Below, piece after piece: positions 1 through 64,000 of a DNA stretch of 64,000 bases (the first letter of the stretch is position 1; the number at the start of each line of letters is the position of its first letter). Position numbers and translations under genes: made by a program. The notes beneath the pieces were generated by a model that searched no databases, had not been told where the DNA came from, and saw only the letters and a list, made by a program, of their open reading frames with translations. The DNA comes from Eubacteriales bacterium (GTDB lineage: Bacteria > Bacillota > Clostridia > Oscillospirales > CAG-272), in NCBI GenBank assembly GCA_045539595.1, contig JAZQFQ010000016.1:26973-90972 (forward strand), written 5' to 3'.

Positions 1-338
1 AGTATGTCATTGCTGCCGCCCAGGCGTTGGCCGCCTATATGCAGAACGATGGCAAGTTTTCTGCCATCGGTGCCTATCTGGATCCTGCAAGTGATCTCTA
101 CACCAACGTAAGATCGTCCGAAACCTATTTTGTTATTTCCCATTCCTCTTACTCCTTTGAAGATGTGAAAACGTCGGAATTCTATGCCTACGATGACAAT
201 ACGTTTTCTTGCCGCGTTTCCTTCACACATGTGCTGAAGCGGTACGGAAGCAAGGATTACAAAGACTATCTGGATATGACATTCTACCTGCGTAAGGTAG
301 ACGGAAAATATCTGATTTACGATCGCTACAACCATTAA
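1..338 (+). CDS. hypothetical protein, C-terminal part (5' end lies outside the window)
   Basis: The frame is open from the window edge, with no in-frame stop between nt 3 and the TTG where the ORF track starts. It ends at 338. No recognisable motif. Confidence 0.5.
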   Translation, partial: YVIAAAQALAAYMQNDGKFSAIGAYLDPASDLYTNVRSSETYFVISHSSYSFEDVKTSEFYAYDDNTFSCRVSFTHVLKRYGSKDYKDYLDMTFYLRKVDGKYLIYDRYNH

Positions 339-357
339 CTGTATCAGGAGGTCTACT

Positions 358-906
358 ATGGAAATGCTTTCCCGCTGGGAATTGGGAATCCTGGATTTCA
401 TCCAGACCCACATCAAATGCGATTTTCTGGACTGGTTTTTCCCTACGATTACAAAACTGGCTGACAGCGGAATCTTCTGGATTCTGTTGGCTGTGATCTT
501 TCTTTTCTTCAAAAAGACGCGTAAAACCGGTCTAATGATGGGCGCCGCACTGGTCTTCGGTTTGGTGATTGGCAACCTGACGCTGAAGCCGCTGATTGGC
601 CGTATCCGTCCATACGATCTGAATCCGGATGCAGTTCTGCTTATCGATCGTCTTCACGACTTCTCGTTTCCTTCCGGACACACGCTGTCGTCCTTTGAAG
701 GTGCCACCGTTCTGATGATCCGCGATAAGCGATTCGGCATTCCGGCTATGATTATTGCTGTGTGCATTGCCCTGTCACGCCTGTATCTGTATGTACATTA
801 TCCTACCGATGTGTTGGCGGGAGCCGTTCTTGGCACGCTGTTCGGGTTTCTTGCCGTGGCCATGGTGAATGCCATCGAAAAGAAAATCCAACAAAAAAAT
901 GCATAA
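358..906 (+). CDS. PAP2-family membrane phosphatase (undecaprenyl-diphosphatase/BcrC-like)
   Basis: GGAGG lies upstream of ATG 358. Several hydrophobic helices are present. PAP2 motifs are KPLIGRIRP, PSGH and SRLYLYVHYPTD. Confidence 0.8.
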   Translation: MEMLSRWELGILDFIQTHIKCDFLDWFFPTITKLADSGIFWILLAVIFLFFKKTRKTGLMMGAALVFGLVIGNLTLKPLIGRIRPYDLNPDAVLLIDRLHDFSFPSGHTLSSFEGATVLMIRDKRFGIPAMIIAVCIALSRLYLYVHYPTDVLAGAVLGTLFGFLAVAMVNAIEKKIQQKNA

Positions 907-942
907 AATAAGCCTCCGATACATGTGTATCGGAGGCTATCT

Positions 943-2001
943 TTAAGCATGGGAAAATTCGTAAATGGTAGTGGTTTCATATACCTGTCCGGGACGAAGA
1001 ACCACATCGGTGAAATTCGGATGGTTGATGCTGTCCGGCATCGCCTGTGTTTCCAGGCAGATGGCAAAATGCTGTACCTGCGGAACGCTATTTTTGAAAG
1101 GACGTACATTCGGTTTGATTTTGTTGCAGGTGTACACCTGAATGCACGGCTGATCCGTATGCACGTGCATGATGCGCCCGGATTCGGGATGCATCAGAGT
1201 GGCACGTTTCTTCATCGTACCATCGGAATCCGCCAGAATAAAATTGTGATCAAATCCTTCAAAGAAGCGAATGTCCGGATCGGGATCTGCCAGGGCGTCC
1301 CCCAGGTTCTTCATAACGCGGAAATCAAACGGTGTCCCTGTCACATCTGCCATATTACCGTCCGGGATGAGTTCGTGATCGATGGTGTTGATACGGTCCG
1401 CATCCATCCACAACTGGTGCGAGCCGATGTTGCCGTGCTGATATCCACTCAGATTGAAGTAGGCATGGCTGGTCAGATTGACCAGAGTTGTCTTGTCAGT
1501 AGTGGCCTTGTAATGGATTTTCAGCGCACCTTCCTTAGTAAGGGTGTACGTTACAACAACTGTCAGCGTTCCGGGGTAGTTCTCTTCCCCGTCGGGACTG
1601 ATCTTTGTCAGAATCAATGCGGGCTCGTCTGCATCGCCGCCCTCCTCAACATTCCAAAAACGATGGCTGAATCCGCGCAGACCGCCATGCAGATGATGCT
1701 TACCCTCGTTGCAATTCAGACGATAGGTTACGCCATCCAGTGTGAAGGTGCTGTTCGCAATGCGGTTACCGCAGCGTCCCACCAACGCGCCGTGATAACC
1801 GCCGGCGATAATGTAATCCTCCGGCCGATCATAGCCGCAGATTACATCATCCATATGGCCGTTTTTATCCGCTGTCCAGATATTCAGCAGCGCACCGCCG
1901 AATTCCATAATGCGCACGGATGTTTCAGACGCGTTTTTCAATGTGTAGGCATAGACTTCTCTGTTATCCAGATAGCCGAACAGTTCTTTTTGAATACTCA
2001 C
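943..2001 (-). CDS. galM: aldose 1-epimerase (galactose mutarotase)
   Basis: 352 aa. The GTG start lies 4 nt after the galE stop, with AAGGAG upstream. Mutarotase-type strings are HLHGG, FDHNF and ICLETQ. Confidence 0.85.
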   Translation of the reverse strand: MSIQKELFGYLDNREVYAYTLKNASETSVRIMEFGGALLNIWTADKNGHMDDVICGYDRPEDYIIAGGYHGALVGRCGNRIANSTFTLDGVTYRLNCNEGKHHLHGGLRGFSHRFWNVEEGGDADEPALILTKISPDGEENYPGTLTVVVTYTLTKEGALKIHYKATTDKTTLVNLTSHAYFNLSGYQHGNIGSHQLWMDADRINTIDHELIPDGNMADVTGTPFDFRVMKNLGDALADPDPDIRFFEGFDHNFILADSDGTMKKRATLMHPESGRIMHVHTDQPCIQVYTCNKIKPNVRPFKNSVPQVQHFAICLETQAMPDSINHPNFTDVVLRPGQVYETTTIYEFSHA

Positions 2002-2005
2002 GCTC

Positions 2006-3022
2006 TTACTCCTTGTATCCGTTCGGATTCATCTGCTGCCACTTCCATGAGTCGGCGCACATATCGCGGATATCGTTCTCAGCTACCCAGCCCAATTCTT
2101 CTTTTGCTTTGTCCGCGCTGGCATAGCATGTGGCGATATCGCCGGGGCGGCGAGGCTGAATGGAGTAAGGCACATGTACGCCCGTGGCCGATTCAAAATT
2201 ATGTACGATATCCAGCACACTGTATCCGTTGCCGGTGCCCAGATTATAAATCTTCAATCCAGCTTTTTCTTCAATCTTGATCAGCGCCTTTACGTGACCG
2301 ACTGCCAGATCGACTACATGGATATAATCCCGCACACCGGTGCCGTCATGGGTGTCGTAATCGTTGCCGAACACGCCCAGCTCCGGTCGTTTGCCGATCG
2401 CTACCTGGGTCACATAGGGCATCAGATTGTTGGGGATTCCGTTGGGATCCTCACCAATCAAACCGCTTTTGTGAGCACCGATGGGGTTGAAGTAGCGCAG
2501 AAGCACCACATTCCAGGCAGGATCCGCTTTTTGGATATCGGTGAGAATCTGTTCCAGCATGGATTTGGTCCATCCGTAAGGATTGGTACACTGCCCTTTG
2601 GGGCATTCTTCCGTAATCGGCACAAATGCAGGATCACCATAAACAGTTGCAGAGGAAGAAAATATGATATTCTTCACATCGTGCTGGCGCATCACATCAA
2701 GTAAAGTCAAGGTACCGGTGATATTATTGTCATAATACTCCCACGGCTTCGTCACGGATTCACCAACTGCCTTCAGTCCGGCGAAGTGGATCACAGAATC
2801 TATGGATTCGTTATCGAAAATTTGATTCATGGCGGCGCGGTCGCGGATATCAGCCAGGTAGAACTTCACCGGTTTTCCTGTGATCATCTGAATCCGCTCC
2901 AGCGACTTTTCACTGGAATTCGACAGATTGTCGCACACGACTACATCATAGCCGCTGTTTTGCAGTTCTACCACCGTGTGCGATCCGATGTAGCCGGTAC
3001 CGCCGGTAACAAGAATAGCCAT
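2006..3022 (-). CDS. galE: UDP-glucose 4-epimerase
   Basis: Rossmann motif [11 protein letters not shown], plus SSSATVYG and the YGWTK (YxxxK) catalytic motifs. ATG 3022 is preceded by GAGGA; the ORF-track start 3037 is an upstream GTG. Confidence 0.9.
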
Positions 3023-3050
3023 ATTCCCAATCCTCACTTTGCGCTTAAAT

Positions 3051-3956
3051 TTATTTCCAGAGACCGTCCGGATATTCGTTTTTCTCCACCATGGAGCGAA
3101 TCTGGGCGATTACATTTGCTTTGTCATCCTGATAGGTAACGCCATACCACTGTGCGCTGGTTTCCAGTACAGTCACTTCGCATTTCTTATCGTTGACCAA
3201 CTGTCCCACCACATTAGGCAGATAGCACTCCGATTTCAGCGGTTCACGATCGGGATCCGAAAGGAATTCCGTAAAATACACGTCTGCATCGCGGAAAATT
3301 TCCGGCGTGAATCCCCAGAAGTTCATAGAAACCGGGGAGTTGTTCGGCAGAATAACGGTTTCTCCGTTTTCATCTTCAAAACGAGCACCATTCGGATCCT
3401 TGAATATCTTGGTACGCTCAACAATGGACTGAAGCTTGCCATTTTCGGTAATGCATACGCCGCGCGCCACACTTCCGGCGTCAGTCAAGGTTTTGCCGAT
3501 CTGATAGCCAACCATGGCATAAGAAGTATTGCCCGGCTTGTTCTCCACGCCGCGCAGGAACTCAGCCACCTTCGCATATGCGTCCGCACCGTAGAAATCG
3601 TCCGCGTTGATAACGGCGAAAGGATCATTCAACAGATCCTTGGCACACATGATGGCATGGTAGGTGCCCCAGGGCTTGGTGCGCTCCGGCGGGATCTTGT
3701 CAGCGGGAACCAATTTATCCAGCGCCTGGAATGCATATTCCACCCGGATTTTACCGGCAATGCGATCACCAATGGTTTCGCGGAACACATCATAATTCTC
3801 TTCTTTAATGATGAACACAACACGGTCAAAACCGGCACGGATTGCATCATAAATGGAAAAGTCAATAATAAATTCACCGTGGGGTGTCATAGGATCGATC
3901 TGCTTCAGACCACCATAACGGGATCCCATACCGGCAGCAAGAACAACCAACGTCAT
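3051..3956 (-). CDS. sugar-1-phosphate nucleotidyltransferase (NTP_transferase fold; specificity unknown)
   Basis: The pyrophosphorylase signature [13 protein letters not shown] begins a few residues after internal ATG 3956. The ORF-track start 4025 adds 23 aa and has no SD. The start is uncertain. Confidence 0.7.
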
Positions 3957-4088
3957 AGCAATAATTCGCGCAATAGCGCGGCCCCTTTCTTCGAAAAGCC
4001 GAATTTTATCGCTTACATTGTACATGATTCAATATATGATTGCAAGCGAAAAACGAAATTTCCAAAAAAATTTTTTCAGCCATTGTCC

Positions 4089-4117
4089 TTGACAAGAACC
4101 GCGATATGATGTATACT
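4089..4117 (+). promoter_or_regulatory. sigma-A type promoter upstream of the Crp/Fnr-ABC operon
   Basis: TTGACA (4089-4094), a 17-nt spacer, then TATACT (4112-4117). Confidence 0.55.
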
Positions 4118-4140
4118 AAAACTGTCTCATATGATACAAT

Positions 4141-4836
4141 TTGGAGGTTCGTTTGCGTAAAGCTGCGTGTAATATACAGGATATATTGTCCGAAATGTTT
4201 CTCTTTGGCGGCATCGATGTTTCTGCGTTGGAAAAGGAATTTTGCTTCCTCCCTTGCTGTGAGGTAAAGGAATATGCTTCCGGTGAAGTGATACAAAGTG
4301 CTGCCACTCCTCTGGATGGACTGGCCTATCTGCATAGCGGTACAGCGTCCGTTCTGTCCGATACCTCGGATAAAAGCGTGCTGCTGCGAAATCTCACATC
4401 CGGCGAGGTGTTTGGTGCTTCTACGTTATACAGTGAAGTGCGCGGATACAATACTGTTATCACTGCCGATACCATGTGCACCGTGGTGATTATCCCTGCC
4501 GAACAGGTGAAACGAATCATTTCGGCGAATCCTGTTGTTGCTGAAAACTATATTCGTTTTCTAACGGAGCGGATCTGTTTTTTAAACCGCAAAATATCCG
4601 CATTTACAGCGGGCTCGGCGGAAGCCAAACTGGCGGTCTATCTTCTCGGCCTGCCGCAAAACACAGACGGTACAGTGACTTTGCGTACCAGTATGTCTGA
4701 TCTCGCCGATATGTTACATATGGGACGCGCCTCACTATATCGTGCATTCGATGCTTTGACAATGAATGGGATTCTATCGCGGGAAGGAAAGAAAATCACC
4801 CTTCTCGATCGGAATGCCCTTCGCAATATATTTTAA
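4141..4836 (+). CDS. Crp/Fnr-family transcriptional regulator
   Basis: The N-terminal half is cNMP-binding-like and a C-terminal HTH is present (SMSDLADMLHMGRASLYRAF). GGAGG at 4143-4147 suggests the true start is TTG 4153. Confidence 0.75.
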   Translation: MEVRLRKAACNIQDILSEMFLFGGIDVSALEKEFCFLPCCEVKEYASGEVIQSAATPLDGLAYLHSGTASVLSDTSDKSVLLRNLTSGEVFGASTLYSEVRGYNTVITADTMCTVVIIPAEQVKRIISANPVVAENYIRFLTERICFLNRKISAFTAGSAEAKLAVYLLGLPQNTDGTVTLRTSMSDLADMLHMGRASLYRAFDALTMNGILSREGKKITLLDRNALRNIF

Positions 4837-4863
4837 ATGTAAAATCTGGAAAGGAATTCCCTC

Positions 4864-5835
4864 ATGAAAAAGTTCATTTGTCTCGTTCTTGCCTCCATTC
4901 TGTCTCTGTCCGTTCTGGTGTCTTGCGCACAGGAGCCTTCACCGGATACCGTGCGTGTATTTACACTGAAGGGCCCCACCGGTATCGGCATGGCTAAAAT
5001 GATTTCAGACGCGAAAAACAGCGAGGATCCGCTGTATGATTTCACCATTGCATCGGCACCGGATGTCATTCAGGCAGAAATTATTAAGGGTGAGTACGAA
5101 ATTGCGGCCCTTCCCACCAATCTGGCCGCCGCTCTGTACAACAAGACAGAAGGCGCTCTTATGGTTGCCGCAGTCAACACCCTTGGTGTTCTGTATGTAT
5201 TGGAAAACGGAAACACCATTCAGTCTATCCAGGATCTGAACGGCAAACAGATCTATGCCACCGGCCAGGGATCCACTCCGGAATATATCCTGAACTATAT
5301 TCTGGAAACCAACGGCATCGATTGTGAAGTCATCTATCTGACCGAGCACGCAGAACTGGCGACGCAGATGGCCGCAGGAAGCATTACGCTGGGTATGCTT
5401 CCCGTACCCAATTCCACCACGGTTCTCACCAAGAACGCAGATGTACGCGTGGCTCTGAATCTGACCGATGAATGGGAAAAAGCCGCCGCCAAGAATGGCG
5501 ATGACGGTGCTCTCTATCAGGGCTGCCTGGTTATCCGCCGTGATTTTGCAGAGCAGTATCCCGAGACGGTCAAGAAATTCCTTGAGGAATATAAGGCATC
5601 CGTTGCGTTTGTTCACGAGGATCTGGATCTGGCGGCGGAAACCGTTGCCGCTTGCGAGATCATTCCCGCTGCGGCTATTGCCAAAAAGGCCATCCCGGAT
5701 GCGAACATCGTTTGCATTACCGGTGATGAAATGATCAAGGGACTCACCGGATTTTACAAGGTGCTGTTTGACAGCAATCCCAAGTCGGTAGGCGGTAAGT
5801 TGCCGGATGAAAAGATTTTCTACGCAGAAAACTAA
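4864..5835 (+). CDS. ABC transporter substrate-binding lipoprotein (NitT/TauT, NMT1/SsuA-like)
   Basis: Signal peptide with a lipobox (LSVLVSC). Size and composition fit a periplasmic-binding protein. It is followed by cognate permease and ATPase genes. Confidence 0.7.
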   Translation: MKKFICLVLASILSLSVLVSCAQEPSPDTVRVFTLKGPTGIGMAKMISDAKNSEDPLYDFTIASAPDVIQAEIIKGEYEIAALPTNLAAALYNKTEGALMVAAVNTLGVLYVLENGNTIQSIQDLNGKQIYATGQGSTPEYILNYILETNGIDCEVIYLTEHAELATQMAAGSITLGMLPVPNSTTVLTKNADVRVALNLTDEWEKAAAKNGDDGALYQGCLVIRRDFAEQYPETVKKFLEEYKASVAFVHEDLDLAAETVAACEIIPAAAIAKKAIPDANIVCITGDEMIKGLTGFYKVLFDSNPKSVGGKLPDEKIFYAEN

Positions 5836-6598
5836 ATCACGGAAGATTCTTGAAAAGATCGGCGTGGCGGCGTTCTGGCTGGCTGTATGGTTCATCGCCG
5901 CGCGGATCGTGCATCTGGAAATACTTCTGCCGTCGCCAGTTGCAACCGGCGCAAAGTGGATTTCTTTGATGAGAACGGCATCCTATTGGACATCCATCGG
6001 AGCTTCCCTTTTGCATATATTGTGCGGATATCTGGCCGGGTGTCTCTCGGGCATACTGCTGGGCTTTCTCATGTATCGTTTCTCCGTGATCAATGCCCTG
6101 TTTACACCGGTTTTGAGCATGATACGCTCCGTGCCTGTAGCATCATTTATTATTCTGGCGCTGGTGTGGATCGGAAGACAACAAATCCCCCCCTTCATTG
6201 CCTTTCTCATGGTATTTCCCGTAGTATCCGCCAGTGTAAAAACCGGCTTGAACTCCGTAAATCACGAGTTATTCGAGGTAGCACATGTTTACCATTTCAC
6301 ACGGCTGCAAACCATTCGGCTTCTGTATCAGCCGGCAGTGCTTCCGCATCTGATTACATCGGCGCGGGTTACTCTTGGATTGGCCTGGAAGGCCAGCGTT
6401 GCCGCAGAGATTCTCTGCTCCCTTTCCCACTCCATTGGAGGAAACATTTATACATCCAAATTAGTGCTGGAAACCGATACACTGTTTGCATGGACGATCA
6501 CGGTTATTCTGATCAGCATCCTGTTTGAGTATCTGCTTTCACGTGCGTTGGATGCACTGCATCCCACAGCAAGGAGGAACGTGTCCAATGTGCGTTAA
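5807..6598 (+). CDS. ABC transporter permease (BPD_transp_1 type)
   Basis: Polytopic membrane protein of 263 aa. It overlaps the upstream binding-protein gene and the downstream ATPase gene. The start is uncertain. Confidence 0.75.
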   Translation: MKRFSTQKTKSRKILEKIGVAAFWLAVWFIAARIVHLEILLPSPVATGAKWISLMRTASYWTSIGASLLHILCGYLAGCLSGILLGFLMYRFSVINALFTPVLSMIRSVPVASFIILALVWIGRQQIPPFIAFLMVFPVVSASVKTGLNSVNHELFEVAHVYHFTRLQTIRLLYQPAVLPHLITSARVTLGLAWKASVAAEILCSLSHSIGGNIYTSKLVLETDTLFAWTITVILISILFEYLLSRALDALHPTARRNVSNVR

Positions 6599-7220
6599 AC
6601 TGATCGATGTAACAAAGTGTTTTGGGGAAAAAGTTGTTCTCTCCTCGTTGAATCAGGAATTCCTGGCTGGAAAATGCTACGCTATTGCCGGAGCGTCGGG
6701 GATTGGAAAAACCACTCTTTTGCGCATCATCAGCGGGCTGGAAACACAGGACAGCGGATCGGTGATCCTGCCCGAGGATGCGGTGATATCCTATGCTTTT
6801 CAGGAACCTCGCTTGTTTGATGAGCTGACAGTTGCAGAGAATATTTCCGTCGTCCATCCCGAGCGGGACGGTTTGCAAATTCTGCGGGAGCTGGATCTTT
6901 CCAATGATGCGGACAAATATCCCGATGAATTATCGGGCGGTATGAAAAAACGTGTCGGTCTGGCCCGTGCCTTAGCCAAGAAAGCGCATATTTATCTGAT
7001 TGATGAGCCAACCGGCGGACAGGATGCCCAACGGTGCCATACCATAGCCGAAACGATTTCCCGCTATACACAAGGCAGCTTGTGCCTTGTGTCCACACAC
7101 GACGCTGCACTGATTGGCGCGATTGCCGATCATCTGATCGTATTCACAGAAAGTTCCGTCCAAGTATATGATCATATAAAAGATCGCCCGCTTGATGAAA
7201 TCCAAACGCTTATGCGTTAA
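6588..7220 (+). CDS. ABC transporter ATP-binding protein
   Basis: Walker A GASGIGKTT, signature LSGGMKKR, Walker B IYLIDEP and H-loop STHD. AAGGAGGA lies 9 nt upstream of ATG 6588. The gene overlaps the permease stop by 11 nt. Confidence 0.85.
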   Translation: MCVKLIDVTKCFGEKVVLSSLNQEFLAGKCYAIAGASGIGKTTLLRIISGLETQDSGSVILPEDAVISYAFQEPRLFDELTVAENISVVHPERDGLQILRELDLSNDADKYPDELSGGMKKRVGLARALAKKAHIYLIDEPTGGQDAQRCHTIAETISRYTQGSLCLVSTHDAALIGAIADHLIVFTESSVQVYDHIKDRPLDEIQTLMR

Positions 7221-7232
7221 GTCACAAAAAAG

Positions 7233-7260
7233 ACGACTGCCGGCTGGCAGTCGTGTTTTT
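7233..7260. terminator. bidirectional rho-independent terminator between the ABC operon and pepD
   Basis: A 9-bp stem (ACGACTGCC / GGCAGTCGT) with a 4-nt loop. It is flanked by an A-run upstream and a T-run downstream. Confidence 0.7.
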
Positions 7261-7262
7261 CA

Positions 7263-8687
7263 TCAGTGAATTCGCTTCAGCATATCCAGCACAAGGGCGC
7301 ATACGCGCTCACCGGAGGACAGAGACATTTTTTCCTTCGGGGTATGGATATCATACATATTGGGACCTATGGAAATCATGTCCATCTCCGGAATCTTCTG
7401 GCTGAGCAGACCGCATTCGAGTCCGGCATGGATGCCGATGATCTTCCCTTCCTCGCCAAAACAAGCACGGCTGGATTCCTTGTAAACCGATTGAATTTTA
7501 GAATTCGATCGGAAATTCCATCCGGGATAGCGGCTTCTGTGACTGATATTGAATCCGCACACAGCAGCACATGATTCCAATACACCGCAAATGTCATCCA
7601 ATCGGCTTTCCACGGAGGAGCGTGATGATGCTGTTACAGATGCTTTTCCCGAATCCACATGGACGACAGCAGGATTGGAGGATGTCTCCACAAGCCCCGG
7701 CAAATTCGCACTCATGGTGACGGGACCGAACGGCAGAATGCGAATCAAACGGATCAAGCGCAAACTATCCTCCCGCGTCATTGCGCAGCCATCATAATTC
7801 TCAATCGTAATGTCTACGCGGAAATCCCCGTCATCAGCACACAGCTCAGCACGGATAGTTTCCGACAAATTCCGTATGGTTTTAATAACCGCATCCGGTG
7901 CGTCGGCGGCAATCCGCATCTCACACTCACGGGGGATGGCGTTGTCCTTATTACCGCCATCCATGGAGATCAGGCGTGTGCCCGGGTGAGCAAGAGCGGC
8001 TTCGCCCAGCCGCGCGGCAATTTTCAGTGCGTTGGCGCGGCATCGATCGATATCCTCGCCGGAATGGCCGCCGCACAGACCGGTAACGAATATGCGGATC
8101 GCTTTTCCTGTATAGGAAGCGTACCGGCACTCGCTGATAAAATCGGTACGAACGCCGCCGGCACAAGCAGCTGTGGCACTTTTCTCATCACAAGAATCCA
8201 AATTGATCATCATGCGAGCCTTCAGCCACGCAGGATCCACCGCACGCATGCCATCCAGCCCCACCTCCTCAGCGGATGTAAAGAGACATTCCAGCGCAGG
8301 GTGTTCCGCAGACGTGTCTTCCAGGATAGCCAACATGGTGGCTACTGCAAAACCGTTGTCTGCACCGAGCGTTGTTCCGTTGGCATAAATGTAGTCACCC
8401 TTACGCAATATCTCAATGCCATCTACGGCAAAATCGTGGCTGCAATCTGCATTTTTCTCGCAAACCATATCCGTGTGACCCTGCAGTGCCACTGCGGGTG
8501 CGTCCTCGTAGTTGGCAGATGATTTCTTGCGGATCAGCACATTGTGACTGCTGTCACGCATGGCTTCCAGCCCATGCTCTTTTGCAAATTGCATCAGATA
8601 ATCAGCAATTTTATCTTCATGATAGGATGCACGCGGGATAGCGCTGATTTTATAAAAATATTGCAGTACTCGATTGAAGAATTCCAT
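7263..8687 (-). CDS. pepD: aminoacyl-histidine dipeptidase (Xaa-His dipeptidase, M20 family)
   Basis: 474 aa with a PepD-type N-terminus (ISAIPRASYHE) and LQGHTDMV. GAGGTGA SD lies upstream of ATG 8687. Confidence 0.85.
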   Translation of the reverse strand: MEFFNRVLQYFYKISAIPRASYHEDKIADYLMQFAKEHGLEAMRDSSHNVLIRKKSSANYEDAPAVALQGHTDMVCEKNADCSHDFAVDGIEILRKGDYIYANGTTLGADNGFAVATMLAILEDTSAEHPALECLFTSAEEVGLDGMRAVDPAWLKARMMINLDSCDEKSATAACAGGVRTDFISECRYASYTGKAIRIFVTGLCGGHSGEDIDRCRANALKIAARLGEAALAHPGTRLISMDGGNKDNAIPRECEMRIAADAPDAVIKTIRNLSETIRAELCADDGDFRVDITIENYDGCAMTREDSLRLIRLIRILPFGPVTMSANLPGLVETSSNPAVVHVDSGKASVTASSRSSVESRLDDICGVLESCAAVCGFNISHRSRYPGWNFRSNSKIQSVYKESSRACFGEEGKIIGIHAGLECGLLSQKIPEMDMISIGPNMYDIHTPKEKMSLSSGERVCALVLDMLKRIH

Positions 8688-8867
8688 AATTCACCTCACA
8701 GTAGTTCTTGTATTATCATATCACGAAACGAGGGATTTAGCAAGTACAGCTCCGGATTTACAGAAAATAAATAAAATATATAGGAAACGGTTTTCTTTTC
8801 CGTGAAAATGTGCTATAATACATGGAGTGTGTGATAATTCCGAAAGAAAGCAGGATTTTCTACCGTT

Positions 8868-9635
8868 ATGAATGCTGTGATCCAAAAAATATCCGATGTT
8901 CTTCGCGCATTTTCCCCGGCGGAAAATCGACGGCATTTTACTTCCGCTGTTATCCTTGCCGCAGGAAGCGGGGAGCGCTTCGGACAAAAATACGGCCCGA
9001 AGCAGTTCTGCCCCATTTGCTCCGTGCCTGTTCTGGTGCATACGCTGCGTGCTTTTGAGGCCAGCGACTATATTCAGGAAATACTGATCGTTACCCGCGA
9101 AGCGGATATTCTTCGCTGTCAGGAATACGTGGATACCTATGGGCTGAAAAAAGTAACGAAAATCCTCCCGGGCGGTGCCGATCGGCAGGCATCTGCCAAA
9201 TGCGGTTTTGATGCCGTATCCGAAAAAGCCGAGTTTGTAGCCCTCCACGATGGTGCCCGATGTCTGATTACTGCAGAAATCATTGATGCCACCATACGCA
9301 GCGCCTATGAGCATGGTGCCGCAGTGGCCGCAGAGCGATCGCGGGATACTGTGAAGATTGCCGCAGACAACGGCTATATCAAGGAATCTCCCGATCGGAA
9401 CACCGTTTGGCTGGCTAAGACACCGCAGGTGTTTATGGCGGATATGTACCGCGCAGCCATCTATTCCGCTATCAAAGATCAGGTGACTGCCACGGACGAC
9501 AGTATGCTGGTGGAGCGCCTGGGATTCAAAGTGAAAATGGTGGAGTGTGGCAACGAAAATTTGAAATTGACCACCCCCAATGATGTGCGTATCGCAGAGG
9601 CCATTCTGCGGGCAAGACAGGAGGAGCAAGCATGA
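8868..9635 (+). CDS. ispD: 2-C-methyl-D-erythritol 4-phosphate cytidylyltransferase
   Basis: AVILAAGSGERFG motif. 255 aa. The stop overlaps the ispF start (ATGA). Confidence 0.85.
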   Translation: MNAVIQKISDVLRAFSPAENRRHFTSAVILAAGSGERFGQKYGPKQFCPICSVPVLVHTLRAFEASDYIQEILIVTREADILRCQEYVDTYGLKKVTKILPGGADRQASAKCGFDAVSEKAEFVALHDGARCLITAEIIDATIRSAYEHGAAVAAERSRDTVKIAADNGYIKESPDRNTVWLAKTPQVFMADMYRAAIYSAIKDQVTATDDSMLVERLGFKVKMVECGNENLKLTTPNDVRIAEAILRARQEEQA

Positions 9636-10135
9636 GAATAGGCCATGGATACGACGCCCACCGTTTTGGGGACAAGCGACCGTTTGTAATCGGCGGCGTG
9701 CAAATACCCTATGAGCGCGGAATCGATGCTCATTCCGACGGCGATACCCTGCTGCACGCGGTAATCGATGCCCTGTTCGGTGCGGCGGGAATGCCCGACA
9801 TCGGCGCCCATTATCCGGATACATCCGCCGCGTTTGACAATGTGGATAGTATGTATTTACTCAAAGATGCCGTAAATGAAGTTTCCGGTGCCGGATTTGC
9901 GTTGGAGTATCTTGACTGTACCATTATTGCCCAAGCGCCGAAAATGGCGCAGTGGCTGCCGCAAATGCGTCAGAACATAGCCGCCGCCTGCTTCGTGGAT
10001 GTTTCCCGCGTCAACGTAAAAGCAACCACCGAGGAACGCATGGGTTTCACCGGCGAGAAGTTGGGACTTGCAGCCCATGCCGTTTGCTTGCTTCGCGAAG
10101 AATGCCCCGGTTTCCCGGAGCATTCCCATCTATAA
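9632..10135 (+). CDS. ispF: 2-C-methyl-D-erythritol 2,4-cyclodiphosphate synthase
   Basis: MRIGHGYDAHRF and HSDGDTLLHA zinc/substrate motifs. 167 aa. Confidence 0.9.
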   Translation: MRIGHGYDAHRFGDKRPFVIGGVQIPYERGIDAHSDGDTLLHAVIDALFGAAGMPDIGAHYPDTSAAFDNVDSMYLLKDAVNEVSGAGFALEYLDCTIIAQAPKMAQWLPQMRQNIAAACFVDVSRVNVKATTEERMGFTGEKLGLAAHAVCLLREECPGFPEHSHL

Positions 10136-10272
10136 AAATCGGCGAAGGCGGCGATCATCTCTCACTTCCTGCATTTTTTTCTCCGGCACCGCCCGTCAGC
10201 CTCTTGTTTTCGCAAGGGCTTTCTTCCCCCTATACAGGATATGGGGGATTCATGTTATTTGCTACGATGCGA

Positions 10273-10301
10273 TTGAACTCCATACAATCGCTGTATATAA
10301 T
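10273..10301 (+). promoter_or_regulatory. sigma-A type promoter of rpe
   Basis: TTGAAC (10273-10278), a 17-nt spacer, then TATAAT (10296-10301). It lies 27 nt upstream of the rpe ATG. Confidence 0.6.
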
Positions 10302-10328
10302 TTAAACACAATATCAGGAGATGTATTT

Positions 10329-11015
10329 ATGAAGATTTTGACTTCCCCTTCCGTTCTGGCCTGCGATTTTTTGCACCTGGAAGATGAGATCCGTCGTGCT
10401 GACGCTGCCGGTTCCGACTGGCTTCACTGTGATGTGATGGACGGAATGTTCGTTCCCAACATGAGTTTCGGGTTTGACACGATCCGCGCCATCGACACCG
10501 TATCCGATCTTCCTCTGGATGTACATATGATGACCTGCGTACCGCAGAACTATCTGGATGCTTTGAAGAACGCGGGTGCGGACATCGTTACCATTCACAA
10601 CGATATTGGGCTGAGCGATGAGGAACTGCATGAGGTGCTGAAGAACATCCACGCAAGAGGAATGAAGGCCGCCATGTCCCTGAAGCCGAAGTTCCCGGCT
10701 GAGACTGTGTTCCCCTTCCTTGAGGAGTTGGACATGGTTCTGATTATGACAGTAGAGCCCGGTTTCGGCGGTCAGAAATTCATGCCCGATATGCTGGACA
10801 AGATTGCGGCTGTTCGCCGGAAAGCCATCGAAATGGGCCGCGATATCGACATTCAGGTAGACGGCGGCACCAACGCCGCCAATGCGGCACTGGCGGCTGC
10901 ATCCGGTGCGAACGTATTCGTTGTCGGCACGGCTTCCTTCCGCGCGCCGGACATGAAGGCTGCACTGGACGACGTGAAAAAAGCCGCTGAGGACGCATAC
11001 GGAAAAAATCTCTGA
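10329..11015 (+). CDS. rpe: ribulose-phosphate 3-epimerase
   Basis: SVLACDF and HCDVMDGMFVPN motifs. AGGAG lies upstream of ATG 10329. The ORF-track start 10068 is an N-terminal extension that crosses the promoter. Confidence 0.9.
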   Translation: MKILTSPSVLACDFLHLEDEIRRADAAGSDWLHCDVMDGMFVPNMSFGFDTIRAIDTVSDLPLDVHMMTCVPQNYLDALKNAGADIVTIHNDIGLSDEELHEVLKNIHARGMKAAMSLKPKFPAETVFPFLEELDMVLIMTVEPGFGGQKFMPDMLDKIAAVRRKAIEMGRDIDIQVDGGTNAANAALAAASGANVFVVGTASFRAPDMKAALDDVKKAAEDAYGKNL

Positions 11016-11035
11016 TTTATCATACATTAAAGAAC

Positions 11036-11062
11036 AAAACCCGAGGGATAACCTCGGGTTTT
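11036..11062. terminator. bidirectional terminator between rpe and the convergent EEP gene
   Basis: AAAACCCGAGG / CCTCGGGTTTT stem with a 5-nt loop. Confidence 0.75.
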
Positions 11063-11096
11063 ATGTTTATCTATAATTGCTGCTTGTCATGCCGTA

Positions 11097-12773
11097 TTAC
11101 ATTTCATACCGCAGGAATATCGGGTAATGGTCTGAAGGATATTCCCCGTCGATCTTTTCGTCAATTACCTCGTATTCCGCGGGATATACCGAATCGGTGC
11201 AGAATACAAAATCAATGACCTTACCGTTTCCTGGGAAAGTAGCTTTCTTTTCAGCCACAGGTGCATCCAGAGCCGCATTGGTAAAACCTGCGCCGGTCAC
11301 TATTTTATAGGTTTCCTCGGATGCAACACAGTTGAAGTCGCCGGTCATAAGAATCGGAAGGCCGGCGTGTTTTTCGGCAAAACTCACAAGCACACCTGCC
11401 TGGAATATGCGCGCCTCCAGACTTTCGTGATCCAGGTGAGTATTGATATGTACAAATTCCTGGCCATTGCTCTTGCACCGCAGTTTGGCAAACGTCATAA
11501 TCCGTCTGTAAGCGGAGGTTTCGTAGGAGGATACCTTATCCGGTGTTTCGGACAGCCAATATGTATCACTTTCGAGCAGCTCAAAGCGATCCTTTTTGTA
11601 GAAGATACAGCTGTACTCGCCGTTATGGCCGCCATCTCTTCCTTCTCCCACATAGCCGTAGATGTGACCCAAGCGAGCTTTCAGAATATCCATCCAGTAG
11701 GGGGATACTTCCTGCAGGCCCACCGTATCGGGATCTGCATTCAGAATGGTGTTTACCACGCGGTTGATGCGTGCCTCATCCGGCTTGGTGGTCAGAATAT
11801 TGAAACTCATGATGCTGAGCTGGTTTGATGCTCGCTCCCCTTCAATGGCGTTCGTGATTTGTACGTTTGCCGTTTTTCCACCGTCCGTCAGCATTGAGAG
11901 GAGAGCATCCACACCGCCGATGTATCCGCTGATATCACCGGCCAGAATAGACACATTTCCGTTTACGTCTGCCTCAATGCGATATTTTCCATTCGCTAAT
12001 ACAACCGATGCAGAATCGGCATCCTCGTTGGCCGTATGGCCGATTCGAATCCACTTTGTGCAGTCATCGGAGAGATACTTGTCGGATGTTACAGTCAGTG
12101 CATAACCGGTCTTTTCAGTAATTACCGATGCAAGGCGAGATGCATGCTTGCTTTCGGACAACAACCCCTTGTTCGGATACACAATGCTGTACTGATAAAT
12201 CGACGTTCCGTTGATTGATACACTATCTATATCATAATTAGCTTTATACAGGTAATCCATGGTGTATGAATAAAACGGGCTGTCCATATCGGAGGTGCAT
12301 ACGTTGACCACACGCTCCATGAAACTTTCCATGGCTTCCATCAGCATAGCATCGGATGCACCGTAAAACACGATTTTCTTCCCTACCAGCTTGTATCCAT
12401 AATCCGTAACGCGCACAGAGCGGGCTGCGTCTGCGGATTCCTCGCGCTCGTCGCACACACCGAGCAGTATCTCATATTCCGCCTCGGTGTATTCGGGAGT
12501 CGTTTCGTCCACATAGGAGGATCGATAGGTGAGACGGATAGAAGATTTATTTTCGATGGCGTCACACAATGCTCTGCCTGCGCGGAATAACTCGTCCGAG
12601 CAGTACTCCGGATAAATCACTACAATGTTGTGCAAATCGGAAACTGTGAACCCGGTAAACTCCGGCACAGGTTCATCCGGCGCACCGGAGGGATCGTTCT
12701 GGCACGCCGCAAGTGCGCCGGTTATCAAAAACAAAGCCAATACTGTAGTCAGGAAATGAAGTAATTTTTTCAT
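11097..12773 (-). CDS. endonuclease/exonuclease/phosphatase (EEP) family lipoprotein
   Basis: Signal peptide with a lipobox (ITGALAAC). The C-terminal ~260 aa looks EEP-like and ends with SDHYPI. ATG 12773 is preceded by AGAGAGG. The N-terminal ~300 aa domain is unassigned. Confidence 0.7.
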   Translation of the reverse strand: MKKLLHFLTTVLALFLITGALAACQNDPSGAPDEPVPEFTGFTVSDLHNIVVIYPEYCSDELFRAGRALCDAIENKSSIRLTYRSSYVDETTPEYTEAEYEILLGVCDEREESADAARSVRVTDYGYKLVGKKIVFYGASDAMLMEAMESFMERVVNVCTSDMDSPFYSYTMDYLYKANYDIDSVSINGTSIYQYSIVYPNKGLLSESKHASRLASVITEKTGYALTVTSDKYLSDDCTKWIRIGHTANEDADSASVVLANGKYRIEADVNGNVSILAGDISGYIGGVDALLSMLTDGGKTANVQITNAIEGERASNQLSIMSFNILTTKPDEARINRVVNTILNADPDTVGLQEVSPYWMDILKARLGHIYGYVGEGRDGGHNGEYSCIFYKKDRFELLESDTYWLSETPDKVSSYETSAYRRIMTFAKLRCKSNGQEFVHINTHLDHESLEARIFQAGVLVSFAEKHAGLPILMTGDFNCVASEETYKIVTGAGFTNAALDAPVAEKKATFPGNGKVIDFVFCTDSVYPAEYEVIDEKIDGEYPSDHYPIFLRYEM

Positions 12774-12898
12774 AAGTACCTCTCTGTCGCGGGAAGATCT
12801 CACAAGGAATGGTGAACTAAACCATAGGACAAGTATACCATGATTTTCGCACTATGGCAACCCAAATCCCTTATCCCATTTGTATAATTCACCATGCA

Positions 12899-12930
12899 GT
12901 AAAAAGATCACCCGAAAACCGGGTGATCTT
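12899..12930 (-). terminator. rho-independent terminator of mreB
   Basis: An 11-bp stem (AAGATCACCCG / CGGGTGATCTT) followed on the minus strand by a T-run. Confidence 0.7.
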
Positions 12931-12937
12931 AATTACA

Positions 12938-13954
12938 TTAGCGCAGATGGCGGGGAAGATTCATGCCGTCATCCGGGAAAGCGGAGATAAAGTCCAGATA
13001 TTTGCCGGTGCCGATAGCCACGCAGGAAACCGGATGATCCGCCACGCGGGTCTTTACACCAGTTACATTGGCGATCAGACGATCCAGTCCGAACAAAAGA
13101 CTGCCTCCGCCGGTCATAACAATACCGTTATGGAGAATATCGCCTATCAATTCCGGCGGTGTCTTTTCAATGACGGAACAAACGGATTCCACAATGGCCG
13201 TGATGGGCTCCTCCAGTGCATCGGGCATTTCCATGGAGTTCAATCGAATGACGCGGGGCAAGCCCTGCACCAGACAGCGGCCCTTCACTTCAATCATGGT
13301 AGGCTCTTCCCTCTGCCAGGCACATCCGATCTTTTTCTTAATCTCCTCCGCAGTGCGTTCACCGATCAGCACGTTGTGCTTTCGGCGGACATAGCGGATG
13401 ATTGCCTCATCAAACTTGTCACCGGCCACCTTAATGGATTCAGATACAACAACGCCATTCAGGGAAATAACCGCGATATCCGTGGTACCGCCGCCGATGT
13501 CGACGATCATATGGCCGTTGGGCATGGAAATATCGATTCCGGCGCCCAGTGCTGCAGCCACCGGTTCTTCAATCAGATAGGTACGTTTCGCCCCTGCCTG
13601 CACAGCGGCATCCCAAACAGCTCTTGTTTCCACTTCCGTAATGCCGCTGGGCACGCAGATAGCAACACGCGGCTTGAAAATAACGGAGGGGCCGCAGACG
13701 CGGCGAATGAAATGCTGCAGCATCCGCAGCGTCACTTCATACTGGCTGATAACGCCATCCCGCAGCGGACGAATGGCCGTAATGTTACCGGGGGTGCGGC
13801 CCAGCATCTCCTGGGCGGCGCGCCCTACTTTTAAAATTCTGTCTGTATTTCGATCGATGGCCACAACCGAAGGCTCTTTTAAAACAATGCCTTTGCCCTT
13901 GACATAGACAAGGACTGTTGCTGTACCAAGGTCAATTCCAATATCTTTTCCCAT
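12938..13954 (-). CDS. mreB: rod shape-determining protein MreB
   Basis: Actin-fold phosphate motifs DIGIDLGTA and DIGGGTTD. ATG 13954 is chosen; the ORF-track start 13963 is a TTG. Confidence 0.9.
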   Translation of the reverse strand: MGKDIGIDLGTATVLVYVKGKGIVLKEPSVVAIDRNTDRILKVGRAAQEMLGRTPGNITAIRPLRDGVISQYEVTLRMLQHFIRRVCGPSVIFKPRVAICVPSGITEVETRAVWDAAVQAGAKRTYLIEEPVAAALGAGIDISMPNGHMIVDIGGGTTDIAVISLNGVVVSESIKVAGDKFDEAIIRYVRRKHNVLIGERTAEEIKKKIGCAWQREEPTMIEVKGRCLVQGLPRVIRLNSMEMPDALEEPITAIVESVCSVIEKTPPELIGDILHNGIVMTGGGSLLFGLDRLIANVTGVKTRVADHPVSCVAIGTGKYLDFISAFPDDGMNLPRHLR

Positions 13955-14231
13955 CCAAACCAACCGTTTCCGTCCGACATGAAATCAAGCGGACAAGTTA
14001 TGTCAAAAGACAACATATATCATTCCAAATTATATTATAGCGGAAAAGCAGGAAATTTGCAATGGATTGTTCAATTTTTTTGCTTGCTTTTCAATTCGTT
14101 TCAGATTTGTGCCGTTTTTTATAACTTTTTTGAAAAATCATAGAAATTTACAAAAAAATTCAGCCAATCTTCAGGAAAACGTGGTACAATGATTAGCGTA
14201 TACAAAGAAACCATTGGGAGGGTGTGTAATT

Positions 14232-15344
14232 TTGATCCAGGTAAATCATCTGACAAAAAAGTATGGTGCATTTCTTGCTGTGGATGATATCAGTTTTCAT
14301 ATTGAAAAGGGGCATGTGTACGGATTTCTCGGACCGAACGGTGCCGGAAAATCCACTACCATGAATATCATCACCGGCTGTCTTGCCGCCACCGACAGCG
14401 AAGTTGTCATCAACGGATATGATATTTATGAAGATCCGGTGGAAGCCAAGACGTGCATTGGGTATCTGCCGGAGATGCCTCCATTGTACACGGATATGAC
14501 TCCGCGGGAGTATCTTCTGTTCGTTGGTGAGGCAAAAGGTATCGACCCGGCACGGCTGACAGCACACATAGAAGATATTATGAGCAAAACTCACCTGACT
14601 AATGTACAGGATCGATTGATTAAGAATCTGTCCAAAGGATACAAACAGCGGGTCGGAATTGCTCAAGCCATTCTGGGCGATCCGGAGATCATCATTCTGG
14701 ACGAGCCAACGGTTGGTCTGGATCCGTTGCAGATCATAGAAATCCGTGATCTGATCAAGGAATTGGGAAAGGACCACACGGTGATTCTGTCCAGCCATAT
14801 TCTGTCTGAGATCAGCGCGGTGTGCGATACGATTCTCATCATTTCCCACGGAAAGATCGTGGCCGCCGATACCATTGAGAATCTCACCGCATCCACCGAC
14901 GGATGCCGGATCATTACATTGGACGTCCGCGGTGATGTGGCGGCCGTTACCGGTGCGCTGGCGGATCTGAGCGAGGCGGTCAACACCACCGTCACATACG
15001 GTCTGGGCGGATGCGTCCATGTGACCATCGAAACACCGGCTAACATAGATATGCGGGAAGATGTGTTCCGCTTGTTTGCGTCGCACGATATCCCGATTCT
15101 GGATATGTCCACAAACGATGTGAGCCTGGAGGACGTGTTCCTGCGCTTGACGGCGGACAGCATTTCCTTGCCGGCCGAGGAAGATGTGGTGGATGAAGTT
15201 ACGGATTCCATGGATGCTCCGGAGGAAGAGGCAGAGGAAGAGTCTGTGGAAGAATCTCCCTACTACGAGCTTCCGAAAAAGAAAAAAAACAAAAAACAAG
15301 CCGAAGATGATGATTATACACCCCTGTTCGGCGGAAAGGAATGA
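14232..15344 (+). CDS. ABC-2 type transporter ATP-binding protein (GldA-like)
   Basis: Walker A GPNGAGKST, signature LSKGYKQR and Walker B IIILDEP. GGGAGGG lies 9 nt upstream of TTG 14232. The C-terminal tail is acidic and lysine-rich. Confidence 0.85.
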   Translation: MIQVNHLTKKYGAFLAVDDISFHIEKGHVYGFLGPNGAGKSTTMNIITGCLAATDSEVVINGYDIYEDPVEAKTCIGYLPEMPPLYTDMTPREYLLFVGEAKGIDPARLTAHIEDIMSKTHLTNVQDRLIKNLSKGYKQRVGIAQAILGDPEIIILDEPTVGLDPLQIIEIRDLIKELGKDHTVILSSHILSEISAVCDTILIISHGKIVAADTIENLTASTDGCRIITLDVRGDVAAVTGALADLSEAVNTTVTYGLGGCVHVTIETPANIDMREDVFRLFASHDIPILDMSTNDVSLEDVFLRLTADSISLPAEEDVVDEVTDSMDAPEEEAEEESVEESPYYELPKKKKNKKQAEDDDYTPLFGGKE

Positions 15345-15355
15345 GGTGCTCTCCC

Positions 15356-16219
15356 ATGTTTGCCATCTATAAACGCGAATTGAAATCCTACTACACAGGA
15401 ATGATTGCGCCGATTTTCTCCGCTGTCCTTCTTGTGCTGGTCGGTGTGTTCACCACCGCTACCAATCTGATGGGCGGATATCCGAATTTTGAATATGCGC
15501 TGTCATCGACTTTGATCATTTATCTGATCATCATGCCTATTTTGTCCATGCGTTCCTTCTCGGAGGATCGACATTCCCGCACGGATCAGCTTCTGTTCTC
15601 CCTGCCCATGAAGCTGTCCTCGGTAGTCATGGCCAAATATTTCGCCATGGTAAGTGTACTTGGGATCAACTGCGGTATTCTGTGTCTGTATCCGCTGATT
15701 CTCTCCTTGTACGGCAGTGTGAATTTTCTTGTCACCTACGGTGCTATTCTGGCGTTCTTTCTGTTGGGATGTGCCCTGATCGCTATCGGTATGTTTTTGT
15801 CCTCACTGACGGAGAGTCAGGTGATCGCAGCGGTACTTTCGCTGGCCGTATTCATTCTCATCTATATGATGGGCAGCTTGATTACCCTGATTCCCGCGAC
15901 TTCCGCGGCATCCCTGATCGGTTGCTATGGGATTGCCCTTCTGGCCGCCGTGATCCTGTATTATATGACGAAAAATCCCGTTGCGGCCCTTTCTCTTGCC
16001 GTGGCTGTGGTTTTCGTTCTCACCGCCGTGTATCTGATTCGCTCTTCCCTGTTTGAGGGATTGATTCAGAATATTCTTTCCGCCACAGCGCTGTTTGATC
16101 GTTTCACTAACTTCACCAACGGCATTCTGGATATCACTTCCCTTGTGTATTATGCTTCTGTTTCCGCACTGTTCGTTTTCTTTACCGTGCAGTCCATGGA
16201 AAAGAAACGCTGGGCGTAA
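15356..16219 (+). CDS. ABC-2 type transporter permease (GldF-like)
   Basis: Polytopic membrane protein. GAGGTG lies 7 nt upstream of ATG 15356. An alternative ATG at 15341 overlaps the upstream stop. Confidence 0.7.
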   Translation: MFAIYKRELKSYYTGMIAPIFSAVLLVLVGVFTTATNLMGGYPNFEYALSSTLIIYLIIMPILSMRSFSEDRHSRTDQLLFSLPMKLSSVVMAKYFAMVSVLGINCGILCLYPLILSLYGSVNFLVTYGAILAFFLLGCALIAIGMFLSSLTESQVIAAVLSLAVFILIYMMGSLITLIPATSAASLIGCYGIALLAAVILYYMTKNPVAALSLAVAVVFVLTAVYLIRSSLFEGLIQNILSATALFDRFTNFTNGILDITSLVYYASVSALFVFFTVQSMEKKRWA

Positions 16220-16235
16220 GTAAGGAGGTATACAC

Positions 16236-17696
16236 ATGAAAAACATAACGAAAACCAATATGCGTGCACTTCGCGGCGGCTCCTATAGTTTTGCTGTATG
16301 TGCCATTGCCCTGGTGCTGGTCATCGTGCTCAATCTGTTTGTGGGATCTCTTCCCTCCTCCCTCACCAAGCCGGATGGCAGTACAGTGGGTATGCTGAAC
16401 ATCTGTGAGGAAACCAAGCAAATTGTCACCTCCGTCACCGAGCCTGTAACTATTTATCTGGTGGCCCAAAGCGGCATGGAGGACATTACCCTGCAGGAGC
16501 TTCTGGCAAGATATGCGGACTTGAACCGGAACGTGAAAATCGTCACCGTTGACCCGGATATCCGTCCCGGATTTACATCCCAGTACACCCCTGACACGCT
16601 GTCCCAGAACAGCATCATCGTGGAAAGTCAACGCCGCCACACCGTAATCGATTATACGGAAATTTACACCGTATCCTACGATAATCTGACCGAAGAAGAT
16701 TACTATAACTACTATTATTACGGCATCCAGCCCCAGGGTACTCCTTACTTCAAAGGCGAGTTGGAATTGACATCCGCCCTGGACTATGTAACACGCAACT
16801 ACATCCCCACCGTGTATTTCATCAACAATCACGACGAGGATACGCTGAACGCCACCATGGCGTCGTACCTGGATGCAGACAGTATTATAACCTCATCCCT
16901 TACGCTGCTGGGCGGCGAGGGGATCCCCGCCGATTGCACGGCGATCATTCTGAACAATCCGAAAACCGATATCAGTGTATTTGAAGCCGAAACGCTTCGC
17001 AGTTATCTGAATCGGGGAGGCAATGTGATCCTCATCACCGATTATCGGTACTATTCCAATGCAGATATGCCTAATCTGGCCACCGTAGCCGCCCACATGG
17101 GCATGCAGTCCGCCGACGGTCTTCTGGTGGAGGGCGATGCGAACCGCTACAACACCTATCCTTCTTTCCTTCTGCCGAAGCTGATTACGGCAGGTCCCGG
17201 AAGCGTCCTTTCATCCAATCTCACCGCGCTGATCCCCAACGCACATGGTATCGTACTGACCGAGGAAGGAGATGCGGAGGCAAGCACCCTTCTGACCTCC
17301 TCCACCGCGTCTTATGTAAAGGTTGCCGGTTCGAATGCTACGGTGTACGACAAGGAGCCCGATGACATCGACGGCCCCTTCAGCGTGGCAGCTTCATCTA
17401 CTCTCGCTACGGACAACGGATATGGCAAGTTCGTCTGGTTTGCCTCCCCCGCTATTGTGTCGGATCAATGGGATTACTATGTAAGCGGCTCCAATTCCGC
17501 TGTGTTCATGTCCAGCGTTAACTGGATGTGTGAGAAGGCCGTATCCGTGTCTGTCCTTGCCAAGCAAATGCAGATCGAGCCCCTTCTGATCAGTCAGGCG
17601 GCAGCCAACACCTGGTCTCTGCTGTTGACAGTATTTATTCCGGTGGTCATCCTTGGCGGCGGCTTCTATGTATGGATGCGCCGCCGACGCAGATAA
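16236..17696 (+). CDS. GldG-like ABC transporter auxiliary protein
   Basis: N- and C-terminal TM anchors flank a large extracytoplasmic domain. AAGGAGG SD is present. The gene sits directly after the ABC-2 ATPase and permease genes. Confidence 0.6.
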   Translation: MKNITKTNMRALRGGSYSFAVCAIALVLVIVLNLFVGSLPSSLTKPDGSTVGMLNICEETKQIVTSVTEPVTIYLVAQSGMEDITLQELLARYADLNRNVKIVTVDPDIRPGFTSQYTPDTLSQNSIIVESQRRHTVIDYTEIYTVSYDNLTEEDYYNYYYYGIQPQGTPYFKGELELTSALDYVTRNYIPTVYFINNHDEDTLNATMASYLDADSIITSSLTLLGGEGIPADCTAIILNNPKTDISVFEAETLRSYLNRGGNVILITDYRYYSNADMPNLATVAAHMGMQSADGLLVEGDANRYNTYPSFLLPKLITAGPGSVLSSNLTALIPNAHGIVLTEEGDAEASTLLTSSTASYVKVAGSNATVYDKEPDDIDGPFSVAASSTLATDNGYGKFVWFASPAIVSDQWDYYVSGSNSAVFMSSVNWMCEKAVSVSVLAKQMQIEPLLISQAAANTWSLLLTVFIPVVILGGGFYVWMRRRRR

Positions 17697-17706
17697 GAGG
17701 TTTATC

Positions 17707-18669
17707 GTGAAAAAGAAAAAAATATCAAAATTGCTTATGCCGGTCATTATGCTGGTGCTTACCGCGGCACTATTGATCGCGTATCTGGTACTGGGAAAAT
17801 CGGATCCGGCGGGTGACGAAACAGACACCGGTGATACAAACAGCGAAGTGACCATCATACTCCAGCGGGATGCCAGTACAATCACTGAACTGTCTTACAC
17901 ACTGCACGGCGAGAAACCGCTGACATTCGCCTACAACAGCGCATCTTCTCAGTGGAGTTATGCCCCCGCACCCGCCTATCCTCTGCTGACGGAACACCTG
18001 GATTACATGGCCGCGGCCATTTCCTACATTGGTGTATACCGGACGCTGGACACCGGCGACACGGGAATATACGGATTTGAGAATCCTGCGGTGACTATCG
18101 ATGTGAGCTACGCGGACGGTTCCCGGTATTCCTTCGCCATAGGCAATCAGAACAGCATGACGGGCTATCACTACTTTAAGGATCTGGAGAGCGGCACGGT
18201 GTACACCATCGATCCGGCACTGCTTCCCTATTTCCAGGTAAAACTGGAGGATATGTTCGCTTACGATTCCCTCAATACCGATGTGGAGGAAGCATATATT
18301 ACCTCCCTCACATGGAATGTGGACGGCGACACGGGTACGTTGGAGAATCTATCGGAGAAGGACCGCAGTACAATCTATGCGGCCTATCAATCTCTCAAGC
18401 CTGCTATGTGCGCAGACTGGAGCGGCACCGATGATGCCCTGGCTTCGTATGGTATCGGGAATAATACGGTAACGATTGGCTATCGGCGTGCGGTGGCTTC
18501 TGCGGATGAATCGGGCAACGAAGTAACCACCCGTATTGCGGCCACATACACAATTCAATTCGGCACTCCTGCCGGTGACGGAAGGATTCCCTATGTTCTC
18601 CCCAACTCCCACGTGATTTATCTGGCGGATTTCTCTCTGTTGGAGCCGGCCATCTCCCTTATGAGTTGA
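17707..18669 (+). CDS. membrane-anchored protein, DUF4340-like
   Basis: The GTG 17707 start has AAGAGG upstream. It has an N-terminal KKKK stretch plus a TM anchor. It is the fourth gene of the GldA/F/G-like set. The family assignment comes from context and size only. Confidence 0.5.
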   Translation: MKKKKISKLLMPVIMLVLTAALLIAYLVLGKSDPAGDETDTGDTNSEVTIILQRDASTITELSYTLHGEKPLTFAYNSASSQWSYAPAPAYPLLTEHLDYMAAAISYIGVYRTLDTGDTGIYGFENPAVTIDVSYADGSRYSFAIGNQNSMTGYHYFKDLESGTVYTIDPALLPYFQVKLEDMFAYDSLNTDVEEAYITSLTWNVDGDTGTLENLSEKDRSTIYAAYQSLKPAMCADWSGTDDALASYGIGNNTVTIGYRRAVASADESGNEVTTRIAATYTIQFGTPAGDGRIPYVLPNSHVIYLADFSLLEPAISLMS

Positions 18670-18674
18670 CGCAG

Positions 18675-18716
18675 AAACCATCCTTTGTATTTTTGAATAT
18701 AAAGGATGGTTTTTCT
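18675..18716 (+). terminator. rho-independent terminator after the four-gene ABC set
   Basis: A 12-bp stem (AAACCATCCTTT / AAAGGATGGTTT) followed by a T-run. Confidence 0.75.
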
Positions 18717-18794
18717 GTATAAGTCTTTCATTATCCTGGGAAATATGGTATACTAGTTATAATTGCTTATCTTGATTGTCACGGTGGTGTTTTC

Positions 18795-20525
18795 TTGAAA
18801 AAATTATTATCTCAAATGAAATATTATAAATGGGAATGTATTCTCGGACCGCTCTTCAAGCTGTTTGAGGCTTCTCTGGAATTGATCGTTCCGCTGATTA
18901 TCGGGCGCACGATTGACGTGGGCATACGCGATCGGGATACCGGCTACATTCTCGTACAGTGCCTGATTCTGGCTGCGTTGGGGCTGGTGGGACTTCTGTT
19001 TTCCGTTACGGCTCAGTATTTTGCCGCCCGTGCGGCTGTCGGCTCCACGGCCCGCCTGAAGCATGACTTGTTTGTCCACCTCGGAAAACTTTCCTATTCC
19101 AACCTGGACAAACTGGGCTCATCCACCATGATCACCCGCATGACCAGCGATATGAATCAGATCCAGAACGGTATCAATCTGACACTGCGCCTGCTTCTCC
19201 GCTCCCCCTTCGTAGTGTTCGGTGCCATGATTATGGCGTTCACCATCGATACCCCCTCCGCACTGGTATTTGCCTGCGCTATCCCAGTTCTTTCCGTGAT
19301 CGTGTTCGGTATCATGCTGGTGAGCATCCCCCTCTACAAGCGGGTGCAAAACGCGCTGGACCACGTCCTCAAAATCACCCGCGAAAACCTGAACGGTGTT
19401 CGTGTGATCCGTGCGTTCTGCCGGGAGGAAAAAGAAGTCTCCGATTTTACCGAGAGCAATCAGTACTTATTCACACAGCAGCGTTTTGTCGGCAGAATTT
19501 CGGCCTTGATGAATCCACTCACCTATGTCATCATCAATATCGCTATCGCTGTGCTGATCTATGTGGGCGCAATCCGCGTGGAGTACGGTATTCTGACCCA
19601 GGGTGCTGTGATCGCGCTGTACAACTATATGTCACAGATCCTTGTGGAATTAATCAAACTGGCCAATCTGATCATCAACATAACCAAATCCATGGCGTGC
19701 GCCAATCGGGTGCAATCCATTTTTGAAATTGAAACCGGCATGAAAAATTATCCAGAAGTTTCGGGTGCGGTACAGAATGAGGATGCGATCCGCTTTGAAC
19801 ATGTGACCATGCAGTACACGGAAGGTGCGGATGCGGCTCTGACGGATATTACCTTTTCCGTGAAGCGCGGTGAGACGGTAGGTATCATTGGAGGCACCGG
19901 CAGCGGTAAATCCACGCTGGTACAGCTGATTCCCCGCTTCTACGATGTGCTGGACGGTTGCGTGACCGTCAACGGAATCGATGTGCGGGCGCAGAATGAG
20001 GCGGATTTACGCGGGCGCATCGGCTATGTACCACAGAAGGCGGTACTTCTGCGTGGATCGGTGCGGGATAATCTCCGCATGGGTAACCACAACACCACCG
20101 ATGCGGAATTGTGGCATGCCATGGAAATCGCGCAACTCAAAGACGTAATCACCGCCAAAGACGGCGGATTGGATTATCCGATTGAACAAGGCGGAAAGAA
20201 TCTATCCGGCGGTCAGCGCCAGCGATTGACCATCGCCCGCGCGCTGGTGCGCAAGCCGGAAATCCTGATTCTGGACGACAGCGCGTCCGCTTTGGATCTG
20301 GCAACGGATGCAGCTTTGCGCCGTGCCCTGCGGGGCTTGGATCCGGACACCACCGTGATCGTCGTGTCCCAGCGGACATCGTCCCTGGTCCATGCGGACA
20401 AAATTATCGTTCTGGATGACGGATGCATGGTGGGAATGGGAACCCACGATGAACTGCTGCAGAATTGCCCCGTGTATCAAGAAATCCACTATTCCCAGTA
20501 TCCGGAAAAGGAGGCGGGACGATGA
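18795..20525 (+). CDS. ABC exporter, fused permease/ATPase (heterodimer partner 1)
   Basis: An N-terminal 6-TM domain is followed by an NBD with GGTGSGKST, LSGGQRQR and ILILDD. Confidence 0.85.
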   Translation: MKKLLSQMKYYKWECILGPLFKLFEASLELIVPLIIGRTIDVGIRDRDTGYILVQCLILAALGLVGLLFSVTAQYFAARAAVGSTARLKHDLFVHLGKLSYSNLDKLGSSTMITRMTSDMNQIQNGINLTLRLLLRSPFVVFGAMIMAFTIDTPSALVFACAIPVLSVIVFGIMLVSIPLYKRVQNALDHVLKITRENLNGVRVIRAFCREEKEVSDFTESNQYLFTQQRFVGRISALMNPLTYVIINIAIAVLIYVGAIRVEYGILTQGAVIALYNYMSQILVELIKLANLIINITKSMACANRVQSIFEIETGMKNYPEVSGAVQNEDAIRFEHVTMQYTEGADAALTDITFSVKRGETVGIIGGTGSGKSTLVQLIPRFYDVLDGCVTVNGIDVRAQNEADLRGRIGYVPQKAVLLRGSVRDNLRMGNHNTTDAELWHAMEIAQLKDVITAKDGGLDYPIEQGGKNLSGGQRQRLTIARALVRKPEILILDDSASALDLATDAALRRALRGLDPDTTVIVVSQRTSSLVHADKIIVLDDGCMVGMGTHDELLQNCPVYQEIHYSQYPEKEAGR

Positions 20526-22270
20526 AAAAGAGAAACCAAGTTCCTACCACCATCGGCAAGGTATTTTTGTACATGAAAAAATACCGTTGGCTTATTGCGG
20601 TCTCCCTGTTTCTTGCGCTTTCTTCCGTGGTGCTGACATTGTATGTCCCAATCCTCATCGGACGTGCCATCGATGATATTGTCGAGGCGGGACAGGTGAA
20701 TTTTTCCCGCATTGTTCCGCTTCTGGCTGAGGCGTGCATTCTGGTTGCACTGACCACAGTACTGCAATGGATCATGAACACGGTAAACAACCGGATCACG
20801 TACAGCGTGGTGCGGGATGTACGAGGCGAAGCCTTTTCCCACATTCAGGAACTGCCGCTTTCCTATCTGGACAGACACCCCAGCGGAGCAATCGTCAGCC
20901 GTGTTATCGCGGACGCCGATCAATTTGCCGACGGATTGCTGATGGGATTTACCCAATTGTTCACCGGTATCGCAACGATTGTGGGCACACTCATCTTTAT
21001 GCTGACGATCCATCCGCTGATCGCAGTTGTGGTGGTGGTTCTCACGCCAGTATCGTTGCTGGTGGCCAAATTTATTGCCTCGCGCACCTATTCCATGTTT
21101 CATAAACAATCCGAAGTACGCGGCACCCAAACCGCACTCATCGATGAAATTCTTGGGAATCAAAAACTGGTCCGAGCGTTTTCCTATGAGGAGACGGCTC
21201 TTTCCCGTTTTGATGATGTCAACAGTGAGTTGGAGAAGTGCTCCCTGAAAGCGATCTTTTTCTCCTCTCTTGTGAACCCGACCACCCGCTTTGTGAATAG
21301 TTTGGTATATGCCGCTGTTGCATTGAGCGGTGCAATCGCTGCCGTCTCCGGCACGTTATCGATCGGTTCACTGAGCTGTTTTTTGAGTTACGCCAACCAA
21401 TATACGAAGCCCTTCAATGAGATCTCCGGCGTGATCACCGAGCTGCAAAACGCCCTCGCCTGCGCCTCCCGTTTGTTTGAACTGATCGAAGCACCCGCAC
21501 TAACTCCGGATGCGGCGGATGCAGATTCGCTGGAGCACGCGGCAGGCCGTGTAGATTTGCACGATGTTACCTTCTCCTATACCCCGGAGCAATCCCTGAT
21601 CCGCAACTTGAATTTGCACGTCCAGCCCGGTCAGCGCATTGCCATCGTAGGCCCCACCGGATGCGGCAAAACAACGCTGATCAATTTGCTGATGCGTTTC
21701 TATGACGTAAATTCAGGATGTATATCCATAGATGGATTCTCCTTGTCTTCCCTGGCGCGGGCGAATCTGCGGAAAAATTTCGGCATGGTGCTTCAAGATA
21801 CCTGGCTGAAATCCGGCACAGTCCGGGAAAATATCAAATTCGGTTCGCCGGATGCCAGCGACGAAGATATGATTCGCGCCGCCAAGGCTTCCCATGCCCA
21901 CAACTTCATCCGTCGCCTGCCGCAGGGGTATGATACCGTGATCGGTGAAGACGGAGGAACCTTATCGCAGGGACAGAAGCAGTTGCTTTGCATTTCCCGC
22001 GTCATGTTGTGTCTGCCCCCCATGCTGATCCTGGACGAGGCCACCTCCTCCATCGATACACGAACAGAAATACGTATTCAGAAAGCGTTTCAGGCCATGA
22101 TGGAGGGCCGCACCAGCTTTATTGTCGCTCACCGTCTTTCCACAATCCGCGAGGCCGATATGATTCTCGTCATGAATCAAGGAAATGTAATTGAACAAGG
22201 CACGCACGAAGAGTTGTTGGCAAAAAATGGATTTTACACCCAGCTTTACAACAGTCAATTCGGCGAATGA
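20522..22270 (+). CDS. ABC exporter, fused permease/ATPase (heterodimer partner 2)
   Basis: ATG 20522 overlaps the upstream stop (ATGA). NBD motifs are GPTGCGKTT, LSQGQKQL and MLILDEATSSID. Confidence 0.85.
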   Translation: MKKRNQVPTTIGKVFLYMKKYRWLIAVSLFLALSSVVLTLYVPILIGRAIDDIVEAGQVNFSRIVPLLAEACILVALTTVLQWIMNTVNNRITYSVVRDVRGEAFSHIQELPLSYLDRHPSGAIVSRVIADADQFADGLLMGFTQLFTGIATIVGTLIFMLTIHPLIAVVVVVLTPVSLLVAKFIASRTYSMFHKQSEVRGTQTALIDEILGNQKLVRAFSYEETALSRFDDVNSELEKCSLKAIFFSSLVNPTTRFVNSLVYAAVALSGAIAAVSGTLSIGSLSCFLSYANQYTKPFNEISGVITELQNALACASRLFELIEAPALTPDAADADSLEHAAGRVDLHDVTFSYTPEQSLIRNLNLHVQPGQRIAIVGPTGCGKTTLINLLMRFYDVNSGCISIDGFSLSSLARANLRKNFGMVLQDTWLKSGTVRENIKFGSPDASDEDMIRAAKASHAHNFIRRLPQGYDTVIGEDGGTLSQGQKQLLCISRVMLCLPPMLILDEATSSIDTRTEIRIQKAFQAMMEGRTSFIVAHRLSTIREADMILVMNQGNVIEQGTHEELLAKNGFYTQLYNSQFGE

Positions 22271-22301
22271 TACAAATCGGCGGTATAATTACTGCGATCT
22301 A

Positions 22302-22330
22302 TTGACATCTTTGCATAAAACTGGTATAAT
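22302..22330 (+). promoter_or_regulatory. consensus sigma-A promoter of htpG
   Basis: TTGACA (22302-22307), a 17-nt spacer ending in TGg, then TATAAT (22325-22330). Confidence 0.7.
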
Positions 22331-22392
22331 TATTTTTAGAGAAAACGTATGTGCTTTCTATCACTATTCCCAAAGAAAACGAGGCTTATCCT

Positions 22393-24252
22393 ATGAATGA
22401 TTCTTCCCTTCAGCGCGGCGGTATCCGTGTTGAAATTGAGCATATCTTCCCCATCATCAAAAAATGGCTGTATTCCGAAAAGGAAATCTTCTTGCGCGAA
22501 ATCGTATCCAATGCCTGTGACGCCGTGACAAAACTACGCCGTCTTTCCTCTCTGGGCGAGGTAAAGGATCTGGATTTATCCGGCGCTAAGATTCAAGTTA
22601 TTTTGGATAAATCGGAGAAAACCATCACCGTCACGGATACCGGTATCGGCATGACGGAGGAGGAATTACAGAAATATATCTGCCAGATCGCGCTCTCCGG
22701 TGCTTTGGATTTCGTACAGAAGTACGAAAATGCCGACACCTCTGCTGAATCCGGCATTATCGGCCATTTTGGGCTTGGCTTTTATTCTTCTTTCATGGTC
22801 AGCGATACTGTGGATGTGATCACTCGTTCGTACACATCGGACCGTGTGATCAAATGGAGCTGCACAGAAGCCGGCGAATACCAGATTCAGTCCGACTATG
22901 AGGATGACGATCTGCTGGACGGACACGGAACAGCTGTCATTATGCATATCAGCGAAGAGGGTGAAGAATTTCTCAATGCATATCGCCTCAAAGAAGTGCT
23001 CAACAAATATTGTGCATTCATGCCGGTGGACGTGTATTTTGAGGATGCGGCTGAGGAGCAGAAAGAAGATGCTGCACCGGCTCCCATCAATGATACAAAT
23101 CCCCTGTGGCTTCGTCAACCATCCGACATTACGGATGAGGAATACAAGGCTTTTTATCACAAGGTTTTCGGTGATTTCAAGGATCCCTTGTTCTATATTC
23201 ACCTCCGTGCCGATTATCCGTTGAATTTCAAGGGAATTCTGTACTTCCCCCGTATTTCCAACGAGTATGAAAGTCTGGAAGGACAGGTCAAGTTGTTCTA
23301 CAACCAGGTATTCGTGGCGGACAACATAAAAGAAGTCATCCCCGAATATCTTCTTATGCTGAAGGGCGTTCTGGATTGCCCGGAGATGCCGCTGAACGTT
23401 TCCCGCAGTTATCTGCAGAACAGCGGATATGTGAGCAAAATTTCCGCTCATATCACAAAAAAGGTGGCGGATAAGATCAATTCCCTGTTCAACACAGAAC
23501 GGGAGAAGTTTGAGGAATTGTGGCGTGATCTGAAGACCTTCGTGGAATACGGATGTATGCGCGATCGCAAGTTTTACGACCGCGTAAAAGACAGTTTGCT
23601 TCTGGAAAAGTGCAGCGGCGGATTTGTCACGCTGAATGAATATCTGGAACAAGCCAAAGAAAAGCACGAGAACAAAGTGTATTATGCAACGGATAAAGTG
23701 GCACAATCCCAATATATCTCCCTTCTGGAAAAGGAAGAACTGGAAGTAATCCTTCTGGATCGGGTTCTGGACACGCAATTTATCAATGTAATTGAGAATA
23801 ACCATGACGGAGTAAAATTTGTACGCGTTGATGCGGAGATCGCCGATGCGCTCCAAAACAGCGAAGCAGCCCCGGAATGCACCGGCGCTGTATCCGTATT
23901 CGAGAAGGTTGTACAGGATGGCGTAAAGGTGGAGGTCCAGCATATCAAGAACAATGATGTGCCCGCCATTCTGACCGTGTCCGAAGAAAGTCGCCGCATG
24001 GATGACATGATGAAAATGTATGGCATGCCTGGCGGCAGTGCCGGCAACTTCCCTTTGGAATCCAGATTGGTACTGAACGCCGCCAGCGATCTGATCCGGA
24101 AAATCGACGCACTGTACGAAAGTGACAGCGGAAAAGCGGAGGTGTTGGCCCGTCAGATTTTCGCCCTTTCCGTTCTCAGTCAGCGAAAACTGACGGCGGA
24201 CGAATTGAATGATTTCCTTACCGACAGTTATTCCCTTTTGTCTATGCTGTAA
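22393..24252 (+). CDS. htpG: molecular chaperone HtpG (Hsp90)
   Basis: GHKL N-domain motifs EIFLREIVSNACDA, DTGIGM and GHFGLGFYS. About 620 aa from ATG 22393. Confidence 0.9.
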   Translation: MNDSSLQRGGIRVEIEHIFPIIKKWLYSEKEIFLREIVSNACDAVTKLRRLSSLGEVKDLDLSGAKIQVILDKSEKTITVTDTGIGMTEEELQKYICQIALSGALDFVQKYENADTSAESGIIGHFGLGFYSSFMVSDTVDVITRSYTSDRVIKWSCTEAGEYQIQSDYEDDDLLDGHGTAVIMHISEEGEEFLNAYRLKEVLNKYCAFMPVDVYFEDAAEEQKEDAAPAPINDTNPLWLRQPSDITDEEYKAFYHKVFGDFKDPLFYIHLRADYPLNFKGILYFPRISNEYESLEGQVKLFYNQVFVADNIKEVIPEYLLMLKGVLDCPEMPLNVSRSYLQNSGYVSKISAHITKKVADKINSLFNTEREKFEELWRDLKTFVEYGCMRDRKFYDRVKDSLLLEKCSGGFVTLNEYLEQAKEKHENKVYYATDKVAQSQYISLLEKEELEVILLDRVLDTQFINVIENNHDGVKFVRVDAEIADALQNSEAAPECTGAVSVFEKVVQDGVKVEVQHIKNNDVPAILTVSEESRRMDDMMKMYGMPGGSAGNFPLESRLVLNAASDLIRKIDALYESDSGKAEVLARQIFALSVLSQRKLTADELNDFLTDSYSLLSML

Positions 24253-24253
24253 T

Positions 24254-25114
24254 ATGAGTACAGAACGAAACATTCGCGTCCTGCGTCAGAATGAAAACAC
24301 AGTTCACTCCATGACAGACAACGCAGAGATTCTCCATAACGGTATTCTCTCTGAGGCACTCCGTATCTGGAAGATTAACCCGTCGGAGTATTCACCGAAG
24401 GATATCTATTCGGATATTGTTTCCGGGAATCTGTGTACTGTCGATTTTGCCCGCTTCTGCTATCGATGCACAAAAGAAACCGAAGAACAAGGATTGCTTG
24501 AATCTCTGCTGCCTGAATCCGTTTTTGTGGATGACGAAATACGGGACGCCTGCATCGCTTACCAGCACAATATGTATACGGACCGTGCCTTCGGCGTTTT
24601 TGCAAAAACAAAGACGAACGCCTCTGCCCGCTACCTTCCTTCGCTGGCATCGGTTTGCGAAGAGGTGTACTATGGGCGATGCGGATACTGCCTTCTGCCG
24701 ATTTATTCCTCCCAGGACGGTATTCTGACTGCCTTCACCCGTATGATCACCAAGTACGATCTGAAGATCGATACGACCTGTGATGTAAGCATTCAGGAGG
24801 GTGACGCCATCCTGCGCTTTGCGCTGCTGCGGCGTGGATTGAGTACTACCGCATGTGATCCTTGTTATGTGCAGATCAACGCTGTCTTGCCGGAAACGGT
24901 GCAAATCGGTGCACTGCTGTCTTCCTGTGAAACCTTACATGCAGAGATCACAGAGTTAGTTACAATGCCGCTTTCCTACACAAACGATACAATTTCCTAC
25001 ACCGTTCGTTTCCGCATTGCATCCGATGCTCTCCTCGCTCTATTGCTGTTCTTGCAAGCAACACTGGATAACTACTCCCTTGAAGGGATTTTTACCATGA
25101 TTCATGACAAATAA
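24254..25114 (+). CDS. hypothetical protein (distant prephenate-dehydratase/ACT-like pattern, see findings)
   Basis: The ORF starts 1 nt after the htpG stop with no obvious SD. No catalytic motif is recognisable. Confidence 0.4.
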   Translation: MSTERNIRVLRQNENTVHSMTDNAEILHNGILSEALRIWKINPSEYSPKDIYSDIVSGNLCTVDFARFCYRCTKETEEQGLLESLLPESVFVDDEIRDACIAYQHNMYTDRAFGVFAKTKTNASARYLPSLASVCEEVYYGRCGYCLLPIYSSQDGILTAFTRMITKYDLKIDTTCDVSIQEGDAILRFALLRRGLSTTACDPCYVQINAVLPETVQIGALLSSCETLHAEITELVTMPLSYTNDTISYTVRFRIASDALLALLLFLQATLDNYSLEGIFTMIHDK

Positions 25115-25134
25115 TTTTTGAAAGGATACACATT

Positions 25135-26853
25135 ATGTCTGACTACAAAGAGAATTACACTCGATGGCTGAACGATCCTATGGTGGATGACGCTACCAAA
25201 CAAGAGGTACGCGCCATGGAAGCCGACGATGAAATAAAAGGCGCCTTCACCGGCTATATGTCCTTCGGCACCGCCGGTCTGCGTGCCGAGATGGGTGCCG
25301 GTACGGCGAAAATGAATCTGTACACCGTGGCCCATGCCACAGAAGGACTGGCCCGATTGATTCTGAAAACTCCCGGCGGTAAAGAGCGCGGTGTGGCCAT
25401 TTGCTATGACAGCCGCAACAACTCTCAAGCATTCGCGCATCGCGCCGCTGAGGTTCTTTCCGCAGACGGTATCCGTGTGTATCTTTTCCCGGAAATGCGC
25501 CCCACGCCGGTTTTGTCCTTCGCCATCCGTGATTTGAATTGCATTGCCGGTATCAATATCACCGCGTCCCACAATCCCTCTGAATACAACGGATACAAAG
25601 CATACTGGGAAGACGGCGGCCAGCTTCCGCCGGATCACGCGGCCACCGTTGCCGCCGAGATCGCCTCAGTGGATATTTTCCGGGACGTTCCCACATCCGG
25701 CAAAGCCAACTCCGCTTTGATCACCGTTACCGATTCCTCGCTGGATGAGCGGTATATGGAAAAGGTGCTGGAGCAGGCGGTAAATCCGGACGCCATCCCC
25801 GCCGTTGCCGATGATATGGCTATCGTGTACACACCTTTGCACGGCACTGGTGCCACTCTGGTGCCACAGCTTCTGAAAAAAGCCGGCTTAAAAAAACTGT
25901 ATACCGTGGATGAGCAGATGGTCCCGGACGGAAACTTCCCAACGGTCAAGTTTCCGAATCCCGAATTCCCTGAGGCATTCGCACTGGGCCGCGAAATCGC
26001 CAACAAGGTAGGCAGCGATCTGATCGTCGCGACAGACCCGGACGCAGATCGCGTCGGCGTGATGGCCAAGGATAAAAACGGCGAATTCCATTGCATCACC
26101 GGTAATCAGATGGGCGCACTGCTTTTGGAGTACATTGCTACAGCCTTTGAGAAGACCGGCAAGATGCCTGCCGAGCCCTACGCCGTGAAAACAATCGTTA
26201 CCAGCGAACTCTGCACACGCATTTGTGAGGCCCATGGCGTACATCTGTACAATGTACTGACCGGTTTCAAATTCATTGGAGAAGTGATCAAGAATCACGA
26301 AATTTCCGGTCACGGCACCTTCCTTTTGGGCTTTGAGGAAAGCTACGGCTACTTGAAAGGCACGTACGCTCGGGATAAGGATGCCGTGGTGGCTTCCCTG
26401 CTCATTTGCGAAATGGCTGCCTATTATAAAACACGCAGCATGACACTCATGGATGCGCTGAACGAAATTTTTGAGAAATACGGCTACTTCCGCGAAAGCG
26501 TTATCAGCATTTCCATGAGCGGCGTGGATGGAAAAGAAAAAATGGCCGCTATGATGCGCGGCCTGCGACAGAATCCTCCCACGGAGATTGGCGGAAAGAA
26601 ACTTGCCATCTTCAAGGATTTCCTGGAGGAGAGGGCTGTGGATCTGCGAAGCGGCGCCGCATACGGCACGGGACTTCCGAAATCCGATGTGCTTTACTAT
26701 CTGATGGAAGATGACAATCTGGTTGTTGTTCGCCCGTCCGGAACGGAGCCGAAGGTAAAGGTATACATTCTTGCCAACGGTAAAGATGAGGCAGTTGCCA
26801 ACGCCAATGCAGAAGCCTGCATTTCCGGTGCACGCAAATTGATTGAAGGATAA
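25135..26853 (+). CDS. phospho-sugar mutase (alpha-phosphoglucomutase, PgcA class)
   Basis: Active-site loop TASHNPSEYNGYK. 572 aa. Confidence 0.85.
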   Translation: MSDYKENYTRWLNDPMVDDATKQEVRAMEADDEIKGAFTGYMSFGTAGLRAEMGAGTAKMNLYTVAHATEGLARLILKTPGGKERGVAICYDSRNNSQAFAHRAAEVLSADGIRVYLFPEMRPTPVLSFAIRDLNCIAGINITASHNPSEYNGYKAYWEDGGQLPPDHAATVAAEIASVDIFRDVPTSGKANSALITVTDSSLDERYMEKVLEQAVNPDAIPAVADDMAIVYTPLHGTGATLVPQLLKKAGLKKLYTVDEQMVPDGNFPTVKFPNPEFPEAFALGREIANKVGSDLIVATDPDADRVGVMAKDKNGEFHCITGNQMGALLLEYIATAFEKTGKMPAEPYAVKTIVTSELCTRICEAHGVHLYNVLTGFKFIGEVIKNHEISGHGTFLLGFEESYGYLKGTYARDKDAVVASLLICEMAAYYKTRSMTLMDALNEIFEKYGYFRESVISISMSGVDGKEKMAAMMRGLRQNPPTEIGGKKLAIFKDFLEERAVDLRSGAAYGTGLPKSDVLYYLMEDDNLVVVRPSGTEPKVKVYILANGKDEAVANANAEACISGARKLIEG

Positions 26854-26861
26854 TTAAAAAT

Positions 26862-26897
26862 GGCGGGACAATGTGAATTGTCCCGCCACAGTTTTTA
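26862..26897. terminator. terminator between the mutase gene and the convergent GNAT gene
   Basis: An 11-bp stem (GGCGGGACAAT / ATTGTCCCGCC) with a GTGA loop, then a T-run. Confidence 0.75.
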
Positions 26898-27470
26898 TTT
26901 ATCAATATAATCGGAAAACAGGATCGCGCAAATACCAATGTCTTTATACGAATCGCCAATGTACATAGATTCTCTCTGGATTCCTTCAAAGACCATACCG
27001 GCTTTTTCCATAACACGGCGACTGCGAGCGTTGCCCACGATATATTTCGCTTCAATCCGGTGCAAATTCAAGGTAAAGAAGCCAAATCGCATAACGGCAC
27101 GAACCGCTTCCACAGCAATGCCGCGCCCCCAGTAATCCGGATTCAGTACGTATCCGATTTCCCCCACATTATGAGCGTACGAAAACGAGGTAAAGCCGCA
27201 GGTGCCGATCATTTTGCCGCTTTCCTTCCATGTGACTGCCCAATCGTAAAATTCACCTGTCCGGTATCGTGTGGCCACATAAGCAAGATAACGCATGGTA
27301 TACGTAGGGTTTGGATGAGGATCCCATGTGAGGAAGCGCGTCACATCCGGACTGCAGGCATATTCGTACATATCCTTGTAGTCCGTTTTTTTCATGCGCC
27401 GAAGGATCAATCGCTCCGTGATGATTTCGGGAGGATCCCGGAAATAGCGAATTACTGTATCTTTGTTCAT
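26895..27470 (-). CDS. GNAT family N-acetyltransferase (RimJ/RimL-like)
   Basis: ERLILRR N-terminus and a GYVLNPDYWGRGIA acetyl-CoA loop. ATG 27470 has GGAG upstream. The ORF-track start 27542 is an extension. Confidence 0.75.
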   Translation of the reverse strand: MNKDTVIRYFRDPPEIITERLILRRMKKTDYKDMYEYACSPDVTRFLTWDPHPNPTYTMRYLAYVATRYRTGEFYDWAVTWKESGKMIGTCGFTSFSYAHNVGEIGYVLNPDYWGRGIAVEAVRAVMRFGFFTLNLHRIEAKYIVGNARSRRVMEKAGMVFEGIQRESMYIGDSYKDIGICAILFSDYIDK

Positions 27471-27637
27471 ATAACTCCACAATAGTTCATTGATGCACAT
27501 ATTCATTATATACCGTATTACGGATGTTTGCAAGATATGCAATATGTTTTGGAATTGTTAAATTAAAAATTTTGCATTGAAGAAGAACGAAAATTGTGGT
27601 ATTATATAATATATTGCAAAATTCGGAGGATTGCATC

Positions 27638-28441
27638 ATGCAAAAAACAATCGCCTTTATCGGCGTTGGAAATATGGGATCGGCTATTTTGAACGGTATG
27701 CTCCAGAGCCAATCATTTTCGCCAGATAATATCATCGTGTTCGATACGGATATCGATAAATGCCGACGTTTCACCGAGATGGGATGCCGCTGTGCGGTCG
27801 ATGCGGTTACCGCCGTGACCCGGGCAGATGTAGTTCTGTTGGCGGTAAAACCCCAATTGATTGACAGCGTAATGGAAGGATTTTCCTCCAGTGCGAATGG
27901 GAAATTGATTATTTCCATTGCCGCGGGCGTCACCATCGACCGCATCGCTGCCGCATTGCCCGGTGCGCTTGTAATCCGCGTTATGCCCAATACGCCGCTG
28001 CAGGTTGGCCAGGGAGTCAGTGCACTCTGCCGCGGCCAAAATGTCAGTGATGCAGATTACGCCCTGGCGTGCCGGATCTTCTCTTGCTCCGGTATGATCT
28101 TCGAAACCACGGAAAACCTACTGAATCCCATCACGGCGCTAACATCCAGTTCCATTGCCTATTTTGCCCGCTTTATCGGCGATATGTGCGCATGGGGTAA
28201 AAAGAACGGATTTGAGGATGCGGAGTCCCTTTTGGAACTGGTTTGCCGCTCTGCCGCCGGCACAGCAGAAATGCTTATGAAAACGGAATTCACCCCCGCT
28301 GCATTGGAAGCCGCAGTTACATCTCCCCGCGGAACCACGGAACGGGCCATGGCGGTTTTCACCGAACGCGATCTGGGCTCTATTGTCTGTGACGCCATGG
28401 ACGCCTGCCGTGCCAGAGCAGATGAGCTCTCCGGAAACTGA
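27638..28441 (+). CDS. proC: pyrroline-5-carboxylate reductase
   Basis: IAFIGVGNMGSAI dinucleotide motif and C-terminal SPRGTTE. ATG 27638. Confidence 0.85.
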   Translation: MQKTIAFIGVGNMGSAILNGMLQSQSFSPDNIIVFDTDIDKCRRFTEMGCRCAVDAVTAVTRADVVLLAVKPQLIDSVMEGFSSSANGKLIISIAAGVTIDRIAAALPGALVIRVMPNTPLQVGQGVSALCRGQNVSDADYALACRIFSCSGMIFETTENLLNPITALTSSSIAYFARFIGDMCAWGKKNGFEDAESLLELVCRSAAGTAEMLMKTEFTPAALEAAVTSPRGTTERAMAVFTERDLGSIVCDAMDACRARADELSGN

Positions 28442-28504
28442 TTCATAGATTGGGACAAGGATGCATATATTCAACCAAACGAGTTTCTCGGGAGGTTGTT
28501 ATCC

Positions 28505-29041
28505 ATGAATGGTTTTGCCGCAGCACCGCGATTGTCATGGAATCGTGCTTTCTGCACTGCCTTGTTTGTACTGGTTGTAACGGGAATATCCGTTGTTTTC
28601 GGGTTTCATCTTACACGAATGTTCTACGGAGATTCCTTCTTTCAGTTCCATATCCAACGCACGGACCCCTATGCAGGCTGTGATTTTTTCACGGAGTACG
28701 CCATGTGTGCGTCCCGTCTTTGCCGGCCTCTTCTTCTGCAAGCCTTGATTCTCTGGCTGGCACCGTACACAGTTTTTGACCTCCCACTCACTTCTGCTGT
28801 ATTTCTCGCACGAGGCATCTCCCTTGGCTCTGCGTTATACGTATGCCGCATCGCAAAGGCGGACATCTTCGTGTTTGCACTGCCGCTTCTGTATGCGATG
28901 ATCAGTGCCGTGCTTGTTTTATTCACCTATTCCCTGCGAGGACAAAATTCCCCTCGCCCTCTGCGTGAAACCTGTGTCCATTTTCTTGTGGCTGCCGGTT
29001 TCATTTTCATGATTCAAATTTTATCACCTTTGATTTTATAA
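28505..29041 (+). CDS. hypothetical polytopic membrane protein
   Basis: GGGAGG lies 9 nt upstream of ATG 28505. Four to five hydrophobic helices. No motif assigned. Confidence 0.5.
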   Translation: MNGFAAAPRLSWNRAFCTALFVLVVTGISVVFGFHLTRMFYGDSFFQFHIQRTDPYAGCDFFTEYAMCASRLCRPLLLQALILWLAPYTVFDLPLTSAVFLARGISLGSALYVCRIAKADIFVFALPLLYAMISAVLVLFTYSLRGQNSPRPLRETCVHFLVAAGFIFMIQILSPLIL

Positions 29042-29062
29042 GAAAGGATCGCGTTTTTCGAA

Positions 29063-30037
29063 ATGAACCGGAATTACACAAACGAAACGGAAGAAAAAAA
29101 GACTCGTTTTAACTTATTTGAACGCATTCGGAAGGAACGGGAGGGAGTATCTCCTGATGAACCGAAAGTCCTTGATAATCCTACGATTGGAAACTTTTTT
29201 AAACTCCTTGGCCGTAAGATCAATACGCTCCTGAGTGTAAATCTGTTATTTGTCTTCGGTAACTTTCCCATATTCTTCATTCTTCTTGCAGCAACCGGAT
29301 ATTTTTCCACCCAAAGTTTTTCTCCCTACTATCAGCAATTTGCACCGCTGCTGGGTGCGTCCTATTTTGAGCAGTCTCCGCTTATGGCATCCCTGATGGG
29401 TGTGTACGGAATGCAAGCCACTGTGTCGGTTCCGTCGACCACCACATTTATTCTGTACGGTCTGGGCGCGCTGGTACTGCTCACATTTGGTCTTGTAAAC
29501 GTGGGAACCACCCACCTTCTGCGCAGCATGGTACGGGAGGAAGGCATGTTCATAATGTCTGATTTCTGGCAGGCTATTCGACGCAATTTCAAGCAAGGAT
29601 TGATTTACGGTATCCTTGATCTGCTGATTATGGGGATCTTGGGATATGACTTACTGTACTTCTATTTGAATCTTTCATCCGGCGATACTATGATCTATAT
29701 CTTCTTTTTCCTGACATTTGCTATGTGTATTGTATATACTTTCATGCGTATGTACATATATCTTATGATGATAACATTTGACCTGAGCATCATGAAACTT
29801 CTGAAGAATGCCCTCTTTTTTGCCATCCTCGGAATCAAGCGAAATATTATGGCGCTTCTTGCCGTGATTGTTATGGTGGCGCTCTGGTTTGTGCTGCGTG
29901 TGGCTTTCTTCCCGTTGGCCGTCATTCTTCCGTTTATTTTGATGTTCTCCGTGTGCGGCCTGGCGTCGGCTTATGCCGCTTATCCCAAGATCAAAGAGAT
30001 CATGATCGATCCTTATTACAAGGAAAACAGAGAATAA
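29063..30037 (+). CDS. YesL-like (DUF624) membrane protein
   Basis: A polar N-terminus is followed by multiple TM helices with the LLSVNLLFVFGNFPIFF pattern typical of YesL-type proteins. The assignment is from memory of that family. Confidence 0.5.
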   Translation: MNRNYTNETEEKKTRFNLFERIRKEREGVSPDEPKVLDNPTIGNFFKLLGRKINTLLSVNLLFVFGNFPIFFILLAATGYFSTQSFSPYYQQFAPLLGASYFEQSPLMASLMGVYGMQATVSVPSTTTFILYGLGALVLLTFGLVNVGTTHLLRSMVREEGMFIMSDFWQAIRRNFKQGLIYGILDLLIMGILGYDLLYFYLNLSSGDTMIYIFFFLTFAMCIVYTFMRMYIYLMMITFDLSIMKLLKNALFFAILGIKRNIMALLAVIVMVALWFVLRVAFFPLAVILPFILMFSVCGLASAYAAYPKIKEIMIDPYYKENRE

Positions 30038-30086
30038 TTGCAAAGACTGCTGCGAGGTACTCGCAGCAGTCTTTTTCGTGCAACGG

Positions 30087-30794
30087 TTATTTGGAATGGA
30101 TCAGTTCAGACACGCTTACAAAGGTATACCCCCGCTGAAGCAGTCTGGGAATCACCAAACGAATGGCATCCGGTGTGGGTGACGGAGCACCTCCAATAAA
30201 ATCATGGCACAATATGATATCGCCGCATTTTATATTGCTTTCAATCGTAGCCACGATTTCATCGGATGTGGGATGCATCCAATCCAGTGTATCTACGGTC
30301 CAGAGTATAATATCATAATCCAGTTTACGGGCCGCGTCGCAAACCTGCTGGTTGTATAAGCCTCCCGGCGGGCGAAGCAGCTTCGTTCTCTGCTCGGCAA
30401 TGCGAAGAATGGCATCCTCGGCGTGCGTGATTTCATCACATATGCAGTTTACAGAATGTTCCTTCAGGTTTTTATGCAGATAGGTGTGATTGCCGATTTC
30501 ATGTCCTTCCTGCTGTATCCTGCAAACCAATTCTGGATACCGCTCCGCATTTTCGCCGATGATGAAAAACGTTCCGCGGACACCGTATTCTTTCAATATA
30601 TCCAGAATGATCGGAGTGTAGACAGGATGGGGGCCGTCGTCAAAGGTTAAGGCGATCTTGTTCTGTTCATTCATATGGGAGGAATACACATACTCCGGCC
30701 TGCCCCCCGCATAATCCGCGCGCACAGGAAGCGATGCCCCGCCTGCCATCACAAGAACACTCATGATGCCTGCTACTATCTGTGATTGCTTCAT
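30087..30794 (-). CDS. polysaccharide deacetylase (NodB domain), secreted
   Basis: Signal peptide. NodB motifs LTFDDGPHP and IGNHTYLH. AGGAG SD. Confidence 0.8.
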   Translation of the reverse strand: MKQSQIVAGIMSVLVMAGGASLPVRADYAGGRPEYVYSSHMNEQNKIALTFDDGPHPVYTPIILDILKEYGVRGTFFIIGENAERYPELVCRIQQEGHEIGNHTYLHKNLKEHSVNCICDEITHAEDAILRIAEQRTKLLRPPGGLYNQQVCDAARKLDYDIILWTVDTLDWMHPTSDEIVATIESNIKCGDIILCHDFIGGAPSPTPDAIRLVIPRLLQRGYTFVSVSELIHSK

Positions 30795-30815
30795 TGCCGC
30801 TCCTGCCTTTGCTTA

Positions 30816-31616
30816 TTATGCCGCGTTCTCTTGTGCTGTCAACTCGTCCAACGTGCCAAAACGGTATCCTCTTGCCTTTAACTCTGTAATCAAGCGGCCC
30901 ATGATTGCAGCATTCGTTGCCGATGTGGGATGCAGAAGAAGGACCTCTCCGTTGTGCAAACCGCCGAGGATTTTGTTCATGGCATCGTCCGGACTCATCT
31001 GGCGTTCATTGTCCCAATCCACGTAACCAAAGCTCCAGAAGATCGTTTTATAGCCGCCATCACTGGCGAATTGCAGGTTTTCTTCGGAGAAACGTCCCTC
31101 CGGAGGGCGATAGTATTTAGCGATTTCCACACCGGCCGCTTCCCTGCAGACAGTTTCCAAGCGACTCAACTCATCAAGAAATGCTTCACCTGTGTGATAT
31201 TTCGTCATGTCGTGGTGCTTGGCCGTATGATTACATACGAGATGTCCTTCCTCCGCCATTCGTTTAATCAGTTCCGGATTCTTTGTCACGAGATTCTCCA
31301 AAACAAAAAATGCACCGGGGACATTTTCCGCTTTCAGTGTATCCAGGATTTTTGAAATATTGCCATTTTCATATCCGGCATCAAACGTCAGATAGATCAC
31401 TTTTTCCGGGGCGGACGGATCCGCATTCTTATTATCAATATAGAATCCGCTGTATTTTTCAACAAATGACATTTCCGCGTCACATTTTGGTTGTGTTCCA
31501 TCCTTAACGTGACAGCAGTACCAATTGTACGGTTTGGTTTTATTGTTTGCGCCATATACCGGAGTTACCAGCAGAGCACACAACAAAACCGGCAGAATTC
31601 GTTTCATCATTTTCAT
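30816..31616 (-). CDS. polysaccharide deacetylase, PdaA-like (delta-lactam-biosynthetic de-N-acetylase type)
   Basis: Motifs YLTFDAGYENGN, CNHTAKHH and YYRPPEGRF. AAAGGAGAA lies upstream of ATG 31616, followed by a signal peptide. Confidence 0.7.
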   Translation of the reverse strand: MKMMKRILPVLLCALLVTPVYGANNKTKPYNWYCCHVKDGTQPKCDAEMSFVEKYSGFYIDNKNADPSAPEKVIYLTFDAGYENGNISKILDTLKAENVPGAFFVLENLVTKNPELIKRMAEEGHLVCNHTAKHHDMTKYHTGEAFLDELSRLETVCREAAGVEIAKYYRPPEGRFSEENLQFASDGGYKTIFWSFGYVDWDNERQMSPDDAMNKILGGLHNGEVLLLHPTSATNAAIMGRLITELKARGYRFGTLDELTAQENAA

Positions 31617-31814
31617 GTCATTCTCCTTTCTTTTCTGTCCATAGTCTATCACATTTTTCTGCCGTTAACCGTTGTAAAACTTCCCTTGCGTGCCTTTTGA
31701 TTTATTTACACCAGCCTGATGTATATTTATTCGTGTTACATTTAATATAGTGTATATTATTCAAAATGCACGAAAATTTGAAGAATAATTTTTCATATTC
31801 GTATGGCATTATGC

Positions 31815-31843
31815 TTGACTTATTTCCTCAACAGTTGTATAAT
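31815..31843 (+). promoter_or_regulatory. sigma-A promoter of argG-argH
   Basis: TTGACT (31815-31820), a 17-nt spacer, then TATAAT (31838-31843). Confidence 0.65.
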
Positions 31844-31879
31844 GTTAGTATTGTAAAATTATATTTGCGGAGGCATATC

Positions 31880-33103
31880 ATGAAAAAGGAAATTAAAAAA
31901 ATTCTGCTTGCATATTCCGGTGGTCTGGATACGTCCATCATCATTCCGTGGCTGAAGGAAAACTATGAGGGCTGCGAAGTAATCGCCGTTTCCGCTGACG
32001 TTGGTCAGGGCACGGAGTTGGACGGTCTGGAAGAAAAGGCCCTCAAGACCGGCGCATCCAAGCTCTACATCGAAGATCTGCGCAAGGAATACATCGAAGA
32101 ATATATTTGGCCCTGCCTGAAGGCCGGTGCCAAGTACGAGGAGTACCTCCTTGGTACATCCCATGCCCGCCCCTGCATCGCAAAGCGTCTGGTTGAGATC
32201 GCTAAAAAAGAAGGTGCGGATGCCATCTGCCACGGCTGCACCGGTAAGGGTAACGACCAGGTACGTTTTGAATTGACCATCAAGGCATTTGCTCCCGACA
32301 TGGAGATCATCGCTCCTTGGCGTATATGGGATATTCAGTCCCGTGAAGAGGAGATCGATTACGCAGAGGCGCACAATATTCCCCTGAAAATCAATCGCGA
32401 AACCAACTATTCCAAGGATAAGAACCTGTGGCATCTGAGCCACGAGGGTCTGGATCTGGAAAGCCCCGCCAATGAGCCCAATTATCTGAAGGACGGCTTC
32501 CTGGAACTGGGTGTGGCCCCCGAAATGGCACCCGATACTCCCACCTATGTAACTATTCACTTCGAAAAAGGTATTCCTACCGCTGTGGACGGCGTTGAAA
32601 TGGATGCGGTAACCCTGGTGGAAACACTGAACAAAATCGGCGGCGCTAACGGTATCGGCATTCTTGACATCGTGGAAAACCGTCTGGTCGGTATGAAGAG
32701 CCGCGGTGTATACGAAACTCCCGCCGGAACGATCCTTTACAAGGCACACGACGTTCTGGAAACCATCACGCTGGACAAGGAAACCTCTCATTTCAAGGCA
32801 ATCGTTGCGCAAAAGCTGGGCGAATTGGTTTACAACGGTCAGTGGTTCACTCCTTTGTGCCGCGCAATCGCTGCATTTGTGGATGACACCCAGAAGACCG
32901 TTACCGGTGATGTAAAGCTGAAGCTGTACAAGGGTAATCTGGTCAATGCAGGCGTTACTTCGCCCTACACCCTGTACGATGAGCAGACCGCATCTTTCGG
33001 CGTAGACGAAGATTACAACCAGAAGGATGCGGAGGGCTTCATCAATCTGTTTGGTCTTCCTCTGAAGGTCCGCGCCAAACTTCTCGGTCCCTGGAACGAC
33101 TAA
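31880..33103 (+). CDS. argG: argininosuccinate synthase
   Basis: [10 protein letters not shown]-loop directly after ATG 31880, with GGAGG upstream. About 407 aa. Confidence 0.92.
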
Positions 33104-33125
33104 TTTCGCATAATTTGAGGTATTC

Positions 33126-34511
<1,386 letters not shown>

Positions 34512-34514
34512 CGC

Positions 34515-34546
34515 AAAACCGGCTGAGCAAATGCTCAGCCGGTTTT
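34515..34546. terminator. bidirectional terminator between argH and the convergent glycoside hydrolase gene
   Basis: A 14-bp stem (AAAACCGGCTGAGC / GCTCAGCCGGTTTT). Confidence 0.8.
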
Positions 34547-34548
34547 AT

Positions 34549-36360
34549 TTACGGAAGCAGGGGAATTTCGGTCATGCGCAGTTTAGCGCAGCCGTAGGGA
34601 TACAGTTGAATCTCTTCCACCTCACCGATCGGATCGCGGGATGCCGGAACTTTGGCACAAACCGTGTTGTAGCCATCCTCGAATCCCCAATCAATTTTCT
34701 GTACATTTGTATGAATTACAAGGGGCGGCATAGTCGATGAAAAAGGATACTCTCCGATTTCCTGATGTTCGACGACGGCTTTTTTCGAACTGTACGCATA
34801 ATTCCAGTCGGATGTGGGGATAAATTCATAATCGCAATAGGGGAATTTTCGCTCCACATCGTGCAGAACATATTCGCGCATTCTCTTTTCATGTGTAATG
34901 GGGACAGAAAAGATCAGAGAACCGCGCTGAACTGTTGTAAGCTGATTCGGGCGGGCATTGAAGCACACATCGCAATCGTATGTGATAGTAATCTTCTTAT
35001 GGTCGCCGGAACAAATAGTAAATACCGCCTCATCCCCGTGGAAAGGAGTTTCATTGATTCGAATGTTTTTAGCAAATGACGGTATGCGAATGTGGAAAAC
35101 AAACTCCTTCTCCGTGTCGATTGTATACACGAAACTATTATCAAAAGGATAAGCCGTCTCGCAAAGAATATGAACGCCGTCTGCATTTAATTCGGACGGA
35201 ACCGAGATAGCGTGAAGAATTTCCTTCTCCCGATGCATAAATGCGGATAAAACGAATTTGGGCCATCCCTGGTTAAAGTTTGCCGTGCAGCAACCGTAGT
35301 TCGGTTCCAGTCCAAACAAATGTGCCTCCGGGCCGTTGGTACGAAATACAGATTTTCCGGGGAATCTCTGGCAGGCGATCTGATTGCTCATCTGTACGTA
35401 CTGATGTGTCCACATGTCGTCACTGATTGTAGCCGGCAAGGCGTTGAAAGCAAGCAGTTCCAATCGTTCCGCCCACTTTCTATCACCTGTGCAGGCATAA
35501 AGAATCTCATATGAATACATCTGCTCGACAACACTGCACAGTTCCGTTCCCTGGATCGGGCTAAGCCCGGACAAGCACTCATCCCCGGTAAAGGTGCCCA
35601 CCGGTGTTCCATTGTAGGAATTCAGCGTTTTGTACATTTCCTCGGCGCGATCGGAGTAGTCTTCTCTGAAAAAAGAAGCAGTCAGCACTTCGTATTTCAG
35701 TGCCATACAAATGTTTACAATATGGGTCTCATAGGTCCATGCGTTGAGCGGGCGTTCCCACTTCTGCATGCACGCAAGATAATCCTGCCCCTGCTGCCGC
35801 AGAATCTTGGCCAGATCGATCAGCCAGTCTTCCTTACAGCGACTATAAAGCCATTCAATAGCTATAAAGCATTCGAACCAGCGGAACTTTCCCCAGGCAA
35901 ACAAATGCACTGTTTCATCGCACAGTAATGTGTAGTAATTTTTTAAAATATTATATACTACGTCAGGTACCCGCTCATCACGGGAGCATTCATAATATAC
36001 AGTCAACACTTTCGTGATCAATTGAACAGCCCATGTATCATATTTCGGGCGTTCCTCTTTACTGCACGGGCAAATCCATCCATCCTCTTCCTGACGGGCG
36101 ATAATTGCATCGATATACCGTTTTGCACGCGCAATCATGCCCTCATTCTCCAGCAGATACGCCAGCGGAACAAAGCCATCCAGCCAATACGGTACGCGCT
36201 CCCAGCCCTCCGCGTCGCCGCCAATCCACGAACTGTCGCGCACATCCCGCCATACTTTATCCAGATTTCCGCTCAGGCCATCGGCCTGTATCTCCAACTG
36301 TCTCTTCACCCAACCCTTTGGTTTTAGCTCATTGGACGTGTAAAAATCCCATGCACGCAT
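34549..36360 (-). CDS. (alpha/alpha)6-barrel glycoside hydrolase, GH127/beta-L-arabinofuranosidase-like
   Basis: About 600 aa with no signal peptide. The N-terminal pattern WIGGDAEGWERVPYWLDG recalls proteins annotated as beta-L-arabinofuranosidase-domain. The family call is from memory only. ATG 36360 has GGGGTGA upstream. Confidence 0.5.
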   Translation of the reverse strand: MRAWDFYTSNELKPKGWVKRQLEIQADGLSGNLDKVWRDVRDSSWIGGDAEGWERVPYWLDGFVPLAYLLENEGMIARAKRYIDAIIARQEEDGWICPCSKEERPKYDTWAVQLITKVLTVYYECSRDERVPDVVYNILKNYYTLLCDETVHLFAWGKFRWFECFIAIEWLYSRCKEDWLIDLAKILRQQGQDYLACMQKWERPLNAWTYETHIVNICMALKYEVLTASFFREDYSDRAEEMYKTLNSYNGTPVGTFTGDECLSGLSPIQGTELCSVVEQMYSYEILYACTGDRKWAERLELLAFNALPATISDDMWTHQYVQMSNQIACQRFPGKSVFRTNGPEAHLFGLEPNYGCCTANFNQGWPKFVLSAFMHREKEILHAISVPSELNADGVHILCETAYPFDNSFVYTIDTEKEFVFHIRIPSFAKNIRINETPFHGDEAVFTICSGDHKKITITYDCDVCFNARPNQLTTVQRGSLIFSVPITHEKRMREYVLHDVERKFPYCDYEFIPTSDWNYAYSSKKAVVEHQEIGEYPFSSTMPPLVIHTNVQKIDWGFEDGYNTVCAKVPASRDPIGEVEEIQLYPYGCAKLRMTEIPLLP

Positions 36361-36484
36361 AACAATCACCCCGTTGTATAGTATATATGGATTTTATCAC
36401 ACATGAATTGTATATGCCATTGTGATTATCACAAATATTGTTGACAATATCACAGTTTTTTGTTATACTATCCTTGGTGATGCT

Positions 36485-37252
36485 ATGAGAGGAATTGATC
36501 TGAATAAACCAATCACATACCAGTATGCATCCATGCGTTATTTTTCTCCGGGGGAGCGGCACATTACGCGTTTTTGCATGCACGACGTTTTGCTGATGGT
36601 ATTTGATGGAGTTCTGCGTTTTAATGAAGATAATACAGAGTATGAAGTGCATGCAGGCGAATATCACATTCAGAAAAGCAACAGTTATCAGACGGGATAT
36701 GTTGTTAGCGACTCTCCCAAATATTTTTTTGTTCATTTTCACGGCAGTTGGCAGGATGATGGACCGGTACTTCCCTTCAGCGGCACGTTCGACTCCGTAC
36801 GTCTAAAAGACCACATGGAAGAGCTCGATCGCCTGTCGCATACCAATTCCTCCCTGTTAAGCAAAACGGCGAAATTCCTTGCCTTGCTGGAACAGTTGAT
36901 CCATAAGGATTACGTTCCCACGCTGGCAGATCAAATTGCGCAATACATTCAAATGGAAGACCTGCAGACAGTTTCCCTTGAAAAAACATGCCATTACTTC
37001 AATTTCAGCAAAAACCACATCATTAACACACTAAAAAAGCAATACGGTGTCACGCCGGTAGAATACATCCATCGCGTAAAAATAGAGCGGGCAAAATACT
37101 TGCTTGAGGTTACCTCGGACTCCACAGAACACATCGCTTCCGAATGCGGATTTAATGATTACTCTCACTTTTACAAAGTTTTCACACGTATGACGGGGGT
37201 ATCTCCCACTGCGTTTCGAAAATCCAAGCAAATCGTGCACACTATACTGTAA
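36485..37252 (+). CDS. AraC family transcriptional regulator
   Basis: The C-terminal double HTH (IASECGFNDYSHFYKVFTRMTGVSPTAFR) follows a cupin-like N-terminal half. Confidence 0.85.
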   Translation: MRGIDLNKPITYQYASMRYFSPGERHITRFCMHDVLLMVFDGVLRFNEDNTEYEVHAGEYHIQKSNSYQTGYVVSDSPKYFFVHFHGSWQDDGPVLPFSGTFDSVRLKDHMEELDRLSHTNSSLLSKTAKFLALLEQLIHKDYVPTLADQIAQYIQMEDLQTVSLEKTCHYFNFSKNHIINTLKKQYGVTPVEYIHRVKIERAKYLLEVTSDSTEHIASECGFNDYSHFYKVFTRMTGVSPTAFRKSKQIVHTIL

Positions 37253-37283
37253 AAAGAGATATGCCGTCAGGCATATCTCTTTT
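37253..37283. terminator. bidirectional terminator between the AraC gene and the oxidoreductase gene
   Basis: A 13-bp stem (AAAGAGATATGCC / GGCATATCTCTTT) with a GTCA loop. Confidence 0.8.
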
Positions 37284-37285
37284 GA

Positions 37286-38452
37286 TTATTTATTGCCGTA
37301 GGTTCCTTCTGTATCGAATACAACGGAAGGAGCATCCTCCTTAGCACGGGAGGTTTTGATCTTTTCCTGCAAATATGTCCAGAACTCTTCCCCATCGTTG
37401 GGCAGGTCTACATAATCATTCTTCCAGGTGGAAAGCATCATAGCATTGGAAATGGAAAGTCCGTTGATTCCATCGTAACCGGGTGCAAGGAGTTCTTCCC
37501 CATTCAAGAGGTGATTGGTGAAGTTTTTCAAAATACCCACGTGCTGCTCGCCGCCGTTGGGGAAACGGATCTCTTCCACCGTGCTATCAACCTTCTTGAA
37601 GCCCTCTGTGGTGGTAAAGCAATGGGTGCGCTCATCCACAGCCAACTTCGTATAGGTCAAAACGCCGCTGTCATATACCAATTTACCCTTAGAACCACTG
37701 ATCTCCAGACGATTGGTGCCGGGGCATTCGCCGGTTGTAGTGATGAACACGCCGGTGGCGCCGTTGGCATATTCCGCATACGCGGTAACATCGTCCTCCA
37801 CCTCGATATCGTGATATTTGCCGAAGGAACAGAACGCTCGGATCTTGGTAGGCATGCCGAATATCCACTGCCACAGATCCAGGTTGTGGGGGCACTGATT
37901 CAAAAGAACGCCGCCGCCCTCACCGGCCCATGTGGCACGCCATCCGCCGCTGTTGTAATAAGCCTGTGTACGGTACCAATCTGTGATGATCCACACACAA
38001 CGTTTCAATTCACCCAATTCACCGGACTGCACAATTTCGCGCATCTTCTGATAAGCGGGGTTGGTGCGTTGGTTGTACATGATACCAAACACCTTACCGC
38101 TTTCCTTGGCGGTCTGCATAAACTCTACGATGTTCTTAGTGTATACGCCAATGGGCTTCTCGCTGAGAACATGGAGACCTGCATGGAATGCATCCGTGCC
38201 AATTACAGGATGGAGATAGTGGGGCGTTGCGATCAGGACCACATCCATATTGCCTGCGGCAAACATGTCCTTATAATCGATGAAATAGGTGATCTCGTCA
38301 CCGTACACGCCCTTAGCCCAATCCAAACGATCCTGCTTGATATCACAAACAGACGTGAGAACCGCTCCGGGAACCTTGCCGTCTTTAAAACTCTTCAGAT
38401 GGCTGGATCCCATATTACCAAGACCGATAATACCATATCTTACCTGCTTCAT
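37286..38452 (-). CDS. Gfo/Idh/MocA family oxidoreductase
   Basis: GIIGLGNMGSSH Rossmann motif right after ATG 38452, with GGAGGA upstream. The longer ORF-track start 38566 would run through the hydA terminator. Confidence 0.85.
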   Translation of the reverse strand: MKQVRYGIIGLGNMGSSHLKSFKDGKVPGAVLTSVCDIKQDRLDWAKGVYGDEITYFIDYKDMFAAGNMDVVLIATPHYLHPVIGTDAFHAGLHVLSEKPIGVYTKNIVEFMQTAKESGKVFGIMYNQRTNPAYQKMREIVQSGELGELKRCVWIITDWYRTQAYYNSGGWRATWAGEGGGVLLNQCPHNLDLWQWIFGMPTKIRAFCSFGKYHDIEVEDDVTAYAEYANGATGVFITTTGECPGTNRLEISGSKGKLVYDSGVLTYTKLAVDERTHCFTTTEGFKKVDSTVEEIRFPNGGEQHVGILKNFTNHLLNGEELLAPGYDGINGLSISNAMMLSTWKNDYVDLPNDGEEFWTYLQEKIKTSRAKEDAPSVVFDTEGTYGNK

Positions 38453-38557
38453 ATGTTCCTCCGAAATATGATTAATGTTTAATCCATTATATAATGCTTT
38501 TCGGACAAAATCAATACCAAAACAGGTATTTTTTGTGCAAATTCGGCCGTTTATGAA

Positions 38558-38589
38558 AACAGGCATGCATCCTGAGATGCATGCCTGTT
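38558..38589 (-). terminator. rho-independent terminator of the hydrogenase operon
   Basis: A 14-bp stem (AACAGGCATGCATC / GATGCATGCCTGTT) followed on the minus strand by TTTT. Confidence 0.75.
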
Positions 38590-38599
38590 GCAGTGCAGA

Positions 38600-40336
38600 T
38601 TACAGACCGCGCTTTACGTAGTGGGTGTGAAGCAATTCATGAGCTAGGTGGCTGTTGGGCTCACCAAGGAAGTCCTCGTAAAGAGCCTTAATAATGGAGT
38701 TTTCGTGAGACTTACGAAGATCCATGTTCTTATCGGCCGTATACAGAACGGCTGCGCGTTTTGCCTTCAAATCCACAGAATTGCGGACGGATGCAGGCTG
38801 ATACGGCTGACCGCCGCCATTCACGCAACCGCCGGGACAACCCATGATTTCGATGAAATCCACCTTGTAGGTGCCATCCTGTACGCCCTTCAGCAGCTCA
38901 CAGGCATTTGCCGTGCCGCTGGCAACAGCAACGTTCAGAGTGAGATCACCGATCTGGTAGGTTGCGAACTTGATGCCATCGGTTCCGCGTACTTCGTTGA
39001 AATCCAGTTTCTCCAGGGGCTTACCGAGGATAACTTCAGCAGCCGTACGGAGAGCGGCCTCCATAACGCCGCCGGTAGCACCGAAGATAACACCGGCACC
39101 GGATCCAACATCCACGGGAGAATCAAACTTAGCATCAGCCAGCGCACGGAATTCGATACCGGCAGTCTGGATCATGCGGGCCAACTCACGAGTGGTGATT
39201 GCGTAATCTACACCGGGAACGCCTTCCACATCCTGACCGTCGCGGGTAACCTCAAACTTCTTCGCCGTACAAGGAATAGCCGATACAAATACGACATCCT
39301 TGGGATCGATGCCCATCTTCTTAGCATAGTATGCCTTGTAGATAGCACCGAACATCTGCTGCGGAGACTTACAGGTAGACAGATTCTCGGTCATTTCCGG
39401 GAAGTAGTGCTCGCAGTACTTAACCCATCCGGGAGAGCAAGAGGTGATCATGGGGAGAACACCCTTGTTCTGAACACGGCTAATGAACTCCGTAGCCTCT
39501 TCCATAATGGTAAGGTCGGCAGTAAAGTTCATGTCGTATACGCCGTCAAAGCCGAGCATCTTCATAGCGGCAACCATCTTGCCCTCCACATCGGTGCCGG
39601 GCTCATATCCGAAGCACTCACCAATGGTAGCGCGAACGGAAGGAGCAGCACAGATAGCCACATGCTTGGTGGGATCGTTGATGGCAGCAAATACCGGAGC
39701 GGTGTCGTCGCGCTCATAGAGCGCACCGGTAGGACATGCAACGATACACTGACCACAGTTGATGCAGGAGGTCTCAGCCAGTTTCAAGCCATTCGGGCTC
39801 TCAACGGATGCATCGTAACCACGATTGGCCATGCCGATGGCACCGATACCCTGCAGCTTGTTGCAGGCTGCCACGCAGCGACGGCAAAGGATACATTTGC
39901 TGTTGTCGCGGATAATGGAAACGGAGGAGTCGTCGATTTCAAATGTCTTATTGTCACTGTTGAAGTAGTTCTCGTCAACGCCATACTCGTTTGCCAACTT
40001 CTGCAGCTCGCAGGTAGTAGAACGAACGCAGGACAGGCACTGCTTGTTGTGAGCAGAGAGAACCAGTTCCAAATTCATCTTGCGAGCGGCTTTCACCTTT
40101 TCGGTGTTGGTGAAAATCTCCATGCCTTCGTTTACAGGATAAACGCAGGAGGTGACCAGACCGCGTGCGCCCTTTACCTCAACCAGGCAAAGACGGCAGG
40201 CACCGATCTCATTGATATCTTTCAAATAGCAAAGTGTAGGAATATTGATACCTGCACATTTGGCAGCCTCAAGGACCGTCGCATTGGCAGGAACCTCAAC
40301 CTCAACGCCATTAACTTTTACTTTTACCATATCCAT
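38600..40336 (-). CDS. hydA: [FeFe] hydrogenase catalytic subunit (HydA/HndD type, group A3 architecture)
   Basis: N-terminal 2Fe-2S domain (CRLCLVEV), then ferredoxin-like cluster motifs. H-cluster motifs are TSCSPGW, IPCTAKKFE and MGCPGGCVNGGGQP. Confidence 0.92.
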   Translation of the reverse strand: MDMVKVKVNGVEVEVPANATVLEAAKCAGINIPTLCYLKDINEIGACRLCLVEVKGARGLVTSCVYPVNEGMEIFTNTEKVKAARKMNLELVLSAHNKQCLSCVRSTTCELQKLANEYGVDENYFNSDNKTFEIDDSSVSIIRDNSKCILCRRCVAACNKLQGIGAIGMANRGYDASVESPNGLKLAETSCINCGQCIVACPTGALYERDDTAPVFAAINDPTKHVAICAAPSVRATIGECFGYEPGTDVEGKMVAAMKMLGFDGVYDMNFTADLTIMEEATEFISRVQNKGVLPMITSCSPGWVKYCEHYFPEMTENLSTCKSPQQMFGAIYKAYYAKKMGIDPKDVVFVSAIPCTAKKFEVTRDGQDVEGVPGVDYAITTRELARMIQTAGIEFRALADAKFDSPVDVGSGAGVIFGATGGVMEAALRTAAEVILGKPLEKLDFNEVRGTDGIKFATYQIGDLTLNVAVASGTANACELLKGVQDGTYKVDFIEIMGCPGGCVNGGGQPYQPASVRNSVDLKAKRAAVLYTADKNMDLRKSHENSIIKALYEDFLGEPNSHLAHELLHTHYVKRGL

Positions 40337-40354
40337 TTTGTTGTGGCTCCCTTC

Positions 40355-42154
40355 TTACTTTCTGGAAATTGCGCCGAACTTACACTTCTCAACGCAAGCA
40401 CCGCATTTTACGCACTTAGCAGGATCAATGACATGAACCTCTTTGACCTTACCGGTGATGGCGCCGGCAGGACACTGTCTTGCACAAAGCGTACAACCCT
40501 TACACTTATCGGGATCGATGGTGTAATTGAGCAGCTTCTTACATACGCCTGCAGGACACTTCTTGTCTACGATATGTGCAACATACTCATCGCGGAAATA
40601 GCGGAGAGTGGACAGAATCGGGTTAGGAGCTGTCTGGCCAAGGCCGCAGAGAGAACCGCTCTTAACGTAGTTTGCCAGTTCCTCCAACTTATCCAGGTCT
40701 TCCATTTCGCCGTTTCCGTCGGTAATCTTGTTCAGAATCTCCAGCATACGGACCGTACCGATACGGCAGGGGGCGCACTTACCGCAAGATTCATCCACGG
40801 TAAACTCCAGGAAGAACTTCGCCAGGTCAACCATGCAGGTGTCCTCATCCATAACGATGAGACCGCCGGATCCCATCATGGAACCGATTTCCAGCAGATT
40901 GTCGTAGTCAATCGGAACATCAATGAGAGAAGCGGGAATACATCCGCCGGAAGGACCACCGGTCTGAGCAGCCTTGAAGTGCTTGCCGTTCGGGATACCG
41001 CCGCCGATTTCCTCAATGATTTCACGAAGGGTGGTGCCCATCGGAACCTCAACAAGTCCGGTATTGCGGATCTTGCCGCCCAATGCGAATACCTTAGTAC
41101 CCTTGGACTTCTCGGTACCCATGGAAGCGAACCAATCCGCACCTTTCAGGATGATCTGAGGAATGTTGGCATAAGTCTCTACGTTGTTGATGATCGTAGG
41201 CTTGCCCCACAGACCCTTAACAGCCGGGAACGGAGGACGAGGTCTGGGTTCACCGCGATTACCTTCGATGGAGGTCAGAAGAGCAGTCTCCTCACCACAA
41301 ACGAACGCGCCCGCACCGAGACGGATGTGAATATCGAAATTGAAATCGGTACCGAAGATGTTCTTGCCGAGCAGACCCATTTCTCTTGCCTGTTCAATAG
41401 CAATGTTCAATCTCTTAACAGCGATCGGATACTCTGCACGAACGTATACCCAACCTTCGTCTGCACCGATTGCGTAACCGGCGATGGCCATAGCCTCCAG
41501 CAATGCGTGGGGGTCACCCTCCAGTACGGAACGATCCATGAACGCACCCGGATCGCCCTCGTCTGCGTTACAAACAACGTACTTCTTGTCGGATACAGAA
41601 GCGCGAGCGAACTGCCACTTTCTGCCGGTGGGGAATCCGCCGCCGCCGCGTCCGCGAAGGCCGGAAGCCAGGATGGTGTTGATAACATCCTCGGGAGTCA
41701 TCTCCTTAACGACTTTCGCCAGAGCGAAGTAGCCGTCCATAGCGATGTACTCATCGATAACTTCCGGGTTGATAACACCGCAGTTACGGAGAGCAACACG
41801 CTTCTGCTTCTTATAGAACTGCGTCTCGGACAGAGAGGCAATGGTTTCTTCGACCTTAGCATCGTCGGCAGCATCATTGTAAACAAGACGCTCCACGATA
41901 CGGCCCTTGAGAAGATGTTCCTCGACGATCTCCGGAATATCCTCAGCGGTCACGCGGCTGTAGAAGGTTCCCTCGGGATATACAATCATGATCGGGCCAA
42001 GTGCACACAGACCAAAGCAACCGGTCTGAACGATTTTGATTTCGTTTTCAAGCCCTTTTGCCTGAAGTTCGCTTTCAAGCTTGGTGAACAGCGCCTGGCT
42101 GCCGGAAGATGTACAACCGGTACCACCGCAAATCAAAACATGTGAACGAAACAT
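40355..42154 (-). CDS. hydB: NADH-binding flavoprotein subunit of bifurcating hydrogenase (NuoF-like, HydB/HndC)
   Basis: N-terminal thioredoxin-like 2Fe-2S domain. FMN/NADH region GRGGGGFPTGRKW. Two C-terminal 4Fe-4S motifs (CKGCTLCARQCP, CVKCGACVEKC). Confidence 0.9.
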   Translation of the reverse strand: MFRSHVLICGGTGCTSSGSQALFTKLESELQAKGLENEIKIVQTGCFGLCALGPIMIVYPEGTFYSRVTAEDIPEIVEEHLLKGRIVERLVYNDAADDAKVEETIASLSETQFYKKQKRVALRNCGVINPEVIDEYIAMDGYFALAKVVKEMTPEDVINTILASGLRGRGGGGFPTGRKWQFARASVSDKKYVVCNADEGDPGAFMDRSVLEGDPHALLEAMAIAGYAIGADEGWVYVRAEYPIAVKRLNIAIEQAREMGLLGKNIFGTDFNFDIHIRLGAGAFVCGEETALLTSIEGNRGEPRPRPPFPAVKGLWGKPTIINNVETYANIPQIILKGADWFASMGTEKSKGTKVFALGGKIRNTGLVEVPMGTTLREIIEEIGGGIPNGKHFKAAQTGGPSGGCIPASLIDVPIDYDNLLEIGSMMGSGGLIVMDEDTCMVDLAKFFLEFTVDESCGKCAPCRIGTVRMLEILNKITDGNGEMEDLDKLEELANYVKSGSLCGLGQTAPNPILSTLRYFRDEYVAHIVDKKCPAGVCKKLLNYTIDPDKCKGCTLCARQCPAGAITGKVKEVHVIDPAKCVKCGACVEKCKFGAISRK

Positions 42155-42175
42155 TTTATCGATCCTCCTGTGGAA

Positions 42176-42547
42176 TTACTGCTTAGCCGCGCCAATGGTA
42201 TACTCTGCGATTACGGCGCCGCCTTTAATATGCTTTTCGACAACTTCTGCTGCCTTTTCAGGGGTCATTTTTACGTAGGTAACCTTTTCCTTATCCTTCT
42301 CGAACACCTCAACAACGGGCTCGTACTGGCAAATGCCGATACAGCCGGTCTGGGTTACGGTGATCTTATCGGACAAACCTGCCGCGGAAATAGCATCAAC
42401 AAAGGCATTGAGTACGGGGCGTGCGCCGGCTGCGATTCCGCATGTAGCCATACCGACTACGATTCTGGTTTCGCCGCTGCCTTTACGGACGGCAATCTTA
42501 TCCTGCATTTTTGCTTTGATCGCCAAGAGTTCTTCTACAGACTTCAT
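42176..42547 (-). CDS. thioredoxin-like [2Fe-2S] ferredoxin (HndB-like)
   Basis: 123 aa with cysteines in MATCGIAAGA and TGCIGICQYEP. It lies directly upstream of the NuoF-like gene. Confidence 0.75.
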   Translation of the reverse strand: MKSVEELLAIKAKMQDKIAVRKGSGETRIVVGMATCGIAAGARPVLNAFVDAISAAGLSDKITVTQTGCIGICQYEPVVEVFEKDKEKVTYVKMTPEKAAEVVEKHIKGGAVIAEYTIGAAKQ

Positions 42548-42576
42548 AACTGGTGGATCCTTTCCTGATATATAAA

Positions 42577-43128
42577 TTATTCAAATAACTGATATTGCTC
42601 ACGCAGATTACCATCGATCCATGTAAGGATCTCCGGTTCTGCCAAGGATATCTCGTCTCCCAGAACGGCACGCAATTCCGCACAGGAGAGATGGACGCTT
42701 CCCTTTTCCGTTTGGTGAGTGTACGTGAAATTGACATCGGGACTGCCCTGAATCAGAGTAGTAACGGTACTGACAATGTCACCCAAGGGGACAAAATCAA
42801 TGTGATTCCGGCCGAACCGACCGTGGATCACGGTACCGTGGTCAGGGGATTCAGAGGCCAAGGTAGACTTGATTTCCACAAATCCGCCGGTCATTTCCGC
42901 AAGCATCGTAAGAAACGGGATGCCGAGCCCCACCTTACGGGTAGTGCGTGTGGTAAAAAACGGATCACGCAATTTTGCAACTTGTTCCTGCGACATACCG
43001 CATCCGTTATCGGTTACAGTAAAATCCAGCCAATCGCCGTTTTCAATGATTTCCACGGAAATTTCGCTGGCTTTTGCCCGCACCGAATTCATGGTAATAT
43101 CCAGTACATAAAGAGAAAAATCTTCCAT
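42577..43128 (-). CDS. stand-alone GHKL (HATPase_c) ATP-binding protein
   Basis: N-box LDITMNSVRA, G1 DNGCGM and G2 GLGIPF. There is no DHp/His-phosphotransfer domain. Confidence 0.7.
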   Translation of the reverse strand: MEDFSLYVLDITMNSVRAKASEISVEIIENGDWLDFTVTDNGCGMSQEQVAKLRDPFFTTRTTRKVGLGIPFLTMLAEMTGGFVEIKSTLASESPDHGTVIHGRFGRNHIDFVPLGDIVSTVTTLIQGSPDVNFTYTHQTEKGSVHLSCAELRAVLGDEISLAEPEILTWIDGNLREQYQLFE

Positions 43129-43139
43129 AATTCCCTCCC

Positions 43140-43880
43140 TTACACGTCTGTACGGCGAAGATGCATAAATAATCTTTCCGTAACCAGCTTGGATGAGTAA
43201 GGTTCATCGTCCAAAAGGAAACTGTTTTCCGCTTCGGATATGGCACCCAATTCATGCGCATCCGAAGAAACAACGTATGTCATCTCTCCAATGTGCGGAT
43301 ATTGGGTTCGGTATTTCGTCAAGGAGGCCGCATCGTGCAATTCAAACGCAGTAAACGGTGGATCGGTGGGAAAACCACCCAGTACTGAAACCATTCCGTT
43401 GGATGTCCGGTCGATGTGGGCCGGATAGGCGATGCCGCCGCAGGACTCCGCCAGGGAGTATGCCTCATCGATCGATATGGTGGTAGCGTTGATCAAAAGA
43501 TCCGCTTCCTCTTCCAGAATGGTATCTTCCTCATCCATCACATACTGATGACCGAAAATTGCCGGTTTGTTTTTGATCCGTATACGACGCTCATCCACAA
43601 TTTTTTGAAAAGCGGATGCATCGTCCAATGTGGGAAAGAGGCAAATGATATGTACATCTTCCGATGTGGTCAATTCCATACCCGCAATGGGAATCAAGCC
43701 GTAACTGTGTGCGGCCTGAAAAAATGCGGGACAATTGCGAGTCGTGTTGTGATCCGTCAATGCAACAATCTGCAATCCGTTCAATGCCGCCATACCGGCG
43801 ATATTGGCTGGAGTAGCATCATCATCCGCGCACGGCGACAGGCAGGAATGAATATGCAGATCATAGAAATAACGGTTCAT
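43140..43880 (-). CDS. PHP-domain phosphoesterase
   Basis: N-terminal DLHIHSCLSPC and LTDHNT metal-binding motifs of the PHP family. The start overlaps the upstream stop (ATGA). Confidence 0.75.
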   Translation of the reverse strand: MNRYFYDLHIHSCLSPCADDDATPANIAGMAALNGLQIVALTDHNTTRNCPAFFQAAHSYGLIPIAGMELTTSEDVHIICLFPTLDDASAFQKIVDERRIRIKNKPAIFGHQYVMDEEDTILEEEADLLINATTISIDEAYSLAESCGGIAYPAHIDRTSNGMVSVLGGFPTDPPFTAFELHDAASLTKYRTQYPHIGEMTYVVSSDAHELGAISEAENSFLLDDEPYSSKLVTERLFMHLRRTDV

Positions 43881-44212
43881 GGGTGCTCATCCGCACTTTT
43901 AGCGATACTCACACACAGATCATACGCGCTCTCGCAGGAAGAATAGATGGCAATTCCCTTTTCATTGGCCGCCTCAAACACATCCGGTGTCAGAGAGACG
44001 TTTTCGGCTAAAATAACTGCCGCGGCTTCCGTCAGACTGGCGACAGCCACCACATTGATGTTGTTCATGATGGTAATCCACAGATTGCCTGCCTGAATAT
44101 GGCTCATGGCGCGGCTTAAGAGATCACCCACATAGACCCCATCGAAGTCATCCGCCGTGGGGCCGCAAAGATGTTTTAGGGAAACTGCCTGGGAAAAATC
44201 AGAAAGATGCAT
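43877..44212 (-). CDS. DRTGG-domain protein (copy 2)
   Basis: 111 aa, similar in length and pattern to the ORF at 46012-46371. The domain assignment comes from family memory and context. Confidence 0.5.
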   Translation of the reverse strand: MHLSDFSQAVSLKHLCGPTADDFDGVYVGDLLSRAMSHIQAGNLWITIMNNINVVAVASLTEAAAVILAENVSLTPDVFEAANEKGIAIYSSCESAYDLCVSIAKSADEHP

Positions 44213-44235
44213 ATCATCACCCCGAAAAAGGTTTG

Positions 44236-45552
44236 TTAGGTTTTCTTATAATTCAGCGGTTTCAGTGCCTCTGCCGCCGCCTTTTCTTCATGCTGCTTCA
44301 GATAATCGTGGAACAGCGCGCGCATGATCACAGTACATTCATCTGCGTTCGTTTCGCCTTTGATGATGTCTTCGGCGAATGCGATACAAGTTGGTGCGCC
44401 GCAGGAACCGCAGTCTGTACCTGGAAGCGCGCGGCAAATTTCCTCAATATCATGAAGCATCTGCATGGCTTTTGTCCGATCATCAGCCAGTCTGGCATTC
44501 GGCTCATAGGAAAGTGCAGAATTCCGCATGGAGTCCTCCGGAATGGTATCCCCTGTGGGACGATTCGGAGATACAGGCAGATATCGCTTCAGATTCTGCA
44601 GTCTTGCCTGAGCGATATACGGATTGGCAACCGTCATGGCACCGCCGACACAACCGCCATTGCATGCATTCAATTCCACGTAATCCAGATTGTTGATATC
44701 TTCATTATCAATCTGTTCCAGTACACGGATGCAGTTTTCTATGCCGTCCGCGGCCAGATACCGATGATTGAATGTAGCGGTTGCTTCGCCTCCTGTGGAA
44801 GCCCATCCGATACCAACCATACCGGATTCGGTAGCGGCATTGGGGGCGTTTTCCGCTTTCATAACCTCCAGCAAACGGAAATAGGCATCTCTCACGGAAA
44901 TCACATGATCAATGAGTTTTTCCTCACCGGAGAAACCGTTCTTCACATAGCTGACCTTTGCCGGACAAGGCGAGATAAAGAACACACCGATATCATCACT
45001 GCTGAGTTCCGGATGCTCTTCCAAAGCCTTCTTTCTTGCCATTTTAGCGGCTATATCAACCGGTGGAAGGAGCGGAATAACGTGATCGCAGAGGAAGGGA
45101 TAATTCATACTGATAATGCGCATGATAGCGGGACAGGCCGAACTGATAACCGGTTTCGGAACATTCGGATTATTCAAGTAGAGCCGCGTATACGCCGAGA
45201 CGATCTCGGCGGCGATAGCCACTTCGAACACATCGTCAAAACCGATTGCCAACAGTCCGGAGATCACATATCCGATATCATCCAGATTATCAAACTGGCC
45301 GTACAAAGACGGTGCCGGAAGTGCGATTTTGTATTTGTACTGATCCAGTTGGGAAAATGAGTCGTGAATTGCTTTTTTGGCTTTATGAGGGCACACACGT
45401 ATGCACTCGCCGCAATCGATGCAGCGCACGGAACTGATAACCGCCCGACCGTCCCGAATACGGATCGCTTCGGTAGGACAGCGCTTCAGGCATGTCGTGC
45501 ATCCTTTGCACTTGCTCTCATCAAGCGAAACGGAATGCTTGTATGTACTCAA
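44236..45552 (-). CDS. sensory-type [FeFe] hydrogenase-like protein (HydS-like)
   Basis: N-terminal 2x[4Fe-4S] motifs (CKGCTTCLKRCP, CIDCGECIRVCP). The H-domain has variant motifs SSACPA, SPCPAK and ACNGGCVGG. A C-terminal Cys cluster (CGSCGAPTC...EC) is present. GAGGTG upstream suggests a TTG 45552 start. Confidence 0.7.
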   Translation of the reverse strand: MSTYKHSVSLDESKCKGCTTCLKRCPTEAIRIRDGRAVISSVRCIDCGECIRVCPHKAKKAIHDSFSQLDQYKYKIALPAPSLYGQFDNLDDIGYVISGLLAIGFDDVFEVAIAAEIVSAYTRLYLNNPNVPKPVISSACPAIMRIISMNYPFLCDHVIPLLPPVDIAAKMARKKALEEHPELSSDDIGVFFISPCPAKVSYVKNGFSGEEKLIDHVISVRDAYFRLLEVMKAENAPNAATESGMVGIGWASTGGEATATFNHRYLAADGIENCIRVLEQIDNEDINNLDYVELNACNGGCVGGAMTVANPYIAQARLQNLKRYLPVSPNRPTGDTIPEDSMRNSALSYEPNARLADDRTKAMQMLHDIEEICRALPGTDCGSCGAPTCIAFAEDIIKGETNADECTVIMRALFHDYLKQHEEKAAAEALKPLNYKKT

Positions 45553-45596
45553 GACAGCACCTCGCCTTTCGAGCGGCGATACCAAGCACAACCCGT

Positions 45597-46019
45597 TCAG
45601 TAATTGACGCGCATGGTGATGGTTGTGCCAACGCCGATCTCAGTATCAATTTGCATGTAGTCGGTATACTTCTTCATATTGGGGAGTCCCATTCCGGCAC
45701 CGAAACCCAAGGCGCGAATATTATCGCTGGCAGTAGAAAACCCCTCCTGCATCGCCTTATTGATATCCGGAATACCGGGACCTTTATCCGCCAGAATGAT
45801 TTCGATGGCATTCTCGCCGACGATTACATCCGCAGTTCCGCCGTGTGCATGGATGACCATGTTGATCTCGCCCTCATACATAGCGATGGAAACGCGCCGC
45901 ATTACGTCGGGTGAAAAGCCAAGCTGCCGCAGTTTTTTCTTCACCATGACAGACGCTTCACCGGCGGAGGAGAAATTCTCCCCATCCACATCAAAGTGGA
46001 AGCGAATCACATCAGGCAT
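45597..46019 (-). CDS. RsbW/SpoIIAB-like serine kinase (anti-sigma-factor type GHKL protein)
   Basis: N-box EGEINMVIHA, G1 DKGPGI and G2 GFGAGMGLPN. About 140 aa from ATG 46019, which overlaps the upstream stop by 8 nt. Confidence 0.65.
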   Translation of the reverse strand: MPDVIRFHFDVDGENFSSAGEASVMVKKKLRQLGFSPDVMRRVSIAMYEGEINMVIHAHGGTADVIVGENAIEIILADKGPGIPDINKAMQEGFSTASDNIRALGFGAGMGLPNMKKYTDYMQIDTEIGVGTTITMRVNY

Positions 46020-46371
46020 GTTTGTCACCCGAATTGCCGCGCAGGCCGGAATAGTACAAGTGACCACATGCCTCATACGCGCGCATGGGAGAACACATGA
46101 CGACTATTCCGCATTCGCGGGCAAGTTCGACCATTTCCTCCGTGGGTGCCTTATCACGAACAAACACCACGCAGATCATGTCCATCATGCTGGCTGTACG
46201 GATAACCTGCGGGTTGATCAAACCGGTCAGCAAAACACCCTGATCTTTGACATATGCCAAAACGTCACTCATCATATCGCTGCAGCAAGCGGAGTACACT
46301 TCATTCTGAAGATATTCCTCTCCGCAAAGCAGTTCTGCATGGAGCAGCGACTGAATTTCATACATTTTCAC
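46012..46371 (-). CDS. DRTGG-domain protein (copy 1)
   Basis: 119 aa with the VLLTGLINPQVIRTA pattern typical of DRTGG domains. Confidence 0.55.
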   Translation of the reverse strand: MKMYEIQSLLHAELLCGEEYLQNEVYSACCSDMMSDVLAYVKDQGVLLTGLINPQVIRTASMMDMICVVFVRDKAPTEEMVELARECGIVVMCSPMRAYEACGHLYYSGLRGNSGDKHA

Positions 46372-46444
46372 GAATGTATCCGCGCCGACGGTGTCGGCAT
46401 CCTTTCACAGTAAGTGTAACGGCGGTAATACACCGCTGGCGGGA

Positions 46445-46939
46445 TTACTGATATTTCTTAATAATGTCGGGGAGCATGGAAGGTTCCAGACGGCCATATA
46501 CATCCTCACCGATGGTAAGTACAGGTGCAAGACCGCATGCACCGATGCAGCGGGTTGCATCCAGACTGAACTTGAGATCGCTGGTCAGGCTGCCGCACTC
46601 GATGCCCAGCAGCTCTTCGCACTTCTCCATCAGTTTGCCTGCGCCTTTTACGTAGCAAGCCGTGCCCAGGCAGATGCTTACCGGATTGGCGCCCTTGGGG
46701 TTAAGCAGGAACTGGGAGTAGAAGGTAACAACGCCGAACACCTCGGATACGGGAATATCAAGACCGGCGGCGATCTCCTGCTGTACCTCAACAGGCAGAT
46801 AGCCGTAGATGTCCTGTGCCTCCTGAAGGATGGGCATCAGAGCACCACTTTCATCCTTGTACTTGGCAATAACAGCGTCGAGAGCAGCCTTCTGCTCTGC
46901 TGTACCTTCAAAAGGTACAGTGGTCATTTTCTTTTTCAT
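46445..46939 (-). CDS. hydC: NuoE-like [2Fe-2S] subunit of bifurcating hydrogenase (HydC/HndA)
   Basis: 164 aa. Cys ligands occur in ICLGTACYVKG and TRCIGACGLAP. AGGAGGA SD. It is the first gene of the operon. Confidence 0.85.
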   Translation of the reverse strand: MKKKMTTVPFEGTAEQKAALDAVIAKYKDESGALMPILQEAQDIYGYLPVEVQQEIAAGLDIPVSEVFGVVTFYSQFLLNPKGANPVSICLGTACYVKGAGKLMEKCEELLGIECGSLTSDLKFSLDATRCIGACGLAPVLTIGEDVYGRLEPSMLPDIIKKYQ

Positions 46940-46982
46940 GCTTAATCAGTCCTCCTGTATTGATTTCAAATCATTTTTTATG

Positions 46983-47011
46983 ATTATAACATGTTTAGCT
47001 ATAATTGTCCA
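46983..47011 (-). promoter_or_regulatory. promoter of the hydrogenase operon
   Basis: On the minus strand: TGGACA (47011-47006), a 17-nt spacer ending in TGt, then TATAAT (46988-46983). It lies ~45 nt upstream of the hydC start. Confidence 0.6.
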
Positions 47012-47017
47012 CGTTAA

Positions 47018-47035
47018 TTTGTACAAAAGTGCAAA
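47018..47035. promoter_or_regulatory. imperfect inverted repeat upstream of the hyd promoter (candidate operator)
   Basis: TTTGTAC-AAAA-GTGCAAA. The half-sites TTTGTAC and TTTGCAC differ at 1 of 7 positions. It sits just upstream of the -35. Confidence 0.25.
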
Positions 47036-47869
47036 TTATTTACAGAAATCCGCTACTGCATCGGCCGCCTTATCCAGGTAATCAACCTCCATCAGTTCGA
47101 TGATTCCTTTATCGCAGAGAGACGCAAGATTCGGATCCAACGGAACCCGTCCCAGGAAAGGAATTCCATAGGTCTCGCACAGAGTCTCCGCTTTACTCTC
47201 ACCGAAGATGTGCATCTCCTTACCGCAATCCGGGCACTTTACATAGGACATATTCTCTACCAGACCGATCACGGGAATGTTCATGAGCTGTGCCATGTTC
47301 AATGCCTTCTTGACGATCATGGAGACAAGTTCCTGAGGGGTTGTGACAATGATGATGCCGTCGAGAGGAAGCGACTGGAATACAGTCAGCGGTACGTCGC
47401 CGGTTCCCGGAGGCATATCCACAAACATAAAGTCCACGTCGTTCCAGATTACGTCAGTCCAAAACTGCTTGACCGTTCCCGCGATAACGGGACCGCGCCA
47501 GACCACAGGACGTGTCTCGTCTTCCAGAAGGAGATTGACAGACATCATCTGGATGCCGGTTTTGGTTTTCAACGGAATCAATCCGTTGCCATCGCTGTAC
47601 ACGTCACCGGTGGTTCCGAAAGCCTTCGGAATGGAAGGACCGGTGATATCTGCGTCCAGGACGGCTACACCGTAATCACGGCGACGCATCAGCACAGACA
47701 TCATGGAAGTAACGATGGATTTACCGACACCGCCTTTACCGCTGACGATGCCGATGACGTGACGAACCGTGCTTTGAGGATTCAACGGTTCCTTTTCGAT
47801 CTGTCCCTTGTCTCTGGACGAGCAGTTCGCCGTACAAGTAGAACAGTCATGGGTGCATTCTTCTGCCAT
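47036..47869 (-). CDS. Mrp/NBP35 family Fe-S cluster carrier ATPase
   Basis: Deviant Walker A GKGGVGKS. N-terminal Cys-rich stretch (CTHDCSTCTANC). C-terminal CPDCG. ATG 47869. Confidence 0.85.
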   Translation of the reverse strand: MAEECTHDCSTCTANCSSRDKGQIEKEPLNPQSTVRHVIGIVSGKGGVGKSIVTSMMSVLMRRRDYGVAVLDADITGPSIPKAFGTTGDVYSDGNGLIPLKTKTGIQMMSVNLLLEDETRPVVWRGPVIAGTVKQFWTDVIWNDVDFMFVDMPPGTGDVPLTVFQSLPLDGIIIVTTPQELVSMIVKKALNMAQLMNIPVIGLVENMSYVKCPDCGKEMHIFGESKAETLCETYGIPFLGRVPLDPNLASLCDKGIIELMEVDYLDKAADAVADFCK

Positions 47870-47914
47870 TGTAAATAAATCACCTGCCAAAAGTAGTTAT
47901 AATATATCCATAAT

Positions 47915-47943
47915 ATTATACTGCATTTCGCACATAAATACAA
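47915..47943 (-). promoter_or_regulatory. sigma-A promoter of the Mrp-like gene
   Basis: On the minus strand: TTGTAT (47943-47938), a 17-nt spacer, then TATAAT (47920-47915). Confidence 0.5.
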
Positions 47944-48031
47944 GTCTTATTCTCAAAGAAATTGCTGATTTTGTTAAAAAAAAGAAGAAAGCCGCCCGAA
48001 ACGGACGGATTCCTCTTTTTCAAAGGTCAAT

Positions 48032-50674
48032 TTATGATCTGTTGTACAATTTCATCATTACAAAAACAACGGCAGAAGGAAGCATCACCAGAAGCCACAC
48101 GCGCCAATCCACAACAGCAAATCTGGAAACACACCTATGCACCAGAATGAACAGTATCGCTGCTGCGGTCAGAAGATATACAAGATTCATACTCCCGGCA
48201 CGAGCACGAACTCCGGAGGGCGATTTTCCCCCGGCTCTGCAGGTATACACAGTCACCACGGATACAACCACCGTGCTGATCAGCTGAACAGCCAGAATAG
48301 CATTGGGATCAAAAATCCACGATAGATTCCGGCACAAAAGCAACGAGAGAGATATAAGCATACCGGACAGAACCCCCATTCCGACGGCAGCCAGTATACC
48401 GTTTGTCCAGCCGGGCAGCATCAGCTGTTCCGCAGTCAAGGTGAAAACATTCTGTTTTGGCTTTCGAAAAGCAATCAGCAGAATGGAGAAACAATCCAGG
48501 ATGCATCCCAAAAACAGAATCGACGCAGGGGAAGGCAGCGGTAAATCCGTTAAAACAGCCACCAGCATCAAAACAATACGCAAGCTTTGGGTAATCAGCA
48601 AATACATAGAAGCACAGCGCAAATTCGCCAGTGCGTTCCTGCTGAAGGCCACCATCCGATACGCATCGGATGCTCCGCCGCTGCCGGGGCAGCAGCCCAC
48701 TTGATTTCTATGATGAATGATCGCATCCGCACGCCGCGAGAGTGACTCCACGATCGTGTCCGCGCTTCGCTCCACGGCAATGGAGGCAGACTGTTTCAGG
48801 CATGGCAGATCTGCGAGTTTATCACCCACGTACACCACCCCTCGCGCATGATTCTGGATCTCACGAAGCACCGCTTCCCTGTCGGATGCAGGAATCTGCA
48901 CCAACAGATTTCCCCTATCACGCGACTCCAAGGCATCGGAAACCGAATCAACTCCTGTACAAACAATATCCTGCTCCGCCAGAAGTCCGACTTCCTTCGC
49001 AATATATTCTGCGCTTTCTGCATCTTCGCAAAAAACAACTGTGCGCATTTCTCCCGACCGACACTGTTCGATCCATGTTTTACCATTCACTTCCAGCGCA
49101 TTGCTCACCGAGAAACAGCCGAGAAAGGTCATATTGTACTGCACAGCGGATGGCATAGACAAATCCTGAAAAGGAGATAAGCGCCGCGCAATGGCTATGG
49201 TTCGGCGATTGTGTGCTCTTTCCTCATGTGCATACGCCATCAAGGAAGCATACATCTCTCTTGACAAATGTTGTGCCCCGCCATGGATTTGTATGCGGGA
49301 ACAGCAGCGAAGCACATCCTCCACACTTCCGCACACGCATGCGTACGTTGCGTTATCCTCAGAAATATGAGCCGTACACAAAGCATGGCAGGTGACGGAT
49401 TCAAGGCAGGCAGCATGGGAGGAGATAATACTCGCATGCGGGTAAGATGCGCACAGGGCAGAAAGGTATGTATGCAGATCACTGGGCCGTCGATGCTCAC
49501 CGCCGACATCCAAAGATTGATTGGCACCGGTACATCGCAGCAGCAAAGAAAGGTAGTTCTCTACCTCTCTTGGCATCGGATCATCCGATGCTGCGCGCTG
49601 GACATGGCCGTCCTCCCTCATCCATGAGGAAATCGTCAGATGGCCGGACAAAAACAGACGTTCACTGGAAAACACTATCCAATCGGCATTTCCCATACGT
49701 TCTGCCGCCTGAAGAGATTTCACTCTGCAGGCGCCATTTGTCTCCGTCTGAAGAAGCTGGATCGAGCAAGCAAAAAATGCAGCGGCAGCAGTATTCAGGA
49801 ATTCGCCCATAGACGCGACCGTCAAGGCCAGTATAGATAAAAACAGCTCCGCCAAAGCCATGCGGCGATCCGACGCAAATATTCCTACAAACAGCAGGAC
49901 AACGCTGATCAGGATCATCCATAGGGATACATTCTTACTCCAGCGGGCAATACGGCGGATGGTTGCGGTATCGTCATCGGCTTCAATGCGGATATATCCG
50001 CCGCACGCGTATGCATAGGTTCTCTCACCTGCGGCAATCGCCACTCCGACTGCGCTGCCGCCAATCACCGTGGAAGCGGCGAATAATGTGTTGCTGCGCT
50101 CCCACCAGACTGAATTCTCCGGCACAGTATCCGCCGAATTTTTCCGGATACAACGCCGATTCCCAGAGAAATATGTCTCTGATACCTCCAACTCACCGGA
50201 AATCAGCCGGGTATCACAAACCACCGTATCACCGGGAGAAAACAGAAGAATATCCCCTTCGACCACCTGATCCGCAAACAAATAACAGGCTTGACCGTCT
50301 CGCATCACGCGGCAGCGCGGCAATTTATAGCGACGAGCACGAAGCAGTATTGCACGGGAAATCAGGCAAGTCCCTGCGCGCAGAGCAATCGACAGAATCA
50401 AAATCGAAAGGATTCCCCAAACATCATTATTTTTATCGAAGAAGGCAGTAAGACCGATTGTCAACAAAAACAAGATCGTGGCGTAATCCAGAACGGAAGA
50501 CAAAACCGACGAAATCACCGATGGTGATTCAGCAATCCATAAAGAACTCCCGCTCGCACCGCGCCGTCTGCCGGCGGTCCGTTCACTCAATCCCGTATAG
50601 CGATTGACGGAAAACGCCCGCAAAACATCTTCGACAGGCATAGCATGCCAGCGATTGGCTCTCTTATTTCCCAT
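48032..50674 (-). CDS. P-type ATPase homologue with degenerate catalytic motifs (predicted non-catalytic)
   Basis: 880 aa, collinear with P2-type cation ATPases (N-terminal cation-ATPase-N, A-domain, 10-TM layout, GDxxxDxP hinge). The catalytic motifs are replaced: DKTGT by SSERL, TGES by FSGN, PEGL by MGEF and TGD by CED. Confidence 0.7.
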   Translation of the reverse strand: MGNKRANRWHAMPVEDVLRAFSVNRYTGLSERTAGRRRGASGSSLWIAESPSVISSVLSSVLDYATILFLLTIGLTAFFDKNNDVWGILSILILSIALRAGTCLISRAILLRARRYKLPRCRVMRDGQACYLFADQVVEGDILLFSPGDTVVCDTRLISGELEVSETYFSGNRRCIRKNSADTVPENSVWWERSNTLFAASTVIGGSAVGVAIAAGERTYAYACGGYIRIEADDDTATIRRIARWSKNVSLWMILISVVLLFVGIFASDRRMALAELFLSILALTVASMGEFLNTAAAAFFACSIQLLQTETNGACRVKSLQAAERMGNADWIVFSSERLFLSGHLTISSWMREDGHVQRAASDDPMPREVENYLSLLLRCTGANQSLDVGGEHRRPSDLHTYLSALCASYPHASIISSHAACLESVTCHALCTAHISEDNATYACVCGSVEDVLRCCSRIQIHGGAQHLSREMYASLMAYAHEERAHNRRTIAIARRLSPFQDLSMPSAVQYNMTFLGCFSVSNALEVNGKTWIEQCRSGEMRTVVFCEDAESAEYIAKEVGLLAEQDIVCTGVDSVSDALESRDRGNLLVQIPASDREAVLREIQNHARGVVYVGDKLADLPCLKQSASIAVERSADTIVESLSRRADAIIHHRNQVGCCPGSGGASDAYRMVAFSRNALANLRCASMYLLITQSLRIVLMLVAVLTDLPLPSPASILFLGCILDCFSILLIAFRKPKQNVFTLTAEQLMLPGWTNGILAAVGMGVLSGMLISLSLLLCRNLSWIFDPNAILAVQLISTVVVSVVTVYTCRAGGKSPSGVRARAGSMNLVYLLTAAAILFILVHRCVSRFAVVDWRVWLLVMLPSAVVFVMMKLYNRS

Positions 50675-50680
50675 AGCAAA

Positions 50681-53017
50681 TCAAAGCACCTGCACAGATA
50701 ACTCGCCATCACAGACATTGACATGCAATGCGGAGACCTGTCCCTGTTGGTTGATAATTGCATTGGCAATGCGATCCTCAATCTCCGTCTGGATAAGCCG
50801 ACGCATATTCCGAGCACCGTATTTCGTGGAATAGGACTTTTCCGCGATCCGTTTCAAAGCTTGATCCGTCCATGTGAGCTTCATGGACTTCTCTGCCAGC
50901 ACCGATGCGCAGTCCGCCATCATCAAGGCCGCAATGCTGACAAAATCATCCTTGCTCAGCGTACGGAAGGTAATGATTTCATCCACGCGATTCAAAAACT
51001 CGGGGCGAAGGAATTCGGACAGGGATTTCATGGTGCGTTCGTGAGCCACGGCCTCCTGTTTTTCCGCAAAGCCGGCTGTATAGGATGCATTGGAGGAACC
51101 GGCATTGGTGGTCATAACAATAACGGTGTTCTCAAAACTGACCACTCTTCCCTGCGCGTCGGTCACGCGGCCGTCGTCCAGTATCTGTAGAAGAATGTTC
51201 ATTACATCCGGGTGCGCTTTTTCGATCTCATCGAACAGCACCACGGAATAGGGGCGGCGGCGGATCTTTTCCGTCAACTGCCCGGCATCATCGTAACCAA
51301 CGTATCCGGGCGGCGCGCCGATAATGCGCGACACAGAGAATTTATCCATGAATTCACTCATGTCCAGCCGGATCAGCGTCTCGGGGGTGGAAAACAACTC
51401 ACTGGCCAGTACCTTGACCAATTCCGTTTTGCCCACACCGGTAGGACCGGCAAATATGAAGGAAACCGGCTTTCTCTTATAGGCTATACCGACACGGTTG
51501 CGGCGCACCGCCCGCGCAACAGCTGACACAGCCTCAGGCTGTCCGATGATGCGGCAGGAGAGGTTGTCCTCCAGTCGGGCAAGGCGGTCATATTCACTTT
51601 CGTGAATGGTGGATGCAGGAATGCCGGTCCAGATTTCGATTACGTTTGCCAGATCTGCCACGGCCATTTCGATTTTGGCGCAGGCGTCGGACACCGCGTT
51701 GTAGCGTTCCTCCAAACGAATCAATTCTACTTTCAGATCGGCCATCCGTTTGAAGGTATCCTCGTCCGTTTCCCCTTGCGAGGCCTTTGCAGACAATGCA
51801 TCCGATTCCGCCTGCAAGGCGCTGCGTTTATCGGACAGTTCCCGTTTCTCGTTGATATCTGCTGAGGACAGTGAAATCTGCGATGCGGCCTCATCAATCA
51901 AATCAATGGCCTTATCGGGCAAATACCGCTCCGTGATATATCTCTCGCTCAACGACACAGCGGCATGCAGAACACTATCGGGTATCAAAATCCCATGATA
52001 GGCCTCGTAATAGTGCTTGATCCCCCGCAAGATCGATTCCGTGTCCTCCAAACTGGGCTCATTCACCGTTACGGGCTGGAAGCGACGCTCCAGAGCCGAA
52101 TCTTTCTCAATATATTTACGGTACTCCGTCAAAGTGGTTGCGCCGATTACCTGGATTTCGCCGCGGGACAAAGCCGGCTTCAGAATATTGGCAGCGTTCA
52201 TGCTTCCCTCCGCATCACCGGCACCGACGATGTTGTGCACCTCATCGATCACCAGGATCACGTTGCCGGCACTCTTGACATCGGAAAGAAGTCCCATCAT
52301 GCGGGATTCAAATTGGCCGCGGAACTGCGTGCCTGCCACCAGCGCAGTCAAATCCACAAGGCATACCTCACATCCGCGAAGGCGATACGGCACATTTCCC
52401 TCGGCAATTCGCTGCGCCAATGCTTCCGCAATGGCGGTTTTGCCAACACCTGGCTCGCCGATCAAGCAGGGATTGTTCTTCTGCCTGCGGCACAAAATCT
52501 GTATCACGCGATCCAGTTCCCGATCCCGTCCCACAACGCGATCCAACTCGCCGTTTTTTGCACGCTGTGTCAGATTATGGCAATAGGTAGCCAGGAACTT
52601 CTTTTCTTTCTTCTTTTCGGATGCCTTTTTATCATTTTGGGGTGCATCCTGCGGCTTTACAAACGGCATCTGCATAGCACCGCGGAACAATTTCTGCAGA
52701 TCAATGGCGGGGGCGCGGCTCTCGCCGGGAAGATCTCCGGAGGATTTATCGCCATCCTCGCCGTTATTCTCCGCTACATTCTCCGATGTGTCTTCATCGT
52801 TTTCTTCCATACCCTCGACCAGGCTTTCCATCTCGGAGCTCATCCGCTCCACGTCTTCATCGCTGAGTCCCATATTGGCAATGATATCATTCACGGGCTT
52901 GATCCCCAGTTCTTTCGCACAGCGAATGCACAAACCATCCTGTTTGGGAACACCGTTCTCCAAATGAGATATAAAAACTACGGCCATGCGTTTTTTACAT
53001 CTGGAACACATCACCAT
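50681..53017 (-). CDS. ClpC/ClpA-like double-AAA+ unfoldase with N-terminal zinc ribbon
   Basis: Walker A motifs GEPGVGKT and GPTGVGKT, a short coiled-coil middle region, and a candidate ClpP-binding loop TAGF. The N-terminus CSRCKK...CIRC replaces the Clp_N repeats. Confidence 0.8.
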   Translation of the reverse strand: MVMCSRCKKRMAVVFISHLENGVPKQDGLCIRCAKELGIKPVNDIIANMGLSDEDVERMSSEMESLVEGMEENDEDTSENVAENNGEDGDKSSGDLPGESRAPAIDLQKLFRGAMQMPFVKPQDAPQNDKKASEKKKEKKFLATYCHNLTQRAKNGELDRVVGRDRELDRVIQILCRRQKNNPCLIGEPGVGKTAIAEALAQRIAEGNVPYRLRGCEVCLVDLTALVAGTQFRGQFESRMMGLLSDVKSAGNVILVIDEVHNIVGAGDAEGSMNAANILKPALSRGEIQVIGATTLTEYRKYIEKDSALERRFQPVTVNEPSLEDTESILRGIKHYYEAYHGILIPDSVLHAAVSLSERYITERYLPDKAIDLIDEAASQISLSSADINEKRELSDKRSALQAESDALSAKASQGETDEDTFKRMADLKVELIRLEERYNAVSDACAKIEMAVADLANVIEIWTGIPASTIHESEYDRLARLEDNLSCRIIGQPEAVSAVARAVRRNRVGIAYKRKPVSFIFAGPTGVGKTELVKVLASELFSTPETLIRLDMSEFMDKFSVSRIIGAPPGYVGYDDAGQLTEKIRRRPYSVVLFDEIEKAHPDVMNILLQILDDGRVTDAQGRVVSFENTVIVMTTNAGSSNASYTAGFAEKQEAVAHERTMKSLSEFLRPEFLNRVDEIITFRTLSKDDFVSIAALMMADCASVLAEKSMKLTWTDQALKRIAEKSYSTKYGARNMRRLIQTEIEDRIANAIINQQGQVSALHVNVCDGELSVQVL

Positions 53018-53068
53018 ACATTTATCACCATATCTGCGCACGGCGCAGCCTTTCTTTAGTAAAACACA

Positions 53069-53794
53069 TTACGGAAGTATCTGATGAATTACATCGTCTA
53101 CCGTATTATTGGCAAAAAATTTCAATATAACAGAATTCTCAATCACAGATTCGCTGAACAGATCCGGAGAGATTGATGTCATAGCGTGAATGAACGGTAC
53201 GGACAGAGAACTGAGGACCCAAGCCCACACCAAAGCAATCACGACACCGACAAGCAAGCCAAGAAACGTGTTGGCTGTTTTCAGGACAGGAAGCTGGAAA
53301 ATCAAATCCAGAATCCAGGTAAGCAGTTTCAAAACGATCACGGATGCAATAAAAATCAGAAGAAACGCCAATACGTCAGAGATTACGTTTACCACCGGGG
53401 CGGCAATCATCTCGGACAGAGTATCCACCGCACTTTCTTCTGCCTGCGGATGCACGGGAGCTGTCTGGCTCAATGTGCCCTCATCCGCATTATAGCGGTC
53501 GATAATCTGCTGGAATGCATCGGGCATATCCTGAAACATTTTCTCCAGATTGAATGTACCCTCATCGTTGCGGGACAGAGATTTTATGGTATCGCCGATG
53601 GAGTCCGGAACATTCTCTATCCATTCGGAATCATGTATATATTGGGAAACGGCAGGGGTGAATGCATAAGCAAGGAACAGTGCAGCAACCAGTGTGAAAA
53701 CGCCCATTACCGACTTGATAAATCCGCGTTTCGCACCGAGAATAACAGAAGTTACACAAACCAGCAAAATGATTCCGTCAAACACCAAACTCAT
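53069..53794 (-). CDS. cvpA: CvpA family membrane protein
   Basis: 241 aa. N-terminal and C-terminal clusters of TM helices surround an acidic loop, which is the CvpA-like organisation. Confidence 0.6.
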   Translation of the reverse strand: MSLVFDGIILLVCVTSVILGAKRGFIKSVMGVFTLVAALFLAYAFTPAVSQYIHDSEWIENVPDSIGDTIKSLSRNDEGTFNLEKMFQDMPDAFQQIIDRYNADEGTLSQTAPVHPQAEESAVDTLSEMIAAPVVNVISDVLAFLLIFIASVIVLKLLTWILDLIFQLPVLKTANTFLGLLVGVVIALVWAWVLSSLSVPFIHAMTSISPDLFSESVIENSVILKFFANNTVDDVIHQILP

Positions 53795-53820
53795 AATCGA
53801 TCACCTCATAGGATAATATA

Positions 53821-55026
53821 TTACTGAAAATCCACTGACGATGCATTTCCGGGAAAGCACAAAACCGCTCGTCCATCAATTTCGCACACATGCAGCAAGC
53901 TGCCGACAAACTGCGCTGATTGGACGTCGTCGGCGGTTATATATTTCACAGTGTTTTCAAGGGATACATAGATGCCGTCAACCATATCGGATGCGGTGAT
54001 GTCGGAGATTTTCCCATCCATCACAGTATCCATTACAACCGATCCGGCTGCATTATATACGAGAATGCGATTGGTGTTTCCCAGAACATTTTCACTGCAT
54101 GCCACGGTGATAAGCCGACCGGAAACATCAAATTGGGAAAGGGCCATGGGAGATAAGGATATATCGGCGATTGTTTGGCCGTCAGCGGACAGGATCATGA
54201 CCGAATTATCGCATACCACAGCCAGATTTCCACCGCTCATATACCGACAGTATATGGGCAGTCTGTCTCCCAAAGATACGGTATAGGAATCCTCTGTTCC
54301 AATATGCAGAAATGAGATTTCCGATGCAAGCGTCCAGTTGTCCGGATGAGCGGAAAGAATGGCAATGTTCTCCCCTTTTTCGTCCAGCGCAACACCGGTG
54401 ATGTAGGAATCTCTGTAAATGCGCTCTACATTTTTAAAGGATGCGTTGAATACATCAATCACATACTTGGATTCCGAACTGCTCGACACAATCGCATACT
54501 GACCCCCGTCACTGATGGAAGCAGAAAGAATGTTCCCCTCCATCGTACCGCCGGACACCCGAGCCAGAGTAGTCAGCAGCGAATACTCCCTGCCTCCCTC
54601 ATCATACAGAAGCATATACTTGGCCCCTGTAAGAAGCACAGGGGTCTTATATGAAACAGGATCCCGAAAAACGGAGTTGCCAGCCGCATCGTACAGACGC
54701 ACGCCGGATGAACCGGCCACCGCCAAGGTGTTCTTGAAGACAGAGAACGACATATTCTGCTGTTCTTCATACACAACGGATGTAAATGCGCCGGATGCTG
54801 AGGACGAAATATTAAAATCGCGCATCAAATACAGGAAGTTTTCGTGCGTAATGCTGTTTCTCCCGACCGCAAGCATACCCACGAGATACACGGTAAACAG
54901 CAAAAGAGTAATCCATTTTGCCGCACAAAAGCGGGAGGAAACATGCATATAATACCGATTGTATGCATTGTTTTCACGAATAATCGCCTCTGTGCGGATA
55001 GGCACTCGCTTATCATCCCGAGCCAT
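53821..55026 (-). CDS. hypothetical membrane-anchored protein (single N-terminal TM, beta-rich extracytoplasmic domain; possibly DUF5711-type)
   Basis: 401 aa with one TM (WITLLLFTVYLVGMLAV). There are no enzymatic motifs. Confidence 0.45.
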   Translation of the reverse strand: MARDDKRVPIRTEAIIRENNAYNRYYMHVSSRFCAAKWITLLLFTVYLVGMLAVGRNSITHENFLYLMRDFNISSSASGAFTSVVYEEQQNMSFSVFKNTLAVAGSSGVRLYDAAGNSVFRDPVSYKTPVLLTGAKYMLLYDEGGREYSLLTTLARVSGGTMEGNILSASISDGGQYAIVSSSSESKYVIDVFNASFKNVERIYRDSYITGVALDEKGENIAILSAHPDNWTLASEISFLHIGTEDSYTVSLGDRLPIYCRYMSGGNLAVVCDNSVMILSADGQTIADISLSPMALSQFDVSGRLITVACSENVLGNTNRILVYNAAGSVVMDTVMDGKISDITASDMVDGIYVSLENTVKYITADDVQSAQFVGSLLHVCEIDGRAVLCFPGNASSVDFQ

Positions 55027-55057
55027 CGGTAAACCTCCCTTAGGTATTCAGTATTTG

Positions 55058-55852
55058 TTACAAGCAAATCCACCGGATCTCCCGATCGTATTTCACATCA
55101 TACAGATACAAACCGTCCGGCGGTGCGGTGAATCCCGCACAGGATCGGCTGCACTCCATCAACGCCGTGCGGATGTCCTCCGCTGATTTTCGGTCGTATG
55201 CGGCGTCGATCAGGGACCCGGCCATAATACGAACCATATTGTACAGAAAACCGTTCGCTTCCACACGATAGAGAATCTGTTCGCCGTCCCGGCGGACATG
55301 GGCCGCATACACCGTCCGCGTAGTATCCTCGACAGAGGAACCGGCAGCCATAAATCCAGAAAAATCATGCGTCCCCACAAACAGTTGAGCAATCGCATTC
55401 ATTCTTTCCAATGCAGATTCATCGATCCGCCTGGGTTCATGGTGCGCGCGATGCTGCAGAAAGGGATCCCGGTAGGGCGCGTTATGGATACGGTATTCAT
55501 AGGTTTTACTGACCACATTGTACCGGGGATGAAAATCATCCGCCACATGAGCCGCGGCAATCACCGCGATATCATCGGGCAAAAGCACATTAATGGCACG
55601 ATGGATTTTTTCCACCGGAACACGGCACCAATCGGTGTCGGATACGGAAGCGTCCGCCGGTGTTACCGTGGCACAGAAGCCGAGGGCATGGACACCACTG
55701 TCCGTTCGACTGCATCCTGTGACATGACAGGGGAAGCCAAATAGGCGGGAAAACGCCTCCGTCAGCACAGCCTGCACCGTAATGCCGTTGGGCTGTGTCT
55801 GAAAGCCGCAGTACCCTGCACCGTTATAGCGAATCTTTAAAAGAATTTTCAT
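55058..55852 (-). CDS. truA: tRNA pseudouridine(38-40) synthase
   Basis: N-terminal YNGAGYCGFQTQ and the catalytic-Asp motif RTDSGVHA. It follows the ecf genes, as in other Firmicutes. Confidence 0.9.
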   Translation of the reverse strand: MKILLKIRYNGAGYCGFQTQPNGITVQAVLTEAFSRLFGFPCHVTGCSRTDSGVHALGFCATVTPADASVSDTDWCRVPVEKIHRAINVLLPDDIAVIAAAHVADDFHPRYNVVSKTYEYRIHNAPYRDPFLQHRAHHEPRRIDESALERMNAIAQLFVGTHDFSGFMAAGSSVEDTTRTVYAAHVRRDGEQILYRVEANGFLYNMVRIMAGSLIDAAYDRKSAEDIRTALMECSRSCAGFTAPPDGLYLYDVKYDREIRWICL

Positions 55853-55856
55853 AGCA

Positions 55857-56681
55857 TTACCAGGTCAGCATATAGCCGCCGAACCGATTCAGTACAAGAA
55901 TCCCCGCTCCAAGTGCCGCAACAAGCACACAGGCCACATAATCCATGGCGCCGGCATGGAGCACGTTCATACGCGTGCGTCCGTCACCGCCCGTATAGCA
56001 CCGGCATTCCATGGCGGTAGCCAACTCATCGGCACGACGGAAGGCGGATACAAACAAGGGTACGAGAATCGGCACCAAGGCTTTCGCACGCTGAAGCAGC
56101 GATCCGGTGGAAAAATCCGCACCGCGGGCCTTCTGCGCATTCATGATCTTCTGCGTTTCTTCCGTCAGTGTGGGGATGAAACGCAAAGCGATTGTCATCA
56201 TCATCGAAAATTCATGCACGGGCAATCCGATTTTTTTCAAGGGAGAAAGAAGCTGCTCCAGACCGTCTGTAAGTGCAATCGGCGTAGTGGTGAACGTCAT
56301 AAAAATCGTCGTACCGATCAGCAGAATGATGATACGGACCGCAATCAGAACCGCATTGATAATACCTTCCAGATAGATCCGGATAAAGCCGAGAGAAACA
56401 AGCAAAGTCTCCCCTTCCATCCAGAAAATGTTGATCACTGCAGTGAACAATAGGATGATCACCAGCGGTTTCATGCTTTTCAAAACGATTCGCAAAGGGA
56501 TACCGGACACAGCGATCAAAAAGACGGCCGACAGGAGCAGCAGCGCAAACGCGTACAGATTTTTGGCGAGGAATACCGCCACGATATACATGATCGCGGC
56601 AATAATCTTCGCCCGGGGATCCATCCGGTGAAGGATGGAATTCCCCTCGCAGTACTGGCCGAAGGAAATATCCAGATTCAT
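55857..56681 (-). CDS. ecfT: energy-coupling factor transporter transmembrane subunit
   Basis: Polytopic 274-aa protein with the ARG/AxxxA coupling-helix region (MNAQKARGADF). The start overlaps the ecfA2 stop. Confidence 0.85.
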   Translation of the reverse strand: MNLDISFGQYCEGNSILHRMDPRAKIIAAIMYIVAVFLAKNLYAFALLLLSAVFLIAVSGIPLRIVLKSMKPLVIILLFTAVINIFWMEGETLLVSLGFIRIYLEGIINAVLIAVRIIILLIGTTIFMTFTTTPIALTDGLEQLLSPLKKIGLPVHEFSMMMTIALRFIPTLTEETQKIMNAQKARGADFSTGSLLQRAKALVPILVPLFVSAFRRADELATAMECRCYTGGDGRTRMNVLHAGAMDYVACVLVAALGAGILVLNRFGGYMLTW

Positions 56682-57538
56682 ATCTGCCCCCCTCCGATCT
56701 TTGCAAGAATCTGCGATGCGGCGTACTTTACAGTATAAATATCCGCTCCGATATCGATGCCGTGCTTGCGTAACTCGTCCGCCACATAGGTGATCTGCGG
56801 TACATCCAGCCCCACATTCAGCAGTTCATTGTACCGACCGAACACCTCGGAACAAGTACCGTCCATAGCCACTTTACCGGCAGACATAACGATGATGCGA
56901 TCGCAGTACATAGCCATATCTTCCATGCTGTGGCTGACAATAATCACGGATGTTCCGCTGCTGCGCTGGAACTCACGGATACGCCCCAGAATTTCCCGTC
57001 GTCCACCCGGATCCAATCCGGCCGCCGGCTCATCCAGCACAAGAATCTCGGGGCGCATGGCGATAACGCCGGCCAATGCGGCACGACGCTTCTGTCCGCC
57101 GGATAATTCAAAGGGGGACTTGTCAAGCAAATTCTCGTCCAGGCCTGCAAAATGCACCGCGTCCATTACGCGCTGGTCAATCTCTGCCTTACTCAGCCCC
57201 ATATTCTTGGGACCAAAGGCAATGTCATCGCGCACCGTTTCATCAAACAACTGATACTCCGGATACTGCATAACCACGCCTACCCGGAATCGGATATCGC
57301 GAATCTTCTTGGGATCCTCCCAGATGTCTTTTCCGTCAAGCAGCACTTGTCCGGATGTGGGCTTCAAAATACCGTTCAAAAGCTGCACAAGCGTGGATTT
57401 ACCACTGCCCGTGTGTCCCATAAATCCGGTCATCACCGATCCGCCCAGGTGCAGATTTATATTATCCAGCGCCCGTATTTCGTACGGCTCACCGGCACCG
57501 TATACAAAAGAAACATTTTTCAGTTCAATCTGAAACAT
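56678..57538 (-). CDS. ecfA2: energy-coupling factor transporter ATPase
   Basis: Walker A GHTGSGKST, signature LSGGQKRR and Walker B ILVLDEP. Confidence 0.85.
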   Translation of the reverse strand: MFQIELKNVSFVYGAGEPYEIRALDNINLHLGGSVMTGFMGHTGSGKSTLVQLLNGILKPTSGQVLLDGKDIWEDPKKIRDIRFRVGVVMQYPEYQLFDETVRDDIAFGPKNMGLSKAEIDQRVMDAVHFAGLDENLLDKSPFELSGGQKRRAALAGVIAMRPEILVLDEPAAGLDPGGRREILGRIREFQRSSGTSVIIVSHSMEDMAMYCDRIIVMSAGKVAMDGTCSEVFGRYNELLNVGLDVPQITYVADELRKHGIDIGADIYTVKYAASQILAKIGGGQI

Positions 57539-57572
57539 TCTGATTTTCTACCCTCCATACCGCGGCGACAAA

Positions 57573-58454
57573 TCACTCACCGCGGGTATCAGCGATTCGT
57601 TTCATGGCCGCTGCTACCTCAGCGGCACATTCAGCCTGATCGAAAATGTCAGTACGCACGTCCAATCCGTTTTGCTTCAGCAAATACAGCAATTCCGTGG
57701 TCTGCGGCACATCCAAGCGGATATTCCACAATTTTTCCGGCTGCGAAAATACTTCTTCTGGTGTTCCGTCCATAAAGATCTTACCCTTGTCCATCACTAC
57801 AACCCGATCCGCATGCATGGCTTCATTCATGTAGTGAGTGATGTGCAAAACGGTAATTCCTTCTTCCCGATTCAGACGAACGATCGTGTCCATAACTTCC
57901 TTTCGTCCCACGGGATCCAACATGGCGGTACTTTCATCAAAAATGATGCATTTGCGCCGCATGGCGATGACACCGGCGATGGCCACCCGCTGTTTCTGAC
58001 CGCCCGACAGCTTATGAGACATATGGCGGGCGTATTTGGTCATACCCACAAGGCGCAAGGCCTCATCCACCCGATGGCGGATCTTCTCAGACGGGATTCC
58101 CAGATTCTCCACACCGAACGCCACATCTTCTTCCACGATAGTGGCAACGATCTGATTATCCGGATTCTGAAACACCATACCCACATCCCGGCGAGCCTTG
58201 AGAACGTCCTCGTCGGTCACATCATCTGCCGACATATCCTTTCCCCGGATGATTACAGATCCGGAATCCGGTACCAAAACCAAACTCAGCATTTTGGCAA
58301 GTGTAGATTTTCCGCTTCCGTTGTGTCCGAGGATGGCCACAAAAGATCCTTCCTCAATAGACAGATTCACATGATCCAGCGCGTTACGCGTCGCTTTTCC
58401 ATCCTCCGCGGGATAGGCGAACGTCACATCTTTGACTTCGATAATTTTTCCCAT
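57573..58454 (-). CDS. ecfA1: energy-coupling factor transporter ATPase
   Basis: Walker A GHNGSGKST, signature LSGGQKQR and Walker B CIIFDES. ATG 58454; the ORF-track start 58493 is an extension. Confidence 0.85.
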   Translation of the reverse strand: MGKIIEVKDVTFAYPAEDGKATRNALDHVNLSIEEGSFVAILGHNGSGKSTLAKMLSLVLVPDSGSVIIRGKDMSADDVTDEDVLKARRDVGMVFQNPDNQIVATIVEEDVAFGVENLGIPSEKIRHRVDEALRLVGMTKYARHMSHKLSGGQKQRVAIAGVIAMRRKCIIFDESTAMLDPVGRKEVMDTIVRLNREEGITVLHITHYMNEAMHADRVVVMDKGKIFMDGTPEEVFSQPEKLWNIRLDVPQTTELLYLLKQNGLDVRTDIFDQAECAAEVAAAMKRIADTRGE

Positions 58455-58458
58455 TGCC

Positions 58459-59349
58459 TTACTTTCCCTTTCTCTCCCACCGCGCGCTGGCACCGGCAGG
58501 CAGATACAGCCCGCTTTGCGTCACGGGCAATGCCAACTCACCGGTGGACAATGTACCGCTTTTGGCAATCGGTTCCGGCAGAAGATCCATCAGCATATAT
58601 CCCATGGATGCGGGCGACAAACCGGTCGTGTATGAGTTGATCAAAAAGAACAGCGGTTTGTCCGTCAGAATCTGCACTACCAACGACAAAAGATCGTAGG
58701 CACACTCCTCCAGTTTCCACACTTCCCCATTCGGTCCCCGACCGTATGAGGGTGGGTCCATAATCACACCGTCGTACCGATTGCCCCGGCGGATCTCCCG
58801 CTCCACAAATTTTCGGCAATCGTCAACAATATAGCGCACAGGCGCATCTACCAAGCCGGACAAGCGCAGATTCTCTTTAGCCGCCTGCACCATGCCTTTG
58901 GATGCATCCACGTGGCACACCGCCGCACCGGCTTTAGCCGCCGCGGCCGTAGCACCTCCGGTGTACGCAAATAGATTCAGCACTTTCGGCTGATATTCCG
59001 GATTATTCGCACGCGCCTCACGGATAATGCCAGAAAACCAATCCCAATTGACTGCTTGTTCCGGAAACAGTCCGGTGTGCTTGAATCCCATAGGACGGAG
59101 TTTGAACTCCAACTCACCGTATCGGATGTTCCAATCGGCAGGCATCTTGGAAACCACCCACTGGCCGCCGCCGCTTTTTGCACGACGATACACACCGTGG
59201 GGCCGATTCCACAACGGATGCCGGCGGGGAGAGTTCCAGATCACCTGCGGGTCCGGACGGATCAAAATATATTTTCCCCATCTTTCCAGACGCTCGCCAT
59301 TCGTTGCATCCAGCAATTCATAATCTTTCCAATTCTCGTTTATAAACAT
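58459..59349 (-). CDS. class I SAM-dependent (rRNA) methyltransferase, RlmI/RlmK-like
   Basis: Motif I NLFAYTGGATAAAA and motif IV IMDPPSYG. 296 aa. Confidence 0.7.
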   Translation of the reverse strand: MFINENWKDYELLDATNGERLERWGKYILIRPDPQVIWNSPRRHPLWNRPHGVYRRAKSGGGQWVVSKMPADWNIRYGELEFKLRPMGFKHTGLFPEQAVNWDWFSGIIREARANNPEYQPKVLNLFAYTGGATAAAAKAGAAVCHVDASKGMVQAAKENLRLSGLVDAPVRYIVDDCRKFVEREIRRGNRYDGVIMDPPSYGRGPNGEVWKLEECAYDLLSLVVQILTDKPLFFLINSYTTGLSPASMGYMLMDLLPEPIAKSGTLSTGELALPVTQSGLYLPAGASARWERKGK

Positions 59350-59362
59350 ACTTCCTCCGGAC

Positions 59363-59896
59363 CTATTTTTGTCCTTTCAGCATACCGCCGATGGCCGTAG
59401 GCTGATTGTAATATTTTCCCAGACCGGATCCGCCGGTGTGCGCGTGGCAAATGGCAATAGCAATAGCGTCCGCCGTATCATCCGGTTTGGGCGGTTCTTT
59501 TAGGCCAAGCATAAGCGTTACCATGGAGATCACCTGCTTTTTCTCTGCCTTTCCGTACCCGACCACTGCCTGTTTTACCTGCATGGGTGTGTATTCAAAA
59601 ATCGGGACACCGTGCCGCTTGGCACACAATAAAACAACGCCGCGGGCTTCCGCCACCACAATTCCGGTGGTAACGTTGGTATTCCAAAACAATTCCTCGA
59701 CCGCAATCGCGTCTGGCCTGTACTTCTCTATGATTTCGGAGAGACGTTCATAAATCTGTGCAAGTCGATCTTCTACAGGAAGTCCAGCCTTCGTCTGAAC
59801 AGAACCGTATGCTATGGGCCTAAAGCGGTTTGTGCTGTATTGCAGAACGCCCCAGCCGACAATTGCAAGCCCGGGATCCACGCCAAGAATTACCAT
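59363..59896 (-). CDS. ruvC: crossover junction endodeoxyribonuclease RuvC
   Basis: ILGVDPGLAIVGWGV N-terminus with the catalytic Asp. 177 aa. AGGAGGGGG SD. Confidence 0.88.
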   Translation of the reverse strand: MVILGVDPGLAIVGWGVLQYSTNRFRPIAYGSVQTKAGLPVEDRLAQIYERLSEIIEKYRPDAIAVEELFWNTNVTTGIVVAEARGVVLLCAKRHGVPIFEYTPMQVKQAVVGYGKAEKKQVISMVTLMLGLKEPPKPDDTADAIAIAICHAHTGGSGLGKYYNQPTAIGGMLKGQK

Positions 59897-60004
59897 AGCC
59901 CCCTCCTATATACGTATTCAGTATATTATACCACACTCGTTGTCGCAAGTCAATTTTTTTGATGAAACAATCTATAGTGTATTGTTCTTTTTCAGTCGAG
60001 CAAC

Positions 60005-60033
60005 TTGACAAAAAACGGATAATGTGATACCAT
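60005..60033 (+). promoter_or_regulatory. promoter reading into the tRNA-like repeat / tRNA-Pro region
   Basis: TTGACA (60005-60010), a 17-nt spacer ending in TGa, then TACCAT (60028-60033). It is divergent from ruvC. Confidence 0.5.
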
Positions 60034-60083
60034 AATGGGGTGGATTCCGAAAGCTATGAACAAAAATAATAACCGAATAATCA

Positions 60084-60123
60084 TCGGGGTGTTGCCTAAT
60101 GGTAAGGCGCTTGGTTTGGGAGC
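60084..60123 (+). repeat. tRNA-like 5' half (acceptor + D arm + UGG anticodon-loop string), copy 1
   Basis: The 40-nt string TCGGGGTGTTGCCTAATGGTAAGGCGCTTGGTTTGGGAGC is identical to 60269-60308. It has no matching 3' half. Confidence 0.85.
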
Positions 60124-60224
60124 GTGCAGTGGTCTTCGGCTACGGTTTCTGAATAAGCGAGCAATCGGGCGAAAAACGGCGGAAACGCGAGTAAATCGTG
60201 ATCGAGCGGCGGCGGAAAATGCGG

Positions 60225-60244
60225 TTTGACCACAGGTTTGACCA
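60225..60244 (+). repeat. TTTGACCA direct-repeat pair (site 1)
   Basis: TTTGACCACAGGTTTGACCA: two octamers with a 12-nt period. Confidence 0.8.
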
Positions 60245-60268
60245 TAGTTGAGAAAAAATTGAATATTT

Positions 60269-60308
60269 TCGGGGTGTTGCCTAATGGTAAGGCGCTTGGT
60301 TTGGGAGC
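60269..60308 (+). repeat. tRNA-like 5' half, copy 2
   Basis: Exact 40-nt repeat of 60084-60123, 185 nt downstream. The flanks are unrelated. Confidence 0.85.
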
Positions 60309-60389
60309 TAAGTATATCGCAAGACCCCAATCCTCAAAAACCCGCATAAACACTGGACTTTTCGCACTTTATATTTCCTAAAAGTATCG

Positions 60390-60411
60390 TTTGACCACAA
60401 TTTTGACCAGT
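60390..60411 (+). repeat. TTTGACCA direct-repeat pair (site 2)
   Basis: TTTGACCACAATTTTGACCAGT is identical over 22 nt to 60610-60631. Confidence 0.85.
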
Positions 60412-60428
60412 TCTGTAAACCCTCTTAT

Positions 60429-60442
60429 TTTGACCACAATTT
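60429..60442 (+). repeat. TTTGACCA single site immediately upstream of tRNA-Pro
   Basis: TTTGACCACAATTT ends 8 nt before the tRNA. Confidence 0.75.
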
Positions 60443-60449
60443 CATACCT

Positions 60450-60525
60450 CGGGGTGTAGCGCAGTTGGTAGCGCGCTTGCTTTGGGAGCAAGATGCCGCA
60501 GGTTCGAATCCTGTCACTCCGACCA
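60450..60525 (+). tRNA. tRNA-Pro (anticodon UGG), CCA encoded
   Basis: Manual cloverleaf: acceptor CGGGGTG/CACTCCG; D arm GCGC-AGTTGGTA-GCGC; anticodon arm CTTGC-TTTGGGA-GCAAG with G37; T arm GCAGG-TTCGAAT-CCTGT; discriminator A, then CCA. Confidence 0.93.
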
Positions 60526-60530
60526 AAAAT

Positions 60531-60574
60531 CGACCGATTTCGAGGCTAAAAACCTTGAAAATCGGTCGTTTTTT
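60531..60574 (+). terminator. rho-independent terminator after tRNA-Pro
   Basis: A 10-bp outer stem (CGACCGATTT / AAATCGGTCG) plus a 5-bp inner stem, followed by TTTTTT. Confidence 0.8.
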
Positions 60575-60609
60575 CGTTACTGTGCACAAATTCTGATTTT
60601 TGCCCCGAT

Positions 60610-60631
60610 TTTGACCACAATTTTGACCAGT
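60610..60631 (+). repeat. TTTGACCA direct-repeat pair (site 3)
   Basis: The 22-nt string TTTGACCACAATTTTGACCAGT is identical to 60390-60411. Confidence 0.85.
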
Positions 60632-60674
60632 GCATTTTTTGCCAAAAAGCTGCCCCAAAACCGCTCGAAAGGAA

Positions 60675-60694
60675 CAAGATGCCGCAGGTTCAAA
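60675..60694 (+). repeat. duplicated fragment of the tRNA-Pro 3' part (anticodon-stem/T-arm), att-like scar
   Basis: CAAGATGCCGCAGGTTC matches tRNA positions 60489-60505 exactly (17 nt) and continues at 19/20. A second T-loop-like CAGGTTCAAA lies at 60733-60742. Confidence 0.7.
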
Positions 60695-60786
60695 CTCGCA
60701 CAAACCCGAGCACAAAAAAGCCTCAAAAAGCACAGGTTCAAATAGAGGATCGAGTAAAATTTGCTTATTATTCACCCACAAAAAGC

Positions 60787-60824
60787 AATACCGGACGACT
60801 TGTCATAGCCATCCGGTATTTTTT
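60787..60824. terminator. bidirectional hairpin terminator downstream of the Fic gene
   Basis: A 9-bp stem (AATACCGGA / TCCGGTATT) with T-runs on both strands. Confidence 0.55.
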
Positions 60825-61710
60825 AATCCTGTAGCATACTCAGATACTGATCCAATCTCGCATTCACATATCCCGCGAACAGCTTTTCCATAGGTGCGAG
60901 GTTTCCCTTGACGTAATAAGCATCAAAGGCATCGTAATAGGCCTTACGATCGGTGAACTTGATGTCGATAGGTGGATAACCCGCCTTCATCAATTCCAGA
61001 TTGACCAAGAGTCTACCGGTTCTACCGTTTCCGTCGATAAAGGGGTGGATCCCCTCAAACTCAATGTGGAACCGAGCCAGCTTGGTTACGATATGCTCTG
61101 TGCTCTCTGCATAGCGAATCATCAGTTGCTCCATACTGGGCTGTATCATATAAGGCTGCACCGGTTCGTGTTGGGCGCCCATAATACGAACGGGCACGCG
61201 ACGGTAAACACCGCGATCCTCTCGCTGATCCGCTAACACAAGGAAATGGATTTGCTGTATTACTCGCTCCGACAAAGGCGCTTTCTCCTGCACAAGCTCA
61301 CGCACAAAGTCAAAGGCTTCTTTGTGTCCGACAACTTCCATGTGCTCCTTCAGGGGCTTCTGATCAATAGTCAAACCACGCAGGACCATATCGGTCTCCC
61401 TAAGCGTTAGAGTGTTCCCTTCGATAGCATTGGAGTTGTAGGTATATTCAATGGCAAAATCTTCGTTTAGTCGTTTAACCTCACCTTCGGTCAGCGGACG
61501 GCGAGAATCCAATTCTTTTTTCTTTTGGTCAATGATCTCCAAAAGCGACGCGGATGTCTTATAACGTCCATCTGACGGCTTTGCGGCATTTTCGGGAATC
61601 TTCCACCCACGGCCTTGCTGAAACGCACCGGGGATCTTCCCCTCGCTACACAAAAATCTTACGCGGCGATCGGAGATACCCCACTTGGCAGCCGCCTCTT
61701 TTACAGTCAT
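60823..61710 (-). CDS. Fic-family protein with N-terminal HTH (class II, auto-inhibited AMPylase type)
   Basis: Fic motif HPFIDGNGRTGR, upstream inhibitory motif SNAIEG ([ST]xxxE[GN]) and an N-terminal MerR/excisionase-like HTH (TVKEAAAKWGISDRRVRFLC). The start is ATG 61710 or GTG 61716, downstream of AAGGAG. Confidence 0.85.
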   Translation of the reverse strand: MTVKEAAAKWGISDRRVRFLCSEGKIPGAFQQGRGWKIPENAAKPSDGRYKTSASLLEIIDQKKKELDSRRPLTEGEVKRLNEDFAIEYTYNSNAIEGNTLTLRETDMVLRGLTIDQKPLKEHMEVVGHKEAFDFVRELVQEKAPLSERVIQQIHFLVLADQREDRGVYRRVPVRIMGAQHEPVQPYMIQPSMEQLMIRYAESTEHIVTKLARFHIEFEGIHPFIDGNGRTGRLLVNLELMKAGYPPIDIKFTDRKAYYDAFDAYYVKGNLAPMEKLFAGYVNARLDQYLSMLQD

Positions 61711-61740
61711 AAACACACAAATCAACTCCTTCCGAAACAT

Positions 61741-61769
61741 ATTATACCATATTATCGGAATAATATCAA
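61741..61769 (-). promoter_or_regulatory. promoter of the Fic gene
   Basis: On the minus strand: TTGATA (61769-61764), a 17-nt spacer, then TATAAT (61746-61741). Confidence 0.6.
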
Positions 61770-61808
61770 GTGTATCGGAATAATATTTTGTGTGTTTCGG
61801 AATAATGT
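61753..61808. repeat. three direct repeats T(A/T)TCGGAATAAT(A/G)T across and upstream of the Fic promoter (candidate operator)
   Basis: TATCGGAATAATAT occurs at 61753-61766 and 61773-61786, and TTTCGGAATAATGT at 61795-61808. The spacings are 20 and 22 nt. Confidence 0.7.
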
Positions 61809-61838
61809 CGCAATTTAATTGTCTTATAGCCGCATTGA

Positions 61839-62123
61839 CTATATGTCTTCAACCGCTTCAAGCCCGTCCATTACTTCGACCATAATTCGTGTCGCAAGAA
61901 AGAACCCCGAGACAAACGCTTCTCGCTCTGCAATGCTGCTCAACTCGCTCTGACAGTCTTTAAACTTTTCAAAGACTTCTTTCTGCTTCTCTGTAAGAGT
62001 AGAGGCGAGCTCCTCCTCGTTCCTGCAGATCAGCTTCACAAGCTTGTCCATCCGCGATCCGCGTTTGATAAATCTCTCGTTTGGATTGATGTTCCCGTAA
62101 TATAAATGTTCAAGCGTCGTCAT
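61839..62123 (-). CDS. small hypothetical protein (94 aa; resembles small DUF6809-type proteins of clostridial mobile elements)
   Basis: The N-terminus MTTLEHLYYGNINPNE is followed by a helical remainder. ATG 62123 overlaps the stop of the upstream 42-codon ORF (ATGA). The family call is from memory. Confidence 0.5.
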   Translation of the reverse strand: MTTLEHLYYGNINPNERFIKRGSRMDKLVKLICRNEEELASTLTEKQKEVFEKFKDCQSELSSIAEREAFVSGFFLATRIMVEVMDGLEAVEDI

Positions 62124-62248
62124 TTCTGCACCTCCGTCTCTATACATTCCGATCCTTCTTTCTCGATAATGAGAGAGCGGCTCCGCCTCGGGAAATCCCG
62201 ATTCAGAACCGCTCCGTTTTGATTATTTACTTGTCTTTTCCGTGTCAT
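62120..62248 (-). CDS. 42-codon ORF (MTRKRQVNNQNGAVLNRDFPRRSRSLIIEKEGSECIETEVQK), translationally coupled to the next gene
   Basis: It is below the ORF-track cutoff. AAGGAGG lies 7 nt upstream of ATG 62248. Its TGA overlaps the downstream ATG. Confidence 0.35.
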   Translation of the reverse strand: MTRKRQVNNQNGAVLNRDFPRRSRSLIIEKEGSECIETEVQK

Positions 62249-62321
62249 ATGCACTACCTCCTTCTTTGGTAGCACACACAATATCACAGAAGCGGACGGA
62301 AGTCCAGAGAGAATAAAGAAA

Positions 62322-62867
62322 TTAATTCTTATGTTTCACATACAAAAAGAATGTCCTTTTGGTAATTAATAAAATTAACATAATTACTATTAAAGAAAGC
62401 GCTAAGATTGCAATAGTGAGAATTTGTAAAACGATAGTATTACTTGCTTGAGTAAGAAAAATTGATATAATTGCTGCAACTAAAGACAAAAGTGTAGATG
62501 AAACAATCGATACAAAAGTCTCTTCCGCTACTTGTTTTTCCACTATATTTTTGCTATCGATTTTGCTTATCATAATAGCTGCAAATCCAAATAATACCGT
62601 AAACACGATTGCAAAAACTGTCGTTAACAATGTAGCCAAATCATTATCAATAGTAAAATTTAATTTACACACAAGAATAGCTGCAACTATTAGCGGAAAC
62701 ACAAGAAAACAAGCTAAATCCCATAGCGATATTTTCTTTGTTTTGTCATTTTTGAAAACCAGCAGTTGCTCCTTGATTAGTGCCAACAGGCGCACCTTTC
62801 TGTTAAAAAGCAACATAATTAACAATATGGAAACGATAGCTGAAACCCATAAATACTTTTCATCCAT
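62322..62867 (-). CDS. small 5-TM membrane protein of unknown function (gene 2 of the AT-rich cassette)
   Basis: 181 aa from ATG 62867, with GGAGGAA 9 nt upstream. There are five long hydrophobic segments and a basic C-terminus. The ORF-track start 62885 is a TTG. Confidence 0.7.
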   Translation of the reverse strand: MDEKYLWVSAIVSILLIMLLFNRKVRLLALIKEQLLVFKNDKTKKISLWDLACFLVFPLIVAAILVCKLNFTIDNDLATLLTTVFAIVFTVLFGFAAIMISKIDSKNIVEKQVAEETFVSIVSSTLLSLVAAIISIFLTQASNTIVLQILTIAILALSLIVIMLILLITKRTFFLYVKHKN

Positions 62868-63828
62868 CCGTATCTTCCTCCACAACTATTTCATCGTAAT
62901 ATCTATCAGTAAGTTCAGACAGTGCTTTAATAAAATCACCATAAGCATTGAATTTTTTATGCAGATCATATGTAATATCATAATTTCCGAACAAAGAATC
63001 GAAATCGCCTAAAGCCACTTTATGGTGTCTTTTTCCTATTCGCAGAACAATTTCTGCATCATTATATGATTCAGAATTTGGGCAAAGTTGTTTGATTCGG
63101 GCAAATGCAACATCTTTGGTTGTTTTTCCAAGCTTTAGTTCGTGAATAATTCTTTTTATAGCGCTGTTTTCTGGGGATTCAAGATTAAATCCTAACTCTT
63201 GGATAACTTCAACTTTTCTTTTCTTATGTATATTCTCTGCAACATCCGAAGATTTATTTTCACGTATATATTGAAGTTGAATTTTTGACGGTTGAATACC
63301 ATCATCTTTTTTATCAACGAGAGGCAAGTACAATTGCATATCCATTCTCATGCCTTTTTCGCGCAACATTGCATTTGCAATCTCCATAAAAATACTTTTA
63401 CAGCCAGAACCGCTTTGACGATGGAAAATCGCTATCGATGAATCCTTGTTTTGATACATGAAAATATTATGTTCGTATAATGCTGCACTATCAGAACCGA
63501 AATCGTATCTCCTGCCCGTGCTCGTTTTTATAATACGAAAAGGCTTCCCTTGTTTTCCAGCATACGGAACAATTCTCCATTTCTTGATTTCGTCTGTGCC
63601 TTCACGTTCAAATATATTTTCCTTGGGCAGTATTATTGCTCGTTCTGTGACTTTACCAACAACCAAAGTTTCTGTAAAGGTGCAAAAGTCCGTAATAAAG
63701 TTTTCAAAAGTATATTCAGGAGAACTTCCTGCTTTAATGATATCTTTTAGTGTATCCTTTAGTGGATTGTTTCTCTGTAAATATTCAAAGGTGCATTTAT
63801 ACGCCGTGAGGGTTTCAACTTTTGCCAT
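62860..63828 (-). CDS. 322-aa soluble protein of unknown function (gene 1 of the AT-rich cassette)
   Basis: AGGAGA lies 7 nt upstream of ATG 63828. The frame is uninterrupted in a ~1/3 G+C segment, where random ORFs would be short. The stop overlaps the gene 2 start (ATGGATGA). No motif is recognised. Confidence 0.7.
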   Translation of the reverse strand: MAKVETLTAYKCTFEYLQRNNPLKDTLKDIIKAGSSPEYTFENFITDFCTFTETLVVGKVTERAIILPKENIFEREGTDEIKKWRIVPYAGKQGKPFRIIKTSTGRRYDFGSDSAALYEHNIFMYQNKDSSIAIFHRQSGSGCKSIFMEIANAMLREKGMRMDMQLYLPLVDKKDDGIQPSKIQLQYIRENKSSDVAENIHKKRKVEVIQELGFNLESPENSAIKRIIHELKLGKTTKDVAFARIKQLCPNSESYNDAEIVLRIGKRHHKVALGDFDSLFGNYDITYDLHKKFNAYGDFIKALSELTDRYYDEIVVEEDTDG

Positions 63829-63947
63829 TTAATTATCTCCTATCATTTAAATGTCCTTTACACTTTATTTTAAACCTGATTTATACATCAATTCCTCAAT
63901 AATAACTCTATACTTCAATATGTGCGGTTTGATGTCGCCTTGTGTAC

Positions 63948-63956
63948 AATTATACC
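63948..63956 (-). promoter_or_regulatory. extended -10 promoter element of the AT-rich cassette
   Basis: On the minus strand TGgTATAAT, ~110 nt upstream of ATG 63828. The -35 is poor. Confidence 0.45.
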
Positions 63957-64000
63957 ATATTTTATGTGCAGAGTAATTGCCTAAATCCTTGAATAACGCC

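What the first reader, a model, noticed from the sequence alone, without database searches (positions are those of the whole stretch)
60005..60745. tRNA-Pro locus built from a decayed ~185-nt tandem unit, with two perfectly conserved orphan tRNA 5' halves
Seen: a 40-nt string at 60084-60123 and 60269-60308 is 100% identical. It reads as a tRNA acceptor strand, a complete D arm (GCCT-AATGGTA-AGGC), and an anticodon-stem strand followed by the loop string TTTGGGA (UGG, Pro). Neither copy has a matching 3' half. The intact tRNA-Pro starts 180 nt after copy 2. A 17-20-nt copy of its anticodon-stem/T-arm segment lies 186 nt downstream (60675), with a second T-loop-like string at 60733. The locus therefore looks like four units with a ~185-nt period. 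The sequences between the 40-mers are unrelated, yet the 40-mers are identical, which argues for recent conversion or selection rather than neutral decay. Their D arm differs from that of the resident tRNA, so they are not simple copies of it. A near-consensus promoter (60005-60033) and the strong terminator at 60531-60574 would place both halves and the tRNA on one ~530-nt transcript. Inference: these may be scars of serial integration and excision at tRNA-Pro by elements carrying their own tRNA 5' portion. Alternatively they are expressed tRNA-half-like RNAs.
Basis: partly seen in the sequence, partly recalled or inferred. Interest (0 to 1): 0.6.

Follow-up and report, generated by a model that had tools for sequence, protein, structure and literature searches.

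The report
Stacked integration scars at tRNA-Pro gene
The two identical "half tRNAs" are the bacterium's own former front halves of its proline tRNA gene, pushed aside when mobile DNA inserted into the middle of the gene; the tRNA that works today is an imported copy, and the same kind of stacked scars occurs in related gut bacteria and their viruses.

Summary
A 39/40-nt string is identical at 60085-60123 and 60270-60308. There is one real tRNA-Pro(UGG) at 60450-60525 and a decayed 3'-half fragment at 60671-60694, with spacings of 185, 181 and 186 nt.

Comparative data show what the pieces are. The 40-mer is the 5' half of the genus-typical tRNA-Pro(UGG) plus two element-derived bases (GC). 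The resident tRNA is a foreign type. The native 3' half lies orphaned on another contig (C9).

The same architecture recurs in at least 13 of 40 relatives, 8 named Oscillospiraceae/Ca. Flemingiibacterium MAGs and 21 of 21 IMG/VR records checked. It consists of one to several orphan 5' halves, each ending at TTTGGGA|GC and spaced 174-231 nt apart. Each is followed by a short module that carries TTTGACCAC direct repeats and a promoter-like site for the next half. These arrays sit beside prophages and defence islands that carry a conserved tyrosine integrase.

Best reading (about 0.8): these are scars of repeated site-specific integration in the anticodon loop. The incoming DNA supplies the promoter and 5' half, which is the rare reversed geometry. 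This has ended in full replacement of the native tRNA gene. It is a variant of known processes: tandem accretion, reversed-orientation tDNA integration and tRNA-dependent lysogeny.

Expression of the halves could not be tested. Seen in passing: a 19-mer in spacer 2 that is widely conserved near mobile-element ends and next to DUF927 helicase genes, function unknown.

The parts
60005..60033 (+). Native promoter-like site of the original tRNA-Pro gene (TTGACA-17-TACCAT, TG-extended)
   Evidence: 10 of 12 matches. The region is orthologous in G013/L006: an 85.8% identical alignment over 1372 nt runs from RuvC through the first half.
60085..60121 (+). Orphan 5' half no. 1 (tRNA positions 1-38, genus-native type; anticodon loop TTTGGGA at 60115-60121)
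   Evidence: Identical to the 5' half of intact tRNA-Pro(UGG) genes in same-genus genomes.
60122..60269 (+). Unit 1 body (spacer 1): GC junction, about 100 nt, TTTGACCACAGGTTTGACCA repeats (60225-60244) and a promoter-like site at 60238-60267
   Evidence: 84-92% identical in G003, G006, G013, L091, L093, L094 and L096 (about 74% in L089/L092), where it lies directly upstream of the intact native tRNA.
60270..60306 (+). Orphan 5' half no. 2 (genus-native type); with GC at 60307-60308 it forms the inferred attL of the last insertion (CTTGG TTTGGGA GC|TAAG)
   Evidence: The partner junction GACATA TTGGGGA|CCAAG... lies on contig C9.
60309..60449 (+). Unit 2 body (spacer 2): three TTTGACCA(C) repeats (60390-60409, 60429-60438) and a promoter-like site at 60403-60431
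   Evidence: Collinear with loci in G026 (81%) and G337/L250, which belong to other families.
60338..60356 (+). 19-mer AAACCCGCATAAACACTGG, a module widely shared by mobile elements; function unknown
   Evidence: More than 118 IMG/VR contigs in 87 distinct contexts, and 58 of 301 genomes of the order. Single copy in the own genome.
60450..60525 (+). Resident, functional tRNA-Pro(UGG) of foreign type (GCGC/AGTTGGTA D arm, CTTGC/GCAAG anticodon stem)
   Evidence: About 86% identical to the same-genus tRNA-Pro(UGG) but 91-95% to other genera. Its 5' half is identical to orphan halves in seven IMG/VR contigs.
60522..60577 (+). Terminator hairpin plus T run of the imported tRNA
   Evidence: Homologous to the terminator in G337/L250.
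60610..60631 (+). Downstream TTTGACCACAATTTTGACCAGT repeat pair, 22/22 identical to 60390-60411
   Evidence: The same position (60-85 nt after a tRNA-Pro 3' end) is occupied in C9 and C38.
60671..60694 (+). Decayed 3'-half fragment (GGAACAAGATGCCGCAGGTTCAAA); an older scar of the usual geometry carried inside the imported block
   Evidence: 92% over 24 nt. T-arm-like AGGTTCGA strings lie downstream of the terminator in G337/L250.
60733..60742 (+). Second T-loop-like string CAGGTTCAAA
   Evidence: Too short to interpret on its own.
60823..64000 (-). Low-GC accessory island downstream (Fic-HTH, DUF6809, two unknown genes; continues to the contig end with DUF4145, deformylase and GNAT genes)
   Evidence: GC falls from about 0.52 to 0.32-0.39.

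Best explanation
The locus is a stack of attachment-site scars. They were made by site-specific (tyrosine-integrase type) recombination inside the 7-nt anticodon loop (TTTGGGA) of the tRNA-Pro(UGG) gene. In this family of elements, the DNA to the left of the crossover in attP carries TTTGACCAC direct repeats, a promoter-like site and a tRNA-Pro 5' half. Each insertion therefore pushes the previous 5' half, with its promoter, upstream as an orphan and installs a new working 5' half. This is the reverse of the usual 3'-side geometry.

Orphan 1 is the original native 5' half and still sits behind the native promoter. Unit 1 (spacer 1 plus a second native-type half) is an old insertion, with no cargo genes, that is shared across the genus. 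The last event cut the gene again at 60300-60308. It brought in spacer 2, a complete foreign tRNA-Pro(UGG) with its terminator, and a low-GC island. The native 3' half was left at the island's far end, on contig C9. Neither junction of this last event is an intact tRNA, so the imported tRNA now does the job.

The two 40-mers are identical because each was the working 5' half of a single-copy tRNA gene, presumably essential (the only one that decodes CCA), until it was displaced. Their identity reflects past purifying selection plus recent displacement and/or gene conversion, not selection on the orphans.

Shown: the anatomy, the native versus foreign assignment, the recurrence elsewhere, the constant junction and the association with integrase-bearing elements. 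Inferred: the recombinase, the order of events, the link between the C16 end and C9, and the role of the repeats.
For: (1) Same-genus genomes carry the 40-mer as the 5' half of an intact tRNA-Pro(UGG) with a matching CTTGG/CCAAG stem, preceded by spacer 1 and by orphan halves of other types.
(2) In 47 orphan halves upstream of 34 of 43 tRNA-Pro(UGG) genes, tRNA similarity always stops right after TTTGGGA and the next two bases are always GC. Spacing is 174-231 nt, median 190.
(3) 21 of 21 IMG/VR records checked hold one to five tRNA-Pro 5'-half-like segments; 19 of them show arrays with a 190-205 nt period. In L081 the array lies between phage lysis genes and a tyrosine integrase. A homologous integrase (62-100% identical) lies 1.2-3.7 kb downstream of the tRNA in 14 loci.
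(4) In G052 a 16.5-kb defence island with a tyrosine integrase is bracketed by direct repeats made of unit plus 5' half. Its right junction is a hybrid (phage-type 5' half | CCAAG 3' half) with a mismatched anticodon stem, which places the crossover in the loop.
(5) The native 3' half lies on C9 (TTGGGGA|CCAAGATGG...). It is 44/45 identical to the genus type against 41/45 to the resident tRNA, and no 5' half precedes it. The attL and attR sequences fit one reciprocal exchange within the loop.
(6) Window 60309-60600 is collinear with the tRNA-Pro locus of G337, a genome of another family, whereas the genus's own tRNA and terminator differ.
(7) Compared with G013, the window lacks exactly one unit, bounded by TTTGGGAGCGTGC on both sides.
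(8) The literature says recombination with the 5'-distal part of tRNA genes is known but rare and that arrays form by re-use of an att site (PMC6563490). It also describes cis-mobilizable elements (CIMEs) and tandem accretion (PMC5704250) and tRNA-dependent lysogeny (PMC10865867).
Against: No integrase gene lies between the halves or on the 5.3 kb of island held on this contig. The units carry no cargo genes, and how such uniform ~190-nt units arise is not shown. In the viral loci the integrase lies on the usual (3') side of the tRNA, so the enzyme that makes the 5'-side junctions is only inferred. The C16-to-C9 link rests on sequence logic across an assembly gap in a MAG with 4% contamination. 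The flank beyond the native 3' half on C9 is not syntenic with relatives. The sequence right of the core (GCGTGC, GCTAAG) is not an inverted repeat of the anticodon-stem strand, as a classical core site would be. No excision product or empty site of the same species was found.
Confidence: 0.8

Rival explanations
1. Local tandem duplication of the whole tRNA-Pro gene (period about 185 nt), followed by decay of the 3' halves, with gene conversion keeping the 5' halves identical. No mobile element is involved.
For: The period (tRNA 76 nt + terminator + promoter region) is close to the unit length of 174-231 nt. The spacers hold a hairpin plus T run roughly where a terminator would be.
Against: Similarity ends abruptly at one position in all 47 orphans, always followed by GC. 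Spacers 1 and 2 are unrelated to each other, yet each has homologues in other species or families. The resident tRNA differs in both halves from the orphans and from the genus type. The native 3' half is on another contig. The arrays travel with prophages and islands.
Confidence: 0.06
2. The units are small transcription units or a structured leader. Each promoter-like site, 5' half and downstream hairpin gives a stable tRNA-half-like RNA of about 90-100 nt, or a decoy, with a function such as regulation or defence. This could coexist with an origin as att scars.
For: Each half is preceded by a promoter-like site (60005-60033, 60238-60267). Spacer 2 has a hairpin plus T run 30 nt after the half. 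The halves are perfectly conserved.
Against: The number and type of orphans differ between species of one genus (0-3). There is no covariation or conserved pairing partner. Older orphans decay (G003, G013, L095). No expression data could be obtained.
Confidence: 0.07
3. A split tRNA gene. The 5' halves and the 3' half on C9 are transcribed separately and joined in trans, for example by the RtcB ligase encoded next to the 3' half.
For: A native 5' half and a native 3' half exist at separate places, and an RtcB gene lies convergent to the 3' half.
Against: An intact tRNA-Pro(UGG) is present. There is no complementarity between the sequences after the orphans and the sequence before the 3' half: 25-26% of shuffles do as well. 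That RtcB has homologues in only 3 of 9 same-genus genomes, at 41-46% identity, and none of the matches lies on the contigs that hold those genomes' tRNA-Pro(UGG) arrays. The 3'-half junction has loop TTGGGGA, not TTTGGGA.
Confidence: 0.01
4. An assembly or binning artefact: a collapsed or chimeric repeat, or a second full tRNA lost to misassembly.
For: The genome is a 117-contig MAG with 4% estimated contamination. Many relatives' contigs break near this locus.
Against: The same orphan-spacer-tRNA architecture is assembled independently in at least 8 named MAGs from different studies and in dozens of IMG/VR contigs.
Confidence: 0.01

Closest known systems
Integrative elements that reverse the usual tRNA/tmRNA target orientation (Zhao & Williams 2002, J Bacteriol 184:859; cited in PMC6563490 and PMC1635311)
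   Same: The incoming DNA carries the 5' segment of the target gene, so the native 5' fragment is displaced upstream and the working gene is a new 5' part joined to the old 3' part.
   Different: Here the inserted units are only about 145 nt plus the half, carry no genes, are stacked in arrays and recur across many genomes. The original paper is not in the held library, so its details are taken from citing papers and from memory.
Tandem accretion and cis-mobilizable elements (CIMEs) of ICESt1/ICESt3-type elements (Pavlovic 2004; Bellanger 2011; reviewed in PMC5704250)
   Same: Decayed elements keep attL and attR but have no recombination genes. [quoted passage not shown]
   Different: The known CIMEs, as I recall them, are kilobases long and sit at the 3' end of protein genes or tRNAs. 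Here the units are reduced to roughly att-site size (about 190 nt), lie on the 5' side, and each provides the promoter and 5' half of a tRNA that is presumably essential.
tRNA-dependent lysogeny of actinobacteriophages (Guerrero-Bustamante & Hatfull 2024, PMC10865867)
   Same: A tyrosine-integrase crossover with a short common core inside a host tRNA gene does not rebuild the tRNA. [quoted passage not shown]
   Different: Shown experimentally in Mycobacterium phages. Here it is inferred for a degenerate island in an Oscillospiraceae MAG. The compensating tRNA lies 141 nt from the junction and looks like a captured host locus complete with its own scars. No integrase was found on the part held.
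Anticodon-loop class of tDNA integration sites (Williams 2002, NAR 30:866; Islander principle, PMC4383910)
   Same: The crossover lies in the 7-nt anticodon loop, and a displaced gene fragment marks the island end. In this genome the tRNA-Pro(GGG) and tRNA-Pro(CGG) genes show the ordinary form: exact 45-nt 3' halves displaced.
   Different: At tRNA-Pro(UGG) the displaced fragments are 5' halves as well as a 3' half.

Membership tests
Reversed-orientation tDNA integrative element | The inserted DNA carries a copy of the 5' segment of the target gene (with promoter) at the end next to the restored gene | tested here: met
   Units end with a promoter-like site plus a 5' half. The right end of the G052 island is repeats + 5' half joined to a foreign 3' half.
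Reversed-orientation tDNA integrative element | The displaced native 5' fragment lies upstream, and identity stops at the crossover | tested here: met
   Orphans at 60085-60121 and 60270-60306. The junction is constant at TTTGGGA|GC in 47 of 47 orphans.
Reversed-orientation tDNA integrative element | An integrase is encoded inside the inserted segment | tested here: not met
   Spacers 1 and 2 are 146 and 141 nt and hold no gene. Integrases are found only in related loci, downstream of the tRNA.
CIME / tandem accretion | [quoted passage not shown] | tested here: met
   Each unit is flanked by the TTTGGGA(GC) core and has no ORF with a family match.
CIME / tandem accretion | Excision or mobilisation in cis by the integrase of a neighbouring element | not testable with these tools
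   Indirect evidence only: a one-unit presence/absence difference against G013, bounded by the cores, and en-bloc similarity to G337.
tRNA-dependent lysogeny | Integration in a host tRNA gene with a short common core; no functional tRNA is rebuilt at either junction | tested here: inconclusive
   attL (60295-60314) and the C9 junction are both non-tRNA, and the core TT(T/G)GGGA is 7 nt. The two junctions lie on different contigs, so their pairing is inferred.
tRNA-dependent lysogeny | [quoted passage not shown] | tested here: met
   A foreign-type tRNA-Pro(UGG) at 60450-60525 lies inside the inserted block.
tRNA-dependent lysogeny | The element is a temperate phage with a tyrosine integrase, and its tRNA is required for lysogeny | tested here: not met
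   No phage genes or integrase lie on the 5.3 kb held; the cargo is Fic, DUF6809, unknown genes, deformylase and GNAT. Whether the tRNA is required cannot be tested here.
Split (trans-joined) tRNA genes | No intact gene for that tRNA exists, and complementary leader/trailer sequences bring the halves together | tested here: not met
   An intact tRNA-Pro(UGG) is present. Duplex energy is no better than shuffles.
tRNA gene with an intron in the anticodon loop (group I) | A 3' half follows the intervening sequence, and the intron matches a known ribozyme family | tested here: not met
   No Rfam match other than tRNA, even at E<=10. The halves have no matching 3' half nearby.

The most novel reading that the evidence does not exclude
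The ~190-nt units, which carry no cargo genes, may not be mere debris. They could be a class of miniature 'solo-att' elements, in effect a whole attP with promoter and tRNA 5' half. On this reading they are gained, lost and carried between genomes by integrases acting in trans, and they repeatedly overwrite the promoter and 5' half of a single-copy tRNA gene that is presumably essential. Their arrays would offer several alternative crossover points. This would let neighbouring islands or phages excise with an adjacent unit and a whole tRNA gene (tRNA capture) and later replace the tRNA of a new host completely, as seems to have happened here. The shared 19-mer AAACCCGCATAAACACTGG would then be a common accessory site, either a host-factor/architectural site or a terminator-insulator, used by many unrelated integrases and DUF927-helicase replicons.
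Probability: 0.22. Interest if true: 0.7.

Novelty: new variant of a known kind. Interest (0 to 1): 0.45.

Why it matters
This shows how a single-copy tRNA gene, presumably essential, can be replaced piece by piece by mobile DNA (promoter, 5' half, then 3' half) without ever being lost. It also shows that the rare reversed (5'-side) mode of tRNA-gene integration is common in one large group of gut Clostridia and their prophages and defence islands.

On the practical side, orphan 5' halves and ~190-nt arrays upstream of tRNA-Pro are useful markers for island and prophage boundaries, and they explain contig breaks. Standard island finders look only for displaced 3' fragments and would miss them. 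The arrays, the TTTGACCAC repeats and the widely shared 19-mer are defined sequences on which integrase specificity and accessory-site function can be tested directly.

Tried and rejected
- An exact scan of IMG/VR for the 38-mer found nothing. The 40-mer type is confined to the genus and close MAGs.
- A scan for the C9 right-end junction in IMG/VR found nothing.
- Two metagenome scans with spacer-1 strings found nothing, so no same-species empty site or variant array was obtained.
- An exact look-up of an island protein found no other contig, so the gap between the C16 end and C9 could not be bridged. The C9 cargo gene occurs in other genera at 84-93% identity but not next to tRNA-Pro there.
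- An RtcB synteny test was negative: 41-46% homologues in 3 of 9 congeners, on other contigs. The flank beyond the native 3' half is therefore not conserved core genome, and the RtcB adjacency is probably incidental.
- Rfam at relaxed threshold gave no family for the spacers, the 19-mer or the D-loop inserts.
- A literature search for the 19-mer string returned no paper.
- The split-tRNA idea was rejected. The intron idea was rejected.
- The small ORFs 60035-60229 and 60226-60381, which read the 40-mer in the same frame, were not pursued. Two of three frames of the 40-mer are open, and the flanks differ between species.
- Pfam recognised only the catalytic domain of the associated integrase. 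Calling the TTTGACCAC repeats arm-type sites is therefore an inference.
- The paper by Zhao & Williams is not held.
Full report
**Observation.** The 39-mer CGGGGTGTTGCCTAATGGTAAGGCGCTTGGTTTGGGAGC occurs exactly twice in the window, at 60085-60123 and 60270-60308. No shuffle gave a match. It occurs nowhere else in the 2.7-Mb, 117-contig genome. ARAGORN and Rfam find one tRNA, tRNA-Pro(UGG), at 60450-60525. The second half alone scores 17.3 bits against the tRNA model, below the 29-bit threshold. The repeat finder gives start-to-start spacings of 185 and 181 nt for the three 5' halves. It also finds a 24-nt, 92% copy of the resident anticodon-stem/T-arm 186 nt downstream (60671-60694), a further CAGGTTCAAA at 60733, and five TTTGACCA-type repeats. 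Promoter-like sites lie at 60005-60033 (10 of 12, TG-extended), 60238-60267 and 60403-60431; in the last two the -35 hexamer lies inside a TTGACC repeat. RuvC and housekeeping genes lie upstream. A Fic-HTH gene, DUF6809 and low-GC genes of unknown function lie downstream.

**What the 40-mer is.** Same-genus genomes (G003, G006, G013, G005, G007) match window 60060-60307 at 73-89% identity (86-89% in G003, G006 and G013). In them the 40-mer type (GCCT/AATGGTA/AGGC D arm, CTTGG stem strand) is the 5' half of an intact tRNA-Pro(UGG). Its 3' half, CCAAGATGGCGCAGGTTCGATTCCTGTCACTCCGACCA, pairs with it perfectly. Directly upstream of that tRNA lies the homologue of spacer 1. Upstream of that lie one or two orphan 5' halves, which may be the same type or other types such as CGGGGTGTGGCGCAGTTGGTAGCGCGCGACG... 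and CCGGGTGTGGCGCAGCTGGGAGCGCGGGTGG.... Some of these are slightly decayed.

A genome-collection scan for the orphan form (…GGGAGC) found 8 MAGs labelled Oscillospiraceae, Candidatus Flemingiibacterium, Clostridia or Eubacteriales. In six of them the orphan lies 175-231 nt upstream of an intact tRNA-Pro(UGG) with an identical 5' half. In L089 the contig ends before the next half, and in L093 the match is the tRNA's own 5' half.

The 40-mer is therefore the genus-native 5' half. The resident tRNA of the window differs from the genus type in both halves: about 86% identity to congeners but 91-95% to other genera. Its 5' half is 100% identical to orphan halves in seven IMG/VR contigs.

**The junction.** I surveyed all loci fetched. 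This sample is biased, because the loci were found through the repeats or the 40-mer. Of 43 tRNA-Pro(UGG) genes, 34 have one to three orphan 5' halves upstream, 47 orphans in all. Spacing is 174-231 nt (median 190) and there are 13 distinct half sequences. In every case tRNA similarity ends right after the anticodon loop TTTGGGA and the next two bases are GC, followed by unrelated sequence such as GCATAGAC, GCGTGCAG, GCATGCAG or GCTAAGTA. In the less biased set of 40 relatives, at least 13 show a 5'-half-only match 130-260 nt upstream of a tRNA-Pro gene. A boundary this sharp, at one position, across many half types and many spacers, is the signature of site-specific recombination. It is not the pattern expected from decay.

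**Link to mobile elements.** The pattern TTTGACCACANNTTTGACCA occurs in 63 IMG/VR contigs. In about half of them it lies 25-45 nt upstream of a tRNA-Pro(UGG) gene or an orphan half. All 21 viral records examined hold one to five 5'-half-like segments, and 19 of them show arrays with a 190-205 nt period.

In L081 the order is phage amidase, holin, three orphan units, a full tRNA-Pro, a SEC-C-motif protein and a tyrosine integrase. A homologous integrase (62-100% identical) lies 1.2-3.7 kb downstream of the tRNA, on the opposite strand, in 14 loci.

In G052 a 16.5-kb island is bracketed by a direct repeat that comprises a whole unit plus the 5' half. The island carries a reverse transcriptase, a tyrosine integrase, a HamA protein with a helicase, a PLD-helicase, and HNH and AAA proteins. 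At its left end the half is followed by a matching 3' half, giving a functional tRNA. At its right end it is joined to CCAAG..., a 3' half of another type, and the anticodon stem is mismatched. This places the exchange in or at the loop. It also shows that such elements carry promoter, repeats and 5' half on one side of their core.

**The native 3' half and the last event.** The own genome holds three orphan tRNA-Pro 3' halves:
- One on C27 is 45/45 identical to the tRNA-Pro(CGG) gene.
- One on C38 is 45/45 identical to the tRNA-Pro(GGG) gene, which lies 26 kb away on the same contig and strand. This is an ordinary island of the usual geometry.
- One on C9 (4766-4710, minus strand) reads TTGGGGA|CCAAGATGGCGCAGGTTCGATTCCTGTCACTCCGACCA. 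It is 44/45 identical to the genus-native UGG 3' half against 41/45 to the resident tRNA, and 98% identical to relatives' resident genes. No 5' half precedes it.

The native gene is therefore split. Its 5' half or halves are in the window and its 3' half is at an element end on another contig. The two junctions, CTTGG-TTTGGGA-GCTAAG (60295-60314) and GACATA-TTGGGGA-CCAAG (C9), are what one reciprocal exchange within the loop would give. The partners would be attB = CTTGG-TTTGGGA-CCAAG and attP = GACATA-TTGGGGA-GCTAAG.

The block 60309-60600 comprises spacer 2, the repeats, the tRNA, the terminator and the following TTTTTTCGTTA..TGCACAA string. It is collinear with the tRNA-Pro locus of G337, a genome of another family, where the tRNA and all its orphans are of one type. 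Spacer 2 is also found in G026, again in another family. The simplest history is that an island left a donor using an upstream orphan core. It thereby took a unit and the donor's working tRNA with it, then integrated here. It destroyed the native gene and supplied the replacement. This works like tRNA-dependent lysogeny (PMC10865867).

A two-step alternative fits equally well. An ordinary island first brings the 3' half, and a 181-nt unit then brings the matching 5' half. I cannot separate the two, because the island runs off the contig and no bridging sequence was found.

**Unit 1.** Spacer 1 is 84-92% identical in most of the same-genus relatives examined (about 74% in L089 and L092). This is at least as conserved as the neighbouring RuvC region, which is 85.8% identical to G013. 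In relatives it always lies just upstream of the working tRNA. Compared with G013, the window lacks exactly one unit (spacer X plus a GCGC-type half), and the difference is bounded on both sides by TTTGGGAGCGTGC. Units are therefore gained or lost at the cores.

How units without cargo genes and of such uniform size arise is not shown. The TTTGACCAC repeats lie both upstream of the promoter and 60-85 nt downstream of tRNA-Pro 3' ends. One plausible route (inference) is deletion of the cargo by recombination between these direct repeats. That would leave a 'solo-att' unit, analogous to the smallest possible CIME (PMC5704250). Another route is carriage of whole arrays inside the att regions of larger elements, which is seen in G052 and L081.

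**Why the two halves are identical.** Each orphan was the working 5' half of the only tRNA-Pro(UGG) gene until it was displaced. It was therefore under purifying selection, and an incoming half must pair with the resident 3' half. Identity therefore needs no function for the orphans. Recent displacement and gene conversion between the two copies may add to it. Older orphans in relatives do carry substitutions, for example CTTAG in G013, CCTGATGG in G007 and a strongly decayed one in L095.

**Rivals.**
- Duplication and decay fails on the sharp common junction, the unrelated spacers that each have homologues elsewhere, and the displaced native 3' half.
- A split tRNA joined by the RtcB ligase encoded next to the C9 half is unlikely. 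An intact gene exists and the flanks are not complementary. That RtcB also has homologues in only 3 of 9 congeners, at 41-46% identity, on other contigs.
- An assembly artefact is excluded by independent assemblies.
- Expressed tRNA-half-like RNAs remain possible, because each unit has promoter-like and hairpin/T-run elements.

**Comparison with what is known.** Recombination with the 5'-distal part of tRNA genes is described as considerably less frequent than with the 3' part, and arrays from re-use of one att site are known (PMC6563490). [quoted passage not shown] The window is therefore a variant of known processes. What I did not find described is a widespread family of ~190-nt units without cargo genes, each with a promoter and tRNA 5' half, stacked upstream of one tRNA gene, together with complete replacement of that gene by foreign halves. 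Earlier notes of this scan report single reversed-geometry scars and imported-tRNA cases in other genomes. I treated them only as leads.

**Seen in passing.** Spacer 2 holds the 19-mer AAACCCGCATAAACACTGG (60338-60356). It occurs exactly in more than 118 IMG/VR contigs, in 87 distinct flanking contexts. With one mismatch or fewer it occurs in 58 of 301 genomes of the order, against 2 hits for the reversed control. It sits in these positions:
- 15-21 nt after the stop codon of large serine recombinase genes;
- about 25-40 nt beyond the guaA stop codon;
- 13-21 nt from tRNA 3' ends in two loci (63 nt in a third);
- about 77-140 nt from DUF927/Cch-type helicase genes that have a primase next to them;
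- 29-31 nt after the TTTGGGA core in tRNA-Pro units.

In many of these contexts it is followed or flanked by element-specific direct repeats. Rfam and the literature search gave nothing. Its function is open. It could be an element-supplied terminator or insulator, or an accessory site for an architectural protein shared by integration and replication complexes.

Noticed in passing
window 60338-60356; L110-L227, L228-L252, L256: The 19-mer AAACCCGCATAAACACTGG often forms the hairpin AAACCC-GCATAAACACT-GGGTTT followed by Ts. It is exactly conserved in more than 118 IMG/VR contigs (87 distinct contexts) and occurs in 58 of 301 genomes of the order. It lies near element ends: after serine-recombinase genes, beyond the guaA stop codon, beside tRNA 3' ends, and 29-31 nt after the tRNA-Pro core. 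It also lies next to DUF927/Cch helicase plus primase genes, and is usually flanked by element-specific direct repeats. No Rfam family and no paper holds it.
   Followed up: partly
own genome C38:24416-24460 (-) and C38:50767-50842 (-); C27:10827-10875 (-) and C56:12549-12625: The other two tRNA-Pro genes (GGG and CGG) each have an exact 45-nt copy of their 3' half, starting in the anticodon loop, displaced elsewhere. For GGG the copy lies 26 kb away on the same contig, with integrase-like genes next to the tRNA. All three tRNA-Pro genes of this genome are therefore anticodon-loop integration targets.
   Followed up: partly
own genome C9:3316-4524 (+), next to the displaced native 3' half at C9:4710-4766 (-): An RtcB RNA-ligase gene lies convergent to the orphan tRNA-Pro 3' half. 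Homologues at only 41-46% identity were found in 3 of 9 same-genus genomes, on other contigs, so it looks like accessory cargo rather than a partner of the half.
   Followed up: partly
L253 10099-10270 and 10440-10580; L255; L018 (G026) ~1201-1345 (minus orientation); L009 1330-1400; L250 1305-1420: Some orphan tRNA-Pro 5' halves are interrupted in the D loop by an insert of about 130-140 nt (…GGAGCG.TGGGAGCGCCGCC.GTGGCGGATG.AGCG…CAACAGGAAG). A second copy lies downstream of the tRNA in L253, and the insert is bounded by AACAGG repeats. There is no Rfam match. It may be a small non-coding mobile insert.
   Followed up: partly
L086 (IMG/VR 3300045988_182345, 13000-32000): A 16.5-kb island lies between two tRNA-Pro att repeats. 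It carries a reverse transcriptase, a tyrosine integrase, a HamA-plus-helicase (Hachiman-like) pair, a PLD/DUF3427 helicase, and an HNH plus AAA pair. It is a compact defence island that uses this att system.
   Followed up: partly
window 60823-64000 and C16 to 92772: Low-GC accessory genes lie directly after the tRNA: Fic with an HTH_17 domain, DUF6809, an overlapping 322-aa plus 187-aa pair without a family, a weak DUF4145 match, a second peptide deformylase and a truncated GNAT gene. No integrase is on the part held.
   Followed up: partly
window 60035-60229 and 60226-60381 (+): Two ORFs (64 and 51 codons) read both 40-mers in the same frame (…GVLPNGKALGLGA…). They are probably spurious: two of three frames of the 40-mer are open, and the flanks are not conserved.
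   Followed up: no
window 60577-60600; C9 ~4530-4560 and ~5000-5030; L004 ~1825-1850; L086 ~1395-1420; L250 ~1930-1950: A string of the form TTTTC(T)TTG(Y)TTACTG(Y)GG(C)GCAAAT follows the terminator of tRNA-Pro genes and halves in several unrelated loci. Its meaning is unknown; it may be part of the downstream att arm.
   Followed up: no
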